IMG/VR virus record: IMGVR_UViG_3300005812_000001
Location: 1 to 53,536 of that record
Direction: 5' to 3' (one strand)
Length of the DNA: 53,536 nucleotides
Source of the DNA: a virus
Taxonomy: Duplodnaviria; Caudoviricetes
The notes beneath the pieces are model-generated. The model did no database searches and had not been told where the DNA came from. It saw only the letters and a program-made list of their open reading frames with translations. This document shows positions 1 to 53,536 of this stretch, one piece after another. Each line of letters starts with the position of its first letter. Within the stretch, counting starts at the first letter, position 1. A program made the position numbers and the translations under genes.

Positions 1-80
1 GCCACTTGTCGAAACCTTGACGATTTCGCTCCAACACTGGCTAAGTCGATGGGTTTTGACTATATTGCCGTTTCAAACAG

Positions 81-104
81 GCGGGTGTAGTTCAATGGTA
101 GAAC
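81..104 (+). repeat. Left att core (5' 24 nt of tRNA-Gly)
   Basis: GCGGGTGTAGTTCAATGGTAGAAC is identical to 53433..53456 and is not followed by the rest of the tRNA. Confidence 0.95.
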
Positions 105-152
105 TTATAACGCCGCTGCACGCCGCGTATTATCTGGCCTTCAGAGCCTCCC

Positions 153-182
153 CATCTCACAAAAGCCGTTTCATCTCACAAA
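153..182 (+). promoter_or_regulatory. Putative integrase arm-type sites (2x CATCTCACAAA)
   Basis: Copies at 153..163 and 172..182; another at 53317..53327; inverted partial copy at 53381..53388. Confidence 0.7.
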
Positions 183-185
183 TCA

Positions 186-1199
186 TCACTTGGCGGGCCT
201 GATCATCTGCTTTTTCCGGCGGTAGTGTTTCCGTGTCATTGCCGGGTCAGAGTGGCGCAAAAGCTCCTGGGCACGCGCTTCATTTTCGGCATCACTGCCT
301 GCCTTGGCTCGCAAATCATGCCTGGTAAATGGCACCTCTAGATCGGTCTCTTTGATGGCCTTTGCTATAGACCCCCGCCATGCCCGGTCGAATGATTCAC
401 AGCGACCATTGGCGCCCACGTAGCAACCGCCATTGCTATTCGGGAACAGGTAAAGCGACGGCTTGGGCTTGGCTGCCCGCGCCTGGTCGATGGCCTCCCT
501 GAGCGCTTCTGTCATTTCAAAGGGGTCATCCTTTCCGGTCTTGCTGTCCTGGACGTGAAGCGCGTCCTTTCCAATATGGGCCTCCATGATCCGAAGGGTG
601 TCGGCCTTTCGGGTGCCGATAAGCAGCACAAGGGCCGCAAATGCCACCTGCTGTGGTTTCGCCACCGATAGCCATGCAGCAAGCTCCCAGTCCTGAACAT
701 AGCGGTCACGCTCTTTCTTGAGCCCGTCCCGCTTGCCGAAATACTTCACTTCACCGGTGATCTGGTTCTGTTCGATCACCCCCCAGCGAACACAATGGCG
801 CAGCACCTGGTTCAATACCTTCAAATCAGTATTTGCCAGGTTCATGCTTCTGGCTCTGGATACGTTATCCATGTACTGGTACACCAGCTGCGGCTTGATC
901 ATTACCACCTTGTTATGGCCCAGGCCCTGCCGGATGCGCTTCAGGGCCGCGCTGTACGATGCCTGGGTTTGTGGCTTCAGGGTGGGCAGAACCTCCACCG
1001 TGTAGCGATCAACGGCGGAAGCGAGCACCTCTCCCGCCTCGATTTCCTTGATTGAGGCGAATTTGCGCAGCGCCTTCGGGTAGGTGTCGCCCAGCCGGTA
1101 CCAGCTTTTACCATCAAACAGGTCTTTTTCGGATGGGTGGGGCCGGTAGTAGTAGGCCCCGAATTTGAACGCCCATCGCTTTGGTAGTCCGTTAGCCAT
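186..1199 (-). CDS. int: Tyrosine integrase
   Basis: Catalytic R (GTRKAD), K (DSKTG), HxxR (HDLR), H (LRHS), Y (HYRR); adjacent to att. Confidence 0.95.
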   Translation of the reverse strand: MANGLPKRWAFKFGAYYYRPHPSEKDLFDGKSWYRLGDTYPKALRKFASIKEIEAGEVLASAVDRYTVEVLPTLKPQTQASYSAALKRIRQGLGHNKVVMIKPQLVYQYMDNVSRARSMNLANTDLKVLNQVLRHCVRWGVIEQNQITGEVKYFGKRDGLKKERDRYVQDWELAAWLSVAKPQQVAFAALVLLIGTRKADTLRIMEAHIGKDALHVQDSKTGKDDPFEMTEALREAIDQARAAKPKPSLYLFPNSNGGCYVGANGRCESFDRAWRGSIAKAIKETDLEVPFTRHDLRAKAGSDAENEARAQELLRHSDPAMTRKHYRRKKQMIRPAK

Positions 1200-1413
1200 A
1201 GAGGTTCTTCAGAAAGTCCGGATCAATGGTGCCCTTTTTCTCATCGGGCTCTTCGCCAGCCAGCTTGGCCAGCGCCTGTGGGAATACTACCGGCCATCCC
1301 TCATCGTCCATCGCGTGCGGAACTCCCATGGCCCGGAGGGCCTCAAGCTGTTTCGCCTTCCACGACCTGCCGGTTAACTCTTTCACCTGCTCTCTGCTTA
1401 ATCGCAAGCCCAT
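1192..1413 (-). CDS. Excisionase-like protein (DUF4224-like)
   Basis: 73 aa MGLRLSREQVKELTG..; overlaps int start; start re-called at ATG 1413. Confidence 0.75.
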   Translation of the reverse strand: MGLRLSREQVKELTGRSWKAKQLEALRAMGVPHAMDDEGWPVVFPQALAKLAGEEPDEKKGTIDPDFLKNLYG

Positions 1414-1423
1414 ATCGTCTCTC

Positions 1424-1792
1424 TCAATCCAGTTTGCCGCCACGGCGGACGGCCTCGCCCTCATCCGGGGCGGCGGTGTGCTGTCGGGTGCTGGCGGTCT
1501 CAACGAAATACACAGCCACCCACTGCCGGCGGAATTTCTCCACCACCATCTGCTCAAAGTCATTGTCCGACTCAGGCACTGGGGCGCCGGATTTCCGGCG
1601 AACCACGGTATTGGTGACAGCCCAGAACTGGCAGGCAAGGCACTCTGCACAGGTCTGACTTCTGGCCTGCTGGTGGGCTTCATCTGCATGCGATCGGCCC
1701 CATCCAATCATGTCATCCATCAGCTGATTCTGTTCAGCGGTGGTCTGTGGTTGCAGCTCAGGGGGCAGGGGGAGGGTGATTTTAATGCTCAT
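1424..1792 (-). CDS. Hypothetical phage protein
   Basis: Part of the tightly packed minus-strand operon; start re-called at MSIKITL. Confidence 0.6.
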   Translation of the reverse strand: MSIKITLPLPPELQPQTTAEQNQLMDDMIGWGRSHADEAHQQARSQTCAECLACQFWAVTNTVVRRKSGAPVPESDNDFEQMVVEKFRRQWVAVYFVETASTRQHTAAPDEGEAVRRGGKLD

Positions 1793-2030
1793 CGATGCGC
1801 CCCTTCCGTTTAATGATCTTTTCCATTCCCTTGGGCATGGCAATCAGGCCCTCATCCTCTATCAGCTTGTGCACCAGATCCCGGCTGACGGTCACAGTCA
1901 GCTCTTTACCCTGCAGGATGTGAGTGCTCGCCTTTTCCGCTTCCTTGCGTGCCTTCATATACCCCCAGCAGTGCCCCAGACTGAATGCCCAGACACATGA
2001 GAAAATCAAGGCAAGGGTCAGGTCATCCAT
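1782..2030 (-). CDS. Small protein with N-terminal TM segment
   Basis: MDDLTLALIFSCVWAFSLG..; GGAGG RBS; overlaps neighbours. Confidence 0.6.
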   Translation of the reverse strand: MDDLTLALIFSCVWAFSLGHCWGYMKARKEAEKASTHILQGKELTVTVSRDLVHKLIEDEGLIAMPKGMEKIIKRKGRIDEH

Positions 2031-2529
2031 GGGGCGCCTCCATGTTAGTAAGAGCATCTAAATGGTCCGCCCACGAACAAATTTGAATTCGCCGGGAAAA
2101 TTGCAGCTTCTCGCCCTGCAGAATTTCGCGAAGTATTCTGGTGCTCTCAGCAAGCGCTGTTTCCAGAGCCAGAGCTCGATCTGTAGTGGCCGTGACCAGT
2201 TCCAGCCGGTCACTAGCCAGCTGCTCAAGGTACTCGAGCTGAGCAGTTAGCTGGGCATTGGCCTGGCGCTCCGATTCAAGAAGTTCTGGCTTGCTCTCAT
2301 CGCGTAACCGCTGGGCTTCCTTCATTTCTTGGGTGCTGGCGGATCTGGCCGCATCCATACCGTTTCGAGCGGCTTTTGCTTGCTTGGCCAGGGTGGCGTC
2401 AACTACATCCGCCCGCCGGTACTCGATGGCATCTTTCGGGTCCATCCCCAAGCCGGGCGCGGGGTCGTCGCACCAGAGGTGGCCATGCTCGCTATCAGGG
2501 ATCAAGTAAATCGTCTCAGGCGTCTCCAC
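2023..2529 (-). CDS. Hypothetical coiled-coil phage protein
   Basis: GTG start 6 nt after GGAGG; WCDDPAPG motif. Confidence 0.6.
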   Translation of the reverse strand: METPETIYLIPDSEHGHLWCDDPAPGLGMDPKDAIEYRRADVVDATLAKQAKAARNGMDAARSASTQEMKEAQRLRDESKPELLESERQANAQLTAQLEYLEQLASDRLELVTATTDRALALETALAESTRILREILQGEKLQFSRRIQICSWADHLDALTNMEAPHG

Positions 2530-2872
2530 AATCAACCTCCTTGCCCGGGGTGCGTACGGGCACATAGCCGTGGGCTGACCGGTGAACATTGATCCCGATG
2601 ACCGCAATGTCATGCTCACCAGGGCCGTATAGCGCCAGCATGGTGGCCTGCACTGACTCTGGGAGCTGGCTGACCGGCTGGCGGCTGAAATCCCGCACAG
2701 TGCTGCTCAGGCGGTGTTTCTTGCCATACCCACGGGAGAGGGTGGCCGGGCGACCGGGATAGCAGTTCTTTTCGTTCCAGCGCGGCCCATACAGGCGGTA
2801 TTCGTTTACCTTGCTGCCATCGTCAAAGGCGTCGTAGTGCTCGGCCTTCAGGGGGATGAATAGGGGTTTCAT
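2516..2872 (-). CDS. ASCH-domain protein
   Basis: IPLKAEHYDAFDDGSKVNEYR fits the ASCH GxKxxExR signature. Confidence 0.75.
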   Translation of the reverse strand: MKPLFIPLKAEHYDAFDDGSKVNEYRLYGPRWNEKNCYPGRPATLSRGYGKKHRLSSTVRDFSRQPVSQLPESVQATMLALYGPGEHDIAVIGINVHRSAHGYVPVRTPGKEVDCGDA

Positions 2873-3159
2873 TGGGCCTCCTTTCTTGAGCCTGAAGATG
2901 CAGAGGAAGCGAGAAGATCACGCTGTTTCAGCCTGTAAATCCAGTTTTTCCCAACCTGGATTTCGTCGGTGCTGGATTCCCACCAGGAAAGATTCTTTCG
3001 GCATCGCTCAATGGCGTCCCAGCTAACTTCTTTGCGTTCTGCCTGGTATCTCATGTGCCAGTTGCCGGGGATTTTGCTGTTCCCGCTTTTGTGCCCTACG
3101 TACCACAGCTCCCAGCCTGATTTTATGAGGCCCTTTATTTCGGATGCTTTGGTTATCAT
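2869..3159 (-). CDS. Hypothetical protein
   Basis: 4-nt overlaps with both neighbours. Confidence 0.6.
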   Translation of the reverse strand: MITKASEIKGLIKSGWELWYVGHKSGNSKIPGNWHMRYQAERKEVSWDAIERCRKNLSWWESSTDEIQVGKNWIYRLKQRDLLASSASSGSRKEAQ

Positions 3160-3608
3160 TTCCCCTCCTGTTTCTTACGTTTGGCTCTGGTCAGCTCTCG
3201 ACTGACGCGGGGCAACCTTCCAAGCATGTCTTCTGGCAGCAGCCCTTCATTGCAGTGGGGGCAGCACGGGGTCTGGTCTTTGGTTCGCCAGATGGCATCG
3301 AGGGCTTTGACGGCACGGGAGCGGGCCGCTTTCGTCTCTGCCTCTTTCAGCGACTGCTCACGCTGAATAAGCCTCTTTACATGGCTATCCATGTTCTCGG
3401 TGATCACCTTGAAGGCATCGAATGGCTCAATTTCCTGTTCGCAGTCTTCGCACCAAATGCGCCGCTCTTGGGTGTCGTAGACCATGCTTCGATGTCGGCA
3501 TGATTCGTATGGGCGTCTGGTCAGCCCTCTTGCTATCCGAACGTCGCCAATATCCACAACATCAACACCGTGAATGAAGTGGCCAGGTTCTATGGGCTTG
3601 TCGCTCAT
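3156..3608 (-). CDS. Hypothetical Zn-ribbon protein
   Basis: CxxC pairs (CEDC, CPHC); start re-called at MSDKPIE with GGAGG RBS. Confidence 0.65.
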   Translation of the reverse strand: MSDKPIEPGHFIHGVDVVDIGDVRIARGLTRRPYESCRHRSMVYDTQERRIWCEDCEQEIEPFDAFKVITENMDSHVKRLIQREQSLKEAETKAARSRAVKALDAIWRTKDQTPCCPHCNEGLLPEDMLGRLPRVSRELTRAKRKKQEGK

Positions 3609-3727
3609 AAATCCTCCCAATAACGACCACCAGCGGGATCCAGCATGGCCATGCCAAAGGCCCAGATGCCGGACCCGAGCAGAATCACCAGCATCATTGC
3701 CAGGAAGGCCCAGAACAGGATCATCAT
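3605..3727 (-). CDS. Small membrane peptide (40 aa)
   Basis: MMILFWAFLAMMLVILLG..; ATGA overlaps on both sides. Confidence 0.55.
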   Translation of the reverse strand: MMILFWAFLAMMLVILLGSGIWAFGMAMLDPAGGRYWEDL

Positions 3728-4122
3728 TTCTTCTCCAGTAGGGCGGCGGCGCGGTCTTCCCCAAGGGCACGAAAAAGTCTGTCGCACAGCGTTTCTATGT
3801 CGCTAAACCACACCGTGTCAGTTACTGCTGGATCATTTTTAATGGCTTTGTAGGCATCTGCCGCGGCTGTCTCCAGCTCTGCAATGCGGGCCTTGGCTGC
3901 GGTGAGTTCGTCGGATTCGGCACGGGAATTCCATTTCTTCACCGCTTCCGCATGGCACCACTCGTGACTAAATCTCAGTGCCCCGACCGTCACTCCTTGT
4001 GTGCATCCTGGCGCTTTGCACCGGATTGTGACTTTTCGCCGTCTTGTATTGTCATTGCCAATAAAGACCGGCTCTGCGGCTTCAGACCCACAAAACGGGC
4101 ACGGCTTCAGCTTATCCATCAC
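3724..4122 (-). CDS. Lar-family restriction alleviation protein
   Basis: LKPCPFCG ... CKAPGC ... AVKKWNSR. Confidence 0.75.
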   Translation of the reverse strand: MMDKLKPCPFCGSEAAEPVFIGNDNTRRRKVTIRCKAPGCTQGVTVGALRFSHEWCHAEAVKKWNSRAESDELTAAKARIAELETAAADAYKAIKNDPAVTDTVWFSDIETLCDRLFRALGEDRAAALLEKK

Positions 4123-4616
4123 TCTTCCTCGCTGGTGGGGTTGGCGATTGGTTCATAAACGGTGTCCAGCATTCCGCGCACAGCGAATCTACGAAGGGCA
4201 GACCGCAGCATCATCGTTTCGGATCGTTTATTTGCATCGAACGGCCTATCGGTTACCCAGATCGTGTTTGGTGGGAAGCCATGCACTTTCTTTATCGTTT
4301 TTGGGTAGCAATAAAGCAGGCCCCAGCCATTCGGAAGATCATCAATCGTTACCACACCGGGCGGGCATAGATAAAAGCGCCAGTCGCCCATTCCCTTTTC
4401 AGGCGACTCACGAAATAATTTTTTCTTGTCGGCATGGAAGTCGGCGCGACTGCTCTTGCACTCAATTAGGCAAGAGATGCTGTCTCTCCACCCAATAACG
4501 TCTGGCTGTTCGCCGTAGGCTGTAAATGCACGAAATTTGTCGTGCAGGGTTACGGAGAATCCTTGTTGTTGCAGCCACCTGTTCCCGCGAAGGCAAAGCT
4601 CATCATGCGTCATCAC
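4119..4616 (-). CDS. MmcB-like PD-(D/E)xK nuclease
   Basis: EQPDVIGW..LIECKSSRADFHAD motif. Confidence 0.65.
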   Translation of the reverse strand: MMTHDELCLRGNRWLQQQGFSVTLHDKFRAFTAYGEQPDVIGWRDSISCLIECKSSRADFHADKKKLFRESPEKGMGDWRFYLCPPGVVTIDDLPNGWGLLYCYPKTIKKVHGFPPNTIWVTDRPFDANKRSETMMLRSALRRFAVRGMLDTVYEPIANPTSEEE

Positions 4617-5812
4617 TCCACTCCCTCGCTATCGTCGCCATCAGATGACTGGCGGAGGCGGGCGATAAACTCTTTGAATCTCCAGCGCGGAATCTCAATG
4701 TATTCTTGGTCGTCGTACTCAGGCAGGAAAAGGCCACATTCAGCAGCGAACTGCTCTAGCGCCCCTGTCTCCGCCTCCCGCTTGGCATCACCAAAACCAG
4801 CAGCGATGTGCTCTTCAAGTGACACCAGGTCACGCCACCAATGCTGATCATCGTGTGGATAGTCAAAGCGACAGCACAGGGATGCATGAAACGCCTTGAA
4901 GGATCCATTCGGCAGGCCGACCATGGCGTCATCTATTGGCCGAGAATTTTCTGTAAAGGGCTTGGCATCACCAGAGCCGCTGGTCACATCCGAAATCACC
5001 AGTCCTGCAAACACGGCCAGCTTTTCTGTCATCTCATCGGGCGACATGCCGGCAGCCTGCGCTTTCTCTTGCAGGTATCTCGTCATTATGTCGTTTGCTT
5101 CCGGCCATTCTTTCTTGGCATCACCAGAAGGCACGGCGGTGAGAGAGATAATCCAGTCTTGAAGCTCTCGCAACTGCGGTGACCAGTACGCGCTTTCCAC
5201 ATAGGTGAACAACTTTGGGTAATCATGCTGCTTGCGCGTAATGAACTGTTCCGCCCCGGCTTGAGTCAGGTGCGTTGAAACAACCTCCTCGATCTCTTGG
5301 ACAGGAACTCTTCTTAACTCTTCGGGCAGATCATCGCAGTCCAGGTCAAAGTGGCATTCGATGGCTTCTTTCCAGTCATCGTCGTGATTCTCTTCCGCCC
5401 ACTGCTGACACCACTCTTCGTGGTTCTCGATAAGATATTCGTGTAACTCGCAAAGAGGGCGGTCTGAACGATATACAACACCATCATCACCGCAAATCTC
5501 GGTATGATGCTCTGAGCAGCCCTCAAGTGTGGGAAGGTAGCGATTGCACCGAACCTGCCAGAATGGGTGTGAGGTCATTCTGTTGGGCTGCTCTCTCATC
5601 TGCTTTGACATTTCAAGCAAGAAATCCGGCACAGCTACACGGGGTTCCATATCACCCTGCGCGGATTGCAGGGCGGCTTCATTATCCAGCAGCACGGCAA
5701 TGGCATCGCGGGTATCGTCGTTATCATTGACGCCAAACCGCTGGGCCTTGCCTTTTTCGTCTCGAATATTATCGCGCAGCGTTTGCAGCGCCTCTCGAAT
5801 CACATCAGTCAT
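4613..5812 (-). CDS. Mosaic Ead/Ea22-like early protein
   Basis: 399 aa from MTDVIRE; modular, with three GDAK junction repeats. Confidence 0.55.
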   Translation of the reverse strand: MTDVIREALQTLRDNIRDEKGKAQRFGVNDNDDTRDAIAVLLDNEAALQSAQGDMEPRVAVPDFLLEMSKQMREQPNRMTSHPFWQVRCNRYLPTLEGCSEHHTEICGDDGVVYRSDRPLCELHEYLIENHEEWCQQWAEENHDDDWKEAIECHFDLDCDDLPEELRRVPVQEIEEVVSTHLTQAGAEQFITRKQHDYPKLFTYVESAYWSPQLRELQDWIISLTAVPSGDAKKEWPEANDIMTRYLQEKAQAAGMSPDEMTEKLAVFAGLVISDVTSGSGDAKPFTENSRPIDDAMVGLPNGSFKAFHASLCCRFDYPHDDQHWWRDLVSLEEHIAAGFGDAKREAETGALEQFAAECGLFLPEYDDQEYIEIPRWRFKEFIARLRQSSDGDDSEGVE

Positions 5813-6428
5813 CGTATTGCTCCTGAAACTGGCGCCATGCCTGCTGCACGGCTTGGAATTGTTCGGTGGTGCCGCCATGGTCCGGGTGCGTGCTCTTGCG
5901 CTTTTGCTGGTAGGCAGCTCGCACGGTGTCGAAGTCAGCGCCCTGGGTTACACCAAGAACAGCCCACCAGGAGCTGGCATTGGTGCTGGCGGAGCTGGGC
6001 AGCTCCTTGAAGCCAGCGGTGGCCCGCTGCAGAATCTTGGCGCCCCCCCAGCGCTCAACGGCTCGCAGGGCATCCAGCGTCCCGGCGATTGCTGCGAGGT
6101 TGTCACCCAGGCGGTTGTACTGATCGATTGCGATGCACTGGTATGCCTCGGAATTCTGATCCGGACGCCAATACACGGCGGCACCGGTATCCTCCGGAGG
6201 GCGACGGCCTGAGTAGGGAAGGCCATCGCCGCGAACCGCCATGTTCGTGCTGATAATCACGTTCCAGGACGGGACGCCCATCTTGCGTAGGGCCTCCAGA
6301 ACACGGGTGATGCCGTCAGCGATAGTCAGCCGGCGCCCCTGGTGTTTGAAATTGGCGTCCTTCTGGTCGCTGCTGGCGGTTCTGGACCAGCCAGCAGGCC
6401 AGTGGAGAGGGTGGTTGCTCACGTTCAT
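5805..6428 (-). CDS. J-domain (DnaJ-like) protein
   Basis: C-terminal WWAVLGV..AY..HPDHGG J-domain. Confidence 0.85.
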
Positions 6429-7558
6429 TGCTGGGCTCCGCCGATCCACTGATACCCATCACCGCTGCGGAACTCAGAAACCAGACCTTCGCGCTGCATT
6501 TTTTCGATAAGTCTGGCAGCCCTGTTGTATCCGATTCTCAGCTTGCGCTGGATACGACTGATTGAAGGCTTTTCCTCGCGAGCAATCGTTATTGCTTCGT
6601 TCCACATGGATTCGGAAACATCTTCCGGTGCCGGCGGCAGAGGCTCCGGCTTCGATTCATGCTGCGCTTCGAAATATCCGTAAAGCCCGTCCAGAGCATC
6701 ACGCAGGGCTTTGCCTTGCAGGCTGATACGGGCCTGAAGTTCTGCCACGACATCATCAGCGTCCAGCGCATCGATGTTCTCTTGCAGCAGGTCCAGCGCC
6801 CGGATGCGCTTGATCTCCAGCTTGTCGTTCACATCCAGTTCCAGGCTGTCCTGCCAGCAAAGGTTGATGCGAGTGGCCACCATGCCGGTTTCCAGATAGG
6901 CCAGGTTCTCTTCCTGAACCAGGTCAACGCCGGTGAACTTCACGGCGGCACCTTCGTCTTTGGTCCCCTTCAGGTCTCCGCGATCACCCAGGGTGAAGCC
7001 GTCCGGAATCAAGGCGGTGTCACGTAGCCAGTTGCTGAAGCTGGTGTGGGGTGCAGACGTGGGGGCCGGGTAGGCCACCGGCAGGGAGCCAAGGGCCTTG
7101 CGAAGTGCCGCCACCGCTTCTTCCGCACGGCTGGCAGAAGCAGAGTCCACCAGCAGGCGCTGACGCTCTTTGTCGATGAGCAGGTTGATCCGGCGAGACT
7201 GGGTGAATGCCCGGGGCATCAGCTCGAAGACGATCTGCTCCTTCAGTTCGGCTTTTTCTTTGCGTCCGACCTTGCGCCCTTCCTCTTGCTGGATCTGCTC
7301 AACCTTCTCATCGAGCATTTCCTTGATCACAGGCCCGGGCAGCAGGCGGGTGGTCTCCTGGTGGGTCAGAAGAATGAAGCCGTCCACTTCATAGGCCATG
7401 GCGTCATGGCCCTTAATCGGAGGAACAAAGCCATCAGTGCGAAGGGACTGGCTGCCGCAAGGCTGGCACTGGTTCTGGTACAGCTCTTCTTCCAGTTCGG
7501 CCACCGAGAAGGAAAACGGCTCATCAGCCAGGAAAACGATCAGGTTCTTAATCCACAT
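6425..7558 (-). CDS. rdgC: RdgC with C-terminal FtsK-gamma domain
   Basis: [26 protein letters not shown] RdgC motifs; C-terminal [21 protein letters not shown]. Confidence 0.9.
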
Positions 7559-7561
7559 AAG

Positions 7562-9226
7562 TCACTCCACACTCTGGGTTTGGTATTCGGGACGTTCGGC
7601 AGTCAGGATCACCACAGAAACCGTGGTGCCCTTGAATTCATTGGTGTAGATGCGGGACCACTTCATGTCCCAACCGGACAGGAGAGGCTGCCCCTTGGCG
7701 CTGGCGGGCAGGATGGCCACCAAGCGGCCATCTCTCTTCACTACTTTGCTGGCGGCCAGCAGGTGTTCTTGCCACCGGCCCTGGCTGTACGGGGGATTCA
7801 TCACTACCCGGTCGTAACCGCCGCCGCGGTATTCGCCAGCCAGTTCAAGGAAGTCCAGGCATGCCATTTGGCGAGGAGGCCCAACATGCTGGTACCCCTT
7901 TGCCTTCAGCACTTCGCAGTGCAGCTGGCTGATCTCATAGCAGGTAACGTGCGCGTCTTCCGGCATGTGATCAGCCAGGCTGCCAATGCCGGCGCTTGGC
8001 TCAAGCCAGTTCATCCCCGGGGTGGCACCGGCAGCTGCGATTTCCACAGCATCCCGAGCAATGTTCTCGGGGGTGGGGTAGAACTGGTGTGTCTTCTGAT
8101 CTGGCACGCAGCCGGCGGCCACGATCTCCCTGATTACCTCTGCCGGGTCATAGTCGAACCGGTAGTGGTCTCCCTCCGGGACACCGCCAATGCTTTCCAG
8201 AATCCGGACAGCTTGCTGGCGAACATGCTTGTCCAGTTTCTGGCTGTACTGGAATGCCCGGGTGTTGGGGATTCTGATGATGCGATCGCCATGGGGGTCA
8301 CCGATTTTTCTAGCTTCTTCCATGCCTGTCAGAGCGCCAATCACAGCGAACGGCAGGGGCTGCATGATTTCTTTCCAGACCTTTGACTTGGCCCGCTTCA
8401 CAGGCTTTCTGCGCAGGCTTTCTGGAATGGCGGAAGGGTAGAGGGTGGCCAAGATAGAGTTCAGCCGCCAAGCCATATCCGGGTGCACCTCAAGATGGGC
8501 GGTGCCCTTGAAGTACACACGAATGCGAAGAGCGCCACCGTCCACCAGCATCCAGTCGCCCACCTGCTGGTAAGCGGCATCAATAACTGCCCTGGTCGTG
8601 CCATGACGGGGCTCATCCCGACCCATGAACTTGGCGATAACCGCGCGCAGATCGTTCAGGTGTCCTTCAGACTTCCAGCATGTCAGGCCGATGCTGTCCT
8701 TCACGTACATGATCATTCGCTTGCCGAATGCCTGGGGGCAGTTAGTAACGTGCTCTCCGGACAGTGCCCGGAACATGCCGTCAACCTTCTCGGCCAGAAA
8801 CTGGCTGCGCATGTTGAGCAGATCCATAATGGTTGGGCGCACCGTCTCTTCATCGAAGTCAGGGGCTTTCTGTTCGCGGATTTGGTCGTTCCAGTCATCC
8901 CGGCGCTTCTGCGGCATGTAGTCGTACACGTCCGTCATATTCAGCGCTTTTGCCCAGTACCGACTGTTCAGAGCGGCAATGGCGCCCTCTGCCGCAAACA
9001 GCTTGCCCGTATTCGTCGGCAGGCCTCTGGTGCGGTCAGTGTTCCCGTCGATAAACAGCGGCATCACCTGGGCCACTTCCGGGCCGTTGACGAACTCGGC
9101 AGCCTGTTCAACCAGGCTCCGCTCGCGCTGGTACTGAGCCAGAAGGTTGTCGAACAGGTCAGAAGAGGCGGGGGCAAAGAACTCTTCGCCTTCAATGAGA
9201 GACCCAGTATCAATGTGTGCTGTCAT
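7562..9226 (-). CDS. DUF4942-like protein fused to amino (N6A/N4C) DNA methyltransferase
   Basis: QFYPTP, LEPSAGIG, VMNPPY motifs. Confidence 0.85.
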   Translation of the reverse strand: MTAHIDTGSLIEGEEFFAPASSDLFDNLLAQYQRERSLVEQAAEFVNGPEVAQVMPLFIDGNTDRTRGLPTNTGKLFAAEGAIAALNSRYWAKALNMTDVYDYMPQKRRDDWNDQIREQKAPDFDEETVRPTIMDLLNMRSQFLAEKVDGMFRALSGEHVTNCPQAFGKRMIMYVKDSIGLTCWKSEGHLNDLRAVIAKFMGRDEPRHGTTRAVIDAAYQQVGDWMLVDGGALRIRVYFKGTAHLEVHPDMAWRLNSILATLYPSAIPESLRRKPVKRAKSKVWKEIMQPLPFAVIGALTGMEEARKIGDPHGDRIIRIPNTRAFQYSQKLDKHVRQQAVRILESIGGVPEGDHYRFDYDPAEVIREIVAAGCVPDQKTHQFYPTPENIARDAVEIAAAGATPGMNWLEPSAGIGSLADHMPEDAHVTCYEISQLHCEVLKAKGYQHVGPPRQMACLDFLELAGEYRGGGYDRVVMNPPYSQGRWQEHLLAASKVVKRDGRLVAILPASAKGQPLLSGWDMKWSRIYTNEFKGTTVSVVILTAERPEYQTQSVE

Positions 9227-9402
9227 GCGGCACCTCCGAAGAGATCCATCTGGCCGACCATTTTGTTGGCGTCAGCAATATGGTTTCTGCGGCGATCAGC
9301 AGCCCAATTCAGCAGGGTGGCGCGGAAGCTGCGCTGGAATGGGTTGCCCCGGCGCGCACGGGCCTGTTCGATGAAAACGCGTGCCATGTATAGATCGTTC
9401 AC
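9223..9402 (-). CDS. Hypothetical protein
   Basis: GTG start overlaps the MTase stop; ends GQMDLF. Confidence 0.55.
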   Translation of the reverse strand: MNDLYMARVFIEQARARRGNPFQRSFRATLLNWAADRRRNHIADANKMVGQMDLFGGAA

Positions 9403-11213
9403 CGTGCACCTCCAGGCAAAGCGATAGCGGTGGCAATATCCCGGACCCACACCGGAGTACTGCTCAAAATGAAGGTCTCACCGGTCATGGCCAGCAACAT
9501 GGTTTCGGCCATAACAGAGGCGATGGCTTGGGCTGCCGGCGGCGGTACCGCGTTGCCGATACGCTCCCTCCAGGCGGAATCGCTGAGGCCGTCCAGCTCC
9601 AATTTCTCTACCGGATCCACCAGCCCCTGCAGGGCTGCCAGTTCAAGGGTGGTGAAGGGGCGGTGCCAGGTGCCGTCCAGGGCGCGGATCATCGCGACAA
9701 GGCGGTCGGTCTGGGCTGGAATAATTTCGGAATAATTTTCATCACTTTCTGTAAAGCGCGGGTCGGCTACTGACCACCGGCCATTGTCGTGGCTGGCAAA
9801 GCCGGACACGGCGCCGCAGCTTGCCGCCCAGGGCACAACGCCGTAGTGGCCACCGGTCAGGTAGTGGTCACCACGCTGGCGCTGGATGCCCGGGCGCGGG
9901 TCGGCCACGGCAAAGGCTCCCTGACCGGTGGTGCTACCCGAAATCACGGTACCGGCGGGACCGTTGAAGTCGGTGACCCGGTATTTGCCGGTGAAGCTGT
10001 TGCCGCGGGGATCGGCTACACACTGGCCGCTGCCGTGGGCGCTGGTGACGGCGCCGCATTCACGGGACCAGGGCACCACACGGAAACAGTTGCTGTGCTT
10101 GGCCGGGCCGTGGTGGCGAGGGTCCGCCACGCTGAAAGAGCCTTGGCCGGGGGACTGCTGGCCGGTGACGGTACCAGTGGGGCCATCCCAGCGGCGCACA
10201 CCGTAGGCTTGCCCCTCGTTCCACTTGCCGCTGACAGCGAAACGCGGGTCGGCCACGGAGAAACTGCCGTTACTGGGTGTGTTGCGCCCGGCGACGGTGC
10301 CCATGGATTGCTCCCAGCCGTTTACGCCCAGGTACCCGGCCCGGTATTCGGGAACAATCAGATAGTCACGAAGGTTGCCATCTTCAACTGCCAGCTTGTT
10401 CAGGCTGCGCCAGTCGCTGCCGGCCTCGACAAAGGCCAGCCGAACCCATGTCTTCCACTGCAGGCGCGGGATGCGATGCATCGGTCCTGCCATGCCGTCA
10501 CCGGGCATAGGCATATCGCCCAAGATGTCGCCCACGGCGCGAAGCGGGCGCTTCACCGGCTCGTACAGGAATGCCGGCACCTTCTCCTGGTGACGGGCCA
10601 CCAGCAGGAAGCGTTTACGGCTCTGGGCCAGTCCGCCCAGCTCACCGCAGTCATGGGTTGTTTCTGCTACGGCATAGCCGTAGGCCTGCAGCAGGGCGCA
10701 GATCTGGTCCAGCAGCGGCCGGCCACGGTTTTGAATCCTTGGGACGTTTTCGAAAACAAAGAGCTCAACCGGATCATCCTTCCAGGCTTCCAGAGCCAAC
10801 CACATGCCACGTAAAGTCAGTCCGTTCAGTGCCTGGTACTTCGGGGTCGCGCTCTTGCTCTGAGAAAGCAGGCCGCTGAAGCCCTTGCAGGGGGCGGAGA
10901 GGAAGACAATGTTGGGGTTCTCGCCACCGGCAGCGGCCCGGATGTCTGCCGGTGTAGCTTCCTTCCAGCCCTTGGGCGGCTCTTCGCCGTGAAAGATGGT
11001 GTATTGCTCACGGTCGAACATATCCAGAACGGTGCCCGGGACGCCGGCCAGTTTCTTGAAGTCGCGGATAGCGCCGGCATCCACATCCACGCCACCGATG
11101 CAGCGGAATTTTGCCTCAAGGGAGCCCACACGGGCGTGGCCCTTGTTGAAGCCGGCAGCACCGCCGCCAAGCCCGCAGAATAAATGAAAATGCTTAAACT
11201 CAATTTGCTTCAT
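9399..11213 (-). CDS. C5 cytosine DNA methyltransferase with internal ADPR repeats
   Basis: LFCGLGG (I), SAPCKGFS (IV), ENVP (VI), QSRKR (VIII), IGNAVPP (X). Confidence 0.92.
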   Translation of the reverse strand: MKQIEFKHFHLFCGLGGGAAGFNKGHARVGSLEAKFRCIGGVDVDAGAIRDFKKLAGVPGTVLDMFDREQYTIFHGEEPPKGWKEATPADIRAAAGGENPNIVFLSAPCKGFSGLLSQSKSATPKYQALNGLTLRGMWLALEAWKDDPVELFVFENVPRIQNRGRPLLDQICALLQAYGYAVAETTHDCGELGGLAQSRKRFLLVARHQEKVPAFLYEPVKRPLRAVGDILGDMPMPGDGMAGPMHRIPRLQWKTWVRLAFVEAGSDWRSLNKLAVEDGNLRDYLIVPEYRAGYLGVNGWEQSMGTVAGRNTPSNGSFSVADPRFAVSGKWNEGQAYGVRRWDGPTGTVTGQQSPGQGSFSVADPRHHGPAKHSNCFRVVPWSRECGAVTSAHGSGQCVADPRGNSFTGKYRVTDFNGPAGTVISGSTTGQGAFAVADPRPGIQRQRGDHYLTGGHYGVVPWAASCGAVSGFASHDNGRWSVADPRFTESDENYSEIIPAQTDRLVAMIRALDGTWHRPFTTLELAALQGLVDPVEKLELDGLSDSAWRERIGNAVPPPAAQAIASVMAETMLLAMTGETFILSSTPVWVRDIATAIALPGGAR

Positions 11214-12565
11214 TTTGCGTCCTTATTCTGGATTCTCTGCTTTACTGGAATGGAAATACGCTGGCCCTCAAGCCGGTAATCGAAAGTGCGTTTGCGGCAT
11301 GCAGAAGGCAGCCATGGGAAGCGCTTCTTAAGCGAGGCCTGCAATCTGGAGCTGTTTGCGTGGCGGAAGTGGCCCTCATAGCTGGCCGCGATTGCCTGAA
11401 TAGCCCTGAACTCATGAGGGGTGGCGCTGATCTGGCCATCCTTGATGTGTTTTTGCTCCCACTCTGCGAATGCCCTACGGGCATGTGACAAGACGCGCTT
11501 TCGCACCAGGGTGTGGGAAGGTCGAACGATGTAGCCCAGGAAATCTATCCCATCGCTCAGTGGGCGAAGGCGGATGTCAGGCTTGAGCCGTAGGCGCAGC
11601 TCACGAGCGATAAAATCCTCAATTTCTGACTGCCACCGAGCTAGCTGCTCTCGGTCGTGGTGCACCAGTACGAAATCATCGACGTAGCGCAGGTATCGCT
11701 CGGCCTTTAGGTTGTGCTTAACGAACTGGTCCAGCTTGTCGAGATAGACATTGGCGAAGAACTGGGAGCTCAAATTCCCAATTGGGAGTCCGCATCCGTG
11801 CGCTGCGTTCTTCAGCCGCTTGTGGTGAGGCACCAGAGCGCGCTCTTCCTTGGTCCCGTGGTATTTCACGCCGGCATGCAGCGGGGGCCGGCGAAGCAGG
11901 GCATGCGTGGCTCGCATAACCTGCTCGGACGCGCCGGCCTGTGCCAGCTTCCGCTTCATGATCGCCCACAGAGTGGGGCGGTGGATTGAGTTGAAGAAGT
12001 TGTGAATGTCCAGTTGCAGATACCAACCGCCACCTTGACCGCTGTGCACCTGCCTCACGAACTTCTGAAGCCGATTAACGGCTGAATGGCTGCCTTTTCC
12101 CCGCCGGTTAGCGTAGCTATCGAAGATGAAGGCAGGCTCCCACAATGCCTCTAGTTGTGGCACCAGCCAGTGATGCACAACACGATCAGCAAAGTCAGGA
12201 GCGTGAATTTCCCTGGCTTTGGGGCGAGTGGCCACAAAGCAGGCGCTACGGCCTGGTTCCCAGGTGCAAGCATTGATGCTGCGTTGTAGATCCAGAAGGC
12301 CATCGGTCCACTTGGCATCGAAAGACAACTGGTTCTGGCTGGGCTTCTTTCCTGCTCTGGCTTTCCGCCAGGCGTCATAAAGGGCTCGTAATGTAACTGC
12401 CCCGTCACCGTGATACTCACCGGAACGAACCGCCCGAACACACGCGTTGTTGTTGCGGTGGTTGTTGTTGACATTGCCGTTGTTGAAGTTGACGACCCAA
12501 ACAGCGGTTTTGCCACGCTCTTTCGACCCTGCCGGACAGCCTTGTTGGTAGTGCGACATCGTCAT
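11210..12565 (-). CDS. DGR reverse transcriptase (451 aa, TR inside its 5' end)
   Basis: DGR-type LPIGNLSSQ, RYVDD, DFLGY; ATG 12565 overlaps the avd stop. Confidence 0.95.
   Translation of the reverse strand: MTMSHYQQGCPAGSKERGKTAVWVVNFNNGNVNNNHRNNNACVRAVRSGEYHGDGAVTLRALYDAWRKARAGKKPSQNQLSFDAKWTDGLLDLQRSINACTWEPGRSACFVATRPKAREIHAPDFADRVVHHWLVPQLEALWEPAFIFDSYANRRGKGSHSAVNRLQKFVRQVHSGQGGGWYLQLDIHNFFNSIHRPTLWAIMKRKLAQAGASEQVMRATHALLRRPPLHAGVKYHGTKEERALVPHHKRLKNAAHGCGLPIGNLSSQFFANVYLDKLDQFVKHNLKAERYLRYVDDFVLVHHDREQLARWQSEIEDFIARELRLRLKPDIRLRPLSDGIDFLGYIVRPSHTLVRKRVLSHARRAFAEWEQKHIKDGQISATPHEFRAIQAIAASYEGHFRHANSSRLQASLKKRFPWLPSACRKRTFDYRLEGQRISIPVKQRIQNKDAK
12419..12508 (-). repeat. DGR template repeat (TR)
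   Basis: 90 nt, 22 adenines, 10 AAY codons; matches VR1 and VR2 except at A positions. Confidence 0.97.
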
Positions 12566-13005
12566 GATTTGGCCCCCGCATGACTGCTTGAGGCGGCGTG
12601 GCCACTCAGTATCTGAGCACGCTCCGGAGAGGCTTCGCCCTCCGGATTCTGGCTCTTTCGGTGAATCTGACGCTTCCAGCCGCCCGCACACCGGCCTACT
12701 TCCTCGGTGGCACGAATCAGCGACTCGAACTGCTTGAAGCTTTTGAAGGCGCGAAGCTGGCTGCCCAGTTGCAGGCTCAGCTTCAGTTCATCTATCGCCC
12801 ATACCAGCTCTGAAACCCAATGTGACTGTCGATTACGATCACGCCAGGCGCGATGACACATGCGCACCACAGTCATAGCTTGGGCGCGCATATCATCGCC
12901 CAGCGTGTATTTGTGGTATCTCACGAATCCACGGACAACTTGCTCTATATCAACAAGCAGGCGCTCCGACTTTTTCGCAATTTCAGGCAATCGTTGAGTC
13001 GTCAT
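12562..13005 (-). CDS. avd: DGR accessory variability determinant (four-helix bundle)
   Basis: RYHKYTLGDDMR..EVGRCAGGW; basic; lies between target and TR. Confidence 0.9.
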   Translation of the reverse strand: MTTQRLPEIAKKSERLLVDIEQVVRGFVRYHKYTLGDDMRAQAMTVVRMCHRAWRDRNRQSHWVSELVWAIDELKLSLQLGSQLRAFKSFKQFESLIRATEEVGRCAGGWKRQIHRKSQNPEGEASPERAQILSGHAASSSHAGAKS

Positions 13006-13029
13006 AGCATCACATCAAAAATCAAAGAG

Positions 13030-13455
13030 TTACTGACCGGAACGAACCGCCCGAACACACGCGCCGTCGTTGCGGTGGTAGTAGTAGACAAGGCCGACGC
13101 CGAAGAGGACGACCCAAACAGCGGCGTCGTTAAAGGCGCAGGGAGTTGAGGTCCAGTAGCCACGGCTGCGGGTGTCAGGGAATTTTTCGGTATCAATAGC
13201 CGGTTCGTCGCGTGACAGATCAAGCAGCGGCTCCAGCTCCTGGCGAGTCGGCAGGCGCCAGCCAGGGCCAAGATCTGCAATCGCTTTCTCTGCCTTCTCG
13301 TAAGTGACGGCGTCACCGTCTAGGAGGGTATGGCTCCATTCCAGATTGCCTTGCGTGGCGGCTGGCTCGGAACGGTCCACCGTGATGGACATGGCCTCTC
13401 CAAAAAGTCCGATTTCAACGGATCGTTCCGGGGTTTTGATGATTAGCTTTTCCAT
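13030..13455 (-). CDS. DGR target 1, DUF1566/Lcl-like C-type lectin protein
   Basis: LEW..GWRLPTRQEL..YWTST..VRAVR; C-terminal VR; GGAG RBS. Confidence 0.93.
   Translation of the reverse strand: MEKLIIKTPERSVEIGLFGEAMSITVDRSEPAATQGNLEWSHTLLDGDAVTYEKAEKAIADLGPGWRLPTRQELEPLLDLSRDEPAIDTEKFPDTRSRGYWTSTPCAFNDAAVWVVLFGVGLVYYYHRNDGACVRAVRSGQ
13036..13125 (-). repeat. Variable repeat VR1
   Basis: 15/90 differences from TR, all at TR adenines. Confidence 0.96.
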
Positions 13456-13490
13456 GGTTATCTCCGCTATGGATGTTTTTTACTGCTTGC

Positions 13491-13790
13491 TTAGAAACTG
13501 AATTCCCATCGGTACCCGGCGGTGACCACGTTGAATCCGTGGTCTTTACCGGTCTCGATTGAACTGACGTGCTGGGCTTCGATCAGGAAGCCGCGGTATT
13601 CCACGCCGGCGACGAAAGAGCCAACGGTGTCGGGCAGATCCATCTTGTGGACGCTCTTGCGGCGCTCGCCTTCGTAGGTCCAGCGTTCCGTCATGCCGAT
13701 CTGGTAGCCCAACCCTCCCTGCAGGTAGAGAGTTGGCTCAGCCACGGCGAAACAAGGAATAATGGCAAGCAGGGCTAAGGGAATTTTCAT
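13491..13790 (-). CDS. Small secreted outer-membrane beta-strand protein
   Basis: Signal peptide MKIPLALLAIIPCFAVA; amphipathic strands; C-terminal YRWEFSF. Confidence 0.7.
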   Translation of the reverse strand: MKIPLALLAIIPCFAVAEPTLYLQGGLGYQIGMTERWTYEGERRKSVHKMDLPDTVGSFVAGVEYRGFLIEAQHVSSIETGKDHGFNVVTAGYRWEFSF

Positions 13791-13810
13791 TTCGGGATCT
13801 CCCAATATCG

Positions 13811-15424
13811 CTACGCGACTTCCTTAAGTATTTCTTGGCTCATGCCAAGCACCCACTCGGCAGCGGTCTGCACGTTGACACCAAAGCGGTCAGCGATAAC
13901 GTGCAGCAGCATCATGTCGCTGGGGCGCTCCGTTTCGGTGGATTCCGCCTTATATTCGGCGCGGGGCTCGCTTTTCACATGGGCGGGATTTTCTGGCTCA
14001 GGCGTAGTGACGGGGGATTCAGCAAGCTTGCGAGCCATTGATTCAGCCTCGGCCTGCTGCTGCGCTTCGCTCTCTGCTTTGGCCTTTTCCTCGGCAGCAA
14101 TGCGCTGGCGCTCAGTTTCCAGGCGGCGCTCTTCTTCCTGCTTGTGGTTGCTGATTCGGTTTGCCACTTCCAGCTTCACCAACTCGCTGTCTTTCAGTGC
14201 CAGCTGCTGCCGGTCGGCAAACAGGAATTCATAGCCAGCGTCGGCAATAGTATTGGCGTTGGCGCGAATCAGGTCGGCAGCTTCATTGATAGCAATTTTT
14301 GCGCGGGCTACTTCGTTGTCCGCTGCATCCTGCAGGGAGGTGATGGTGCGCTTGCCCTTCATGGCAGCATTGAAATCGGTATCGACACGGGGCAGGGCGT
14401 AGCCGTCCAGCGTGGCCTGAACCTTGGCGCCGTGTTCTTCGACGGCCTGCTTGCCCTGCTGGGCAATTTCCAGTTTGATGGCCTGCTTCTGGCTCTTAAC
14501 CAGTTTCTCTGCCATCAGGCGGTTATCGCGGGCCAGCTTGTGCAGCATGTCCTTTCGGCGCTTGGCGTTGTCCACGGCTTCAACCTGTGCCAGCAGTTGG
14601 GCTTCGGCGGAATCCAGGGCGTCTTCCGCCTTCTTCAGCTGCTTCACCTGGTTGTCCAGATCGGCAAAGTCCTGGTCGTTTTTCGGGTCCCGTACCAGCA
14701 CCTCGTCAATGAAGTGTTTCAGGGCAGATTCAAAGCGGTCGAAGTTGTCCACGATGGACAGTTCGCCGCTTACCTGAACGGATACCGCCGGCAGGTCTTG
14801 AGTGGTGGCACCGGTAACTTCCGGCGCCGTCTCGCGGGGCTGGTATTCGGCCAGATCGGCCCGGAACTGCTCCCATCCAGATTCCAGTGCAGCAAAGCGG
14901 GACTCATCGCGCTCAATCCACAGGTGCTTGCAGTTTTCCTTGGTGCCATCAGAAGCCATGAACAGGATCCGTTCGGCACCGGAAAGGGCGAACTGCTGAT
15001 CAAGCTGGATCCGGTAATGCTCGTCCAGCTCGCCGGCGTCAATCTGGGCGGCAAGGTCAGCATTCAGCCACTTGTGTTCCCAGCCGATTTTGCGGCACAT
15101 GGTCAGGCCATCCATGGATGCGAGATACCCGCCCTCGGCATCATCAAGCACCACCGGGTACAGCTCGTCATCAATCATTGCGTCTGCAATGGGACGCGCT
15201 GCCGCTTCGGCCTTGTGGCCCTTATCGAACGCCTTTTGCTGGCGCTCGCTGGGCTCAGGAACCACGCCAGTGGCTTTCTGATCCATCAGGCCATTGCGAG
15301 TCTGGTATTTGCTCTTGCCCACCATCGCCGGCGCCTCACTGGCCGTGTCACGCTCTGCGCGCAGTGCCAGCCACTCCGGGGATCCCTGCTCAACTTTTAC
15401 GAGTTTGCCGAGATTGAATTTCAT
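13811..15424 (-). CDS. YqaJ-family exonuclease with long coiled-coil tail
   Basis: EQGSPEWLALR..TASEA..GHKAE..ASMDG..WEHK..YRIQLDQQ. Confidence 0.9.
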   Translation of the reverse strand: MKFNLGKLVKVEQGSPEWLALRAERDTASEAPAMVGKSKYQTRNGLMDQKATGVVPEPSERQQKAFDKGHKAEAAARPIADAMIDDELYPVVLDDAEGGYLASMDGLTMCRKIGWEHKWLNADLAAQIDAGELDEHYRIQLDQQFALSGAERILFMASDGTKENCKHLWIERDESRFAALESGWEQFRADLAEYQPRETAPEVTGATTQDLPAVSVQVSGELSIVDNFDRFESALKHFIDEVLVRDPKNDQDFADLDNQVKQLKKAEDALDSAEAQLLAQVEAVDNAKRRKDMLHKLARDNRLMAEKLVKSQKQAIKLEIAQQGKQAVEEHGAKVQATLDGYALPRVDTDFNAAMKGKRTITSLQDAADNEVARAKIAINEAADLIRANANTIADAGYEFLFADRQQLALKDSELVKLEVANRISNHKQEEERRLETERQRIAAEEKAKAESEAQQQAEAESMARKLAESPVTTPEPENPAHVKSEPRAEYKAESTETERPSDMMLLHVIADRFGVNVQTAAEWVLGMSQEILKEVA

Positions 15425-16161
15425 GCTTCTGCTCCTTGCTTGAGGCCAAGAATTTGCTGGCGCTGGGATTCGGCCAGGGTGTATTTGGATTCCAGGAAGC
15501 CAATGATGTCTTGAGGGTCGGTGCCGCCTTCCACGCTGGCGCTGAAGTCGGGCAGCTTCTGCTCAAGGCGCCCCTGTGGGTATTCGGGAAGCTCTGACGC
15601 CTGCGCATCACGAGGCGGCGTAATGTCCCGTTCTTCAGGAATGTCCCGCGCCTCTTCGACCGTAATCAGGCCGCCCAGGGCATCGGCGAATTTGTCCCGC
15701 AGGGCATAGCCACGAGCACGCCACATCAGCATCCGCTTGGGGTACTGTTTCCATGGGCCTTGCTTATCCCAGAGGTTCGCTTTTTGGGCATCTGCCTGGC
15801 TGAAGGAAACGGTGTGCTTCTGTGCGTCACCCTTACGCCAGACGGTGCAAGTGGCTGTCATGGTCTGCTCGTCAAAGCTCTCTTCATGGCCGCCAAACTT
15901 CGGATGGTTCTGAACCAGCGCCAGAAGGGCATCGCCATAAATGGCCGGCTTCCCGTTAATGACGGCGATGTTCTGCAATGCCTGGATAGGGTTCAGGCCC
16001 AGCTCACTGCCCATCATCATGGCCACCAATGTGTCCTGTGGTTTGCGCTGGTAGTTCTTCGGCACCATTTCGCTGCCTGACAGCATTTCCGCCATCTGCA
16101 TGGCTTCCTGCATACTGTTTGGCTTCAAGGCGAAGCCGTTGGTCTGCGCAATCGCGTTCAT
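15421..16161 (-). CDS. RecT-like single-strand annealing protein
   Basis: GSELGLNPIQALQNIAVINGKP..WKQYPKRML; start re-called at MNAIAQ with GGAG RBS. Confidence 0.85.
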   Translation of the reverse strand: MNAIAQTNGFALKPNSMQEAMQMAEMLSGSEMVPKNYQRKPQDTLVAMMMGSELGLNPIQALQNIAVINGKPAIYGDALLALVQNHPKFGGHEESFDEQTMTATCTVWRKGDAQKHTVSFSQADAQKANLWDKQGPWKQYPKRMLMWRARGYALRDKFADALGGLITVEEARDIPEERDITPPRDAQASELPEYPQGRLEQKLPDFSASVEGGTDPQDIIGFLESKYTLAESQRQQILGLKQGAEA

Positions 16162-16198
16162 GTTTTTCTCCTGGCAAGGAATCAAAAAAAACAAAGAA

Positions 16199-16558
16199 TT
16201 ACTGACCGGAACGAACCGCCCGAACACACGCGTAGCTGCTGCGGTGGCCGTGGTAGACACCGCCGTCGTCGAAGTAGACGACCCAAACAGCGGTGTCATT
16301 CCAGGCACACGGCGTACTGGTCCAGTAGCAATCGTTCTTGGTGTCCGGAAAGGCGTCGGAGTCGATAGCGGGCTCGTGTTTGCTGTGATCTACCAAGGAG
16401 AACAGCTCGTCTACGGTGGGCAGGCGCCAGCCTTTCCCCAGGGCTTCTACTGCCTCCTGGGCTTTCTCAAAGGTCACGTCCTCGGCCACTGTGGCCTTCG
16501 TCCACTGCAAGCCGGTTTTGGTGTCTGTTACTACGCTGTGATCAATGAAACGCTGCAT
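16199..16558 (-). CDS. DGR target 2, DUF1566/Lcl-like protein (remote)
   Basis: VTDTKTGLQW..GWRLPTVDEL..YWTST; C-terminal VR. Confidence 0.94.
   Translation of the reverse strand: MQRFIDHSVVTDTKTGLQWTKATVAEDVTFEKAQEAVEALGKGWRLPTVDELFSLVDHSKHEPAIDSDAFPDTKNDCYWTSTPCAWNDTAVWVVYFDDGGVYHGHRSSYACVRAVRSGQ
16205..16294 (-). repeat. Variable repeat VR2
   Basis: 12/90 differences from TR, all at TR adenines. Confidence 0.96.
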
Positions 16559-16581
16559 TTGAAATGCCTCTTTGCTTGAAC

Positions 16582-16601
16582 AAAAAGGGGCGGGGAGCCC
16601 C
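16582..16601 (-). terminator. Putative intrinsic terminator (tL-like) upstream of target 2
   Basis: Minus strand GGGGC-TCCCC-GCCCC-TTTTT. Confidence 0.55.
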
Positions 16602-16772
16602 GTGAAACAACAGATCAGCGCTGTCGTTCTGTTAACTGTTTCCAGAAGCGGTGGAAGCGATTCGGGTGGCGTGCCCGACGGGCTGCTTCCTGAATGTTTC
16701 GCTCACGCGCTTCGTGGGCATCGGCCAACAGTTGGCGGCCAACGGCGTTATCTGGGACTCGGGTTACCAGGC

Positions 16773-16955
16773 TCATGCGTCTGCTCCTTCAGCTGCTTTC
16801 TTGCGCTTGTTGATCGATGTGAAGCTGCTTTTGCCGGTGACGCTGCTGGTTACGCCGAACTTGCGAATGGAGCCGCCGGCAGCCAGGAAGGCTTCTGTCT
16901 GCTCCTGAATACGCTGGCGTTCCATGCGCTTGGCGAAAGGGGCCGTCTCTTTCAT
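16773..16955 (-). CDS. SutA-like RNA-polymerase-binding peptide (60 aa)
   Basis: ERQRIQEQTEAFLAAGGSI resembles the SutA core; GGAGG RBS; ATGA overlap. Confidence 0.6.
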   Translation of the reverse strand: MKETAPFAKRMERQRIQEQTEAFLAAGGSIRKFGVTSSVTGKSSFTSINKRKKAAEGADA

Positions 16956-17230
16956 GCAGCCTCCTGGGGATAGATCATTAAATCCGCAGGCATCGGGGTA
17001 GGAAGACCAAATAGGTTGTTGATGGCTGCGGTAATAAGCGTCTGCCCTCGGTAGCAGATCAGGGTGACGGGGTGGCCGTGTCCGCAGAGGTGGAGAGCCA
17101 GCAGCCACCGACCACGCCATTCACCTTCTATTTTTTCGGCAGCGCGGCGGTCTACATTCGGATTGCACAACGCGCTTGCTTCCAGCACGGCAGTGCCTGT
17201 CAGGCGCTCAATGGCCATAAGTTCGTTCAT
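16952..17230 (-). CDS. Hypothetical protein, first gene after PL
   Basis: AAGGAG RBS; 92 aa. Confidence 0.65.
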   Translation of the reverse strand: MNELMAIERLTGTAVLEASALCNPNVDRRAAEKIEGEWRGRWLLALHLCGHGHPVTLICYRGQTLITAAINNLFGLPTPMPADLMIYPQEAA

Positions 17231-17286
17231 GTCTGTCTCCTTGGATCCGCGCTGTTGTTGTCGTGTTGTTTGAGTAACGTGAGGCT

Positions 17287-17345
17287 AGTATGAGAAATCT
17301 CATAAGTGGTGTCAATGAGATAACTCATAAAAAATATGAGAAATA
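17287..17345 (-). promoter_or_regulatory. PL promoter with OL operators
   Basis: -35 TTGACA (17315..17310), 17 bp, -10 CATACT; ATGAG-N4-CTCAT at 17290 and 17315; half site at 17336. Confidence 0.88.
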
Positions 17346-17511
17346 TAAAGTAGGCCCAAAATGACCGGTTGAGGAGCAGCGGAACAAAGCTCAAATATCT
17401 GAGTCGAAGCCGACGGGCCCGGAATATCTGTGTTCTGGATAAAGTTCGCTAGCGAACTCTGTGCGGAGGGTGTGCCTGGTAGGGGAGGGTTGTGCTAGAA
17501 CAATATGATGG

Positions 17512-17547
17512 ACACAAAAAAGCCCGCTGAAGCGGGCTTTTTTGTGT
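17512..17547. terminator. Bidirectional intrinsic terminator
   Basis: ACACAAAAAAGCCCGC-TGAA-GCGGGCTTTTTTGTGT. Confidence 0.9.
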
Positions 17548-17557
17548 GCGGCTGAGC

Positions 17558-17695
17558 TTAAGCTGCTTGCTTGGGCTCTTCTAGGTCTGCTACCGCGTGA
17601 AGATGTTTTTGGTAGGCAGATTCCAGAGTTGAATTAACTGACTCAATCAGAGACAGCGCTTCATTTAGCATCCCTTTTTTGTCGGTTTTTGTCAT
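17558..17695 (-). CDS. Small protein (45 aa), not in ORF track
   Basis: MTKTDKKGMLNEALSLIES..; AGGAGG RBS; ATGA overlap with the upstream gene. Confidence 0.65.
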   Translation of the reverse strand: MTKTDKKGMLNEALSLIESVNSTLESAYQKHLHAVADLEEPKQAA

Positions 17696-18015
17696 AGAAA
17701 CGACCTCCTAGTTAATTGATCCAATTGATCTTGTAGTTCGCTCTCGTCCCCTTTGACTATGGCTGCAGCGATCTGTTTCACATGCATTGCATAATCTCTG
17801 GCTTTTTGAGCGGTCATATCACCGTCTTCATCGGCCAGCACTTCTAGGACTTGGCAAATCTTTTCAAGGTGATTAGCCACTTCATCGTACGAAGGGTTTT
17901 CCTTCTGCAAAATCGTGATGTGGAAATTCGAGCAATTTCTAAGCACCAAGTTAGCGGTGTGAAGTATACCCGAGTAAAGTTTATCCACAAGATCCGCGAT
18001 TTCCTTATCTGTCAT
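17692..18015 (-). CDS. Hypothetical helical protein in the immunity (rex-like) slot
   Basis: 107 aa; AT-richer than flanks. Confidence 0.7.
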   Translation of the reverse strand: MTDKEIADLVDKLYSGILHTANLVLRNCSNFHITILQKENPSYDEVANHLEKICQVLEVLADEDGDMTAQKARDYAMHVKQIAAAIVKGDESELQDQLDQLTRRSFL

Positions 18016-18322
18016 CTATACCAACCCTTTTTTTATAGTAAGTCTACTGAACGAAAGTACAGCGGTTCCATTCTTTAGGAAAAACAATAGGTTATGCTTT
18101 TTATTGTTTGTAAAAAAAACACGCCATAGCCAGAAATGACGATGAAGATGGCCATTTTTTCGACAGACGGACAGCGTGCTGTCCTACAATCTCTGGCAGC
18201 GAATTCGCTTAGTGCGAGATTTCGCGGCGAAAAATACTAGCAGAGAGCCTCGTGCCTGCCAAAGATATTGAGCCAAAAATAAGAAATAATCATTAGCCGC
18301 CTTTGTGCTGCCAATCCTGTGG

Positions 18323-18601
18323 CTAGTATCTGGCACCCGTCATAGCACCAAACACCATAGCGACGGCAAAGCCGAATAGAGCCAAGATCATCAGTGCGGG
18401 GATAGAGGCAAGCGACCATTTGACCATAAAGGTCACCATGGAGCCGAAAGGCATATCTATATCCACCACCTTTACGCGCTGAGCCTGGACCTCCGGTAAG
18501 TCACTGGTTTCGCCGGAAGCCTTCTCGGTTTGCGCCTTTGTCACGCCCCAGGCGATCAGTGCAACAACAGCAATGACGATCAAAACGGTCATTAAGCTCA
18601 T
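18323..18601 (-). CDS. Small membrane protein downstream of cI
   Basis: N- and C-terminal TM segments; VKVVDIDMPFGSMVTFMVKW. Confidence 0.75.
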   Translation of the reverse strand: MSLMTVLIVIAVVALIAWGVTKAQTEKASGETSDLPEVQAQRVKVVDIDMPFGSMVTFMVKWSLASIPALMILALFGFAVAMVFGAMTGARY

Positions 18602-18644
18602 GGTATCCCTTCCTTTTGTTATTCAGTGCTGACCAACTATTGGC

Positions 18645-19325
18645 TCACATTGGATCGTACTTGCCGATTACCACGCCACAAATAGACCAATCCCCGTCCA
18701 CCTTGATGATGGGCTCTGGCCAGTCTCGATTGCCTGGTTTCAAGAAGTACTCACCTTCGGCCAGAGATAGCTGCTTGAGTGTGACTTTGCTGTCGCTATG
18801 GCGCTTGGCCACCACGTATTTACCCGGATCAGGTGCTTTATCCGGGTCCACGATCACCACCTCTCCGTTCCTTATGCGAGGATCATTGCTCTCACCCTCT
18901 ACCTTCAAGGCATAGGTTCGCGGCCCGGCGCCTGGCGGACGGAAGGGCAACCATTCATCTGCATCCCCCGGCTCGAATGGGTCTTCGGCCTCGCAGAAAT
19001 CACCCGCCCGCACGTAGCTGATAATGGGGATCTGGCCTTGGACGATGCCGGGGCCGGGGGATACGTCGTAGTCAGCTGAATTTTCCCGCACCGCTGTGGT
19101 GGGAACCATTTCGCCCTCCCCAAGCGTCAACCAGTCTGTCCTGACTCCGCAGGCTTTCGCTATATCGGGTAGACGTTTAGAGCTCGCAGCCTTGCCACGC
19201 TCAAGGTTCGAGATAACCGCCTGGTCCAACTTGCGGCCGGAAATCTGATACACCTTTTCGGCAAGCTCTTTCTGGGTCAGCCCTGCATGCTCGCGAGCGG
19301 CCACCATTCGCATCTGAATATTCAT
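18645..19325 (-). CDS. cI: CI-like repressor (XRE HTH + S24 peptidase)
   Basis: GLTQKELA..ISNLERG HTH; VRAG cleavage site; VEGES and TLKQL catalytic pair; start re-called at MNIQ. Confidence 0.93.
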   Translation of the reverse strand: MNIQMRMVAAREHAGLTQKELAEKVYQISGRKLDQAVISNLERGKAASSKRLPDIAKACGVRTDWLTLGEGEMVPTTAVRENSADYDVSPGPGIVQGQIPIISYVRAGDFCEAEDPFEPGDADEWLPFRPPGAGPRTYALKVEGESNDPRIRNGEVVIVDPDKAPDPGKYVVAKRHSDSKVTLKQLSLAEGEYFLKPGNRDWPEPIIKVDGDWSICGVVIGKYDPM

Positions 19326-19336
19326 ACCCGATCTTA

Positions 19337-19400
19337 TATGAGGTGGCTCATACTCTTGCAAATGAGAGTTCTCATGTAATATCCTATGAGAAATCTCATA
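19337..19400. promoter_or_regulatory. OR: three operators with PR/PRM
   Basis: ATGAG-N4-CTCAT at 19338, 19362 and 19386 (24-bp spacing); -35 TTGCAA at 19356. Confidence 0.9.
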
Positions 19401-19413
19401 TTCAGGACCGACT

Positions 19414-19632
19414 ATGGACGACAACATCTATAAGCGCCTCGTTAAGCATTTCGGCACCCAGGAGGCCACTGCGCAAGCCGTAAAGGTTGATCAGTCAACA
19501 GTATCTGGATGGTGTCGGGAATTGTTTAAGCCAAAGCCTTCGGCCGCTGTAAGAGCGGAAAAGGCTACTGGGGGAAAATTCACTCGACAGGATCTTTGCC
19601 CAGACTTTCCTTGGGATGAAACAGCCGCCTGA
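19414..19632 (+). CDS. cro: Cro-like repressor
   Basis: FGTQEATAQAVKVDQSTVSGW..DLCPD; divergent from cI. Confidence 0.9.
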   Translation: MDDNIYKRLVKHFGTQEATAQAVKVDQSTVSGWCRELFKPKPSAAVRAEKATGGKFTRQDLCPDFPWDETAA

Positions 19633-19752
19633 AGCCGGGCAGTGCCGTGTTGTAAACGCAGCAGGCACAACTCCCGGTTAAGGCGCCTCTGGGGCCAGCA
19701 CTCCACGATGGCCCGCATTTGAAGAATTGAAGTTTGTGCAATCAAGTTATCC

Positions 19753-20319
19753 ATGGGGACCAAGGTAATGGACGAACTGAACAAAATCTTGGGGCAGGTG
19801 CCCCAGCTGGTCCGAGACCAGGGCTCGCAGGAAGAAAAGCTGGAGGAAATCTGGCGCATGCTGGGCCGCCACCGTAATGGCATGCAAGCCCGGGTAGCCG
19901 GTGATCTGGCTGAGAAGCTTCAGGGTCACAGCAGGGCGCCACATCTGCCAATCGATGACCCCCGCAAAGCCGCCAAGCGCCTTGGCGCCATGCTGAGCGG
20001 CCATACCTCCCTGCCCATGTCTGTGGGCTTCACATTCATCGACTGCCTTCCTGAGCCGTTTCAGTCGGCTGCCAAGGTGATGATTTTCCCTCGCGGGAAG
20101 AGTGCGGCGGCAGAACTGGTGGATGTGCTCAGTCTGGATCAGCAGCACGACGAACAGACCGATCATCTGCGCTTCAGTTTGGCCACGGGCAAGCACCTGG
20201 GTATGACCGCCGAACAGCTTGAAGCTGCGGCCATGGCGTTCGATGACGACAGCTCCAGCAGCAAGCAGGTGGCTGCGGCTCTCAGGGCTATGGCAGAGGA
20301 CAAGCGGGGGGCTGCATGA
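19753..20319 (+). CDS. Regulatory protein in the CII position
   Basis: Lies between cro and the replication genes. Confidence 0.5.
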   Translation: MGTKVMDELNKILGQVPQLVRDQGSQEEKLEEIWRMLGRHRNGMQARVAGDLAEKLQGHSRAPHLPIDDPRKAAKRLGAMLSGHTSLPMSVGFTFIDCLPEPFQSAAKVMIFPRGKSAAAELVDVLSLDQQHDEQTDHLRFSLATGKHLGMTAEQLEAAAMAFDDDSSSSKQVAAALRAMAEDKRGAA

Positions 20320-20414
20320 GCTTCGATGCTGGCTTTCTCGTGGCCTGGCTCGTGCCTATTTTGGCCTGCGTGGTCTGTGAAGCCATTTGCGAACACCGGG
20401 AGCGGCATCACTGA
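20316..20414 (+). CDS. Small hydrophobic peptide (32 aa)
   Basis: MSFDAGFLVAWLVPILAC..; ATGA and TGATG overlaps with neighbours. Confidence 0.45.
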   Translation: MSFDAGFLVAWLVPILACVVCEAICEHRERHH

Positions 20415-21283
20415 TGGCTGGTGACTGGATCAAGATGCGGACGAACTTACGGCGTCACCCCCGGGTGATCGCTATGGCTCGTCAGCTTTCGTTTGACCGT
20501 GAATTCATGAACTGGTGGACCGATCCCCAGCAGATGACATGTCGTGACGCCGTCACGGAAGTCGTCACGTTTGAGAACGTAACTCGCGTGACGGTGTGCG
20601 GTTTGCTTGAAGTGTGGGGCGCGGTCAATGCCGTGATCAAGTCGAGTGAGGCGGTCGATTTCATGACCATCATGGACCTTGATGACATAGCGGGCATTCC
20701 TGGATTCGGTGTTGCAATGGAAGCGGTTGGCTGGGTCTCAGAAGATGATGAAAACGGCTTAACATTCAACAACTTCAGTGAATTCAATACGCCAGATTCA
20801 GAACGCAAAAAGCCCAAGACAGACGCACAGAGAGCCCGTGAATATCGGGAGAGAAAGAAGCGTAATGGCGCCGATAAAGAACAGGATTCCGCTGCGTCAC
20901 GAACGTCACAAAACGTCACGGGGAGAAGAGAAGAGAAGAGTAGAAGTAAAACATCTTCTACACCGGACGGGCGTGAAAAAATTTCCATGGCCCCCGATTG
21001 GACCCCCTCGGACGGTATCGCTGCCCGAATGACCATGGCCGGCATCCCTGCCGGTGACCTGACTCAGGAATCCCTGGGCGAATTCAAATCCTACTGGCTA
21101 ACCCGATCCGATCAGCTCACCCAGTCGCAGTGGGAACACAAGCTGATTCAGGCCCTTCAGTCGCGACGGAGGAATACCCATGCAGCAGGCTCACGATCTA
21201 GCAAAAACGGCCATGACCGGGACTCGGTCGAATCCGCAATCGAAGACACCGACGACAGAAGCTGGGCAGAGGGCGTCAACTGA
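20414..21283 (+). CDS. Replication initiator (O-like) with DnaT-like C-terminal domain
   Basis: MAGDWIKMR N-terminus; DWTPS..EFKSYW..QWEHKL; internal CGTCAC repeats. Confidence 0.8.
   Translation: MAGDWIKMRTNLRRHPRVIAMARQLSFDREFMNWWTDPQQMTCRDAVTEVVTFENVTRVTVCGLLEVWGAVNAVIKSSEAVDFMTIMDLDDIAGIPGFGVAMEAVGWVSEDDENGLTFNNFSEFNTPDSERKKPKTDAQRAREYRERKKRNGADKEQDSAASRTSQNVTGRREEKSRSKTSSTPDGREKISMAPDWTPSDGIAARMTMAGIPAGDLTQESLGEFKSYWLTRSDQLTQSQWEHKLIQALQSRRRNTHAAGSRSSKNGHDRDSVESAIEDTDDRSWAEGVN
20543..20945. promoter_or_regulatory. Putative origin iterons
   Basis: CGTCAC/GTGACG clusters at 20543..20593 and 20895..20919, then a GAGAA purine tract. Confidence 0.5.
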
Positions 21284-21848
21284 TGAGCTCACCACGGTTG
21301 TCGATGAAATCTTTCGGGTGTTCCGCAGAACCTGGCCACGGCGGTTTCCAACGATCTGGAAAACGGGTGACGACCTGCGTGAGAGCAAACGGCAGTGGTT
21401 GCTCGCATTTCGTGACGCGAGCGTGACGCCCGTGATGCTGCGTATCGGTTTGGAGGCAGTGAGGAAGGAATCCTGGCCACCGGATAACCCCGGTGCGTTT
21501 CTGGCCCTTTGCAGGATGGACCCGGCGACGGTGGGTGCACCAGATCTGGAGTCGGCCTGGAAAGAGGCCAGCAACCGATCCCCGCACAGTGAGTGGCTTC
21601 CTTGGAGTCATCGCTGTGTGTACTGGGCTGCCGTTTGGACCGGGCAGACGGACCTGGCAGAGCGGGGCCAGTACATGCGCAAGATCTTTGAGCGTGAATA
21701 CGATCGCGCTCTGCAGCAGGCCAGCAATTTGAGCGAGCCCCCACTGGGGCGCCTTCCAAGCAAGACATCGAAGCAGGTGCAGGCTGAGCGAGAACAGGCC
21801 GCCAGCGAGCACCTGCCGGACATCAAAGCAATGGTCAGGGGGTGGTGA
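21180..21848 (+). CDS. Replication protein P-like helicase loader
   Basis: KRQWLLAF..GLEAVR..WPPDNPGAFLALC..WSHRCVYWAA; follows the O-like gene. Confidence 0.7.
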   Translation: MQQAHDLAKTAMTGTRSNPQSKTPTTEAGQRASTDELTTVVDEIFRVFRRTWPRRFPTIWKTGDDLRESKRQWLLAFRDASVTPVMLRIGLEAVRKESWPPDNPGAFLALCRMDPATVGAPDLESAWKEASNRSPHSEWLPWSHRCVYWAAVWTGQTDLAERGQYMRKIFEREYDRALQQASNLSEPPLGRLPSKTSKQVQAEREQAASEHLPDIKAMVRGW

Positions 21849-22147
21849 TGTCAGTCGCACAAACGAGCGTTAGCACATATCACGATCACGTCCAGGGCGG
21901 GAAAGAGCTGACCCAGTGTGACCAGATCGTTCAGTGGTTATCCACCCAGAACAAGGCCTGTACGCGCCGTGAAATACACGAGGGTACCGGTCTTGAGTAC
22001 GGCGCTGTCTGCGGCCGGGTGAACAAGCTGGTGAAAGACGGCCTGCTAACTGAGCTGCAGCGGAAGATCGAAAACAACGGTTCGGGTAAGAAAGCAAAGC
22101 TGGTCCGGATCCCGATCAAAGAGCAGCAGCTGGGGCTTTTTCAGTGA
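21848..22147 (+). CDS. Winged-helix DNA-binding protein
   Basis: TRREIHEGTGLEYGAVCGRVNKL. Confidence 0.7.
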   Translation: MSVAQTSVSTYHDHVQGGKELTQCDQIVQWLSTQNKACTRREIHEGTGLEYGAVCGRVNKLVKDGLLTELQRKIENNGSGKKAKLVRIPIKEQQLGLFQ

Positions 22148-22647
22148 CGGTGGCTGTTCGTAAGTCGCGCATGAAAGAAACCCTGCCCATGAGGGTGGGG
22201 GTGCTGGATAGAACCGGTGTGCTTTTGCCGGCGGACGGATTTTGCCAGAAACGGCTGCGGGAAAAGGGCCTGAAGGTCGGGGACATGGTAACCGTGCAGG
22301 TCCGCCGAATGCGCGAGTACTGGTACCACAAGATGGTCCACCTCTTCGGGGAGCTGGTGGCGCAGAACATCGATGACTTCCGCGGCATGACTGCCCATGA
22401 CGTGCTGAAGCGATTGCAGGCAGAAGCCCAAATTGGGTGTGAGGCGGTATCAATCCGGGTGATGTCTACCGGCGATATGGCGGTGATGTATTACCCGCGC
22501 AGCCTGGCCTACGACGAAATGGACCAGGACGAATTTGAAAATGTGTTTACGGGGTTCTGCCAGCACGTGGTGGAGCACTACTGGCCGACGCTGGATCTGG
22601 AGAACATCCAGGCGTTGGTGGAAATCATGGGAGAGCAGGTGTCATGA
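22144..22647 (+). CDS. Nin-region protein (DUF1367-like)
   Basis: PRSLAYDEMDQDEFE motif. Confidence 0.55.
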   Translation: MTVAVRKSRMKETLPMRVGVLDRTGVLLPADGFCQKRLREKGLKVGDMVTVQVRRMREYWYHKMVHLFGELVAQNIDDFRGMTAHDVLKRLQAEAQIGCEAVSIRVMSTGDMAVMYYPRSLAYDEMDQDEFENVFTGFCQHVVEHYWPTLDLENIQALVEIMGEQVS

Positions 22648-22940
22648 GTCGTCCATCAGTTGATTTTGATTTATTCCGATTCGCCCGGGTGGGGACCCTG
22701 GCGCTGAAGGCCCGCGGCAATGTGCTTTCAGTGGCCCAGCATCCCCGTAAATGGTCCATGACGGTGACCGTGGAAGGTGAGCCCAATGAGCAGGGCGAAG
22801 CGATCCGGGATGAGTACACGTTCCGCAACAAGCGCCCCTTCATGCTGAACAAGATGCCCGAATACATCTGGGATCGGGTCGGCATCGACTGGGAGGGGCG
22901 GAAGGCCTCTGTGCAGGTGCATGCGGAGGTGGTGCGGTGA
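22644..22940 (+). CDS. Hypothetical protein
   Basis: 4-nt overlaps with both neighbours. Confidence 0.55.
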   Translation: MSRPSVDFDLFRFARVGTLALKARGNVLSVAQHPRKWSMTVTVEGEPNEQGEAIRDEYTFRNKRPFMLNKMPEYIWDRVGIDWEGRKASVQVHAEVVR

Positions 22941-23206
22941 GAGACGCCTCCAGCCACTACGGGCCAGAGGACGCCGGCAGCGGGCAGCGCGGCATATGTG
23001 TCCACTGCCTCAAGGGGCCCACCCAGGAAGGCCATGACGGCTGTCTCGGAACTCTTCCTGCACCGGTTATGAATGCTTGTTGTGGGCACGGCAAAGCGCG
23101 CTTGGCTTATATCCAGTACTGGGCTGAAGACGGCACAGGGGGAAAAAGAATTTCCGGTGATGAAGCCATTCGCGAACAAGCCAGACTCAAGAAGGGCAGC
23201 CAATGA
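22937..23206 (+). CDS. Hypothetical Cys-rich protein
   Basis: CVHC..GHDGCLG..NACCGHG. Confidence 0.55.
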   Translation: MRDASSHYGPEDAGSGQRGICVHCLKGPTQEGHDGCLGTLPAPVMNACCGHGKARLAYIQYWAEDGTGGKRISGDEAIREQARLKKGSQ

Positions 23207-23562
23207 ACAGCAGCAAAGCGCCAACCGCAGCCCAAAAACGCTGGCATGCCTGGCTGGCAAGCCAAGGCTGCTATATCGGCCTCGGACCGGCCTGCATCCA
23301 TCACTGCGCCGGAAGTACCGCCAAGCACAACAAGGTGGAAATAGGCCAGTGGTGGGTCGTGCCTTTGAGCTATGAGGCTCACCAAGGCACACAAGGAATC
23401 CACGGAGACCTGTCGGTATTCGCAGGCCAAGGCCTGGGGAAAACCCGTAAAGAGATCGAGAAAGCCATCTTCGGACGCTTGGTGGCGCATTACCGGCGCC
23501 AGCATGGGGAATATCCGTGCCCGCCTGAGGTTGTCGCAGCTATCGAGGGCTACAGACGATGA
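23203..23562 (+). CDS. Ref/DUF968-like HNH-type protein
   Basis: GC..PACIHH..VVPL..HQG..GIH. Confidence 0.6.
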   Translation: MNSSKAPTAAQKRWHAWLASQGCYIGLGPACIHHCAGSTAKHNKVEIGQWWVVPLSYEAHQGTQGIHGDLSVFAGQGLGKTRKEIEKAIFGRLVAHYRRQHGEYPCPPEVVAAIEGYRR

Positions 23563-23598
23563 TAGCGCAGGGAAGGGAAAAGCAAAGGAGGATGGAGC

Positions 23599-23805
23599 AT
23601 GAGCTATAGGCCGCTGATTACGCTAATGGAGGCTCGGTGTGCTCGCTGTGGCGCCCGCCCGGACACAGTAGATCCGCTTCCGCCAGGCTGGGGCTGGGAT
23701 ACGGTAGAGCCAAGCAATATTTGGCTGATATGCCCGGACATGTTGTCCGATGAGGGGTGCCCAAAGATGAGGGGTCATAAGAAATCCGGGGGTGCTTACC
23801 GTTGA
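23599..23805 (+). CDS. Small Zn-finger protein
   Basis: CARC..ICP; GGAGG RBS. Confidence 0.5.
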   Translation: MSYRPLITLMEARCARCGARPDTVDPLPPGWGWDTVEPSNIWLICPDMLSDEGCPKMRGHKKSGGAYR

Positions 23806-24209
23806 GTGCAGCAGAGGAAACGCTGGCCCTGCACCTTATGGCCGAGAAGCTGAGCGGCTGGGATCGTGAATACCGCTTTGGCGCTATGGCTGTAGGAGGG
23901 CCAGGCAAGGGCCTTCGTAAGCGTCTGGCTGATGCAGGTTTGAGGGATTGGCGGTTTGACTTCGCTCACCCTGGGCTTGGCCTAGCCGTGGAAGTAGAGG
24001 GTATTACTCGATACGGGAAAACCAGCAACGGGAAAATGGCTTTAGGGCGCCACCAAACATCCAAAGGCATGGAAGAAGACCTGCGCAAGTATGACGCAGC
24101 CATGCGTATGGGCTGGAACATCTACCGGTGCTCCCCGGCAATGGTTCGTCAGGGGCATGCCATCGAGACCATAAAGCGCCTGGTGCAGGCGGCAGAGGAG
24201 TGTTCGTGA
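23802..24209 (+). CDS. PD-(D/E)xK endonuclease (DUF559-like)
   Basis: REYRF..WRFDFA..LAVEVEG..RH..D..KYDAAMRMGW. Confidence 0.8.
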   Translation: MSAAEETLALHLMAEKLSGWDREYRFGAMAVGGPGKGLRKRLADAGLRDWRFDFAHPGLGLAVEVEGITRYGKTSNGKMALGRHQTSKGMEEDLRKYDAAMRMGWNIYRCSPAMVRQGHAIETIKRLVQAAEECS

Positions 24210-24406
24210 TGCTGGGATTAACGGCCTTGTGCGTGATCTTGTGGCTGATGCTGGGTGAGTCGGTGCGTATGTCGTTGGTATTGGCGGCCCAAGTTATCGA
24301 TGCCAAAAAAGGTGACTTTGTGAAGGATATTCCCAAGTCAATTTTCTGGCTGATTGGCCCCTTGCTTTTCGTTTACGTGATTCTGGTTCGGAAGGGAGAG
24401 GATTGA
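24206..24406 (+). CDS. Small membrane protein
   Basis: Two hydrophobic segments; coupled to neighbours. Confidence 0.55.
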   Translation: MMLGLTALCVILWLMLGESVRMSLVLAAQVIDAKKGDFVKDIPKSIFWLIGPLLFVYVILVRKGED

Positions 24407-24942
24407 TGGCTGATACGAAGAAGATGATCCATGAGGCCTACGGTATCCACAAGATGCAGCCAAATGGCTCTGGTGGTGATCCACAGTCGGCGCATAACTA
24501 CGCCATAGGTAGAGGCGTATGGTCGGGTAAGATCATGGCGGCCGTAGAGAAGCAAGAGCGTCCCCTGGGTGACATTCTGATCATGTGCTACGCGCCGGAA
24601 TGGGATGATGTGAACCTGAAGACGCTGCACCGGCATTTGCTGGCCGCCTTCATCAAGCGCCATGGTGACGACATCAAGCAAGATCGGACTTTCTTGAAGG
24701 TTAAGCGCCTGGCAGAGGTGGCAATTTTCAACTTTCAGCATGAATGCCGCGGCGGCCCGATGTCCGTGGAGCTTGTGTGCCAGATGATTGGTATCGATCA
24801 GAGCAACTGGTACAAGCGGCAATGGAAGTCATGGTGGAAATCCCTCGGGGACCAGCTGCATCGCTGGGAGCGCGAGGCCATCAGAAAGCCAGCGGAAGTA
24901 TGCAAAGAAATCGTGGCGCTACGGCAAAGAGAAAGTGCGTAA
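24406..24942 (+). CDS. Putative antitermination protein Q
   Basis: Last delayed-early gene; C-terminal HTH-like GIDQSNWYKRQW; followed by a pR'-like region and terminator. Confidence 0.7.
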   Translation: MADTKKMIHEAYGIHKMQPNGSGGDPQSAHNYAIGRGVWSGKIMAAVEKQERPLGDILIMCYAPEWDDVNLKTLHRHLLAAFIKRHGDDIKQDRTFLKVKRLAEVAIFNFQHECRGGPMSVELVCQMIGIDQSNWYKRQWKSWWKSLGDQLHRWEREAIRKPAEVCKEIVALRQRESA

Positions 24943-24992
24943 ATGACCGTAGTGCAAATGACCGTAGCTAATGTACAGTTTTAACCACAATA
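24941..24992 (+). promoter_or_regulatory. Late promoter pR'-like region with candidate Q-binding direct repeat
   Basis: AAATGACCGTAG x2 (24941, 24956); -10 TACAGT at 24974. Confidence 0.55.
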
Positions 24993-25063
24993 CGAAACTG
25001 CCTCTGAAATAAGGCAGACACCTGTTCTCCTAAGGCAAACAGCAAAACCTTCCCCCAAATCCG

Positions 25064-25085
25064 ACCCGCGAAAGCGGGTTTTTTT
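25064..25085 (+). terminator. tR'-like terminator
   Basis: ACCCGC-GAAA-GCGGGT followed by a T tract. Confidence 0.85.
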
Positions 25086-25090
25086 ATGCT

Positions 25091-25207
25091 CATAGGGGCG
25101 CGGCCTGGAATCAGAACTGACACCGGCAATATCGGTGCTAGGTTTCTAGCCGGGGCCACCAGGAGCCGCATCTGACCAATAGCATCGTGTCAGGCCGCAC
25201 CCCTATG
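25091..25207 (+). ncRNA. Candidate structured RNA
   Basis: 17-bp inverted repeat (16/17) enclosing internal hairpins. Confidence 0.4.
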
Positions 25208-25219
25208 GGATTAACCGAT

Positions 25220-25294
25220 TGGCATGTAGCACAGCGGTAGTGCAGCGGACTGTTAATCCGTCGGTCGCTGGTTCGATCCCAGCCTTGCCAGCCA
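25220..25294 (+). tRNA. Phage tRNA-Asn(GTT)
   Basis: Cloverleaf: GCAC/GTGC D stem, GCGGA-CTGTTAA-TCCGT anticodon arm, GCTGG-TTCGATC-CCAGC T arm, G73, encoded CCA; one acceptor-stem mismatch. Confidence 0.9.
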
Positions 25295-25310
25295 AACTCA
25301 GGAGGCCATC

Positions 25311-25715
25311 ATGAAACTGTCCGAACTGAAGCGGCGCGGTAGTGATGGTTTTGGATCCGGTCACTTCGGCGCATCGCGTGGACCTCGCACACATAACGGC
25401 GTGGATCTGCTTGCCGGCACAGGTGAGGATATTGATTCACCAGTGGTGGGCACTGTTACGAAGCTGGGCTACCCGTACGGGGACGACCTCAGCTATCAAT
25501 ACGTGCAGATTAGCGTCGAGGATTATGATTTTCGCGTCTTCTATGTGGAGCCCAGCGTAAAGGTGGGCGATGAAGTCACCGCCGATACTGTAATTGGCTT
25601 TGTTCAGCACCTTGGAAGCCGTTACCACGGCATCCCGAATCACGTCCATTTCGAGATAAAAAAGGACGGGGATTATCTGGACCCGACGCCGACACTGATT
25701 GCGATGGGTGGGTGA
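25311..25715 (+). CDS. M23 peptidase endolysin
   Basis: HNGVD and HVHFEI zinc motifs; first gene of the lysis cassette. Confidence 0.85.
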   Translation: MKLSELKRRGSDGFGSGHFGASRGPRTHNGVDLLAGTGEDIDSPVVGTVTKLGYPYGDDLSYQYVQISVEDYDFRVFYVEPSVKVGDEVTADTVIGFVQHLGSRYHGIPNHVHFEIKKDGDYLDPTPTLIAMGG

Positions 25716-25915
25716 TGAACCCCGAAACGCTGGACAAGTGGCGCGTTGTGCCCCGCTTGCTGGTGCTGCTGTACGGCGTCGTGTGCTGGCAGACCTTCGA
25801 CTGGTTCACGGCCTTAGCTGATCCGTCCGGGCCGCAAACGACATTTGCCACGGGCATCTGGGGTGCTGCTGCCGCCTGGTTCGGCTTCTACGTGAATAGC
25901 GGGAAGAGCCAATGA
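25712..25915 (+). CDS. Holin
   Basis: 67 aa, two TM segments; DKWRVVPRLL. Confidence 0.75.
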   Translation: MMNPETLDKWRVVPRLLVLLYGVVCWQTFDWFTALADPSGPQTTFATGIWGAAAAWFGFYVNSGKSQ

Positions 25916-26361
25916 TCGCCATCCCTCCGCAAGCCCAAGTTATTGGTGCCCTGGCGCTTGCAGCAGGGCTGGTGCTTGTCGGCTGGACGGCGAAGGGCTG
26001 GTACGAAGGTGATAGAGAGTTGGGCGCCCTGAAGGGTGAGATAAAGACCGCTTTGGCAGATGACAAGGCCCATAAGGATGCCATTGCCGAGCTGGACGCC
26101 AAATACACCCAGGAGCTGAACGATGCACAGGCTGAAATTGATCGGCTTACTGATGATCTCGCTGCTGGCCGTAAGCGGCTGCGCCTCAACGCAGTGTGTG
26201 AAGACAGCGCAACAGCCGCCGCCGGCGAACCTGATGCAGCCGCCCCCCGACTTAATGACTCCGCTGAACGGGATTATCTCCGTCTCAGGGAGCGAATCAG
26301 CACAGCCACAACGCAAATCCTCGGGCTCCAAGAGTACATTCGGACCCAATGCGCCGGCTGA
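25912..26361 (+). CDS. Rz-like i-spanin
   Basis: N-terminal TM, coiled coil, ends LQEYIRTQC. Confidence 0.9.
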   Translation: MIAIPPQAQVIGALALAAGLVLVGWTAKGWYEGDRELGALKGEIKTALADDKAHKDAIAELDAKYTQELNDAQAEIDRLTDDLAAGRKRLRLNAVCEDSATAAAGEPDAAAPRLNDSAERDYLRLRERISTATTQILGLQEYIRTQCAG

Positions 26362-26365
26362 GTAA
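26123..26365 (+). CDS. Rz1-like o-spanin (overlapping, shifted frame)
   Basis: Lipobox LAVSGC; proline-rich. Confidence 0.85.
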   Translation: MHRLKLIGLLMISLLAVSGCASTQCVKTAQQPPPANLMQPPPDLMTPLNGIISVSGSESAQPQRKSSGSKSTFGPNAPAE

Positions 26366-26472
26366 ATACGCACAGGACACGGCCCATGCAGCCGTCCTGG
26401 CAACGATCATCATTTTATTTTCATGGCTTGTGCTGGCCTACCTGGCTCGGCAGTGGTGGAGAAGTTTCCAGG

Positions 26473-26865
26473 ATGACACATGAGGCGCCCAGCGAAATGG
26501 ACAGTATCCCTCTACGGGTGAACGGCCTCGAGCGCGGTCAAGGCCTGCATGATCATCGCCTGCGCGTATTGGAAGAGGAGAGGCTCCCGCACCGCATGGC
26601 ACTCACCGAACGAAGCGCGGAACAAGCCCTGAAGGGGGTTGATGACCTCAAGAGCGAGGTTACCGGTCTGCGTGATGATCAGGTGCAGGGCTTCAAGGAG
26701 ATGGGGCAGGCCATTGGCAAGATCACCAGCCTCTTCAAGGGCGCGATGTGGGCGTTCGGCATAGTCGGAACCATTTTGGTGGCCCTGAATATCGCGGTGG
26801 ATCTAGTGCCCAAGATTGACGCAATGATTATCGAAAAGAACCCACCGGTTGAACAGCAGCGATAA
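26473..26865 (+). CDS. Coiled-coil protein with C-terminal TM
   Basis: Start uncertain; TM AMWAFGIVGTILVALNI. Confidence 0.6.
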   Translation: MTHEAPSEMDSIPLRVNGLERGQGLHDHRLRVLEEERLPHRMALTERSAEQALKGVDDLKSEVTGLRDDQVQGFKEMGQAIGKITSLFKGAMWAFGIVGTILVALNIAVDLVPKIDAMIIEKNPPVEQQR

Positions 26866-26903
26866 ACCCAGCCATAGGCCCTTGAGGGGGTCGAGGAGCA
26901 AGC

Positions 26904-27089
26904 ATGATTGAAGTTCGCATCACACCCATAGAGCGCTACCAGGTGACCTACTACAGCGAAGAGACTGGCTCGGACCAGGTGGCCACTGACCTGACCCTGG
27001 CACAGGCCGAGAACATCGCTGGTGCAGTGCATGCCCGGGCGGAAGCCGCCGGTATGAACGTGGCGCCTGTGGTGAAGGTGGAGGGCTGA
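26904..27089 (+). CDS. Hypothetical protein
   Basis: GAGGAG RBS. Confidence 0.55.
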   Translation: MIEVRITPIERYQVTYYSEETGSDQVATDLTLAQAENIAGAVHARAEAAGMNVAPVVKVEG

Positions 27090-27259
27090 TGAGCCGCCGG
27101 TTCCTTCGCCTCAGTGTGAGAGTGACCGTACGCTGGTGGGTGCCGCTCTACATTCGAGGAGTGATCTTTATCAGCATGATCACCGGCAGGGAGCCGGACC
27201 CGGTAAAGGTTGAGTACTGGGTCAAAAAGGGCATGAAAACAGAGGTGGTCGAAGACTGA
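27089..27259 (+). CDS. Small protein (56 aa), not in ORF track
   Basis: MSRRFLRLSVRVTVRWWVPLY..; TGATG overlaps at both ends. Confidence 0.55.
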   Translation: MSRRFLRLSVRVTVRWWVPLYIRGVIFISMITGREPDPVKVEYWVKKGMKTEVVED

Positions 27260-27720
27260 TGGCAGCCCCAGAGGAGTTTTTCACCGGGGTGCTGCATGAG
27301 GACCTATGGGAAATCTGCATCGGTGAGAAGCTGGGCGAAGGTATGAGCAGGCATGTCTATGTCTGGGAGCCTGACCCCACTCTGGTTGTGAAGATCGAGA
27401 CCCAGAGGCATCACTGGTACAACATCGAAGAATTCAACACCTGGAACGTGATAGAGCACACCAAGCATGCCCGCTGGTTCGCACCGGTAGTGGCGATTGC
27501 TGGGGGTGGCTCCATGCTGCTGCAGCGCCGTACCCAGCCCCTGAGACGTGATGAACTCCCGGCCAAGCTGCCTACGTTCTTCACGGACACCAAGAGCAAG
27601 AACTTCGGCTTACTGAATGGCCAGGTGGTCTGCCATGACTACGGTATTCACATGCTCCGGGAGCGGGGGATGAGTAGCCGAATGATTAACGCGGACTGGT
27701 GGGACCTTGAAGAAGAGTAA
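27259..27720 (+). CDS. Minimal protein-kinase-like protein
   Basis: LGEGMSR, VVK, DTKSKN, DYG motifs. Confidence 0.7.
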   Translation: MAAPEEFFTGVLHEDLWEICIGEKLGEGMSRHVYVWEPDPTLVVKIETQRHHWYNIEEFNTWNVIEHTKHARWFAPVVAIAGGGSMLLQRRTQPLRRDELPAKLPTFFTDTKSKNFGLLNGQVVCHDYGIHMLRERGMSSRMINADWWDLEEE

Positions 27721-28357
27721 AGCCAAGATCACACGGCCGATGCCGCCGGAAGAGGCGCTGGAATTCGCGGAGTACGGACCGATGGTGCCGGACGCTGCTG
27801 TGGTGGACTGGATCCAGCGAGAAATCGTGAGCGAAAACGGTTCCCTGCATAACCCAGATCATGCGCACCTGGAGAATGCCACTCTCGGTGTGCTCTGGGC
27901 TGGTAGCGGTAACGAGAGCAAGGGGCGCAGGGTGATTGGCATGGCTGAGATACCCCGGTTCCTATGCAACCGTTGGCAGAAGGCGAGGCAAGAGCAGCAG
28001 ATCAATGACTGGTTCGGGTTTATCCCCGATTTCCTGATCACCCTGGATGCTCACTACTGTGCCGAGGGTGCAGACGATCGCAGCTTTGCCGCTCTGGTAG
28101 AGCATGAGCTTTATCACTGTGGCCAGGCCACGGATGAGTTCGGTTCCCCGAAGTTCAATCAGGAAACCGGCCTTCCCACATGGACAATCCGGGGTCATGA
28201 CGTAGAGGAATTCGTGGGTGTGGTACGCCGTTACGGGGTAGGCCACCCAGAAGGAAATCTGGCTCAGTTAGTAGCCGCGGGTAACGCTCAGCCGGAGGTC
28301 GCCAATGCCGACATCTCAAGAGCGTGCGGAACCTGTCTGCGCGCGGTTTCTTCCTGA
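27707..28357 (+). CDS. Putative phage metallopeptidase
   Basis: HELYH..GHDVEEF..VVRRYG. Confidence 0.8.
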   Translation: MKKSKAKITRPMPPEEALEFAEYGPMVPDAAVVDWIQREIVSENGSLHNPDHAHLENATLGVLWAGSGNESKGRRVIGMAEIPRFLCNRWQKARQEQQINDWFGFIPDFLITLDAHYCAEGADDRSFAALVEHELYHCGQATDEFGSPKFNQETGLPTWTIRGHDVEEFVGVVRRYGVGHPEGNLAQLVAAGNAQPEVANADISRACGTCLRAVSS

Positions 28358-28380
28358 CCAAGCCTGACTGGTAAGTATTT

Positions 28381-28815
28381 ATGGCCCGACTGAAGCCCGA
28401 ACAAAAACTCTTCATAGTCCAGCGGTTGGCCTGTTTTGACACGCCAACCATGGTCGCGAAGGCGGTCAGGGAAGAGTATCAGGTGGAATTGTCGCGCCAA
28501 GTGGTTGAGGGATACGACCCAACCAAGTACGCCGGCAGGAACCTGGCGAAGAAGTACAAACAGGTCTTCGAGGACACCCGGGAGGCGTTTCTCGAGGACA
28601 CCAGCGGTATCGCGATCAGCCATAAGGCGGTTCGGCTGCGGACCCTTCAGCGGATGGCAGAGAAGGCCGAAACCATGGGGAACATGGTGCTGGCTAAGGA
28701 TCTTCTGGAGCAGGCAGCCAAAGAGGCGGGTGACGCCTATAGCAATAAGCGAGTGCTGGAACACAACAATCCGGACGGAAGGCTGACGCCGGTGATTAAC
28801 CTGACGAGAAAATAA
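28381..28815 (+). CDS. Terminase small subunit (DUF2280-like)
   Basis: FIVQRLACFDTP..YDPTK..LLEQAAKE; directly upstream of TerL. Confidence 0.85.
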   Translation: MARLKPEQKLFIVQRLACFDTPTMVAKAVREEYQVELSRQVVEGYDPTKYAGRNLAKKYKQVFEDTREAFLEDTSGIAISHKAVRLRTLQRMAEKAETMGNMVLAKDLLEQAAKEAGDAYSNKRVLEHNNPDGRLTPVINLTRK

Positions 28816-30266
28816 TGCCCGATGGCGCCCTGGATCTGGAACTCCATGATCGACAGGGCGTGGCATTTGATTCGCTCGCCACAGAGATACTGTATGGCGG
28901 AGCGGCAGGGGGCGGTAAAAGCCACCTGATGCGTGTTGCGGCCATTATCTGGTGCGCAACGGTGCCGGGGTTACAGGTTTACCTGTTCCGGCGCCTTTCG
29001 GATGACCTGGAAAAGAACCATCTGCATGGCCCTGGTGGCTTCTTCGAGCTGCTGGCGCCCTGGTTCGATGCTGGCTTTGCCAAGTACAACGGCTCGAAGC
29101 ACTTCATCAAGTTCTGGAATGGTTCGCACATCTTTCTGTGCCACTGCCAGCACGAGAAGGACAAGTTCAAGTATCAGGGGGCTGAAATACACGTCCTGCT
29201 GATGGACGAGCTGACCCACTTCACCGAATCGATTTACCGGTATCTGCGGGGGCGGTTACGACTGGGCACTTTGGACGTGCCCCCGGAAATGAAAGGCCTG
29301 TTTCCCCGGGCGATTTCCGGCTCTAACCCCGGTGGCGTTGGTCACAACTGGGTAAAAACCGCTTTTGTGGATGCGGACAAGCCACTGGCGATTCACCGGG
29401 TTAGCAAATCCGAGGGCGGCATGCTTCGCCAGTACATTCCCGCGAAGCTGGACGATAACCCGTCGCTTCTCGAGAACGATCCGGATTACATCGACCGCCT
29501 GGAGGGCTTGGGTAACCCGGCACTCGTGAAGGCAATGAAGGACGGCGACTGGAACATTGTTTCCGGTGGTGCGTTCGATGATGTCTGGAATGAGTCGCGG
29601 CACGTTAAGCCAAGGTTCAAGGTTCCGGCCAGCTGGCATGTTGACCGGTCCTTTGACTGGGGCTCAACGCACCCGTTCTCAGTGCTCTGGCATGCAGAGG
29701 CAGATGGTACCGAGGCGACCCTGCCGGATGGTAGCAAGTTCTGCCCACCGCGGGGCTCAATCATCGTTTGCCACGAATGGTATGGCGCCAAAGGGCCGAA
29801 TGAAGGCCTGAAGCTGTCGGCCAAAGAGATCGCCGCCGGCATCAATGAGCGTGAGGAATCGCTTGAAAAGGGGGCATGGGTAGCCAAAAAGCCCAAGCCA
29901 GGCCCTGCTGATAACCAGATCAGTAACGTAAACGAATCGGACAGCGACAGCGTGGCCGCCAAGATGGCCAAGTCTGGCGTGAAGTGGACCGAATCCGATA
30001 AAAGCCCTGGTTCCCGGGTGAACGGGTTGGAGCTGATGCGCACGCGCCTCAAGGAGGCCGCCAAAGATCAGCCGGAGGATCCCGGCCTCTATTTCATGGA
30101 CCACTGCAGAAAGATTATCTCCCACCTGCCGGTGCTGCCGCGCAGTGAGAAGAACCCCGATGACATCAACACCGATGCGGAAGATCACGATTATGACTCA
30201 CTCCGCTACCGCGTGATGAACAAACGCAAGGCCGGCAAAGCCCGCCGAATCCGAGGACTCGCTTAA
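28815..30266 (+). CDS. terL: Terminase large subunit
   Basis: YGGAAGGGKS Walker A, LLMDELTHF Walker B, SNPGG, FDWG, EDHDYDSLRY. Confidence 0.95.
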   Translation: MPDGALDLELHDRQGVAFDSLATEILYGGAAGGGKSHLMRVAAIIWCATVPGLQVYLFRRLSDDLEKNHLHGPGGFFELLAPWFDAGFAKYNGSKHFIKFWNGSHIFLCHCQHEKDKFKYQGAEIHVLLMDELTHFTESIYRYLRGRLRLGTLDVPPEMKGLFPRAISGSNPGGVGHNWVKTAFVDADKPLAIHRVSKSEGGMLRQYIPAKLDDNPSLLENDPDYIDRLEGLGNPALVKAMKDGDWNIVSGGAFDDVWNESRHVKPRFKVPASWHVDRSFDWGSTHPFSVLWHAEADGTEATLPDGSKFCPPRGSIIVCHEWYGAKGPNEGLKLSAKEIAAGINEREESLEKGAWVAKKPKPGPADNQISNVNESDSDSVAAKMAKSGVKWTESDKSPGSRVNGLELMRTRLKEAAKDQPEDPGLYFMDHCRKIISHLPVLPRSEKNPDDINTDAEDHDYDSLRYRVMNKRKAGKARRIRGLA

Positions 30267-31687
30267 TGCCAGTAACCAATCACCACGACGAGTATGAAAA
30301 TCACTCGGAAGACTGGTCGCTGATGGAAGAGTCCCTCCAGGGCGAGTGGGCAATTAAGCGGGCTGGCACAGGGCGGCTGCCAAAGACAGCGGGGCAGATT
30401 GAAGCTGAGTGCTTGGCTCGCACTGAAGATTCAGAGATGACACCGGCTGAGGCTCAATCGCTTTATGCGGGCTACAAAGAGCGTGCCGAGTACCCATTGT
30501 GGGTAAAAGATAGCCTTCGCACGATGATGGGCCTGGTGGGGCGTCAAGAGCCGACTATCAAGCTGCCGGCAGCGATGGCGAGCCTTGAGAGTGAGGCGAC
30601 GGCTGACGGGTTCAGCCTAAAGCAGCTTTTCCTTCGGACTGTATCGGCAACCCTTACGAAAGGGCGCAAACCTCTGGTGGCCAACTTTGACGGTGACGGC
30701 AAGCCCTACGTCAGTGCATACACGGCAGAATCAGCCATCAACTGGAAGGAAACGGCTGTTGGCGGGCGCAGAGATCTTTCTCTGGTCGTGCTGAAGGAGG
30801 CTCGCCCCAAGAGCCAAATCGATGAATTTTCACATGACGCTGAAGACGCCTACCGAGTTTTGGACTTGAATGACGGCCAGTATCGGGTCCGTCTTCTGGA
30901 TGGTCAGGGCCAAGCCATTGAGGATGAGCAATATCCGGGGCGACAGGCCGGAGAGGCCAGCGAGGCACTGAAGTTCATTCCTCTGGTATTCGTTGGGTCC
31001 ACCGACAACAGTGCTGATTGCGATGAAATACCGCTGCTGACCATGGCCAAAGCGGCACTGAAGTATTACCAGCTCAGCGCGGATTACTACACTGCGCTGC
31101 ATTACACGGCTCATCCCCAGCCTTGGGTTTCTGGCCTTGATGATGATTCCGAGTTGCGGGTAACCGGCCCAATGGCTGCCTGGATGCTTCCAACAGATGG
31201 AAAGGCAGACTATCTGGAATTCCAGGGTGCTGGCATCGAGGCCACACGCAAGGCCATGGAAGCACAGAGAAATTCAGCTGCTGAATCAGGCGCTCGCGTG
31301 ATCGATGTCCAGGGTGTCGAGTCCGGCGATGCTCGCAAGGCACGCCAGGATGACCAGCACACCAGTCTCTACAGCGTCGTCGTAACTGCCGCTGAGGGTA
31401 TCGAGCAGGTACTCAAATACATTGCTACCTGGCAGGGATTGAATCCGGACCAGGTGGAATTCAGTGTTGAGCCGAAATTCAGCCGTGAGGACGTGGACTC
31501 GGCCATGATGCAGATCGTTGCGAACATGGTGATGGCCGGCGAAGTGCCCCGCAAAGTGCTGTTCGAGGTATTGCGGAAAGCACAGCTTACGGATCTGCCT
31601 GATGAAAAGCTGGAGGCGCTGCGCGAGACTGGCACTGCCCCAGACGATGAAGGCGACGATCCGCTGGTAGACGACCGAAACGAGTAA
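30266..31687 (+). CDS. Portal protein (DUF4055-like)
   Basis: Position; YYQLSADY..LHYTAHPQPW. Confidence 0.85.
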   Translation: MPVTNHHDEYENHSEDWSLMEESLQGEWAIKRAGTGRLPKTAGQIEAECLARTEDSEMTPAEAQSLYAGYKERAEYPLWVKDSLRTMMGLVGRQEPTIKLPAAMASLESEATADGFSLKQLFLRTVSATLTKGRKPLVANFDGDGKPYVSAYTAESAINWKETAVGGRRDLSLVVLKEARPKSQIDEFSHDAEDAYRVLDLNDGQYRVRLLDGQGQAIEDEQYPGRQAGEASEALKFIPLVFVGSTDNSADCDEIPLLTMAKAALKYYQLSADYYTALHYTAHPQPWVSGLDDDSELRVTGPMAAWMLPTDGKADYLEFQGAGIEATRKAMEAQRNSAAESGARVIDVQGVESGDARKARQDDQHTSLYSVVVTAAEGIEQVLKYIATWQGLNPDQVEFSVEPKFSREDVDSAMMQIVANMVMAGEVPRKVLFEVLRKAQLTDLPDEKLEALRETGTAPDDEGDDPLVDDRNE

Positions 31688-32832
31688 TGGCAACCACCAA
31701 AGAAACTCAGCGTATTGCGCAAGAGCGGATGGTGGAAGCCATTACCCGGCACATGGCATATCTGCACCGGCTTTCCACAGGGCAAGCCAATAAAGCCATA
31801 GCTATCGTGAATCGCCTTGGCAGTGATCTAGCCAGGGATGTGGCGGATAGGTTGGAGGAATTAACGCCGGCCGAGATGAAGGCATTTGCCGCCGGCAAGT
31901 ACACCACAGCTAGGCTCAAGGGCATTCGATCAGTGATCAATGGTTGGGCTGAAAAGCTCGGCAAGCAGCTCAACGAAGAGGTGTTGACCGGGCTGAAAGA
32001 CCTGGCCGATAACGAAACCAGCTATGCGCACCGGTTGCTGCAGTCGGTACTGGAGAACCCGATTGCCGCTGCGCCGGGTGCCGGCGTGGCTTACGCCGCA
32101 GCCATGGAGCGGCCAGCCATGGGCCAGCTGGTCACGGAGATGCTTGAGGAAATCCCTGAGCGGACCAGAAAACAGGTTTATTCGCGGATTCGTCAGGGTA
32201 TTGCTCAAGGCGAAACCAATGGCCAAATCGTTCGCGGGCTTCGGGGCACAAAGGCCCTTCGGTACCGTGACGGCATATTCCAGACAACCCGGATTGCAGC
32301 TGAGCGGGTGGTGCGCACTGGCGTAAACCACGTCAGCAATACGGCTTATGCTGAGACCTGGGAAGCCACCGGGGTGGATGAGGTGGTTGATGTAGCCACT
32401 CTGGATGGCCGGACCAGCAAGTACTGCGCCAGCATAGATGGCCGCCGGCACAAGGTTGGGACAGCTCACCCAAGGCCGCCATACCACCCGAATTGCCGCA
32501 CGGTACAGATTCCGAGCCTTGCCGCTGACATCATGGGCGAGAGGCCTTATGTTCGGGCCTTCAAGCCGATTGGGCAGATACCGAAAAGCCAGCGCAGCAA
32601 GGATATGGTTGGCCGGGTATCTGCGAAGACCCGGTACCCTGACTGGTTTGCCAGGCAGCCGGCCAACTTCCAGAGAGAATGGCTTGGCGATACCCGGTAC
32701 CAGCTCTACAAGAAAGGCGAATACAGCATTGACCGGTTCGTTGACCCAATAGGCCGGCAATACACCATTGCAGAGCTTGAGGCACGTGACTCAGAGACCT
32801 TTAAGGAGGTGTTCGGTAGCATGGCGGCATGA
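31687..32832 (+). CDS. Minor head protein (SPP1 gp7/MuF)
   Basis: ATLDGRTS..C..PPYHPNCR. Confidence 0.9.
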   Translation: MATTKETQRIAQERMVEAITRHMAYLHRLSTGQANKAIAIVNRLGSDLARDVADRLEELTPAEMKAFAAGKYTTARLKGIRSVINGWAEKLGKQLNEEVLTGLKDLADNETSYAHRLLQSVLENPIAAAPGAGVAYAAAMERPAMGQLVTEMLEEIPERTRKQVYSRIRQGIAQGETNGQIVRGLRGTKALRYRDGIFQTTRIAAERVVRTGVNHVSNTAYAETWEATGVDEVVDVATLDGRTSKYCASIDGRRHKVGTAHPRPPYHPNCRTVQIPSLAADIMGERPYVRAFKPIGQIPKSQRSKDMVGRVSAKTRYPDWFARQPANFQREWLGDTRYQLYKKGEYSIDRFVDPIGRQYTIAELEARDSETFKEVFGSMAA

Positions 32833-32984
32833 AAATTCAGCCATGTGACCCCGATTTCCTTATCTGGTGGCAAAACTTCGTCCTGATACAGGCCGGGGTC
32901 GGCACCGCACAAAATCTGTTTTTGGCGTCGTTTCATTGGCAGTTCTCGATGGAGCTGCAGATTCGCCTCGGAAACCTCAAATAG
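32829..32984 (+). CDS. Small hypothetical protein (51 aa)
   Basis: ATGA overlap with the MuF stop. Confidence 0.35.
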   Translation: MKIQPCDPDFLIWWQNFVLIQAGVGTAQNLFLASFHWQFSMELQIRLGNLK

Positions 32985-33008
32985 ACCGGCAGCGCCGGTC
33001 ATCCAACC

Positions 33009-33031
33009 AACCCGCTCCGGCGGGTTTTTTT
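33009..33031 (+). terminator. Intrinsic terminator
   Basis: AACCCGC-TCCG-GCGGGTTTTTTT. Confidence 0.75.
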
Positions 33032-33085
33032 ATGCCTGCCGGCAGCGCCGGCGAACTGATAACGGGCTGCGCCCGGGAGTGAGTA

Positions 33086-33871
33086 ATGGACGAACTTATC
33101 AAAATGCTTGAGGCCCTCATCGTTGACGAAGGCGAGCGGCAGAAGGTCATCGATGAGATCAAGAAGGATCGAAATGGCCTGGAATCCAACAAGCAACAGG
33201 TGCTGGATGAGCTCAAGACGGAGCGCGCCAGCCGCAAGAAGCTGGAAGGCACCGTTGAAAGCCTGAAGGGCGCCTTTGGTGACCGCACGCCGGAAGATGT
33301 CAAAGCCATGATGGACCGGCTGGAGAATGACGAACTGGCCCGCCTGGCTGCCGAAGGCAACACGGAAAAGCTGCTGGAGAAGCATAAAGAGCGCTGGGAG
33401 GCTGACCGGAAATCATCTGAGGCAGCACTCCAGAGCCAGATTGATGAGTTGACCACTGAGCGAGACAAATTGAATTCCGAGCTCAGCAAAGAGCTGATCG
33501 ACAATCGCGCCATGGCTGCCGCCACGAAAGCTGGGGTGATCCCTGAATCCCTGGACGTGGTGAAGATGCTGGCCAAGTCCCAGTGGAAGCTCGAAGAAGG
33601 CGAGCCCGTTCTTCGCGATGAAAAAGGCGAAATCGTGACCGGCAAGAAAGGGGCGCTCACTTTTGAAGAATGGGCCACTGAAAGTCTCCGCGAAACTCAC
33701 TCCTATCTGTTCCCGCGCCCGAGTGGTGCGGATCTGCGAGGCAATAACGGCAACCAGGGTGGCAAAACCAACCCTTGGAAATCCGATTCCATGAACCTGA
33801 CAGAACAAGCGCGGATCATCCGCGAAGATCCGGCCAAGGCTGAACGAATGAAGGCTGAAGCTGGAGCGTAA
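33086..33871 (+). CDS. Capsid scaffolding protein
   Basis: Coiled coil; ends NPWK..NLTEQARI; upstream of MCP. Confidence 0.85.
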   Translation: MDELIKMLEALIVDEGERQKVIDEIKKDRNGLESNKQQVLDELKTERASRKKLEGTVESLKGAFGDRTPEDVKAMMDRLENDELARLAAEGNTEKLLEKHKERWEADRKSSEAALQSQIDELTTERDKLNSELSKELIDNRAMAAATKAGVIPESLDVVKMLAKSQWKLEEGEPVLRDEKGEIVTGKKGALTFEEWATESLRETHSYLFPRPSGADLRGNNGNQGGKTNPWKSDSMNLTEQARIIREDPAKAERMKAEAGA

Positions 33872-33959
33872 AACTCCTATCGGGTCGGTGGCTGCGCTGC
33901 CGACCGCAACCACGGCTGCGCCGACCCCTTAGAAACCATCGACTCAAAAGGTATTTGAA

Positions 33960-34949
33960 ATGGCTGATACAAAGATCGCGGACGTAATCGTCCCGGAAGT
34001 GTTTAACCCGTATGTGTGGCAGCGCACCGTTGAACTGACCCGCATGCGGATGGGTGGCATCGTTTCCAATGATGCAGAGCTGAACCGTCTGGCTGAAGCT
34101 GGCGGCAGCTCCATCAATATGCCTTTCTGGAATGATCTGGAAGGTGACGATGAAATTCTCTCTGATAGCGACGCGCTGGACCCGGCAAAAATCACTGCTG
34201 GCCAAGACAAGGCTGTCTTGCATATGCGTGGTAAGGCCTGGGCAGTGAATGACCTTGCTGCCTCCCTGGCCGGCGACGACCCGATCCGTGGTGCCGCTGA
34301 CCTGGTTGCTAATTACTGGGTCCGCAAGCAGCAGAGCGTGATGATCTCCTCTCTGCAGGGTGTGTTCGCTGATAACGTGGCGAATGATGGCAGTGACATG
34401 GTGCTGGATATTGGTATTGCTGATGGCAACAACGCAGCAGAGGCCAACCTGTTCAGTGGTGAGGCCTTCATTGATGCTGAAGCCACCTTCGGCGATGCCA
34501 TCAACTCCGTGGTTGGCGTCGGTGTTCACTCCGTCATCTACAACCGGATGAAAAAGCTTGGCTTGATCGAGTTCATCCCGGATGACGAAGCGAAAGGCCA
34601 GATCGCTACCTTCCAGGGCAAGCGTGTGATCGTTGACGACACGTGCAAGCGGGTTGCTGGCGGCACCTCTGGCTTTAAGTACACCAGTTACTTGTTCGGT
34701 AACGGTGCCATCGGTTACGGCGAGGGCCGCCCGAAGACTCCGACTGAGAATGACCGGGATTCCCTGGCGGGTGTCGATTACCTGATCACCCGTCGTCACT
34801 TCCTGCTGCATCCCCGTGGCATCAAGTTCACCAACAGCTCTGTTGCCGGCGCTGCGCCGACTAACGCTGAGCTGGAAGCCGCCGGTAACTGGGATCGCGT
34901 TTACAACCGCAAAATGGTTCGTATCGCTGGCCTTATCACCAACGCTTAA
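33960..34949 (+). CDS. Major capsid protein
   Basis: TKIADVIVPEVF..MPFWNDL..HPRG..NWDRVY. Confidence 0.93.
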   Translation: MADTKIADVIVPEVFNPYVWQRTVELTRMRMGGIVSNDAELNRLAEAGGSSINMPFWNDLEGDDEILSDSDALDPAKITAGQDKAVLHMRGKAWAVNDLAASLAGDDPIRGAADLVANYWVRKQQSVMISSLQGVFADNVANDGSDMVLDIGIADGNNAAEANLFSGEAFIDAEATFGDAINSVVGVGVHSVIYNRMKKLGLIEFIPDDEAKGQIATFQGKRVIVDDTCKRVAGGTSGFKYTSYLFGNGAIGYGEGRPKTPTENDRDSLAGVDYLITRRHFLLHPRGIKFTNSSVAGAAPTNAELEAAGNWDRVYNRKMVRIAGLITNA

Positions 34950-35005
34950 ACCTGAACTGCTGGGTGCCTTCGGGCACCCAGTTCTACCGAACAGGAGATA
35001 TACCT

Positions 35006-35563
35006 ATGGGACTGGCCGCATTTAATCGCCTGCGCCGTATGGCGCGGGAAGAGCCGCAGGTGCCTGAAGAAAAGCCCGAAATCCTTGTTGGGAGTGACAG
35101 CTTCGAGTCTTCCTATGAGATCGAAGGCCAGACGGTGCTGCTGGGCGATCTCGTCCGATCAGCCTTCGAGAATTCCGAGCTGACATTACAGCAATGGAAC
35201 GAGCTGCCTGACGAAGAGCGTGATGCTCTCATCGAGGCAGTTCTGGCAGTTATGCAAGCAGCCGCCGCTGGCTCCGAGGAAGGGGACGGCGATAAGGATC
35301 AACCTGACACCAGAAACGTTGAGCCCGGCGAAGCCAGTACGGAATCTGAACAGACGGGTGGTGCAGATGCCGGTGTTGCGGGCGAATCCGATGGTGGCGA
35401 TAACGCCAGCCACGAAGGTGGTGCAGGCGGTAGCGTCGAGAATGCACAGACTGACGAGCGCGAGCAGCTGGCGGCCGAGTACAAAGAACGCTTCGGCAAG
35501 AATCCTCACCCGGCGATGAAAACCGAAAACATCCGCAAAAAGCTGGAAGAGCCTGCGCAATGA
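35006..35563 (+). CDS. Acidic virion-associated protein
   Basis: AGGAG RBS; follows MCP. Confidence 0.65.
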   Translation: MGLAAFNRLRRMAREEPQVPEEKPEILVGSDSFESSYEIEGQTVLLGDLVRSAFENSELTLQQWNELPDEERDALIEAVLAVMQAAAAGSEEGDGDKDQPDTRNVEPGEASTESEQTGGADAGVAGESDGGDNASHEGGAGGSVENAQTDEREQLAAEYKERFGKNPHPAMKTENIRKKLEEPAQ

Positions 35564-35934
35564 TCGAATACGTCACTGTTTCTGATGTCGATACCATTCT
35601 CGGCTCTGGCTGGGAAGATGGTGCGGACAAGGATGCTGCTGTGTACCAGGCCAATACCTACTTGAACACGTATCGGTTCAAGACCTGGGAAGAGCAGCCA
35701 GAAGCGGTGACGCATGCGGGTGCTGTGCTGGCCAAGGAATCGGCAGCCGGCAGCCTGTTTGCTGATTCTGCAGCTGCTGTGAAGCGGAAGAAAGTCAAAG
35801 CTGACACGGTGGAGACTGAAACCGAGTTCCAGGATGGATCGGTGCCGCAATCCGGAGCCATGAAGTTCGTTGATTCACTGCTGGCGCCCTGGATTGCCAA
35901 GCGTGGCGCCGTTCAGATCCTGAAGAGGCTGTAA
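35560..35934 (+). CDS. Head-tail adaptor
   Basis: YVTVSDVD..VKRKKV..ETEF..LLAPW; position. Confidence 0.75.
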   Translation: MIEYVTVSDVDTILGSGWEDGADKDAAVYQANTYLNTYRFKTWEEQPEAVTHAGAVLAKESAAGSLFADSAAAVKRKKVKADTVETETEFQDGSVPQSGAMKFVDSLLAPWIAKRGAVQILKRL

Positions 35935-36287
35935 TGGGTATCCGTGAGGATGTGCAGTCCGACATGGCCGAGGCCTTCGATACTGATCTGGCCGATGCTG
36001 TGCGGGCTTTCACCTTGACCCGGGTAACCGGTACCAATTACGACCCGATCACTGGTGATGAGACCAAAACCACCGAGACCTTCGACAGCCGCGGCGTGTT
36101 CGGTGGGTTCAAGACTGAGCAGGTGGACAATCAGCACATTCTGGCCACGGATGAAGAGCTAACAGTGCTCCAGAACGAGCTCGATACGACCCCGGAGATT
36201 GGTGACGACATCACCGGCAAGCGGGTGATGAATGTCTGGCAAGACCCAGCAAAAGCTACTTGGACCGTCCAGCTGAGAGACGCATGA
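35934..36287 (+). CDS. Head closure protein
   Basis: YDPITG..DPAKATWTVQLR; position. Confidence 0.7.
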   Translation: MGIREDVQSDMAEAFDTDLADAVRAFTLTRVTGTNYDPITGDETKTTETFDSRGVFGGFKTEQVDNQHILATDEELTVLQNELDTTPEIGDDITGKRVMNVWQDPAKATWTVQLRDA

Positions 36288-36679
36288 GCTTCCTGACTGA
36301 TGTAAGCGGTTTCGTAGAAAGGGCATCTGAAGCTCTGAACAAGACTGCTACACAGGTGGAAATTGAGGTCATGACCCTGGTGATTATTCGGTCGCCGGTG
36401 GATTCAGGTCGATTCCGTGGAAACTGGCAGACCAGTGTTGGTTCTGCGATCACCGGTGAAATTGACCGGCTTGGGGCTCAGCCCTCAATCGAGGAAATGC
36501 AGTCAGTGGTGAGGGCATTGAGGGGAGGGCGGGTGTCCTTCATCTCCAACAACCTGCCGTATGCCAGCCGGCTTGAGTTTGATGGATGGTCGGACCAGGC
36601 CCCACACGGCATGGTTCGCCGTACTGTATCCGAGTACCAGAAAATCGTTGATAACGCCGCGAGGAAAAACCGCATATGA
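36284..36679 (+). CDS. HK97 gp10-like tail completion protein
   Basis: SPVDSGRFRGNW..NNLPYA..SDQAPHGMV. Confidence 0.85.
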   Translation: MSFLTDVSGFVERASEALNKTATQVEIEVMTLVIIRSPVDSGRFRGNWQTSVGSAITGEIDRLGAQPSIEEMQSVVRALRGGRVSFISNNLPYASRLEFDGWSDQAPHGMVRRTVSEYQKIVDNAARKNRI

Positions 36680-37146
36680 GATTCCTCGACATCCGCAATG
36701 CCCTGGTGCTCAGCTGGATTGATGGTGACTTCGGTCTTGATACAGCCTATCCCAATAAAAAGCATTCACCGGGCACAGACCCTTGGGCAGGCCTTTTCGT
36801 GGTGCCGGCCCAGCCCGGTGTTTCCACCTTGGGTGATGAAGGCATGGACCGGCATGACGGATTCCTTCAGATCGACCTGAACTACCCTTTGGATTCCGGT
36901 GATCAGGCCGCGATTGGCCTGGCTGACAAGATTGCTCGCCGTTACAAAGCAGGCCAGCGCTTCGATGCCCCGGCACTGAGTGAAACCCTGAGCCTTGATT
37001 TCGTTGCTCAGGAATACCTGGTCTGGGACCCGCTGAAAGTCCTGATTCGCTCCTGCGGCTATGAACAGCCGCGCCAAGTACAGAACTGGTCCCGAACGAC
37101 AATGACGATTTATTACAGCGCCTGGGTCAGCCGGGCGACTGCTTAA
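36676..37146 (+). CDS. Tail terminator-like protein with a short insertion
   Basis: AYPN..GFLQIDL; precedes the tail tube gene. Confidence 0.75.
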   Translation: MRFLDIRNALVLSWIDGDFGLDTAYPNKKHSPGTDPWAGLFVVPAQPGVSTLGDEGMDRHDGFLQIDLNYPLDSGDQAAIGLADKIARRYKAGQRFDAPALSETLSLDFVAQEYLVWDPLKVLIRSCGYEQPRQVQNWSRTTMTIYYSAWVSRATA

Positions 37147-37154
37147 ACCCCACG

Positions 37155-37180
37155 GCCCGCCATTGAGCGGGCTTTTTTGT
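37155..37180 (+). terminator. Intrinsic terminator
   Basis: GCCCGC..GCGGGC-TTTTTT. Confidence 0.7.
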
Positions 37181-37202
37181 ATGTCCCGACTGGAGGTTCC
37201 CT

Positions 37203-38141
37203 ATGGGCTGCCCTGCAAATGGCTCTCGCCACTCTATGGCCCTGGTGGCCGAAACTGTTGCTGGTACCACTCCCGCAACTCCCGCTTTTACGCCGATTCG
37301 CCAAACCGGTACCACGCTGGCTCTGACCAAAGAGACCATCCAGTCTCAGGAGCTGCGTGCAGACCGGCAGATTGCGGACATGCGCCACGGCAACAAACAG
37401 ATCGGCGGCGATATTAGCTGCGAGCTGTCCTTTGGCGGCGCCTTCGACACCATGCTGGAGGCGGTGCTCTGTGGCACCTGGGAAGAAGATACCCCGAGCG
37501 CCGGCACGGATGAGCTGAAAGCTGGCGTTGTCCGCCGGCCGTTCACCATCGAGCGCCACTTTGCGGATATTGGCCAGTACCTGCGCTACAAGGGCTGCGA
37601 GTTCAATACCTGGAACCTGACGGTATCGCCGAACGCAATCATCACCAGCAACTTCGGGTTGGTTGGTCGTTCCATGGATGACCCTGCCCAGACCGCTATC
37701 GCTGGCGCCACCTACGATGCGGGGACCACATCCAGCCCGTTCGACAGCTTCTCCGGAACCATCGAGGAAGGTGGTGCAGCTATTGCGATCATCACCGAGC
37801 TGTCCCTGACGCTGGAAAACGGTCTGACTCCGTTGTTCGTGGTCGGATCTGATACCGCCGAATGCGTCAGCATCGCCCGCTCGAATCTGTCTGGCTCAGT
37901 CACGGCCTGGTTCGAGTCCGAAGCGCTCTACGAGAAATTCCTCAATGAGACGGAATCCAGCCTGGAATTCACCCTGAGTGATGGCGCCAACGCCTACGCA
38001 TTCACGCTGCCGCGCATCAAGTACAACAGCGGCCAGCCGGACGTGAGCGGCGAAGGTGAAGTGACCATCTCCATGGACCTGATGGCGCTCTATGACGCAA
38101 CCGAAGAGAGCCAAATTGTAATCACGAAAGGTGCCGCGTAA
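37203..38141 (+). CDS. Tail tube (major tail) protein
   Basis: AETVAGTTP..SQELRADRQ..FTIERHF. Confidence 0.88.
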   Translation: MGCPANGSRHSMALVAETVAGTTPATPAFTPIRQTGTTLALTKETIQSQELRADRQIADMRHGNKQIGGDISCELSFGGAFDTMLEAVLCGTWEEDTPSAGTDELKAGVVRRPFTIERHFADIGQYLRYKGCEFNTWNLTVSPNAIITSNFGLVGRSMDDPAQTAIAGATYDAGTTSSPFDSFSGTIEEGGAAIAIITELSLTLENGLTPLFVVGSDTAECVSIARSNLSGSVTAWFESEALYEKFLNETESSLEFTLSDGANAYAFTLPRIKYNSGQPDVSGEGEVTISMDLMALYDATEESQIVITKGAA

Positions 38142-38536
38142 TGGTAGGAATGGATGCGTTTTTTACCCGGGATAAGGCAAACAAGGGCATCAAGGTGCCC
38201 TTGCGCACCCCGGAAGGAAAAGAAACCGAGCACTTCCTGGTGATCCGATCCCAGTGGTCCGATGACTTCCAGAAGGCCAAGGCAGAGGCCTATCGGGACG
38301 AGTTTGCGGCCATCGCGGGCAAGGGCGAGGTGAAAGCAGAAGATCGCACAGTGATTCTCGCGGCTGCCCTGGTGGCCGACTGGTCCTTTGACGAGGAATG
38401 CACCCCGGAAAACGTGCAGAATCTGTTGCGTAATGCGCCCCAACTGCGGGACATGATTGACCGCTACGCCTCCAACGATGCCCGTTTTTTCACGAAACCG
38501 TCCAGCGACTCTACGACTGGGCGGAAGGGCAAATAG
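38141..38536 (+). CDS. Tail assembly chaperone G
   Basis: LVADWSFDEECTPEN; slippery site near the 3' end. Confidence 0.85.
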   Translation: MVGMDAFFTRDKANKGIKVPLRTPEGKETEHFLVIRSQWSDDFQKAKAEAYRDEFAAIAGKGEVKAEDRTVILAAALVADWSFDEECTPENVQNLLRNAPQLRDMIDRYASNDARFFTKPSSDSTTGRKGK

Positions 38537-38835
38537 CCCTCGACTTACCCGACGCCAAGACCGGCACCAGTCAGCGAGAACGACTGGAGCAGGTCTGGAA
38601 GCAAACCGGCAAGAAACCCAAGAGCCTGAAGATTGAGTCCCCCCCGGAAGGTATGGAGTACCTCTGGGGGTGGTTCTGTCAGCTGGGCGATTGCACTTTC
38701 ACCGAGATCCACCACTGGGCAGCACTGAAGCAGATCCACCTCATCCCCTGGGAAGTGGACGTGCTGCGTCGTCTGGATCAAATCAGAGCGAAGGCCTGGC
38801 ATGACCGAAACGGCAAGACTGGTACTGGCGGTTGA
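38485..38835 (+). other. Programmed -1 frameshift giving the G-T chaperone
   Basis: T TTT TTC at 38485..38491; the -1 frame is open (FFHETVQRLYDW..MEYLWGWF..) to the stop at 38835. Confidence 0.85.
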
Positions 38836-41701
38836 TAGTACTGATGTTGATCGGGGCGCGAGCTCTCTGGATAAGATTGGCCGTCAGGCTGAGCGCACAG
38901 AGGGGAAAACGACCCGTGCAACTGACCAGATGTCCGGCGGATTCAGGGCCATGGGCGCTGCAATTGCTGCCGTGGCAGGCTCTGCTGCACTGCGCAAGAT
39001 CGTCGGAGACCTAGCCTCATTCGACCAAGCCATGCGCGGCGTTCAATCCGTATCTGGCGCCACTGCCGAGCAGATGGCGGCACTGGAGGATCAGGCCCGA
39101 ACGCTTGGCGCAACGAGCGTTTTCTCTGCTCAGCAGTCTGCCGAGGCTCAGAAGTTTCTGGCACAGGCGGGCTTCGAGGTTAACGAGGTCATGTCTGCCA
39201 CGCCGGGCATCCTGGAGCTTGCGGCGGCGGCTGGCATGGACTTGGGCTCCGCTGCCGACCTTGCTTCCAACGCGCTGTCAGGCTTCCGGCTTGAGGCGAC
39301 AGAGCTGGGGCGGGTTAATGACGTACTGGCGGCCACTGCCGCAAGTGCGAACACGGACGTAATGCAGCTCGGGCAGGCTCTGTCCTTTGCAGCGCCAATT
39401 GCCACGACCGCAGGCGTTTCGATTGAGCAAACGGCGGCAGCCATCGGCGCCTTGTCCGACTCGGGCATTCAGGCATCCCGCGCCGGCACCGGTTTCGTGG
39501 GGTTCATCCGCCAGCTTTCCAACTTAACGCCCCAGGCAGCTGCGGCGCTTGAGTCATACGGCGTTAGCCTTGAGCAAGTGGACATTACCACGCAGGGATT
39601 GCAGCCGGTCATTGATCGTCTGGCTGAGGCGAATATCTCCACAGCCGACGCCTTCAAGATTTTTGGCTCTGAGGCCGGCGCGGCGGCTCAAGTGCTGCTT
39701 GGCTCCAGTGAGCGGGTATCTGAGCTGACCACCACGCTGTCCGGTGCTGAAGGCGCGGCCAGTAAAATGGCCTCTATCTTGGGCGGCGGCCTGGCCGGCT
39801 CGATGAAGGCGTTTGGCAGCGCGTCTGCTGAGGCAGTCCTGCAGCTTGGAGACGGCGGCGTGGGCGGCGCACTTGAGTCGCTTATCGACACCGCCACAGG
39901 GGTAATCAGCGTTTACAACGGCATGCTTCCCCAGTTTGCCGAGGCCAACGACCTCAGCGCCGAGCAGGCCGCCAACCTGGAGAATCTGGCCGGGGCAGTC
40001 CAAGTCATTGCGGCAGCAGCAGGCGGGTATGCGGGCTACACCCTCGCAGTGAAAGGCGCCACAGTCGCCATGGTTGCATTCAACGCAGCCACCCGTGCCA
40101 ATCCTGTCGGCCTTATCGTCAGCGGCCTCGCAGCAGCTTCGGCAGCCATCGGGGTATTCGGTAGTGGCACGGACGACGCCTCCAAGGCGGTTGCGCAATT
40201 CCGCCGGGAGCTGGACCAGACGGCTCCGTCCCTCGCCATGATGGTCACCAAGTACAGGGAGCTGAACGAGGTCCAGCGCGAAGGGCTGCGCATTGAGTGG
40301 GCGGAACAGCAGCGCGTTGCGGCGCAGGCGGTGGAGGCGGCATTTTATGACCTGCAAGTCGCCGCTCAGGATTCGCTGGATTTTGAGCTGTTCGACCGTG
40401 AAGGGAACCGTGAAAATATAGCGTCACTTCGAGAATTCTCCGCCGAAATGATGGCAGCCCGCGAAGAGGGCGAGAGCCTTCTGCCGCTGGTGAACGAGTT
40501 CGCAGAGGCTAATGGATTAAGCCCGGAAGTGGCGGACGGATTGCGCCGTTTCGTGGTCGAAATGGACAAAGCCGAAACGAAGGCGCTGAGCTTCGAGCGA
40601 GTCTTGAGCAGCCTTGGCGGCACCGCAGCCAGTACATTCACGGATGCAGCCAAGTCCGCCAGGTACGCATCCGAAATCTTGGATGAAATGAGTGGCGGGA
40701 ATGATCTGGGAAGCGATTCCGGCGGCACCGACGCCATCCAGAAGCGCATCGACGCCCTGAACCTTGAAGCCCAGACCCTGGGCATGACCGCCACCCAGGC
40801 GGATCTATACAAGCTGAAGATTGACGGGGCCAACCAGAGTCAACTTGCAGCGGCTATGGCGGCATACGCGACTATCGATGCCTATGGTGCTGAAAAGGAA
40901 GCCATCGAGGCCAATCTTGAATCCCGGCGTGCAGCCGCTGAAATCATCGCCGAGATAGAAAGAGAGCGCTCGGAAAGGCTTGATCGCGGTGAACAGCTCA
41001 TTGAGCAGTACATGACTGAAGAGGATCTGCTCCGTCTTCATCATGAAAGCCGGCTCCAGATTCTAGAGAATGCTCGAGAGGCTGACTTTGAGAATCAGGC
41101 TCGCTGGAATGCTGCTATAGAGCAGGAAAATAGCCGATTCAATGATGCCATGGAGGGCATGGACAGGGCCCGATGGATTGCACAGGCAAGCCTGGCGGCG
41201 TCGGGTCTGTCGGAAATCACTGGGATGATGTCCAGTGAGAACCGGAAGATGTTTGAAATCGGGAAAGCAGCAGCAATTGCTCAGACCCTCGTTAGCATCC
41301 CGGCTTCTGCGCAAAAAGCATACGACTCTATGGTTGGCATTCCATATGTTGGCCCGGCCTTGGGCGCGGCCGCAGCTGCCGCAGCCATCATTGCCGGTGG
41401 CGCGCGCCTCCAGGCTATCAAGTCAGCCCAGTTCGGCAGTGGCGGTTCGGCGGGTGGCGGTGGTGGCGGGGGTATCTCCGGTGGTGTGCAGACCGTTCCC
41501 GCTGCTCCGGCTCCGGTGCAGCTGGATGGCAGCGGAGGAGGAAGCGGGGTGACCATCAACTTTCAAGGCCCGGTAACTGGTCTGGATGAGGATAGCCTTA
41601 CAGATGCTCTGGTTGGGAAGTTGGGGGAGAGGATTAACGATCTTGATTACGTTCTGATCAACAGATCCAGCCGCCAAGGGAGGGAGTTGGCCGGAAACTG
41701 A
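38801..41701 (+). CDS. Tape measure protein
   Basis: 966 aa, Ala-rich; TP901-type core. Confidence 0.93.
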   Translation: MTETARLVLAVDSTDVDRGASSLDKIGRQAERTEGKTTRATDQMSGGFRAMGAAIAAVAGSAALRKIVGDLASFDQAMRGVQSVSGATAEQMAALEDQARTLGATSVFSAQQSAEAQKFLAQAGFEVNEVMSATPGILELAAAAGMDLGSAADLASNALSGFRLEATELGRVNDVLAATAASANTDVMQLGQALSFAAPIATTAGVSIEQTAAAIGALSDSGIQASRAGTGFVGFIRQLSNLTPQAAAALESYGVSLEQVDITTQGLQPVIDRLAEANISTADAFKIFGSEAGAAAQVLLGSSERVSELTTTLSGAEGAASKMASILGGGLAGSMKAFGSASAEAVLQLGDGGVGGALESLIDTATGVISVYNGMLPQFAEANDLSAEQAANLENLAGAVQVIAAAAGGYAGYTLAVKGATVAMVAFNAATRANPVGLIVSGLAAASAAIGVFGSGTDDASKAVAQFRRELDQTAPSLAMMVTKYRELNEVQREGLRIEWAEQQRVAAQAVEAAFYDLQVAAQDSLDFELFDREGNRENIASLREFSAEMMAAREEGESLLPLVNEFAEANGLSPEVADGLRRFVVEMDKAETKALSFERVLSSLGGTAASTFTDAAKSARYASEILDEMSGGNDLGSDSGGTDAIQKRIDALNLEAQTLGMTATQADLYKLKIDGANQSQLAAAMAAYATIDAYGAEKEAIEANLESRRAAAEIIAEIERERSERLDRGEQLIEQYMTEEDLLRLHHESRLQILENAREADFENQARWNAAIEQENSRFNDAMEGMDRARWIAQASLAASGLSEITGMMSSENRKMFEIGKAAAIAQTLVSIPASAQKAYDSMVGIPYVGPALGAAAAAAAIIAGGARLQAIKSAQFGSGGSAGGGGGGGISGGVQTVPAAPAPVQLDGSGGGSGVTINFQGPVTGLDEDSLTDALVGKLGERINDLDYVLINRSSRQGRELAGN

Positions 41702-41739
41702 GCACCGGTTAGTATGATTCCGAAATAACGGAGGGAATC

Positions 41740-42300
41740 ATGCGGATTATAATTTCAGCCATTCTGGCCTTGTTGCTTGCTGCGTGCGGTGGGTTGAAGC
41801 CCGGGGCCATATCGGTAAATGAAAAATTGCCGGCAATGGATTACAACAGCATCAGCAATCAGTATTCCGAGAGGCATACGCAGATTGCGGTACAAGGCGT
41901 GGTCGGCGGCGAAGATGTCTTAACTGTTTGGATGGATTCGTACAGGCCTAGTGATAGCTATTTCCAAAAGGTAATGTTTTCCAAGGATAAAATCGCTGCG
42001 TACACAAAATTGATTGATAAGTACCTTGAATGGTCGGATTTGGCAAAGCAGCGCGGCGACATGCTGGATAAAAAAATAGGATCAGAGTGGGGCCAGCCAG
42101 GAATGCGCAATAATTTTTCAATTTTCAGCGGTTCACCTGATAAACAGCTTTTGGTGATAACTCCTTGCATGTCAATGGGATGTGGAGATAAGGCGAGGCC
42201 ACAATACTATGACCGGGACGGAGCGATTCAGCTTCGTCAGCTGCTCGTAAAATTCTATAACGATAAGTTGAAGATTACCGATGATTCGGTTTACCAATAG
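41740..42300 (+). CDS. Moron lipoprotein 1
   Basis: Lipobox LLAAC; AT-richer than flanks. Confidence 0.8.
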   Translation: MRIIISAILALLLAACGGLKPGAISVNEKLPAMDYNSISNQYSERHTQIAVQGVVGGEDVLTVWMDSYRPSDSYFQKVMFSKDKIAAYTKLIDKYLEWSDLAKQRGDMLDKKIGSEWGQPGMRNNFSIFSGSPDKQLLVITPCMSMGCGDKARPQYYDRDGAIQLRQLLVKFYNDKLKITDDSVYQ

Positions 42301-42727
42301 TGTCCCGCTCGGAATGCTGGTTTTCCTGATTGCGCCAGCACTTACCGCATGCAAATTATCTTGGGAAATGCCGGACGCAAGTAAATACATTCACGCTCAG
42401 GCAAAACAGGTTCCCGCCTACGCTGTGGGAACCTGGACGGGCGGGATGGGACCATTCGTGATGACCATGCAGGTGGATGCCGGCGGCACAGCGGTGATCT
42501 GCCACTCTTCGGGCCATAAAGAGGCTACAGGCAAGGCCAAGCATAAGGATGGCGTTTTTTATTTTTCTGATGGCGGCTATGCAGAGTTAAGGCAGGGTGC
42601 ATCAGGAGAGCCAGAGTTGGTTTTGTCGGGGGATGATAACTTGCTATCTCAACTCCGAGAGGATTCAAGTCTCACCCTAGCAACCCCGTATTGCGCCAAG
42701 TTTTTCACGGAATTAGACGCCCAGTAA
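42281..42727 (+). CDS. Moron lipoprotein 2
   Basis: Lipobox ALTAC. Confidence 0.7.
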   Translation: MIRFTNSVPLGMLVFLIAPALTACKLSWEMPDASKYIHAQAKQVPAYAVGTWTGGMGPFVMTMQVDAGGTAVICHSSGHKEATGKAKHKDGVFYFSDGGYAELRQGASGEPELVLSGDDNLLSQLREDSSLTLATPYCAKFFTELDAQ

Positions 42728-42743
42728 CAGACTCAACCCCAAG

Positions 42744-42767
42744 AAACCCGCTACGGCGGGTTTTTTT
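42744..42767 (+). terminator. Intrinsic terminator closing the moron
   Basis: AAACCCGC-TACG-GCGGGTTTTTTT. Confidence 0.8.
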
Positions 42768-42782
42768 ATGCCTGGAGAAAAC

Positions 42783-43193
42783 ATGGCAGTAATCATCTAC
42801 ACGGCAAAGCGCGGCCTTGTTGCTGGGCATACTGCCGGCCAGCCCTATGAGCTGGAAGTGGGCATTGAGGGGGTTTCTCCAAGCTTCAATCGTGAGGAAA
42901 ACACGCTCACCACGCTGTCTGGCAAGGACTTCACCACCTTCTACCGCATCGAGGAGCGGGACAGCTTCAGCACGGTGGCCATTAATGATGTGACGCTGCT
43001 TGCCCAGCTGCGTGAGTTCGTTATGTCCGTTGCAGCTGGTGAGCCCTTCACCATGGACCTAATGGGCGATCCAGGCAGCCCAGTGGCCCCGGTCAGCTAC
43101 AGATTGCGCGGCAACCCCAGCAAGCGCCTGGTTAACTCCGCCGGTTTCTACTCCTACTCATGGCAAGTGAAGGTATTCGATGAGAACGCATAA
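42783..43193 (+). CDS. Distal tail (Dit-like) protein
   Basis: Between TMP and the tail tip gene; GGAG RBS. Confidence 0.6.
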   Translation: MAVIIYTAKRGLVAGHTAGQPYELEVGIEGVSPSFNREENTLTTLSGKDFTTFYRIEERDSFSTVAINDVTLLAQLREFVMSVAAGEPFTMDLMGDPGSPVAPVSYRLRGNPSKRLVNSAGFYSYSWQVKVFDENA

Positions 43194-46100
43194 CAGCGCC
43201 TTTGGCACGCTGAATAATGGTGATGTGCGTGAGCCGCGTTTTGTTATCGAGTTCGACTTTGGCGACGGGGATTATCACTACTTCACCAGCCATGAGGTGG
43301 ATGGGCTTGCCGGCGCCAATGTGACCGATGGCGTGCTGACCCGCGTGGACAGCACCAGCCAGAAGCTGGACCCGGACAAGGCCAACAGCAAAATCGGCTC
43401 GATGACCGTTCGCATTGCGGATGAGGGTCTGACCGAGCTGCAGCAGGCCAAGCTGAACGACGACAAAGGCTTGCGTGGAAAGCGTGTGCGTTATTACGCG
43501 GGTTTCTTGGGCATCCCGTGGTCGTCTTTCGCCCTGGTGCAGACGCAACTGATCCAGGGTGCCTCTTACAAGGAGCTGGAATACACCTTCAAGTGCGCTG
43601 ACATCCAGCGGCAGATGCGTGATGACATCTTCGTCCTGAAGGAAACCACGCTCAGCAAGACCCTGGAGGCTGGCGCCACTGAAATTGAGCTGTATTCCGT
43701 CAATGGCCTGCAGCTGGTCAAGCAGCCTGTGAGCCCGTCCGGGCGGACGCTGGCCAGCGGTAAAAGCATCTGCCTGGTGCGACTGGAGGGTGAAAATGAC
43801 GCCTTTGAAATCGCCATGGCGGAGGAAGTGGACGAAAGCACCAACACGCTGAAGCAGGTGACCCGTGGCGTTCTGGGCACCACGCCGCTGACTATTGAGG
43901 TAGATCCAGACGAAAAGCGCGACAACGCGCCCAAGGTCACAGAATACGTCTACTTGGACATGCCAGCGCCGATGCTGGCCTATGCGCTGCTGACTGGCTC
44001 AATTTACGGCTATCCCGGCGAATACCTGCCAGATCACTGGCACATGGGCGTTGGTGCTGAGTTTATCCGCACGTCCGAGTACCTGAACATTGGGGCGGAC
44101 CTGTGGGATCTGGATAGCTTCGATGACGGGCTTTCTGCCTTGGTATCTGGGGTAGAGAAGGAGAGCGGTAAAAAGTTCATCGAAGAGCAGATTTTCCGCA
44201 TGATGGGCTGTTACGCGCCTATCTACTCGGATGGCCAGATTGGTCTGCGCCGGATGACGCTGATCCCTTCGCAGAGCGGCTACGTTCGCGAGCTGAACGA
44301 GGATCATGTTCTGTCCCCGGCAACCCTGACCCATGACATGGGCGGGATGATCAACGACATTCTGGTCTACTGGAACTGGAACCAACGCAAAGAGGCTTAC
44401 ACCCGCGTAAACCGGCTGCTGGATTCGGGCTCTATCGAGCGTAACGGTCAATCGGAAACCCTTGAGATTGAATTCCGTGCCCTGAGTGCCGAGCGCCACA
44501 CCTACACGACCATCAAGAACATTCTGGACAGCTTGCGGGATCGATACGCAGGGCCACCGCTTCGCCTGTCGCTAGACCTTTCCCCCGAAAACAACGTGCT
44601 GGAAGTGGGCGATATTGTCCGCGTGAATCTGGGCGGCATTAAGGACTACAGCACCGATCAGGTGGACGTGACCCTGAACCGTAACTTCGAGGTTCAGCAA
44701 GTCAAAGTGGACTGGCAGACCGGCAAGGTAACGGTTGACCTGTTTGGCTCCAGCCAGCGGGCCAGCGAATTACCGGTGGACCAGTTTGGGTCAGCGTTGC
44801 CGCTGAGCTGGTATCAGAGCGAAGGCACAGAAATCAGCGCGGCCAACTTCCCTGGTGCCGTGGTGGAGAGTGCCGGCGAACGCCACATCACGGCTGACAT
44901 TACCCTGGATGGCCATGCTTCGATTTCCGACGACACGGCCATTTACTGGTGCCCGGAGGATCTGACCATTGATGGGGGCGTTACCGTCACCCTCACCAAA
45001 AACGTGCAGCTTCGTGTGGCTGGTTACTTCCAAAACAACGGCACGCTGGACGGTCGTGGCCAGGGCCAGCCGGGTGGGGCTGGTGTTGATGAGATCACTA
45101 CAGACCCGTTTTATCAGGCTCAATACTTTAAGTGGGATACAGACAACAAGGGCCTGCCCGGGTATCTCCGAGCAGAATCATTGCCGCAAGCTGACGGGTT
45201 AATTACCCAGGCGAGCAATTTTGAGAATTACCGCTGGTATTACCGCTCCTACACCCCGAACCCTTATATCCAAATTATTGACTTCGATTTGCCGGGCTCG
45301 TTTGTTGATTTGGAGCCAGTTGGAGGCTTGGTGGTCAGTGCTGCGCGGACGGCACTGGAGGTGTCAGACGGTCAGCTGAAGGGGTTACCTGGCTATCTGT
45401 GGGGCGGCAGCGGGCACGGTGGCGGCGCTCTTTCCAAAATCCGGTCACCGCAGCTTCATCCTGGTGAGGGAATGCTTTACCTTGGCCCCGGTTCTGATGG
45501 CGGAAACTCCGGTGCCGGCCTCGCTATAATTTGCCGAGGCTTTGCTATTGGTGAAAACGGCCTGATTGATCTATCAGGTGGCGATGCGGAAACCCCGCCG
45601 AATTACTATCAGGCCAACAGCTGGTCGCGCGCCTATCCTGGCACTGGCGCCCCGGGCGGACCCGGTGCCCTCTACTTTGTCATGGATGGCGAAACGGCCA
45701 TTCCCGGCGACCTGACGGAATCAAACTTCCACGCATTTTATGGTGAAGCAGAGGTTCCAGGTTATCAGGGTACCCGTGGAGGCAATGGCTTGGGCTTTAT
45801 GGGGGCTACACTCCCGGGCGTTTATTCATTTTATGAAGGGTACAGCAACGAAATTGTTTCCCCGCTTTATAGCCCGCAGCCCACCCCGCTTAACGTGTGG
45901 CAGTCTGCCTATGTGGTCCATCAGCTTACTGGCACCATCGCGGTCACCCCGGACATTCCTGAAGAAACCGAAAACCCTGCATCGGTCACTATTGCCGAAC
46001 TGACCAACACCCCACGCAGCGCCAATGCCAATCTGTCCACGATTGAGGTGGCGATAGAGCCGCCGGGCGTGAGCAGCTACAAGTACGCCGTGGTGGAATA

Positions 46101-49100
46101 CCGCGAGAAGGGTGACACGGGCTGGTTTGAAGTCGGTCCGGCTTCTCCTGAAGTGGGCTTTGTCGTGCCCAGCGACGGGAAAACCTACGAAATCCGCGCC
46201 CGTGGCGTTTCGCTTGCGGGCAATGTTGTGCCTGATGCCCCGATCCAAGAGATCACCACAACCAAGGTGCTGAATGCGGAGCCGGGCGATGAGGACGTGG
46301 ATGATGTGGTGGAGGTGCCCAACGTCCACGGGCTTGAGTTGTTCGAGCAGGGCAATGATGCCGTTTTTGGTGGCCGTGACGCCAAGTTCGTGTGGCGCAA
46401 GACCAGCGTAACGGAATGGCTGGAAATGGGCAGCGAGGGTCAGCTTGGTGCCTCTCGTGGCTCACTGGATCTGTACTTCAAGGACTACCAGGTGGAAGTC
46501 TGGGCGGATGGCTCTCTGGTGCGCACGGAGTGGGTGGTTGATCCCGCTTTCGTCTACACCTACGAGAAGAACGCCGAAGACTATGCCCGAGAGCAGGGCC
46601 AGGCGGGCGCGTGGCGTGCGTTTGAGTGCCGCGTGTACTGCCGGGGCCGCCAGAACCAACTCAGCGCACAGGCCGCGAAATTGCCCGTGGAGAACGTGGC
46701 GCCAGAATTGCCCGATGCAGTCATTGTGTCGGCCGGGTTCCGTTCTTTGCAGATCGATTATGACGCGCCTGATGATCTGGATTACAAAGAAACACGGGTA
46801 TGGCTGAGCCAGACCTCAGGCTTTACGCCGGGGCCTGCGAATCAAGTGGCGCAAGCCTATGGCGGGCCTGTTGTCATTTCTGGCCTGGTGGACAACACGG
46901 AATATTACCTGAGGTTTGCGACCTATGACGCATTCGGACAGGGGGATATGTCCGCTGAGTATGCCGTACTCACACAGCAACTGACCGTCGGGGATCTGCC
47001 AGATCTGGAAACCGACATTGACCAGATTGAGGCGGATGTTTCCCTGTTGACCACGCAGGTGGCCGCTCAAGCCGATGAGCTGGACCAGCACTCTGCGGAT
47101 TTGGCTCAACATTCGACCGAGCTGGCGGACCACGCTTCCGACCTCGCGCAGAATGCGCAAGATATTGCTGGCAACATCACGGCAATCGGGGCCTTGGATA
47201 CTCGGGTAACGGATGCAGAAACCGGCATTTCGTCCAACAGCTCCGCGATCACTGGCCTCGATAGCCGTGCTACGGATAATGAAGGGGACATCAGCGCCAA
47301 CGCCAGCGCGATTACCCAGTTACAGACTGACGTTACCGACGCGGAAAACGGTGTTACCGCCAACAGTTCAGCCATTGATGGTTTGGACACTCGGGTTACC
47401 GCCAATGAAGGCGGAATTACCGCTGTTGCCTCAGACGTCACAGCGCTCCAAACCGGCCTGAGTGATGCCGAGGCGGATATTGGCGCAAATGCTTCGGCAA
47501 TCGATTCCCTGGATACGCGAGTAACGGATGCAGAAGGAGAAGTTTCGGCCAACGCGACGGCGATCACTCAGGTAGAGGCCGACCTTTCCAATACCCAAAC
47601 GGATGTCTCTGGGAATAGTTCGGCTATCGATGCTCTTGATACCCGCGTAACCACCAATGAAGGTGAAATCACAACCGCTTCCAGCGCCATCACCAACCTT
47701 GAGACGGGGCTAACAGATGCAGAGGGGGATATTTCTGCAAATAGCTCTGCTATCGATACTCTGGATACGCGGGTTACCAGTGCTGAAGGTATAGTCAGCA
47801 CACACACGAGCCAGATTACCGATCTGGAAACCGATGTCAGCAGTGCCCAGGGCGAGATCAGCACTAACACATCGGCCATCGATGGTTTGGACACCCGTGT
47901 TACGGATAACGAAGGGGATATTTCTGCACAGGCAGGGCAGGTCACTCAGCTTGAGTCCGATGTTACTGACCTGCAGGGCGAGACAGCGACTAATGCGACG
48001 GCGATTGACGGCCTCTCCACCCGAGTTGATGACAACGAGGACGGTCTAGCTGCGCAGGCCTCGGATATTACTGCTCTATACAGCAGTGTGGCTCGGGCTG
48101 ACACACTGATATTTCGCCAGGCATCAGAGCCAACCACTGCGGATCTTGAGAATAATGACCCTCAGGCGCCAACCCTCAGCCTGAATTTCATTAACCAGGA
48201 GTTTCTGGTCTACGGAATCCCGGACGGGTCGGTATGGTTTCACACGGGCGAAGGTAACAAACCATACGTTTATGAGGGCGGGTCCTGGGTTGATACACAG
48301 GACCAGCTCACGCTCACCAATGCCACGGCAATCCAGACACTCGATACTCGGGTAACCGATACCGAAGATGCCACCACGGCCAACGCAACTGCCATCACGC
48401 AACTGGAAGCAGGCCTCACTGATGCGGAAGCTGGTGTCACCGCAAACTCTGGGGCAATTGATTCGCTGGATACCAGGGTGACCAGTGCAGAGGGCGAAAT
48501 CAGTGCGAACAGCACGGCCATCACTTCTCTGGATACAGACCTAACCGACGCGGAAACAGGCATTAGTGCAAATGCCAGCGCGGTGGATTCCTTGGATACG
48601 CGGGTAACCAGTGCCGAAGGATCGATCAGCGCTCAGGCTACCGATATTTCCACCTTATCCACCACCGTGGATGGCCACACTGCCAGCATCAGCCAGCAAG
48701 CCTCCAGTATTGACGGCATTGAGGCGAAATACGTGCTTCAGGTGGACGGTAACGGGAAGGTAACAGGCATCGAGCTGGCCAGCGGTGCTGGTGGTAGTTC
48801 AATGATCGTGCAGGCCGACACTTTTGCGATTATACCTTCTGGTGGCACTCCTATTTCGGTAACCCCGCTCGAGGGGCTTAACGTAACCCCAGAAAAAATG
48901 GGTTACTTCGACGGGTTAAATTGGACCTCTTACATCGATTCCGCTGGGGGGTTCTATTTTGGCGATGGTGGCGACCAGTATTTTAAGAAAGACGGTGCTG
49001 AGCTATCGATTGGTATTGATACAGTATTCAATGGCCTTGACTCCTTTAACGGCAAGAAACTGTTTATCCACACCTTTTTTTGTCAGTCCTACATCCCGGC

Positions 49101-49800
49101 AGCCAAGCGACCGGCAACCGGTTCTGCTGTAGCGGATTGGACCGCTAGAGGCTTTAAATTGGAGGTGGTATCCGACTCGCCAGGCAACGCGGAGATGTAT
49201 CACCACCTGCCAGAGATCGCGGAACTTGGGAAAGATGTGACCCTGATCAATCGATTCAGGGCTAAGGCGGGCATCGGGCAGAATTCCATTTCAAATGGGA
49301 GCTACAGTCCTGGTGATGTTTTTTCCAGTGTCGCTACGGTCGATTTCTTTGATGGCATCGTTAGCATTAAACGGACCACTGTTTGGGAGTATGACAGCCC
49401 TGATTCCCCCACAGGCGGAAAGCGAAAGCGAACAATTACTCTCGAAGTGAGCGTTATTGTTGACTACTTGGGCACTGTAGAAACACGCACGGTATACAGC
49501 AACGTCGCGGTGTTCCGCTACACGGCAACATTCGACAGCTTCCCTATCCCGGCCCGTTATCTTGTGGATGTCGATATTGCTGGCGATTCTCTTACGGTCA
49601 CCGATAACGATCTGTTTGATGAAACCTTCACTATTGACTACACCGGTAGGGCTTCGGATTTCCTCGCCCCCAGCCTCTACTCCCCTGGTACAGGCATAGA
49701 AGAGTACCCACAGCTGCGAGCTGAGCTGGATTGCGCTGGCACTAACCGCCAGGGCAATGCAGCGATTCTTGTCACTGATTTTGCCTTTGTAGAAATTTAA
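43180..49800 (+). CDS. Large tail tip / host-specificity (J-like) protein
   Basis: 2206 aa; FN3-like segments, long coiled-coil repeats, DUF1983-like KYVLQVDGNGKVTG..ADTFAI. Confidence 0.88.
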   Translation: MRTHNSAFGTLNNGDVREPRFVIEFDFGDGDYHYFTSHEVDGLAGANVTDGVLTRVDSTSQKLDPDKANSKIGSMTVRIADEGLTELQQAKLNDDKGLRGKRVRYYAGFLGIPWSSFALVQTQLIQGASYKELEYTFKCADIQRQMRDDIFVLKETTLSKTLEAGATEIELYSVNGLQLVKQPVSPSGRTLASGKSICLVRLEGENDAFEIAMAEEVDESTNTLKQVTRGVLGTTPLTIEVDPDEKRDNAPKVTEYVYLDMPAPMLAYALLTGSIYGYPGEYLPDHWHMGVGAEFIRTSEYLNIGADLWDLDSFDDGLSALVSGVEKESGKKFIEEQIFRMMGCYAPIYSDGQIGLRRMTLIPSQSGYVRELNEDHVLSPATLTHDMGGMINDILVYWNWNQRKEAYTRVNRLLDSGSIERNGQSETLEIEFRALSAERHTYTTIKNILDSLRDRYAGPPLRLSLDLSPENNVLEVGDIVRVNLGGIKDYSTDQVDVTLNRNFEVQQVKVDWQTGKVTVDLFGSSQRASELPVDQFGSALPLSWYQSEGTEISAANFPGAVVESAGERHITADITLDGHASISDDTAIYWCPEDLTIDGGVTVTLTKNVQLRVAGYFQNNGTLDGRGQGQPGGAGVDEITTDPFYQAQYFKWDTDNKGLPGYLRAESLPQADGLITQASNFENYRWYYRSYTPNPYIQIIDFDLPGSFVDLEPVGGLVVSAARTALEVSDGQLKGLPGYLWGGSGHGGGALSKIRSPQLHPGEGMLYLGPGSDGGNSGAGLAIICRGFAIGENGLIDLSGGDAETPPNYYQANSWSRAYPGTGAPGGPGALYFVMDGETAIPGDLTESNFHAFYGEAEVPGYQGTRGGNGLGFMGATLPGVYSFYEGYSNEIVSPLYSPQPTPLNVWQSAYVVHQLTGTIAVTPDIPEETENPASVTIAELTNTPRSANANLSTIEVAIEPPGVSSYKYAVVEYREKGDTGWFEVGPASPEVGFVVPSDGKTYEIRARGVSLAGNVVPDAPIQEITTTKVLNAEPGDEDVDDVVEVPNVHGLELFEQGNDAVFGGRDAKFVWRKTSVTEWLEMGSEGQLGASRGSLDLYFKDYQVEVWADGSLVRTEWVVDPAFVYTYEKNAEDYAREQGQAGAWRAFECRVYCRGRQNQLSAQAAKLPVENVAPELPDAVIVSAGFRSLQIDYDAPDDLDYKETRVWLSQTSGFTPGPANQVAQAYGGPVVISGLVDNTEYYLRFATYDAFGQGDMSAEYAVLTQQLTVGDLPDLETDIDQIEADVSLLTTQVAAQADELDQHSADLAQHSTELADHASDLAQNAQDIAGNITAIGALDTRVTDAETGISSNSSAITGLDSRATDNEGDISANASAITQLQTDVTDAENGVTANSSAIDGLDTRVTANEGGITAVASDVTALQTGLSDAEADIGANASAIDSLDTRVTDAEGEVSANATAITQVEADLSNTQTDVSGNSSAIDALDTRVTTNEGEITTASSAITNLETGLTDAEGDISANSSAIDTLDTRVTSAEGIVSTHTSQITDLETDVSSAQGEISTNTSAIDGLDTRVTDNEGDISAQAGQVTQLESDVTDLQGETATNATAIDGLSTRVDDNEDGLAAQASDITALYSSVARADTLIFRQASEPTTADLENNDPQAPTLSLNFINQEFLVYGIPDGSVWFHTGEGNKPYVYEGGSWVDTQDQLTLTNATAIQTLDTRVTDTEDATTANATAITQLEAGLTDAEAGVTANSGAIDSLDTRVTSAEGEISANSTAITSLDTDLTDAETGISANASAVDSLDTRVTSAEGSISAQATDISTLSTTVDGHTASISQQASSIDGIEAKYVLQVDGNGKVTGIELASGAGGSSMIVQADTFAIIPSGGTPISVTPLEGLNVTPEKMGYFDGLNWTSYIDSAGGFYFGDGGDQYFKKDGAELSIGIDTVFNGLDSFNGKKLFIHTFFCQSYIPAAKRPATGSAVADWTARGFKLEVVSDSPGNAEMYHHLPEIAELGKDVTLINRFRAKAGIGQNSISNGSYSPGDVFSSVATVDFFDGIVSIKRTTVWEYDSPDSPTGGKRKRTITLEVSVIVDYLGTVETRTVYSNVAVFRYTATFDSFPIPARYLVDVDIAGDSLTVTDNDLFDETFTIDYTGRASDFLAPSLYSPGTGIEEYPQLRAELDCAGTNRQGNAAILVTDFAFVEI
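47150..48700 (+). repeat. Degenerate 21/42-aa coiled-coil repeats in the tail tip
   Basis: Recurring AIDSLDTRVTxAEGxISANxSAITxL units; boundaries approximate. Confidence 0.85.
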
Positions 49801-49881
49801 CCCTCTTGGGTGAATGCTCCACCAAATCCAATGAAAAGATCGTCTATCAGTTCCAAGACAAATGTAATCAGGAGAAATGTA

Positions 49882-50166
49882 ATGGGTATTATCAAAGCAG
49901 TTATCGACAAGCAAACCAACATGGAAGCCAGCTACTGGATTCCAAACAGTGTCCAACAGAAGTTGGTGAGCGAGCAGAGCGTGGTCACCATGCAGGGATT
50001 TAAGGACAAAGACTCTCATGAAGCAGGGTGTAAAGGCTTTGCTGTAATTTCCGTGAATGTGTCTGCAATTGCCGCCGGCAAGAACGCGGAAGAAATCGGG
50101 AAATGGTGCTGCCAGGCACTTGTGAACAACGAAGGGAACCCCTTTACCGGCGGTGAGATCGCGTAG
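49882..50166 (+). CDS. Small tail-associated protein
   Basis: AGGAG RBS; MGIIKAVID..ASYWI. Confidence 0.6.
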   Translation: MGIIKAVIDKQTNMEASYWIPNSVQQKLVSEQSVVTMQGFKDKDSHEAGCKGFAVISVNVSAIAAGKNAEEIGKWCCQALVNNEGNPFTGGEIA

Positions 50167-50226
50167 GTTTTCTGTCCTGCGACCACTCAACATTCCATAG
50201 AAGTCAACAATACAGGGCGGCATAGC

Positions 50227-50850
50227 ATGCAATACAAAGCAGGCACTGCCACGGTGGTGAGCGGCAGCGAGGCTGTCTCTGGAACAGAGACGCAGTGGCT
50301 TTCGAACGTTCAGCCGGGTGACAGTTTCGTTATGGCGGGCGTGGGTCTGGTCTATGACGTGGCCAGCGTGGACAGTGACACCCAGCTGACCCTGACCGCG
50401 CCATACGGCGGCACTGGCAAGACAGGTGCCTATGCTGTTCAGCGTGACTTCACCTCCGATGGCATCCCAGAAATGGCTCAGGGTGACATTGAGACGGCGG
50501 CGATCTTCACCCGAGCAATGCGGAAGTTGCAGGGGCTGCTGGGCCAGCTTGGCGGCGTTGCCGGAACCGGCGCAACGATCTATCCAAGCATTGCCGCCGG
50601 GAAGGCTGGCACAAGCGACACCGAATACTTCTGGGTGTCCGATAGCGGCACCTTGAAGCTGTACCAGAATCAAACCGGAACGGGCGTAGAGCAGGGCGAA
50701 TACCCAAACAGCACAACCCTACAGGAAGCGGTGGATGCCCTTGCGGGTTATGAAGAAAGGGTGCTGGCGTTAATCCAGTCCCTGCACGGTGATCTTGGCT
50801 CACTCCGCCTTGATTTTATTAACCAATCCTACGTTGTAGAGGGCTCATAA
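50227..50850 (+). CDS. Tail fibre anchor protein
   Basis: YKAGTATV..VSGTETQW..SVDSDTQLTL..PY, a fibre N-terminal module. Confidence 0.7.
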   Translation: MQYKAGTATVVSGSEAVSGTETQWLSNVQPGDSFVMAGVGLVYDVASVDSDTQLTLTAPYGGTGKTGAYAVQRDFTSDGIPEMAQGDIETAAIFTRAMRKLQGLLGQLGGVAGTGATIYPSIAAGKAGTSDTEYFWVSDSGTLKLYQNQTGTGVEQGEYPNSTTLQEAVDALAGYEERVLALIQSLHGDLGSLRLDFINQSYVVEGS

Positions 50851-50851
50851 A

Positions 50852-51967
50852 ATGACCTTAGCAACCCGCAAGTTTGAAGACATAATTACATTCTCCCGCG
50901 CCAGCGCTGCAACCTACTGGGATGCAAATGGAGTGTTGCAGACAGCTGCTGTTGATGAGCCGCGCCTTGATCACGACCCACTAACCGGGACGCCCCTTGG
51001 GATCCTCATTGAGGAGCAGCGAACAAACGAAATATTCGTTTCAGATGGGCAAGCATCTGATTACGCAACAAAAGACAATGTCTCCGATGCCAACGGACCA
51101 GTTCCATGGCTTTCCAATGGCATTCTTTTCGACAACCAAGGTGGCACCGTAGTCTCATTCGCTTACAGAGATTCGTCGAATCACACACCATTCGTACAAG
51201 GTGATGTTGTGGTTATGATCGCTGTAATCAGAATGGCTGACGGGGGGGAGCCGGTTGTCGCGTCTGGATCTGGAGATGGATCAGGAGACTTTGTTCCCTT
51301 AATGAATACAGGCACAGCCGGCCCGACTATAGACCTTAAACCTTTGGGAGATGGGGGATGGATCTTAACTGCCATCGCATCGGTGCCTGGAAGCCCCAGC
51401 AACAGATATGGACTGGTAAAATACGCAGGGAACTCGAATAAAAGCTTCACTGCTCAAGTGATTCAGCTTGAAAAAGGACTCTATCCCACCAGTTATATTC
51501 CAACATCAGGAGGGGCAGCAACTCGATCAAGAGATGTTGCCAGGGCCGAAGGTGCCCAAGACTGGCTTCTAGAATCAGAATTCACAGCGCTTATTAAATG
51601 CAAGCCAGTAATGAAGGGCGCGGCGGGCTCACCTTTTTTGCTTACCGATGGCGGCAATCGACGCATTTTCTACCGGGCTGGCGGCGTTGAGGTGAATGTA
51701 TCTTCATATGATGGCAGTACAATTGTAAGCGGCCCATCAGGTCTTTCTCTAGGAGAGGATAATAAGCTGGGCTTTTCTGTAAGGCCAGACTCACAGGTGG
51801 TTATCGCTATTAACGGAACGAGTGCGACTCGTCTGGCGCCAAACGGTCTTTCCTTCTCTTCCTTCAATGTTCTGGATTTATTCGCCACCGAATCGGGCTG
51901 GATTTCCAGCCTGCAAGTATTCAAGCATGCTATGGATGCAGAAGAACTTGAGGGATTAACATCATGA
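50852..51967 (+). CDS. Spike/fibre adhesin (head-spike-fibre-like, lectin-like)
   Basis: ITFSRASAATY..DEPRLDHDP..GILIEEQRTN..QLEKG..TSYIPT. Confidence 0.75.
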   Translation: MTLATRKFEDIITFSRASAATYWDANGVLQTAAVDEPRLDHDPLTGTPLGILIEEQRTNEIFVSDGQASDYATKDNVSDANGPVPWLSNGILFDNQGGTVVSFAYRDSSNHTPFVQGDVVVMIAVIRMADGGEPVVASGSGDGSGDFVPLMNTGTAGPTIDLKPLGDGGWILTAIASVPGSPSNRYGLVKYAGNSNKSFTAQVIQLEKGLYPTSYIPTSGGAATRSRDVARAEGAQDWLLESEFTALIKCKPVMKGAAGSPFLLTDGGNRRIFYRAGGVEVNVSSYDGSTIVSGPSGLSLGEDNKLGFSVRPDSQVVIAINGTSATRLAPNGLSFSSFNVLDLFATESGWISSLQVFKHAMDAEELEGLTS

Positions 51968-52263
51968 GCGACTTTTATTTGAGGGCTGAAAGTGAAGCTC
52001 AATTTCTTCAGGCGCTTGTGACGGCCGAGCTGACTTACTCTGACGGGAGCCCGACTATCGCTGGCGTCGGCTGGGCCATGGATATTATAGGAGCTATTCA
52101 TGCTCCAACGGGCGAAATAGCTGAAGACGAAGGAGGGCATCAGTACCCCATCATGCAGCCAGTGCCGGGCTATCACGCCAACTACAGGGGCGACGAGCTG
52201 CCGGAGGCCTTGGCACAGTTTGAAATACCGGCCCCTGATAACCCCGTTCGCGTTTGGGCGTGA
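51964..52263 (+). CDS. Fibre-associated small protein
   Basis: DFYLRAESE..GYHANYR..PDNPVRVWA; ATGA overlap. Confidence 0.65.
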   Translation: MSDFYLRAESEAQFLQALVTAELTYSDGSPTIAGVGWAMDIIGAIHAPTGEIAEDEGGHQYPIMQPVPGYHANYRGDELPEALAQFEIPAPDNPVRVWA

Positions 52264-52407
52264 GCCCGCCGCAAATCGCTGACACGTCTGTCGCTGGCTG
52301 AAACGGAGATCTCTTGCCGGCGGCGGGCAGGGTTAATATCTCATGCGTCTACCCTGGCGCCTGTCAGCCATTTCCTCAGTTGCCGAGAGCCATGTATTAA
52401 CCGAGCG

Positions 52408-52710
52408 TCATCTGCCGGAAACTTTCCTCTCAATCTCCGTGCCTGCCGGTGCCCAGATAATGCCCTGGCCAGCTGCCTGGCACAGAATTGCCCAAGCAGT
52501 ATAGGGAATAGGACTTTGCCCGCCTGTCCAACGGCGAACTGTCCGCCCTGACTCAATGCCCAGGAGGCTGGCTGCCTGGCTGCCGCTGAGGCCAGCTTTC
52601 GTCAATATGGCCCGGATCTCATCAGCAGTAGGCTGCTCCCAGCCTTCGGCGAAAGGTCGCAGAGTAGCGGGCCGGATCGGGTTGGCTCCGTAAGTGGCTC
52701 TTTCTTCCAT
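52408..52710 (-). CDS. korC: KorC-like repressor
   Basis: WEQPT.DEIR..AGLSG.QAA.LLG..RTVRRW.G..SPIPY.AWAILC..AG.G.IW resembles IncP-1 KorC. Confidence 0.85.
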   Translation of the reverse strand: MEERATYGANPIRPATLRPFAEGWEQPTADEIRAILTKAGLSGSQAASLLGIESGRTVRRWTGGQSPIPYTAWAILCQAAGQGIIWAPAGTEIERKVSGR

Positions 52711-52738
52711 TTCAATTCTCCCGGTAGGGGTGGGCTGC

Positions 52739-53194
52739 TTAAAGCAGCCCGCGTTCAGCGAATGAGGTGTAACCCTCCGTGCCCACGACCATGTGGTCAA
52801 TTACCCGAACATCTACCAAGGTCAGAGCCTCAATCAGGCGACGGGTAATGGCTTTGTCTGCCTCGCTGGGCTCGACGCTGCCGGACGGATGGTTGTGGCA
52901 GAGGATGGCAGCAGAGGCGTTTTTCGCCAGAGCAGCCTTCACGACTTCGCGGGGGTAGACCGCAGCGGCATCAATGGTACCGCGAAACATAACCTCCAGA
53001 TCGATGACTGAGTGCTTGTTGTTCAGCCACAGCACGGCGAACACTTCATGCTCGAGCATTGCGAAGTTGAGGCGCAGGTACTGAGCAGCAGATGCAGGAG
53101 AGCTGATGTTTTCAGCGGTGTTGATCTTGGATTCCAGAATGGAAATCGCTTGATCGATGATGGCCTGTTCGGCCTGAGAAAGGGTAAAGCTCAT
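52739..53194 (-). CDS. RadC-family JAB-domain protein
   Basis: EHEVF..VYPREVVK..HNHPSG..PS.AD..DHMVV. Confidence 0.93.
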   Translation of the reverse strand: MSFTLSQAEQAIIDQAISILESKINTAENISSPASAAQYLRLNFAMLEHEVFAVLWLNNKHSVIDLEVMFRGTIDAAAVYPREVVKAALAKNASAAILCHNHPSGSVEPSEADKAITRRLIEALTLVDVRVIDHMVVGTEGYTSFAERGLL

Positions 53195-53244
53195 CGGATG
53201 ACTCCGGTTTTTGACCTTGGCGATTTGCCCGGCCTTCGAGTGTT

Positions 53245-53273
53245 AATATAGGGCATTATGCCCTATTTGGCAA
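53245..53273 (-). promoter_or_regulatory. Sigma70 promoter containing a KorC operator
   Basis: TTGCCA-17-TATATT; TAGGGCA-TAA-TGCCCTA palindrome at 53249..53265. Confidence 0.85.
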
Positions 53274-53346
53274 TAAGGAGACGCATTTTTTTGAGGGTGT
53301 AGAGAGTGGAAAAATCCATCTCACAAACGGTTTAGGACGGTAGCAA

Positions 53347-53359
53347 AATCAACAAGTTA
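53347..53359 (+). promoter_or_regulatory. IHF site in the att arm
   Basis: AATCAACAAGTTA matches WATCAANNNNTTR. Confidence 0.65.
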
Positions 53360-53432
53360 TAAAAGAAAAAATAAAAAAGCGTGAGATGCTGGAAATGGCT
53401 TAACTTTTTGATTATATTGCCGTTTCGCCTTT

Positions 53433-53506
53433 GCGGGTGTAGTTCAATGGTAGAACGGCAGCTTCCCAAGCTGCATACGAGAGTTCGATTCTCTTCACCC
53501 GCTCCA
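53433..53506 (+). tRNA. tRNA-Gly(CCC); first 24 nt are the right att core
   Basis: 74-nt cloverleaf, CCC anticodon, encoded CCA. Confidence 0.97.
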
Positions 53507-53516
53507 GACATAAAAA

Positions 53517-53536
53517 AAACCGCCTTTTGGCGGTTT
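53517..53536 (+). terminator. Host terminator after the tRNA (truncated by window end)
   Basis: AAACCGCC-TTTT-GGCGGTTT. Confidence 0.7.

What the first reader, a model, noticed from the sequence alone, without database searches (positions are those of the whole stretch)
11210..16558. Two-target DGR diversifying small non-structural C-type-lectin proteins in the prophage early operon
Seen: the TR peptide TAVWVVNFNNGNVNNNHRNNNACVRAVRSG becomes AAVWVVLFGVGLVYYYHRNDGACVRAVRSG in VR1 (15 changes) and TAVWVVYFDDGGVYHGHRSSYACVRAVRSG in VR2 (12 changes). Every change is at a TR adenine and the two patterns differ, so each VR was mutagenised separately. The ten AAY codons alone allow 15^10 (about 5.8e11) peptides per target. 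Known: the Bordetella BPP-1 paradigm diversifies a virion receptor-binding protein. Here the targets are 141- and 119-aa stand-alone domains with no signal peptide, TM segment or fibre stalk. They lie on the early strand under PL/CI, far from the structural genes, among Lar, MTase and recombination genes. Inference: they are hypervariable intracellular binders, for example adaptive inhibitors of host defence or of competing phage proteins. This is the best candidate for an undescribed system here.
Basis: partly seen in the sequence, partly recalled or inferred. Interest (0 to 1): 0.92.

Follow-up and report, generated by a model that had tools for sequence, protein, structure and literature searches.

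The report
Phage DGR diversifying two small lectin-fold proteins
A temperate marine phage carries a genuine diversity-generating retroelement that rewrites the tips of two small proteins with no export signal, encoded in its repressor-controlled early operon; the element is a known type, but what these proteins bind is unknown.

Summary
On the minus strand lie Avd (13005-12562), a template repeat (TR, 12508-12419), a reverse transcriptase (about 12397-11210) and two variable repeats (VRs). Each VR ends a small Lcl_C/DUF1566 gene: T1 (141 aa) and T2 (119 aa). Over 90 nt, VR1 differs from the TR at 15 sites and VR2 at 12. All of these are TR adenines.

The early-operon placement is also supported. 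A 16-bp operator palindrome occurs only at the cI-cro gap and at a promoter-like site about 730 nt upstream of T2.

Twenty further distinct elements with RTs 53-83% identical have the same build. Nineteen of the 21 elements have two or three VRs. Their annotated neighbours are recombination, methylase and integrase genes, not co-oriented virion genes. TR and VRs evolve in concert at non-adenine sites, which argues for retrohoming into both targets.

None of 94 relatives of the targets has a signal-peptide-like N-terminus.

Published surveys already list short DUF1566-only DGR targets and prophage-borne DGRs with uncharacterised targets. This is therefore a new member of a known kind. The proposed role as an intracellular or anti-defence binder is plausible but untested. 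No 'Lar' gene was found.

The parts
17287..17329 (-). Leftward early promoter-like site (TTGACA-17-CATACT) overlapped by two copies of the operator palindrome TATGAG-N4-CTCATA (candidate PL/OL)
   Evidence: Promoter-like site. Operator copies at 17289-17304 and 17314-17329. Only 4 matches with at most 1 mismatch occur in the window, against 0.06 expected.
19337..19400 (.). Operators between the cI-like and cro-like genes (candidate OR): the same palindrome at 19337-19352 and 19385-19400, and a weaker copy at 19361-19376
   Evidence: CI matches phrog_4, transcriptional repressor, 2e-40. Cro matches P22_Cro, 3.9e-8.
18645..19427 (-). CI-like repressor (HTH plus a LexA/UmuD-like C-terminal part). 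The true start is probably further in.
   Evidence: phrog_4 2e-40 and phrog_811 UmuD-like 5.3e-10.
16199..16558 (-). Target 2 (T2, 119 aa, 'type A'): stand-alone Lcl_C/DUF1566 protein. It is the fourth ORF after the PL-like promoter and is preceded by a terminator-like hairpin at 16601-16587.
   Evidence: Pfam Lcl_C 9.7e-31, 106.9 bits against a cut-off of 34.9. ORF. Hairpin.
16205..16294 (-). VR2, the last 30 codons before the final Gln codon of T2
   Evidence: 12 mismatches to the TR, all 12 at TR adenines.
13491..16161 (-). Genes between the two targets, not part of the DGR: RecT-like (about 16161-15421), YqaJ-like exonuclease with a long C-terminal extension (15424-13811), and a 104-aa protein with a signal-peptide-like N-terminus (13805-13491)
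   Evidence: Pfam RecT 5.2e-9 and YqaJ 6.1e-9. N-terminal hydropathy of the 104-aa protein. Related contigs X3 and X4 match only 13491-16172.
13030..13455 (-). Target 1 (T1, 141 aa, 'type B'): Lcl_C/DUF1566 domain with a ~35-residue N-terminal extension that is predicted with low confidence
   Evidence: Pfam Lcl_C 1.7e-21. AlphaFold2 with a 63-row alignment, pLDDT 82. Best Foldseek PDB match is 8q4e_A, the Lcl C-terminal domain, E 3.4e-4.
13036..13125 (-). VR1, the last 30 codons before the final Gln codon of T1
   Evidence: 15 mismatches to the TR, all 15 at TR adenines.
12562..13005 (-). Avd accessory protein (147 aa)
   Evidence: Pfam bAvd 4.5e-11, 43.6 bits against a cut-off of 40. NCBIfam DivGenRetAVD 9.7e-12, 45.1 bits, below its cut-off of 80.
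12413..12510 (-). Template repeat (TR) between avd and the RT gene. It has ten AAY codons and 22 adenines in the 90-nt core 12508-12419. Its 3' edge reads GGTGAG where both VRs read GGTCAG.
11210..12397 (-). DGR reverse transcriptase (about 395 aa if it starts at the GTG just after the TR). The mechanical ORF runs on upstream through the TR to 12691.
   Evidence: Pfam RVT_1 4.9e-16. Best solved relative is 8ub7_A 'Reverse transcriptase', 1.1e-37. YVDD and IGNLSSQ are present in the translation. No curated cut-off is reached for retron, group II or DRT models.

Best explanation
This is a canonical, probably functional diversity-generating retroelement (Avd, TR, RT).

Mechanism (inferred from what is established for DGRs). 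The RT, together with Avd, copies the TR RNA into cDNA and misreads adenines. The cDNA then replaces the 3' end of two paralogous genes, T1 and T2. This randomises about a dozen codons on one face of a C-type-lectin-like (Lcl_C/DUF1566) domain.

Expression (inferred from sequence). Both targets and the DGR genes lie tightly packed, one after another, in the leftward early operon. That operon starts at a promoter-like site overlapped by CI-type operators. I therefore expect them to be silent in the lysogen and expressed early after infection or induction.

Role of the targets (inferred, not shown). They carry no export signal and lie away from the virion genes. My best reading is that they are cytoplasmic, non-virion binding proteins. 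Progeny phages would carry different variants, and each variant would be tested in the next infected cell against some variable intracellular host or rival-phage molecule. Counter-defence is the most attractive specific version of this idea.
For: A real DGR:
- All 15 (VR1) and 12 (VR2) TR-VR differences are at TR adenines.
- RT, Avd and Lcl_C domains are present.
- Both VRs lie at the C-terminus of their ORF.

Activity on both targets:
- The window's TR differs from that of its nearest relative L080 (RT 83% identical) at 7 of 90 sites.
- At all 6 non-adenine sites, both VRs of each element carry their own TR's letter.
- At the seventh site the window's TR has A and its VRs differ (T and G). 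L080's TR has C and both its VRs have C.
- In the L083/L084/L086/L087 subclade, 22 of 27 variable VR columns face TR adenines. By my reading of the printed rows, the other five mostly follow each element's own TR, with one exception in L083.

Early operon:
- The operator palindrome occurs at only 4 places, 2 at the promoter-like site 17315-17287 and 2 in the cI-cro gap.
- Spacers are short: T2 stop to RecT start is 37 nt, and T1 stop to avd start is 24 nt (coordinates).
- No other promoter-like site was found on the minus strand between 17287 and 9000.

Non-structural context is conserved:
- In 21 distinct elements the cassette has the same build, and 19 have 2-3 VRs.
- Of 30 flanking proteins from 12 loci, 22 matched a Pfam family. 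Matches include C5 and MT-A70 methylases, RecT, ERF, ParB_N, DUF2303, HNH and integrases.
- The only virion protein among them is a tail protein on the opposite strand, 5.7 kb beyond the RT in L096.
- A CI homologue lies 6-9.5 kb upstream on the same strand in 6 elements.

Cytoplasmic targets:
- 0 of 94 relatives, the window's two proteins included, have a hydrophobic N-terminal window or a lipobox-like motif.
- Among more distant DUF1566 ORFs in genome loci without the RT, 57 of 99 have such a window.
- Close relatives are all short. The search among longer proteins gave only 2 weak hits.
Against: - No direct evidence of expression, of ongoing mutagenesis in this element, or of any ligand.
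- The only public runs that hold the element are kept as contigs. They show no VR variants, and contigs could not show rare ones.
- The localisation test is a hydropathy heuristic, not a trained predictor.
- The simple scan can miss promoters, so expression in the lysogen is not excluded. Promoter-like sites were no more frequent than in shuffles: 3 found against 4.2 expected.
- No hairpin stands out downstream of either VR (z-scores 0.71 and -1.18).
- The Avd match is below NCBIfam's curated cut-off.
- The targets match nothing in PADLOC. That library holds defence proteins, not counter-defence proteins, so this is uninformative.
- Proteins made early could still be built into virions.
Confidence: 0.5

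Rival explanations
1. The small lectin-fold proteins are virion-associated adhesins. They are made early, or also late, and dock non-covalently onto the tail or fibres, for example through the N-terminal extension of type B. The DGR would then switch host range, as in Bordetella phage BPP-1.
For: - Phage DGR targets are mostly virion proteins (Roux et al., passages).
- The fold matches adhesive domains: the Lcl C-terminal domain 8q4e_A and the Bdellovibrio Bd2740 C-terminal domain 8oks_B.
- T1 has a conserved N-terminal extension of unknown role, predicted with low confidence.
Against: - In all 21 elements the targets sit with recombination, methylase and integrase genes, not with tail genes.
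- In the window they are on the strand opposite to the structural module at 27-52 kb and downstream of CI-type operators.
- Close relatives have no fibre stalk or fused tail domain.
Confidence: 0.15
2. The proteins act outside the cell. They are released at lysis or exported by a route without a classical signal peptide, and they bind surface glycans or receptors. Possible effects are blocking re-adsorption to debris, excluding rival phages, or sticking to particles.
For: - Most characterised DUF1566/CLec2 proteins are surface-exposed, for example Legionella LdtA as described by Wu et al. (passages).
- 57 of 99 distant DUF1566 relatives have signal-like N-termini.
- A small protein with a signal-peptide-like N-terminus lies next to T1 here and in L080.
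Against: - 0 of 94 close relatives have an export signal by the heuristic.
- Released proteins would break the link between a variant and the genome that encodes it. This weakens selection for a DGR (inference).
Confidence: 0.1
3. The cassette serves the lysogen. The targets are expressed from an unrecognised promoter in the prophage state and act as variable sensors or decoys against superinfecting phages.
For: - Cytosolic VR-bearing recognition proteins have been proposed as immune components (Belalov et al. 2023, passages).
- Cellular DGRs that diversify putative antigen sensors are reported (search listing and abstract only).
- A terminator-like hairpin directly upstream of T2 could mark a separate unit.
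Against: - No effector domain is fused to the targets or conserved next to them.
- The targets match nothing in PADLOC.
- No promoter-like site lies between the PL-like site and the targets.
- The operator layout implies repression in the lysogen.
Confidence: 0.1
4. The element is a recently inactivated relic. The adenine-specific pattern records past homing only, and the proteins have a fixed function now.
For: - No VR heterogeneity is visible in the two runs of the source sample, though these are contigs only.
- Avd scores below NCBIfam's cut-off.
- No VR-flanking hairpin was found.
Against: - All components are intact ORFs and YVDD is present.
- There are no non-adenine differences between the TR and either VR over 90 nt, although related elements' TRs have diverged at such sites.
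- The same build is kept in 21 elements.
Confidence: 0.1

Closest known systems
Bordetella phage BPP-1 DGR (mtd-avd-TR-brt)
   Same: It has the same parts and logic: Avd, a TR between avd and the RT gene, adenine-specific TR-to-VR differences, and a VR at the C-terminus of a lectin-fold protein. The RT's best solved relative is a 328-residue 'Reverse transcriptase', 8ub7_A, at 1.1e-37. I believe from memory that this is bRT, but the tool does not say so.
   Different: - Mtd is a tail-fibre receptor-binding protein encoded with the structural genes (recalled, and stated in Roux et al.). Here there are two stand-alone 119- and 141-aa targets in the early operon.
- The VR domain is of the DUF1566/CLec2 kind, not the Mtd kind.
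- No VR-flanking hairpin was found.
- RT identity to any deposited phage is at most 38.5%.
Legionella pneumophila DGR with the target LdtA (Wu et al. category 'd', CLec2 VR; Roux et al. clade 3)
   Same: The VR lies in a DUF1566-type C-type-lectin-like domain (Wu et al. passages). The element sits on mobile DNA of a gammaproteobacterium.
   Different: LdtA is a surface lipoprotein (Wu et al. passages). The window's targets and 94 relatives have no signal- or lipobox-like N-terminus. I did not test whether this RT falls in Roux's clade 3.
Short DUF1566-only DGR targets and prophage-encoded clade-3 DGRs with uncharacterised targets (target cluster PC_00009)
   Same: This is very probably the same kind of element. 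Wu et al. state that about half of category 'd' targets are short and consist of DUF1566 alone. Roux et al. note prophage-encoded references that target uncharacterised proteins. VR-VR-TR-RT cassettes are common.
   Different: The passages I read do not mention placement in the repressor-controlled early operon, the pairing of two paralogous target types, or the lack of export signals. The supplementary tables were closed, so I could not check whether relatives of this element are listed.
DGRs with non-surface targets (viral CotH-like kinase targets, PC_00012; cellular putative antigen sensors)
   Same: They are precedents for DGR targets that act inside cells rather than in adsorption (Roux et al. 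passages; title and abstract only of the 'antigen sensors' paper).
   Different: Those targets are multidomain proteins with a signalling or effector domain. Here the variable lectin-fold domain stands alone.

Membership tests
Diversity-generating retroelement (DGR) | A template repeat and one or more variable repeats that differ almost only at template adenines | tested here: met
   All 15 (VR1) and all 12 (VR2) differences are at TR adenines over 90 nt; P = 3.7e-12 and 2.4e-9.
Diversity-generating retroelement (DGR) | A reverse transcriptase gene next to the TR, with an intact active site | tested here: met
   RVT_1 4.9e-16. YVDD and IGNLSSQ are present in the translation; that the second is a DGR-type motif is recalled, not tested. 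Best solved relative 8ub7_A at 1.1e-37. No retron, group II or DRT model reaches its cut-off.
Diversity-generating retroelement (DGR) | An accessory protein (Avd) | tested here: met
   Pfam bAvd, 43.6 bits against a cut-off of 40. NCBIfam DivGenRetAVD, 9.7e-12 but 45.1 bits against a cut-off of 80.
Diversity-generating retroelement (DGR) | VR at the C-terminal end of a target protein with a C-type-lectin-like fold | tested here: met
   Both VRs run to the last codons of their ORFs. Lcl_C at 1.7e-21 and 9.7e-31. Foldseek finds 8q4e_A and then C-type lectins.
Diversity-generating retroelement (DGR) | A 3' homing boundary (IMH in the VR versus IMH* in the TR) | tested here: inconclusive
   An identical G+C-rich 3' stretch is followed by TR GGTGAG versus VR GGTCAG in both VRs. 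At least one TR-G mismatch is counted in each of 43 VR alignments from 21 elements. In the 8 distinct elements whose sequences I printed, it is seen at this same place. Its function was not tested.
Diversity-generating retroelement (DGR) | A hairpin or cruciform just downstream of the VR (as in BPP-1; recalled, not universal) | tested here: not met
   DNA folds of the 91 nt around each VR end give z-scores of 0.71 and -1.18 against shuffles.
Diversity-generating retroelement (DGR) | Ongoing mutagenic retrohoming | tested here: inconclusive
   Indirect support comes from concerted TR/VR evolution between related elements. Direct test: the runs are contigs only and show no variants.
Lcl_C / DUF1566 (PF07603) | A Pfam match above the gathering score | tested here: met
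   T1 77.1 bits and T2 106.9 bits against a cut-off of 34.9. A profile of 63 relatives hits 8q4e_A at 1.3e-5.
Lambdoid early-left (PL) operon gene | Lies downstream of a promoter overlapped by operators shared with the cI-cro region, on the same strand as recombination genes and the integrase | tested here: met
   Operators are found at only two places. Promoter-like site. CI and Cro. RecT, YqaJ, RdgC and integrase lie on the same strand. Transcription itself was not measured.
Phage counter-defence (anti-defence) protein | Similarity to a known inhibitor family, or a shown effect on a defence system | not testable with these tools
   No library of anti-defence proteins was on hand. PADLOC (defence systems) gave no hit for T1 or T2, which says nothing either way.

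The most novel reading that the evidence does not exclude
A lineage of temperate marine phages uses a DGR as a pre-made repertoire of cytoplasmic early proteins, not for adsorption. Each progeny genome carries its own variants of two small lectin-fold binders. These are expressed from PL at the start of the next infection and neutralise variable host immune proteins or rival-phage proteins. This would be the first DGR shown to serve counter-defence.
Probability: 0.15. Interest if true: 0.9.

Novelty: new member of a known kind. Interest (0 to 1): 0.5.

Why it matters
DGRs are the only known natural system of targeted protein hypermutation in prokaryotes and their viruses. For phages, the accepted purpose is switching host range through virion proteins.

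This element belongs to a coherent, uncultured lineage. No relative of the target was found in 50,697 deposited phage records. In this lineage the diversified proteins are small, lack export signals and are encoded among early recombination and methylase genes.

If they act inside the cell, phage DGRs would have a second, unexplored use. The lineage also occurs in genome contigs of named strains: L003 is from Rheinheimera soli strain 4138. Close homologues of the targets are named in Marinobacter and Microbulbifer genomes. The question is therefore open to ordinary experiments.

The element itself (parts, mechanism, target domain class) is already covered by published surveys.

Tried and rejected
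- T1-T2 heterodimer. Complex prediction with the alignments A4 and A3 gave 'no support' (score 0.01 against a mark of 0.32; controls were not run). This is no evidence either way.
- Single-sequence fold of T2. pLDDT was 57, too poor to use. I replaced it with the alignment-based model of T1.
- VR heterogeneity in public reads. One search gave 20 runs, none on record as RNA ('no RNA holder listed'). I laid 4 of them. All are contigs. The two runs of the likely source sample show no VR differences, and their contigs break at the repeats. X3 and X4 cover only 13491-16172. Activity could therefore not be read from them.
- Megablast of 11210-16558 against deposited phages: no match.
- tblastn of T2 against the same collection: no match.
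- Sequence search of T2 against solved structures: only a chance-level hit (E 0.57) to a tail tube protein.
- Sequence search of Avd against solved structures: none.
- Rfam over the window: only two tRNAs.
- Hairpins at the VR ends: not better than shuffles.
- PF26707, listed for a few relatives of T1, was not found by the Pfam copy at hand in P0109 or P0064. The N-terminal extension of type B therefore remains unnamed.
- 'Lar': no match in the small ORFs scanned.
- My first greedy ORF caller picked antisense frames in G+C-rich loci. For the neighbour survey I used a caller based on third-position G+C. I then chose 30 of the larger flanking ORFs by eye, so that survey is a sample and not a census.
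- Literature. Four searches found no paper on DGR targets in a phage early operon or on a counter-defence role. Subscription journals and supplements were not searchable.

Full report

Yes. A repeat search finds three copies at 12405-12507, 13022-13124 and 16191-16293. A 27-nt core of it occurs exactly three times in the window, against none in 100 shuffles. It occurs nowhere else in the record. The record is the window itself: an IMG/VR virus record of 53,536 bases, rated 100% complete.

VR1 differs from the TR at 15 positions and VR2 at 12. Every one of these is among the 22 TR adenines. The hypergeometric probability is 3.7e-12 for VR1 and 2.4e-9 for VR2.

The two VRs differ from each other at 15 sites and share only part of their changed adenines: 9 changed in both, 6 only in VR1, 3 only in VR2 and 4 unchanged. 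They were therefore rewritten separately. The TR holds ten AAY codons, as stated.

In the wider 98-nt alignment the only non-adenine differences are two at the 3' edge. They are the same in both VRs: TR GGTGAGTAT against VR GGTCAGTAA.

**2. Anatomy**

All parts are on the minus strand, in this order of transcription:

| Part | Coordinates | Evidence |
|---|---|---|
| T2, 119 aa | 16558-16199 | Lcl_C 9.7e-31 |
| RecT-like | about 16161-15421 | Pfam RecT |
| YqaJ-like exonuclease, 537 aa | 15424-13811 | Pfam YqaJ |
| 104-aa protein, signal-peptide-like N-terminus | 13805-13491 | hydropathy |
| T1, 141 aa | 13455-13030 | Lcl_C 1.7e-21 |
| Avd | 13005-12562 | bAvd 4.5e-11 |
| TR | 12510-12413 | |
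| RT | about 12397-11210 | RVT_1 4.9e-16; YVDD present |
| C5 cytosine methylase | 11213-9399 | Pfam |

Further downstream on the same strand lie a DUF4942 protein, an RdgC-FtsK-gamma fusion, an Ead/Ea22-like protein and an integrase at 1199-186.

The mechanical RT ORF runs on upstream through the TR to 12691. By comparison with the RT domain position, the enzyme most likely starts at the GTG just after the TR. The 'TR peptide' is then only a conceptual translation.

The right arm, on the plus strand, holds Cro, a replication initiator, terminase, portal, head morphogenesis protein, tape measure, a 2,206-aa tail protein and tail fibres. No further TR-like copy lies there.

**3. Is it under PL/CI?**

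The palindrome TATGAG-N4-CTCATA has only four matches with at most one mismatch in the whole window, against 0.06 expected.

- Two matches lie between the CI-like gene (phrog_4, 2e-40) and the Cro-like gene (P22_Cro, 3.9e-8). A weaker third copy sits between them.
- Two matches overlap the two hexamers of a minus-strand promoter-like site at 17315-17287, TTGACA-17-CATACT.

From there, going leftward, come:

- a 92-aa ORF;
- a small ORF with a SutA RNA-polymerase-binding domain (5.5e-8);
- an arginine-rich 53-aa ORF;
- a terminator-like hairpin at 16601-16587;
- then T2, whose start is about 730 nt from the promoter.

The genes from T2 to the RT are tightly packed. The simple scan finds no further promoter-like site on that strand down to 9000. 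Promoter-like sites are not enriched overall (3 found against 4.2 expected), so it is the operator overlap that gives this site its weight. Transcription was not measured.

I found no 'Lar'. I also cannot show integration, because the record has no evident host flanks.

**4. The lineage**

A protein-guided scan of one genome per species gave 79 loci with relatives of T2. Nine of these also hold an RT homologue. Five of them (L001-L005) have RTs 64-75% identical to the window's. They come from gammaproteobacterial MAGs, a Haliea MAG and Rheinheimera soli.

A scan of IMG/VR with the RT gave 18 loci at 53-83% identity. Three of them (L088, L090, L091) are identical to L087 over the 2.3 kb compared. 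After dropping these duplicates, the window plus 20 loci make 21 distinct elements.

All 21 show the order target(s)-Avd-TR-RT. Together they have 43 VRs: 16 elements with two, 3 with three and 2 with one. There are 570 TR-VR mismatches at adenines and 59 elsewhere. Each of the 43 alignments contains at least one TR-G mismatch. In the 8 distinct elements whose sequences I printed, that mismatch is at the same 3' edge as in the window.

The nearest relative, L080, repeats the window's split layout: CI, then a type-A target, YqaJ, the 104-aa protein, a type-B target, Avd and RT. Most others have the two targets in tandem, type B and then type A.

Two-target cassettes are reported as common among DGRs (passages of PMC11661182).

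**5. Neighbours in relatives**

I scanned 30 of the larger flanking ORFs from 12 loci, chosen by eye. Twenty-two matched a Pfam family:

- C5 methylase (L081, L083);
- MT-A70 (L082);
- DUF2303 (L081, L005);
- ERF (L096);
- RecT (L092);
- an SMC-like ATPase (L097);
- ParB_N (L097, and weakly L094);
- HNH_3 (L003, L005);
- integrases, just downstream on the same strand (L096, L089) or on the opposite strand (L003);
- a Toprim/DUF5906 primase-like protein and an HTH protein (both L094);
- a HerA-like ATPase (L093);
- DUF7666 with collagen repeats (L089);
- DUF1351 (L092);
- a host UvrC (L089);
- one tail protein (L096).

The tail protein lies on the opposite strand, 5.7 kb beyond the RT and past an integrase. 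That is the convergent lambda-like arrangement.

A CI homologue lies 6-9.5 kb upstream on the same strand in 6 elements, and RdgC is nearby in 4. No co-oriented virion gene was seen next to any cassette. Placement in the early, non-structural region is thus a trait of the lineage and not an accident of this record.

**6. Is it active?**

Direct evidence is lacking. The only runs that hold the element are kept as contigs, and these show no VR variants.

Indirect evidence is good. The window's TR and L080's TR differ at 7 of 90 sites. At all six non-adenine sites, both VRs of each element carry their own TR's letter. At the seventh site the window's TR has A, and its VRs read T and G. L080's TR has C there, and both its VRs read C.

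The L083/L084/L086/L087 subclade gives a similar picture. The VR has 27 variable columns in 100, against 300 in the remaining 2,213 columns. Twenty-two of the 27 face TR adenines. By my reading of the printed rows, the other five mostly follow each element's own TR, with one exception in L083.

This concerted evolution is what repeated retrohoming predicts, and it includes the remote target. Within the window, neither VR differs from the TR at any non-adenine site over 90 nt.

**7. The targets**

An AlphaFold2 model of T1 from 63 aligned relatives has a mean pLDDT of 82. The N-terminal ~35 residues are of low confidence.

- Best match among solved structures: the Legionella Lcl C-terminal domain, 8q4e_A (E 3.4e-4). 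C-type-lectin-like chains and the Bdellovibrio Bd2740 C-terminal domain follow.
- A sequence profile of the relatives also finds 8q4e_A, at 1.3e-5.
- Best match among predicted viral structures: a 115-aa DUF1566 protein of an uncultured phage, E 2.6e-6.

Database searches gave 225 relatives of T1 and 87 of T2 at E no more than 1e-5. All listed ones carry PF07603. The named ones come from marine Gammaproteobacteria: Alcanivoracaceae, Marinobacter, Microbulbifer, Halioglobus and others. The search among longer proteins gave only two weak hits.

By a hydropathy heuristic, 0 of 94 aligned relatives have a signal-like N-terminal window or a lipobox-like motif. The neighbouring 104-aa protein served as a positive example. 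The single 19-residue window flagged in T1 has its strongly hydrophobic run inside the VR (AAVWVVLFGVGLVYYY); this is my reading of the sequence, not a printed position.

In contrast, 57 of 99 more distant DUF1566 ORFs in genome loci without the RT have a signal-like window, and some are fused to kinases. In the RT-bearing loci the figure is 3 of 21.

The targets fall into two conserved paralogous types. Type A begins M-x-R-F. Type B has the N-terminal extension.

**8. What is known**

- Wu et al. 2018 (passages) define target category 'd' (DUF1566, DUF823, Fib_succ_major; all CLec2 VRs; 14% of DGRs; exemplified by Legionella LdtA). They state that about half of these targets are short and consist of DUF1566 alone.
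- Roux et al. (preprint, passages) place the Legionella DGR in a mixed viral and cellular clade 3, together with prophage-encoded references that target uncharacterised proteins (PC_00009). They note one non-structural viral target class, the CotH-like kinases.
- Belalov et al. 2023 (passages) speculate about cytosolic VR-bearing recognition proteins.

The element type is therefore catalogued. What the passages I read do not mention is the systematic placement in the repressor-controlled early operon, the A/B pairing, or the contrast in export signals. Four literature searches found no paper on these points. Supplements were closed.

No deposited phage record holds a relative of T2. The best RT match there is 38.5% identical.

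**9. Mechanism and verdict**

Shown:

- a complete DGR with two independently rewritten targets;
- its position downstream of CI-type operators;
- conservation of this build and context in 21 elements;
- the lectin-like fold;
- the absence of export signals by a heuristic.

Inferred:

- co-transcription from PL;
- activity, from concerted evolution;
- cytoplasmic location;
- a binding role.

I hold the reading 'early-expressed, non-virion, cytoplasmic hypervariable binders' at about 0.5, and the specific counter-defence version at about 0.15. The rivals are virion-docking adhesins (0.15), extracellular action after lysis (0.1), a lysogen-protecting role (0.1) and a recent relic (0.1).

It is a new member of a known kind. 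The open question it raises is interesting and can be tested by ordinary experiments.

Noticed in passing
window 16773-16955 (minus strand; within the mechanical ORF 16773-17120): The second small gene after the PL-like promoter carries a SutA RNA-polymerase-binding domain (PF20661, 5.5e-8, 32.5 bits against a cut-off of 29.3). This suggests an early phage protein that acts on the host RNA polymerase.
   Followed up: no
window 16587-16776 (minus strand): An arginine-rich 53-aa ORF (16776-16615) is followed by a terminator-like hairpin (16601-16587) just before T2. The layout recalls an N-type antiterminator and its first terminator, but nothing was tested.
   Followed up: no
window 13491-13805 (minus strand): A 104-aa protein has a signal-peptide-like N-terminus and a C-terminal ...YRWEFSF, which resembles the end of an outer-membrane beta-barrel protein. 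It matches no family in Pfam, PHROGs, NCBIfam or PADLOC. It is 61% identical in L080 and is present in the related contigs X3 and X4.
   Followed up: partly
window 13491-16172: Contigs of two aquatic metagenomes (X3, X4) match only this block, which holds the 104-aa protein, YqaJ and RecT. The matches stop within a few bases of the two DGR targets. The recombination module therefore looks like a mosaic unit bounded by the targets.
   Followed up: partly
window 12413-12425, 13030-13042, 16199-16211, and the same place in related loci: A single difference, TR G against VR C (GGTGAG against GGTCAG), marks the 3' edge of the repeat. It was seen at that place in all 8 distinct elements whose sequences I printed. 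At least one TR-G mismatch was counted in all 43 VR alignments of the 21 elements.
   Followed up: partly
window 6425-7558 (minus strand): RdgC (6.8e-92) is fused to an FtsK gamma domain (3.2e-16). RdgC homologues recur near the DGR in L001, L003 and L082.
   Followed up: no
window 13811-15424 (minus strand): The YqaJ-like exonuclease domain covers only residues 17-151 of a 537-aa protein. The long, charged C-terminal part has no family match.
   Followed up: no
window 25220-25294 and 53433-53506: A tRNA-Asn gene lies inside the phage, between the replication and late regions. A tRNA-Gly gene lies at the right end, next to a RadC-like gene (52739-53194), and may mark the attachment site.
   Followed up: no
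window 43180-49800: A 2,206-aa tail protein has several domain-level PHROG matches, including tail needle and glycerophosphodiester phosphodiesterase-like parts. It has no TR-like repeat.
   Followed up: no
L008 (Thiomicrospira microaerophila contig), several places: Distant DUF1566 relatives are fused to N-terminal parts that look like protein kinases, in several paralogous copies and with no RT homologue in the locus.
   Followed up: no
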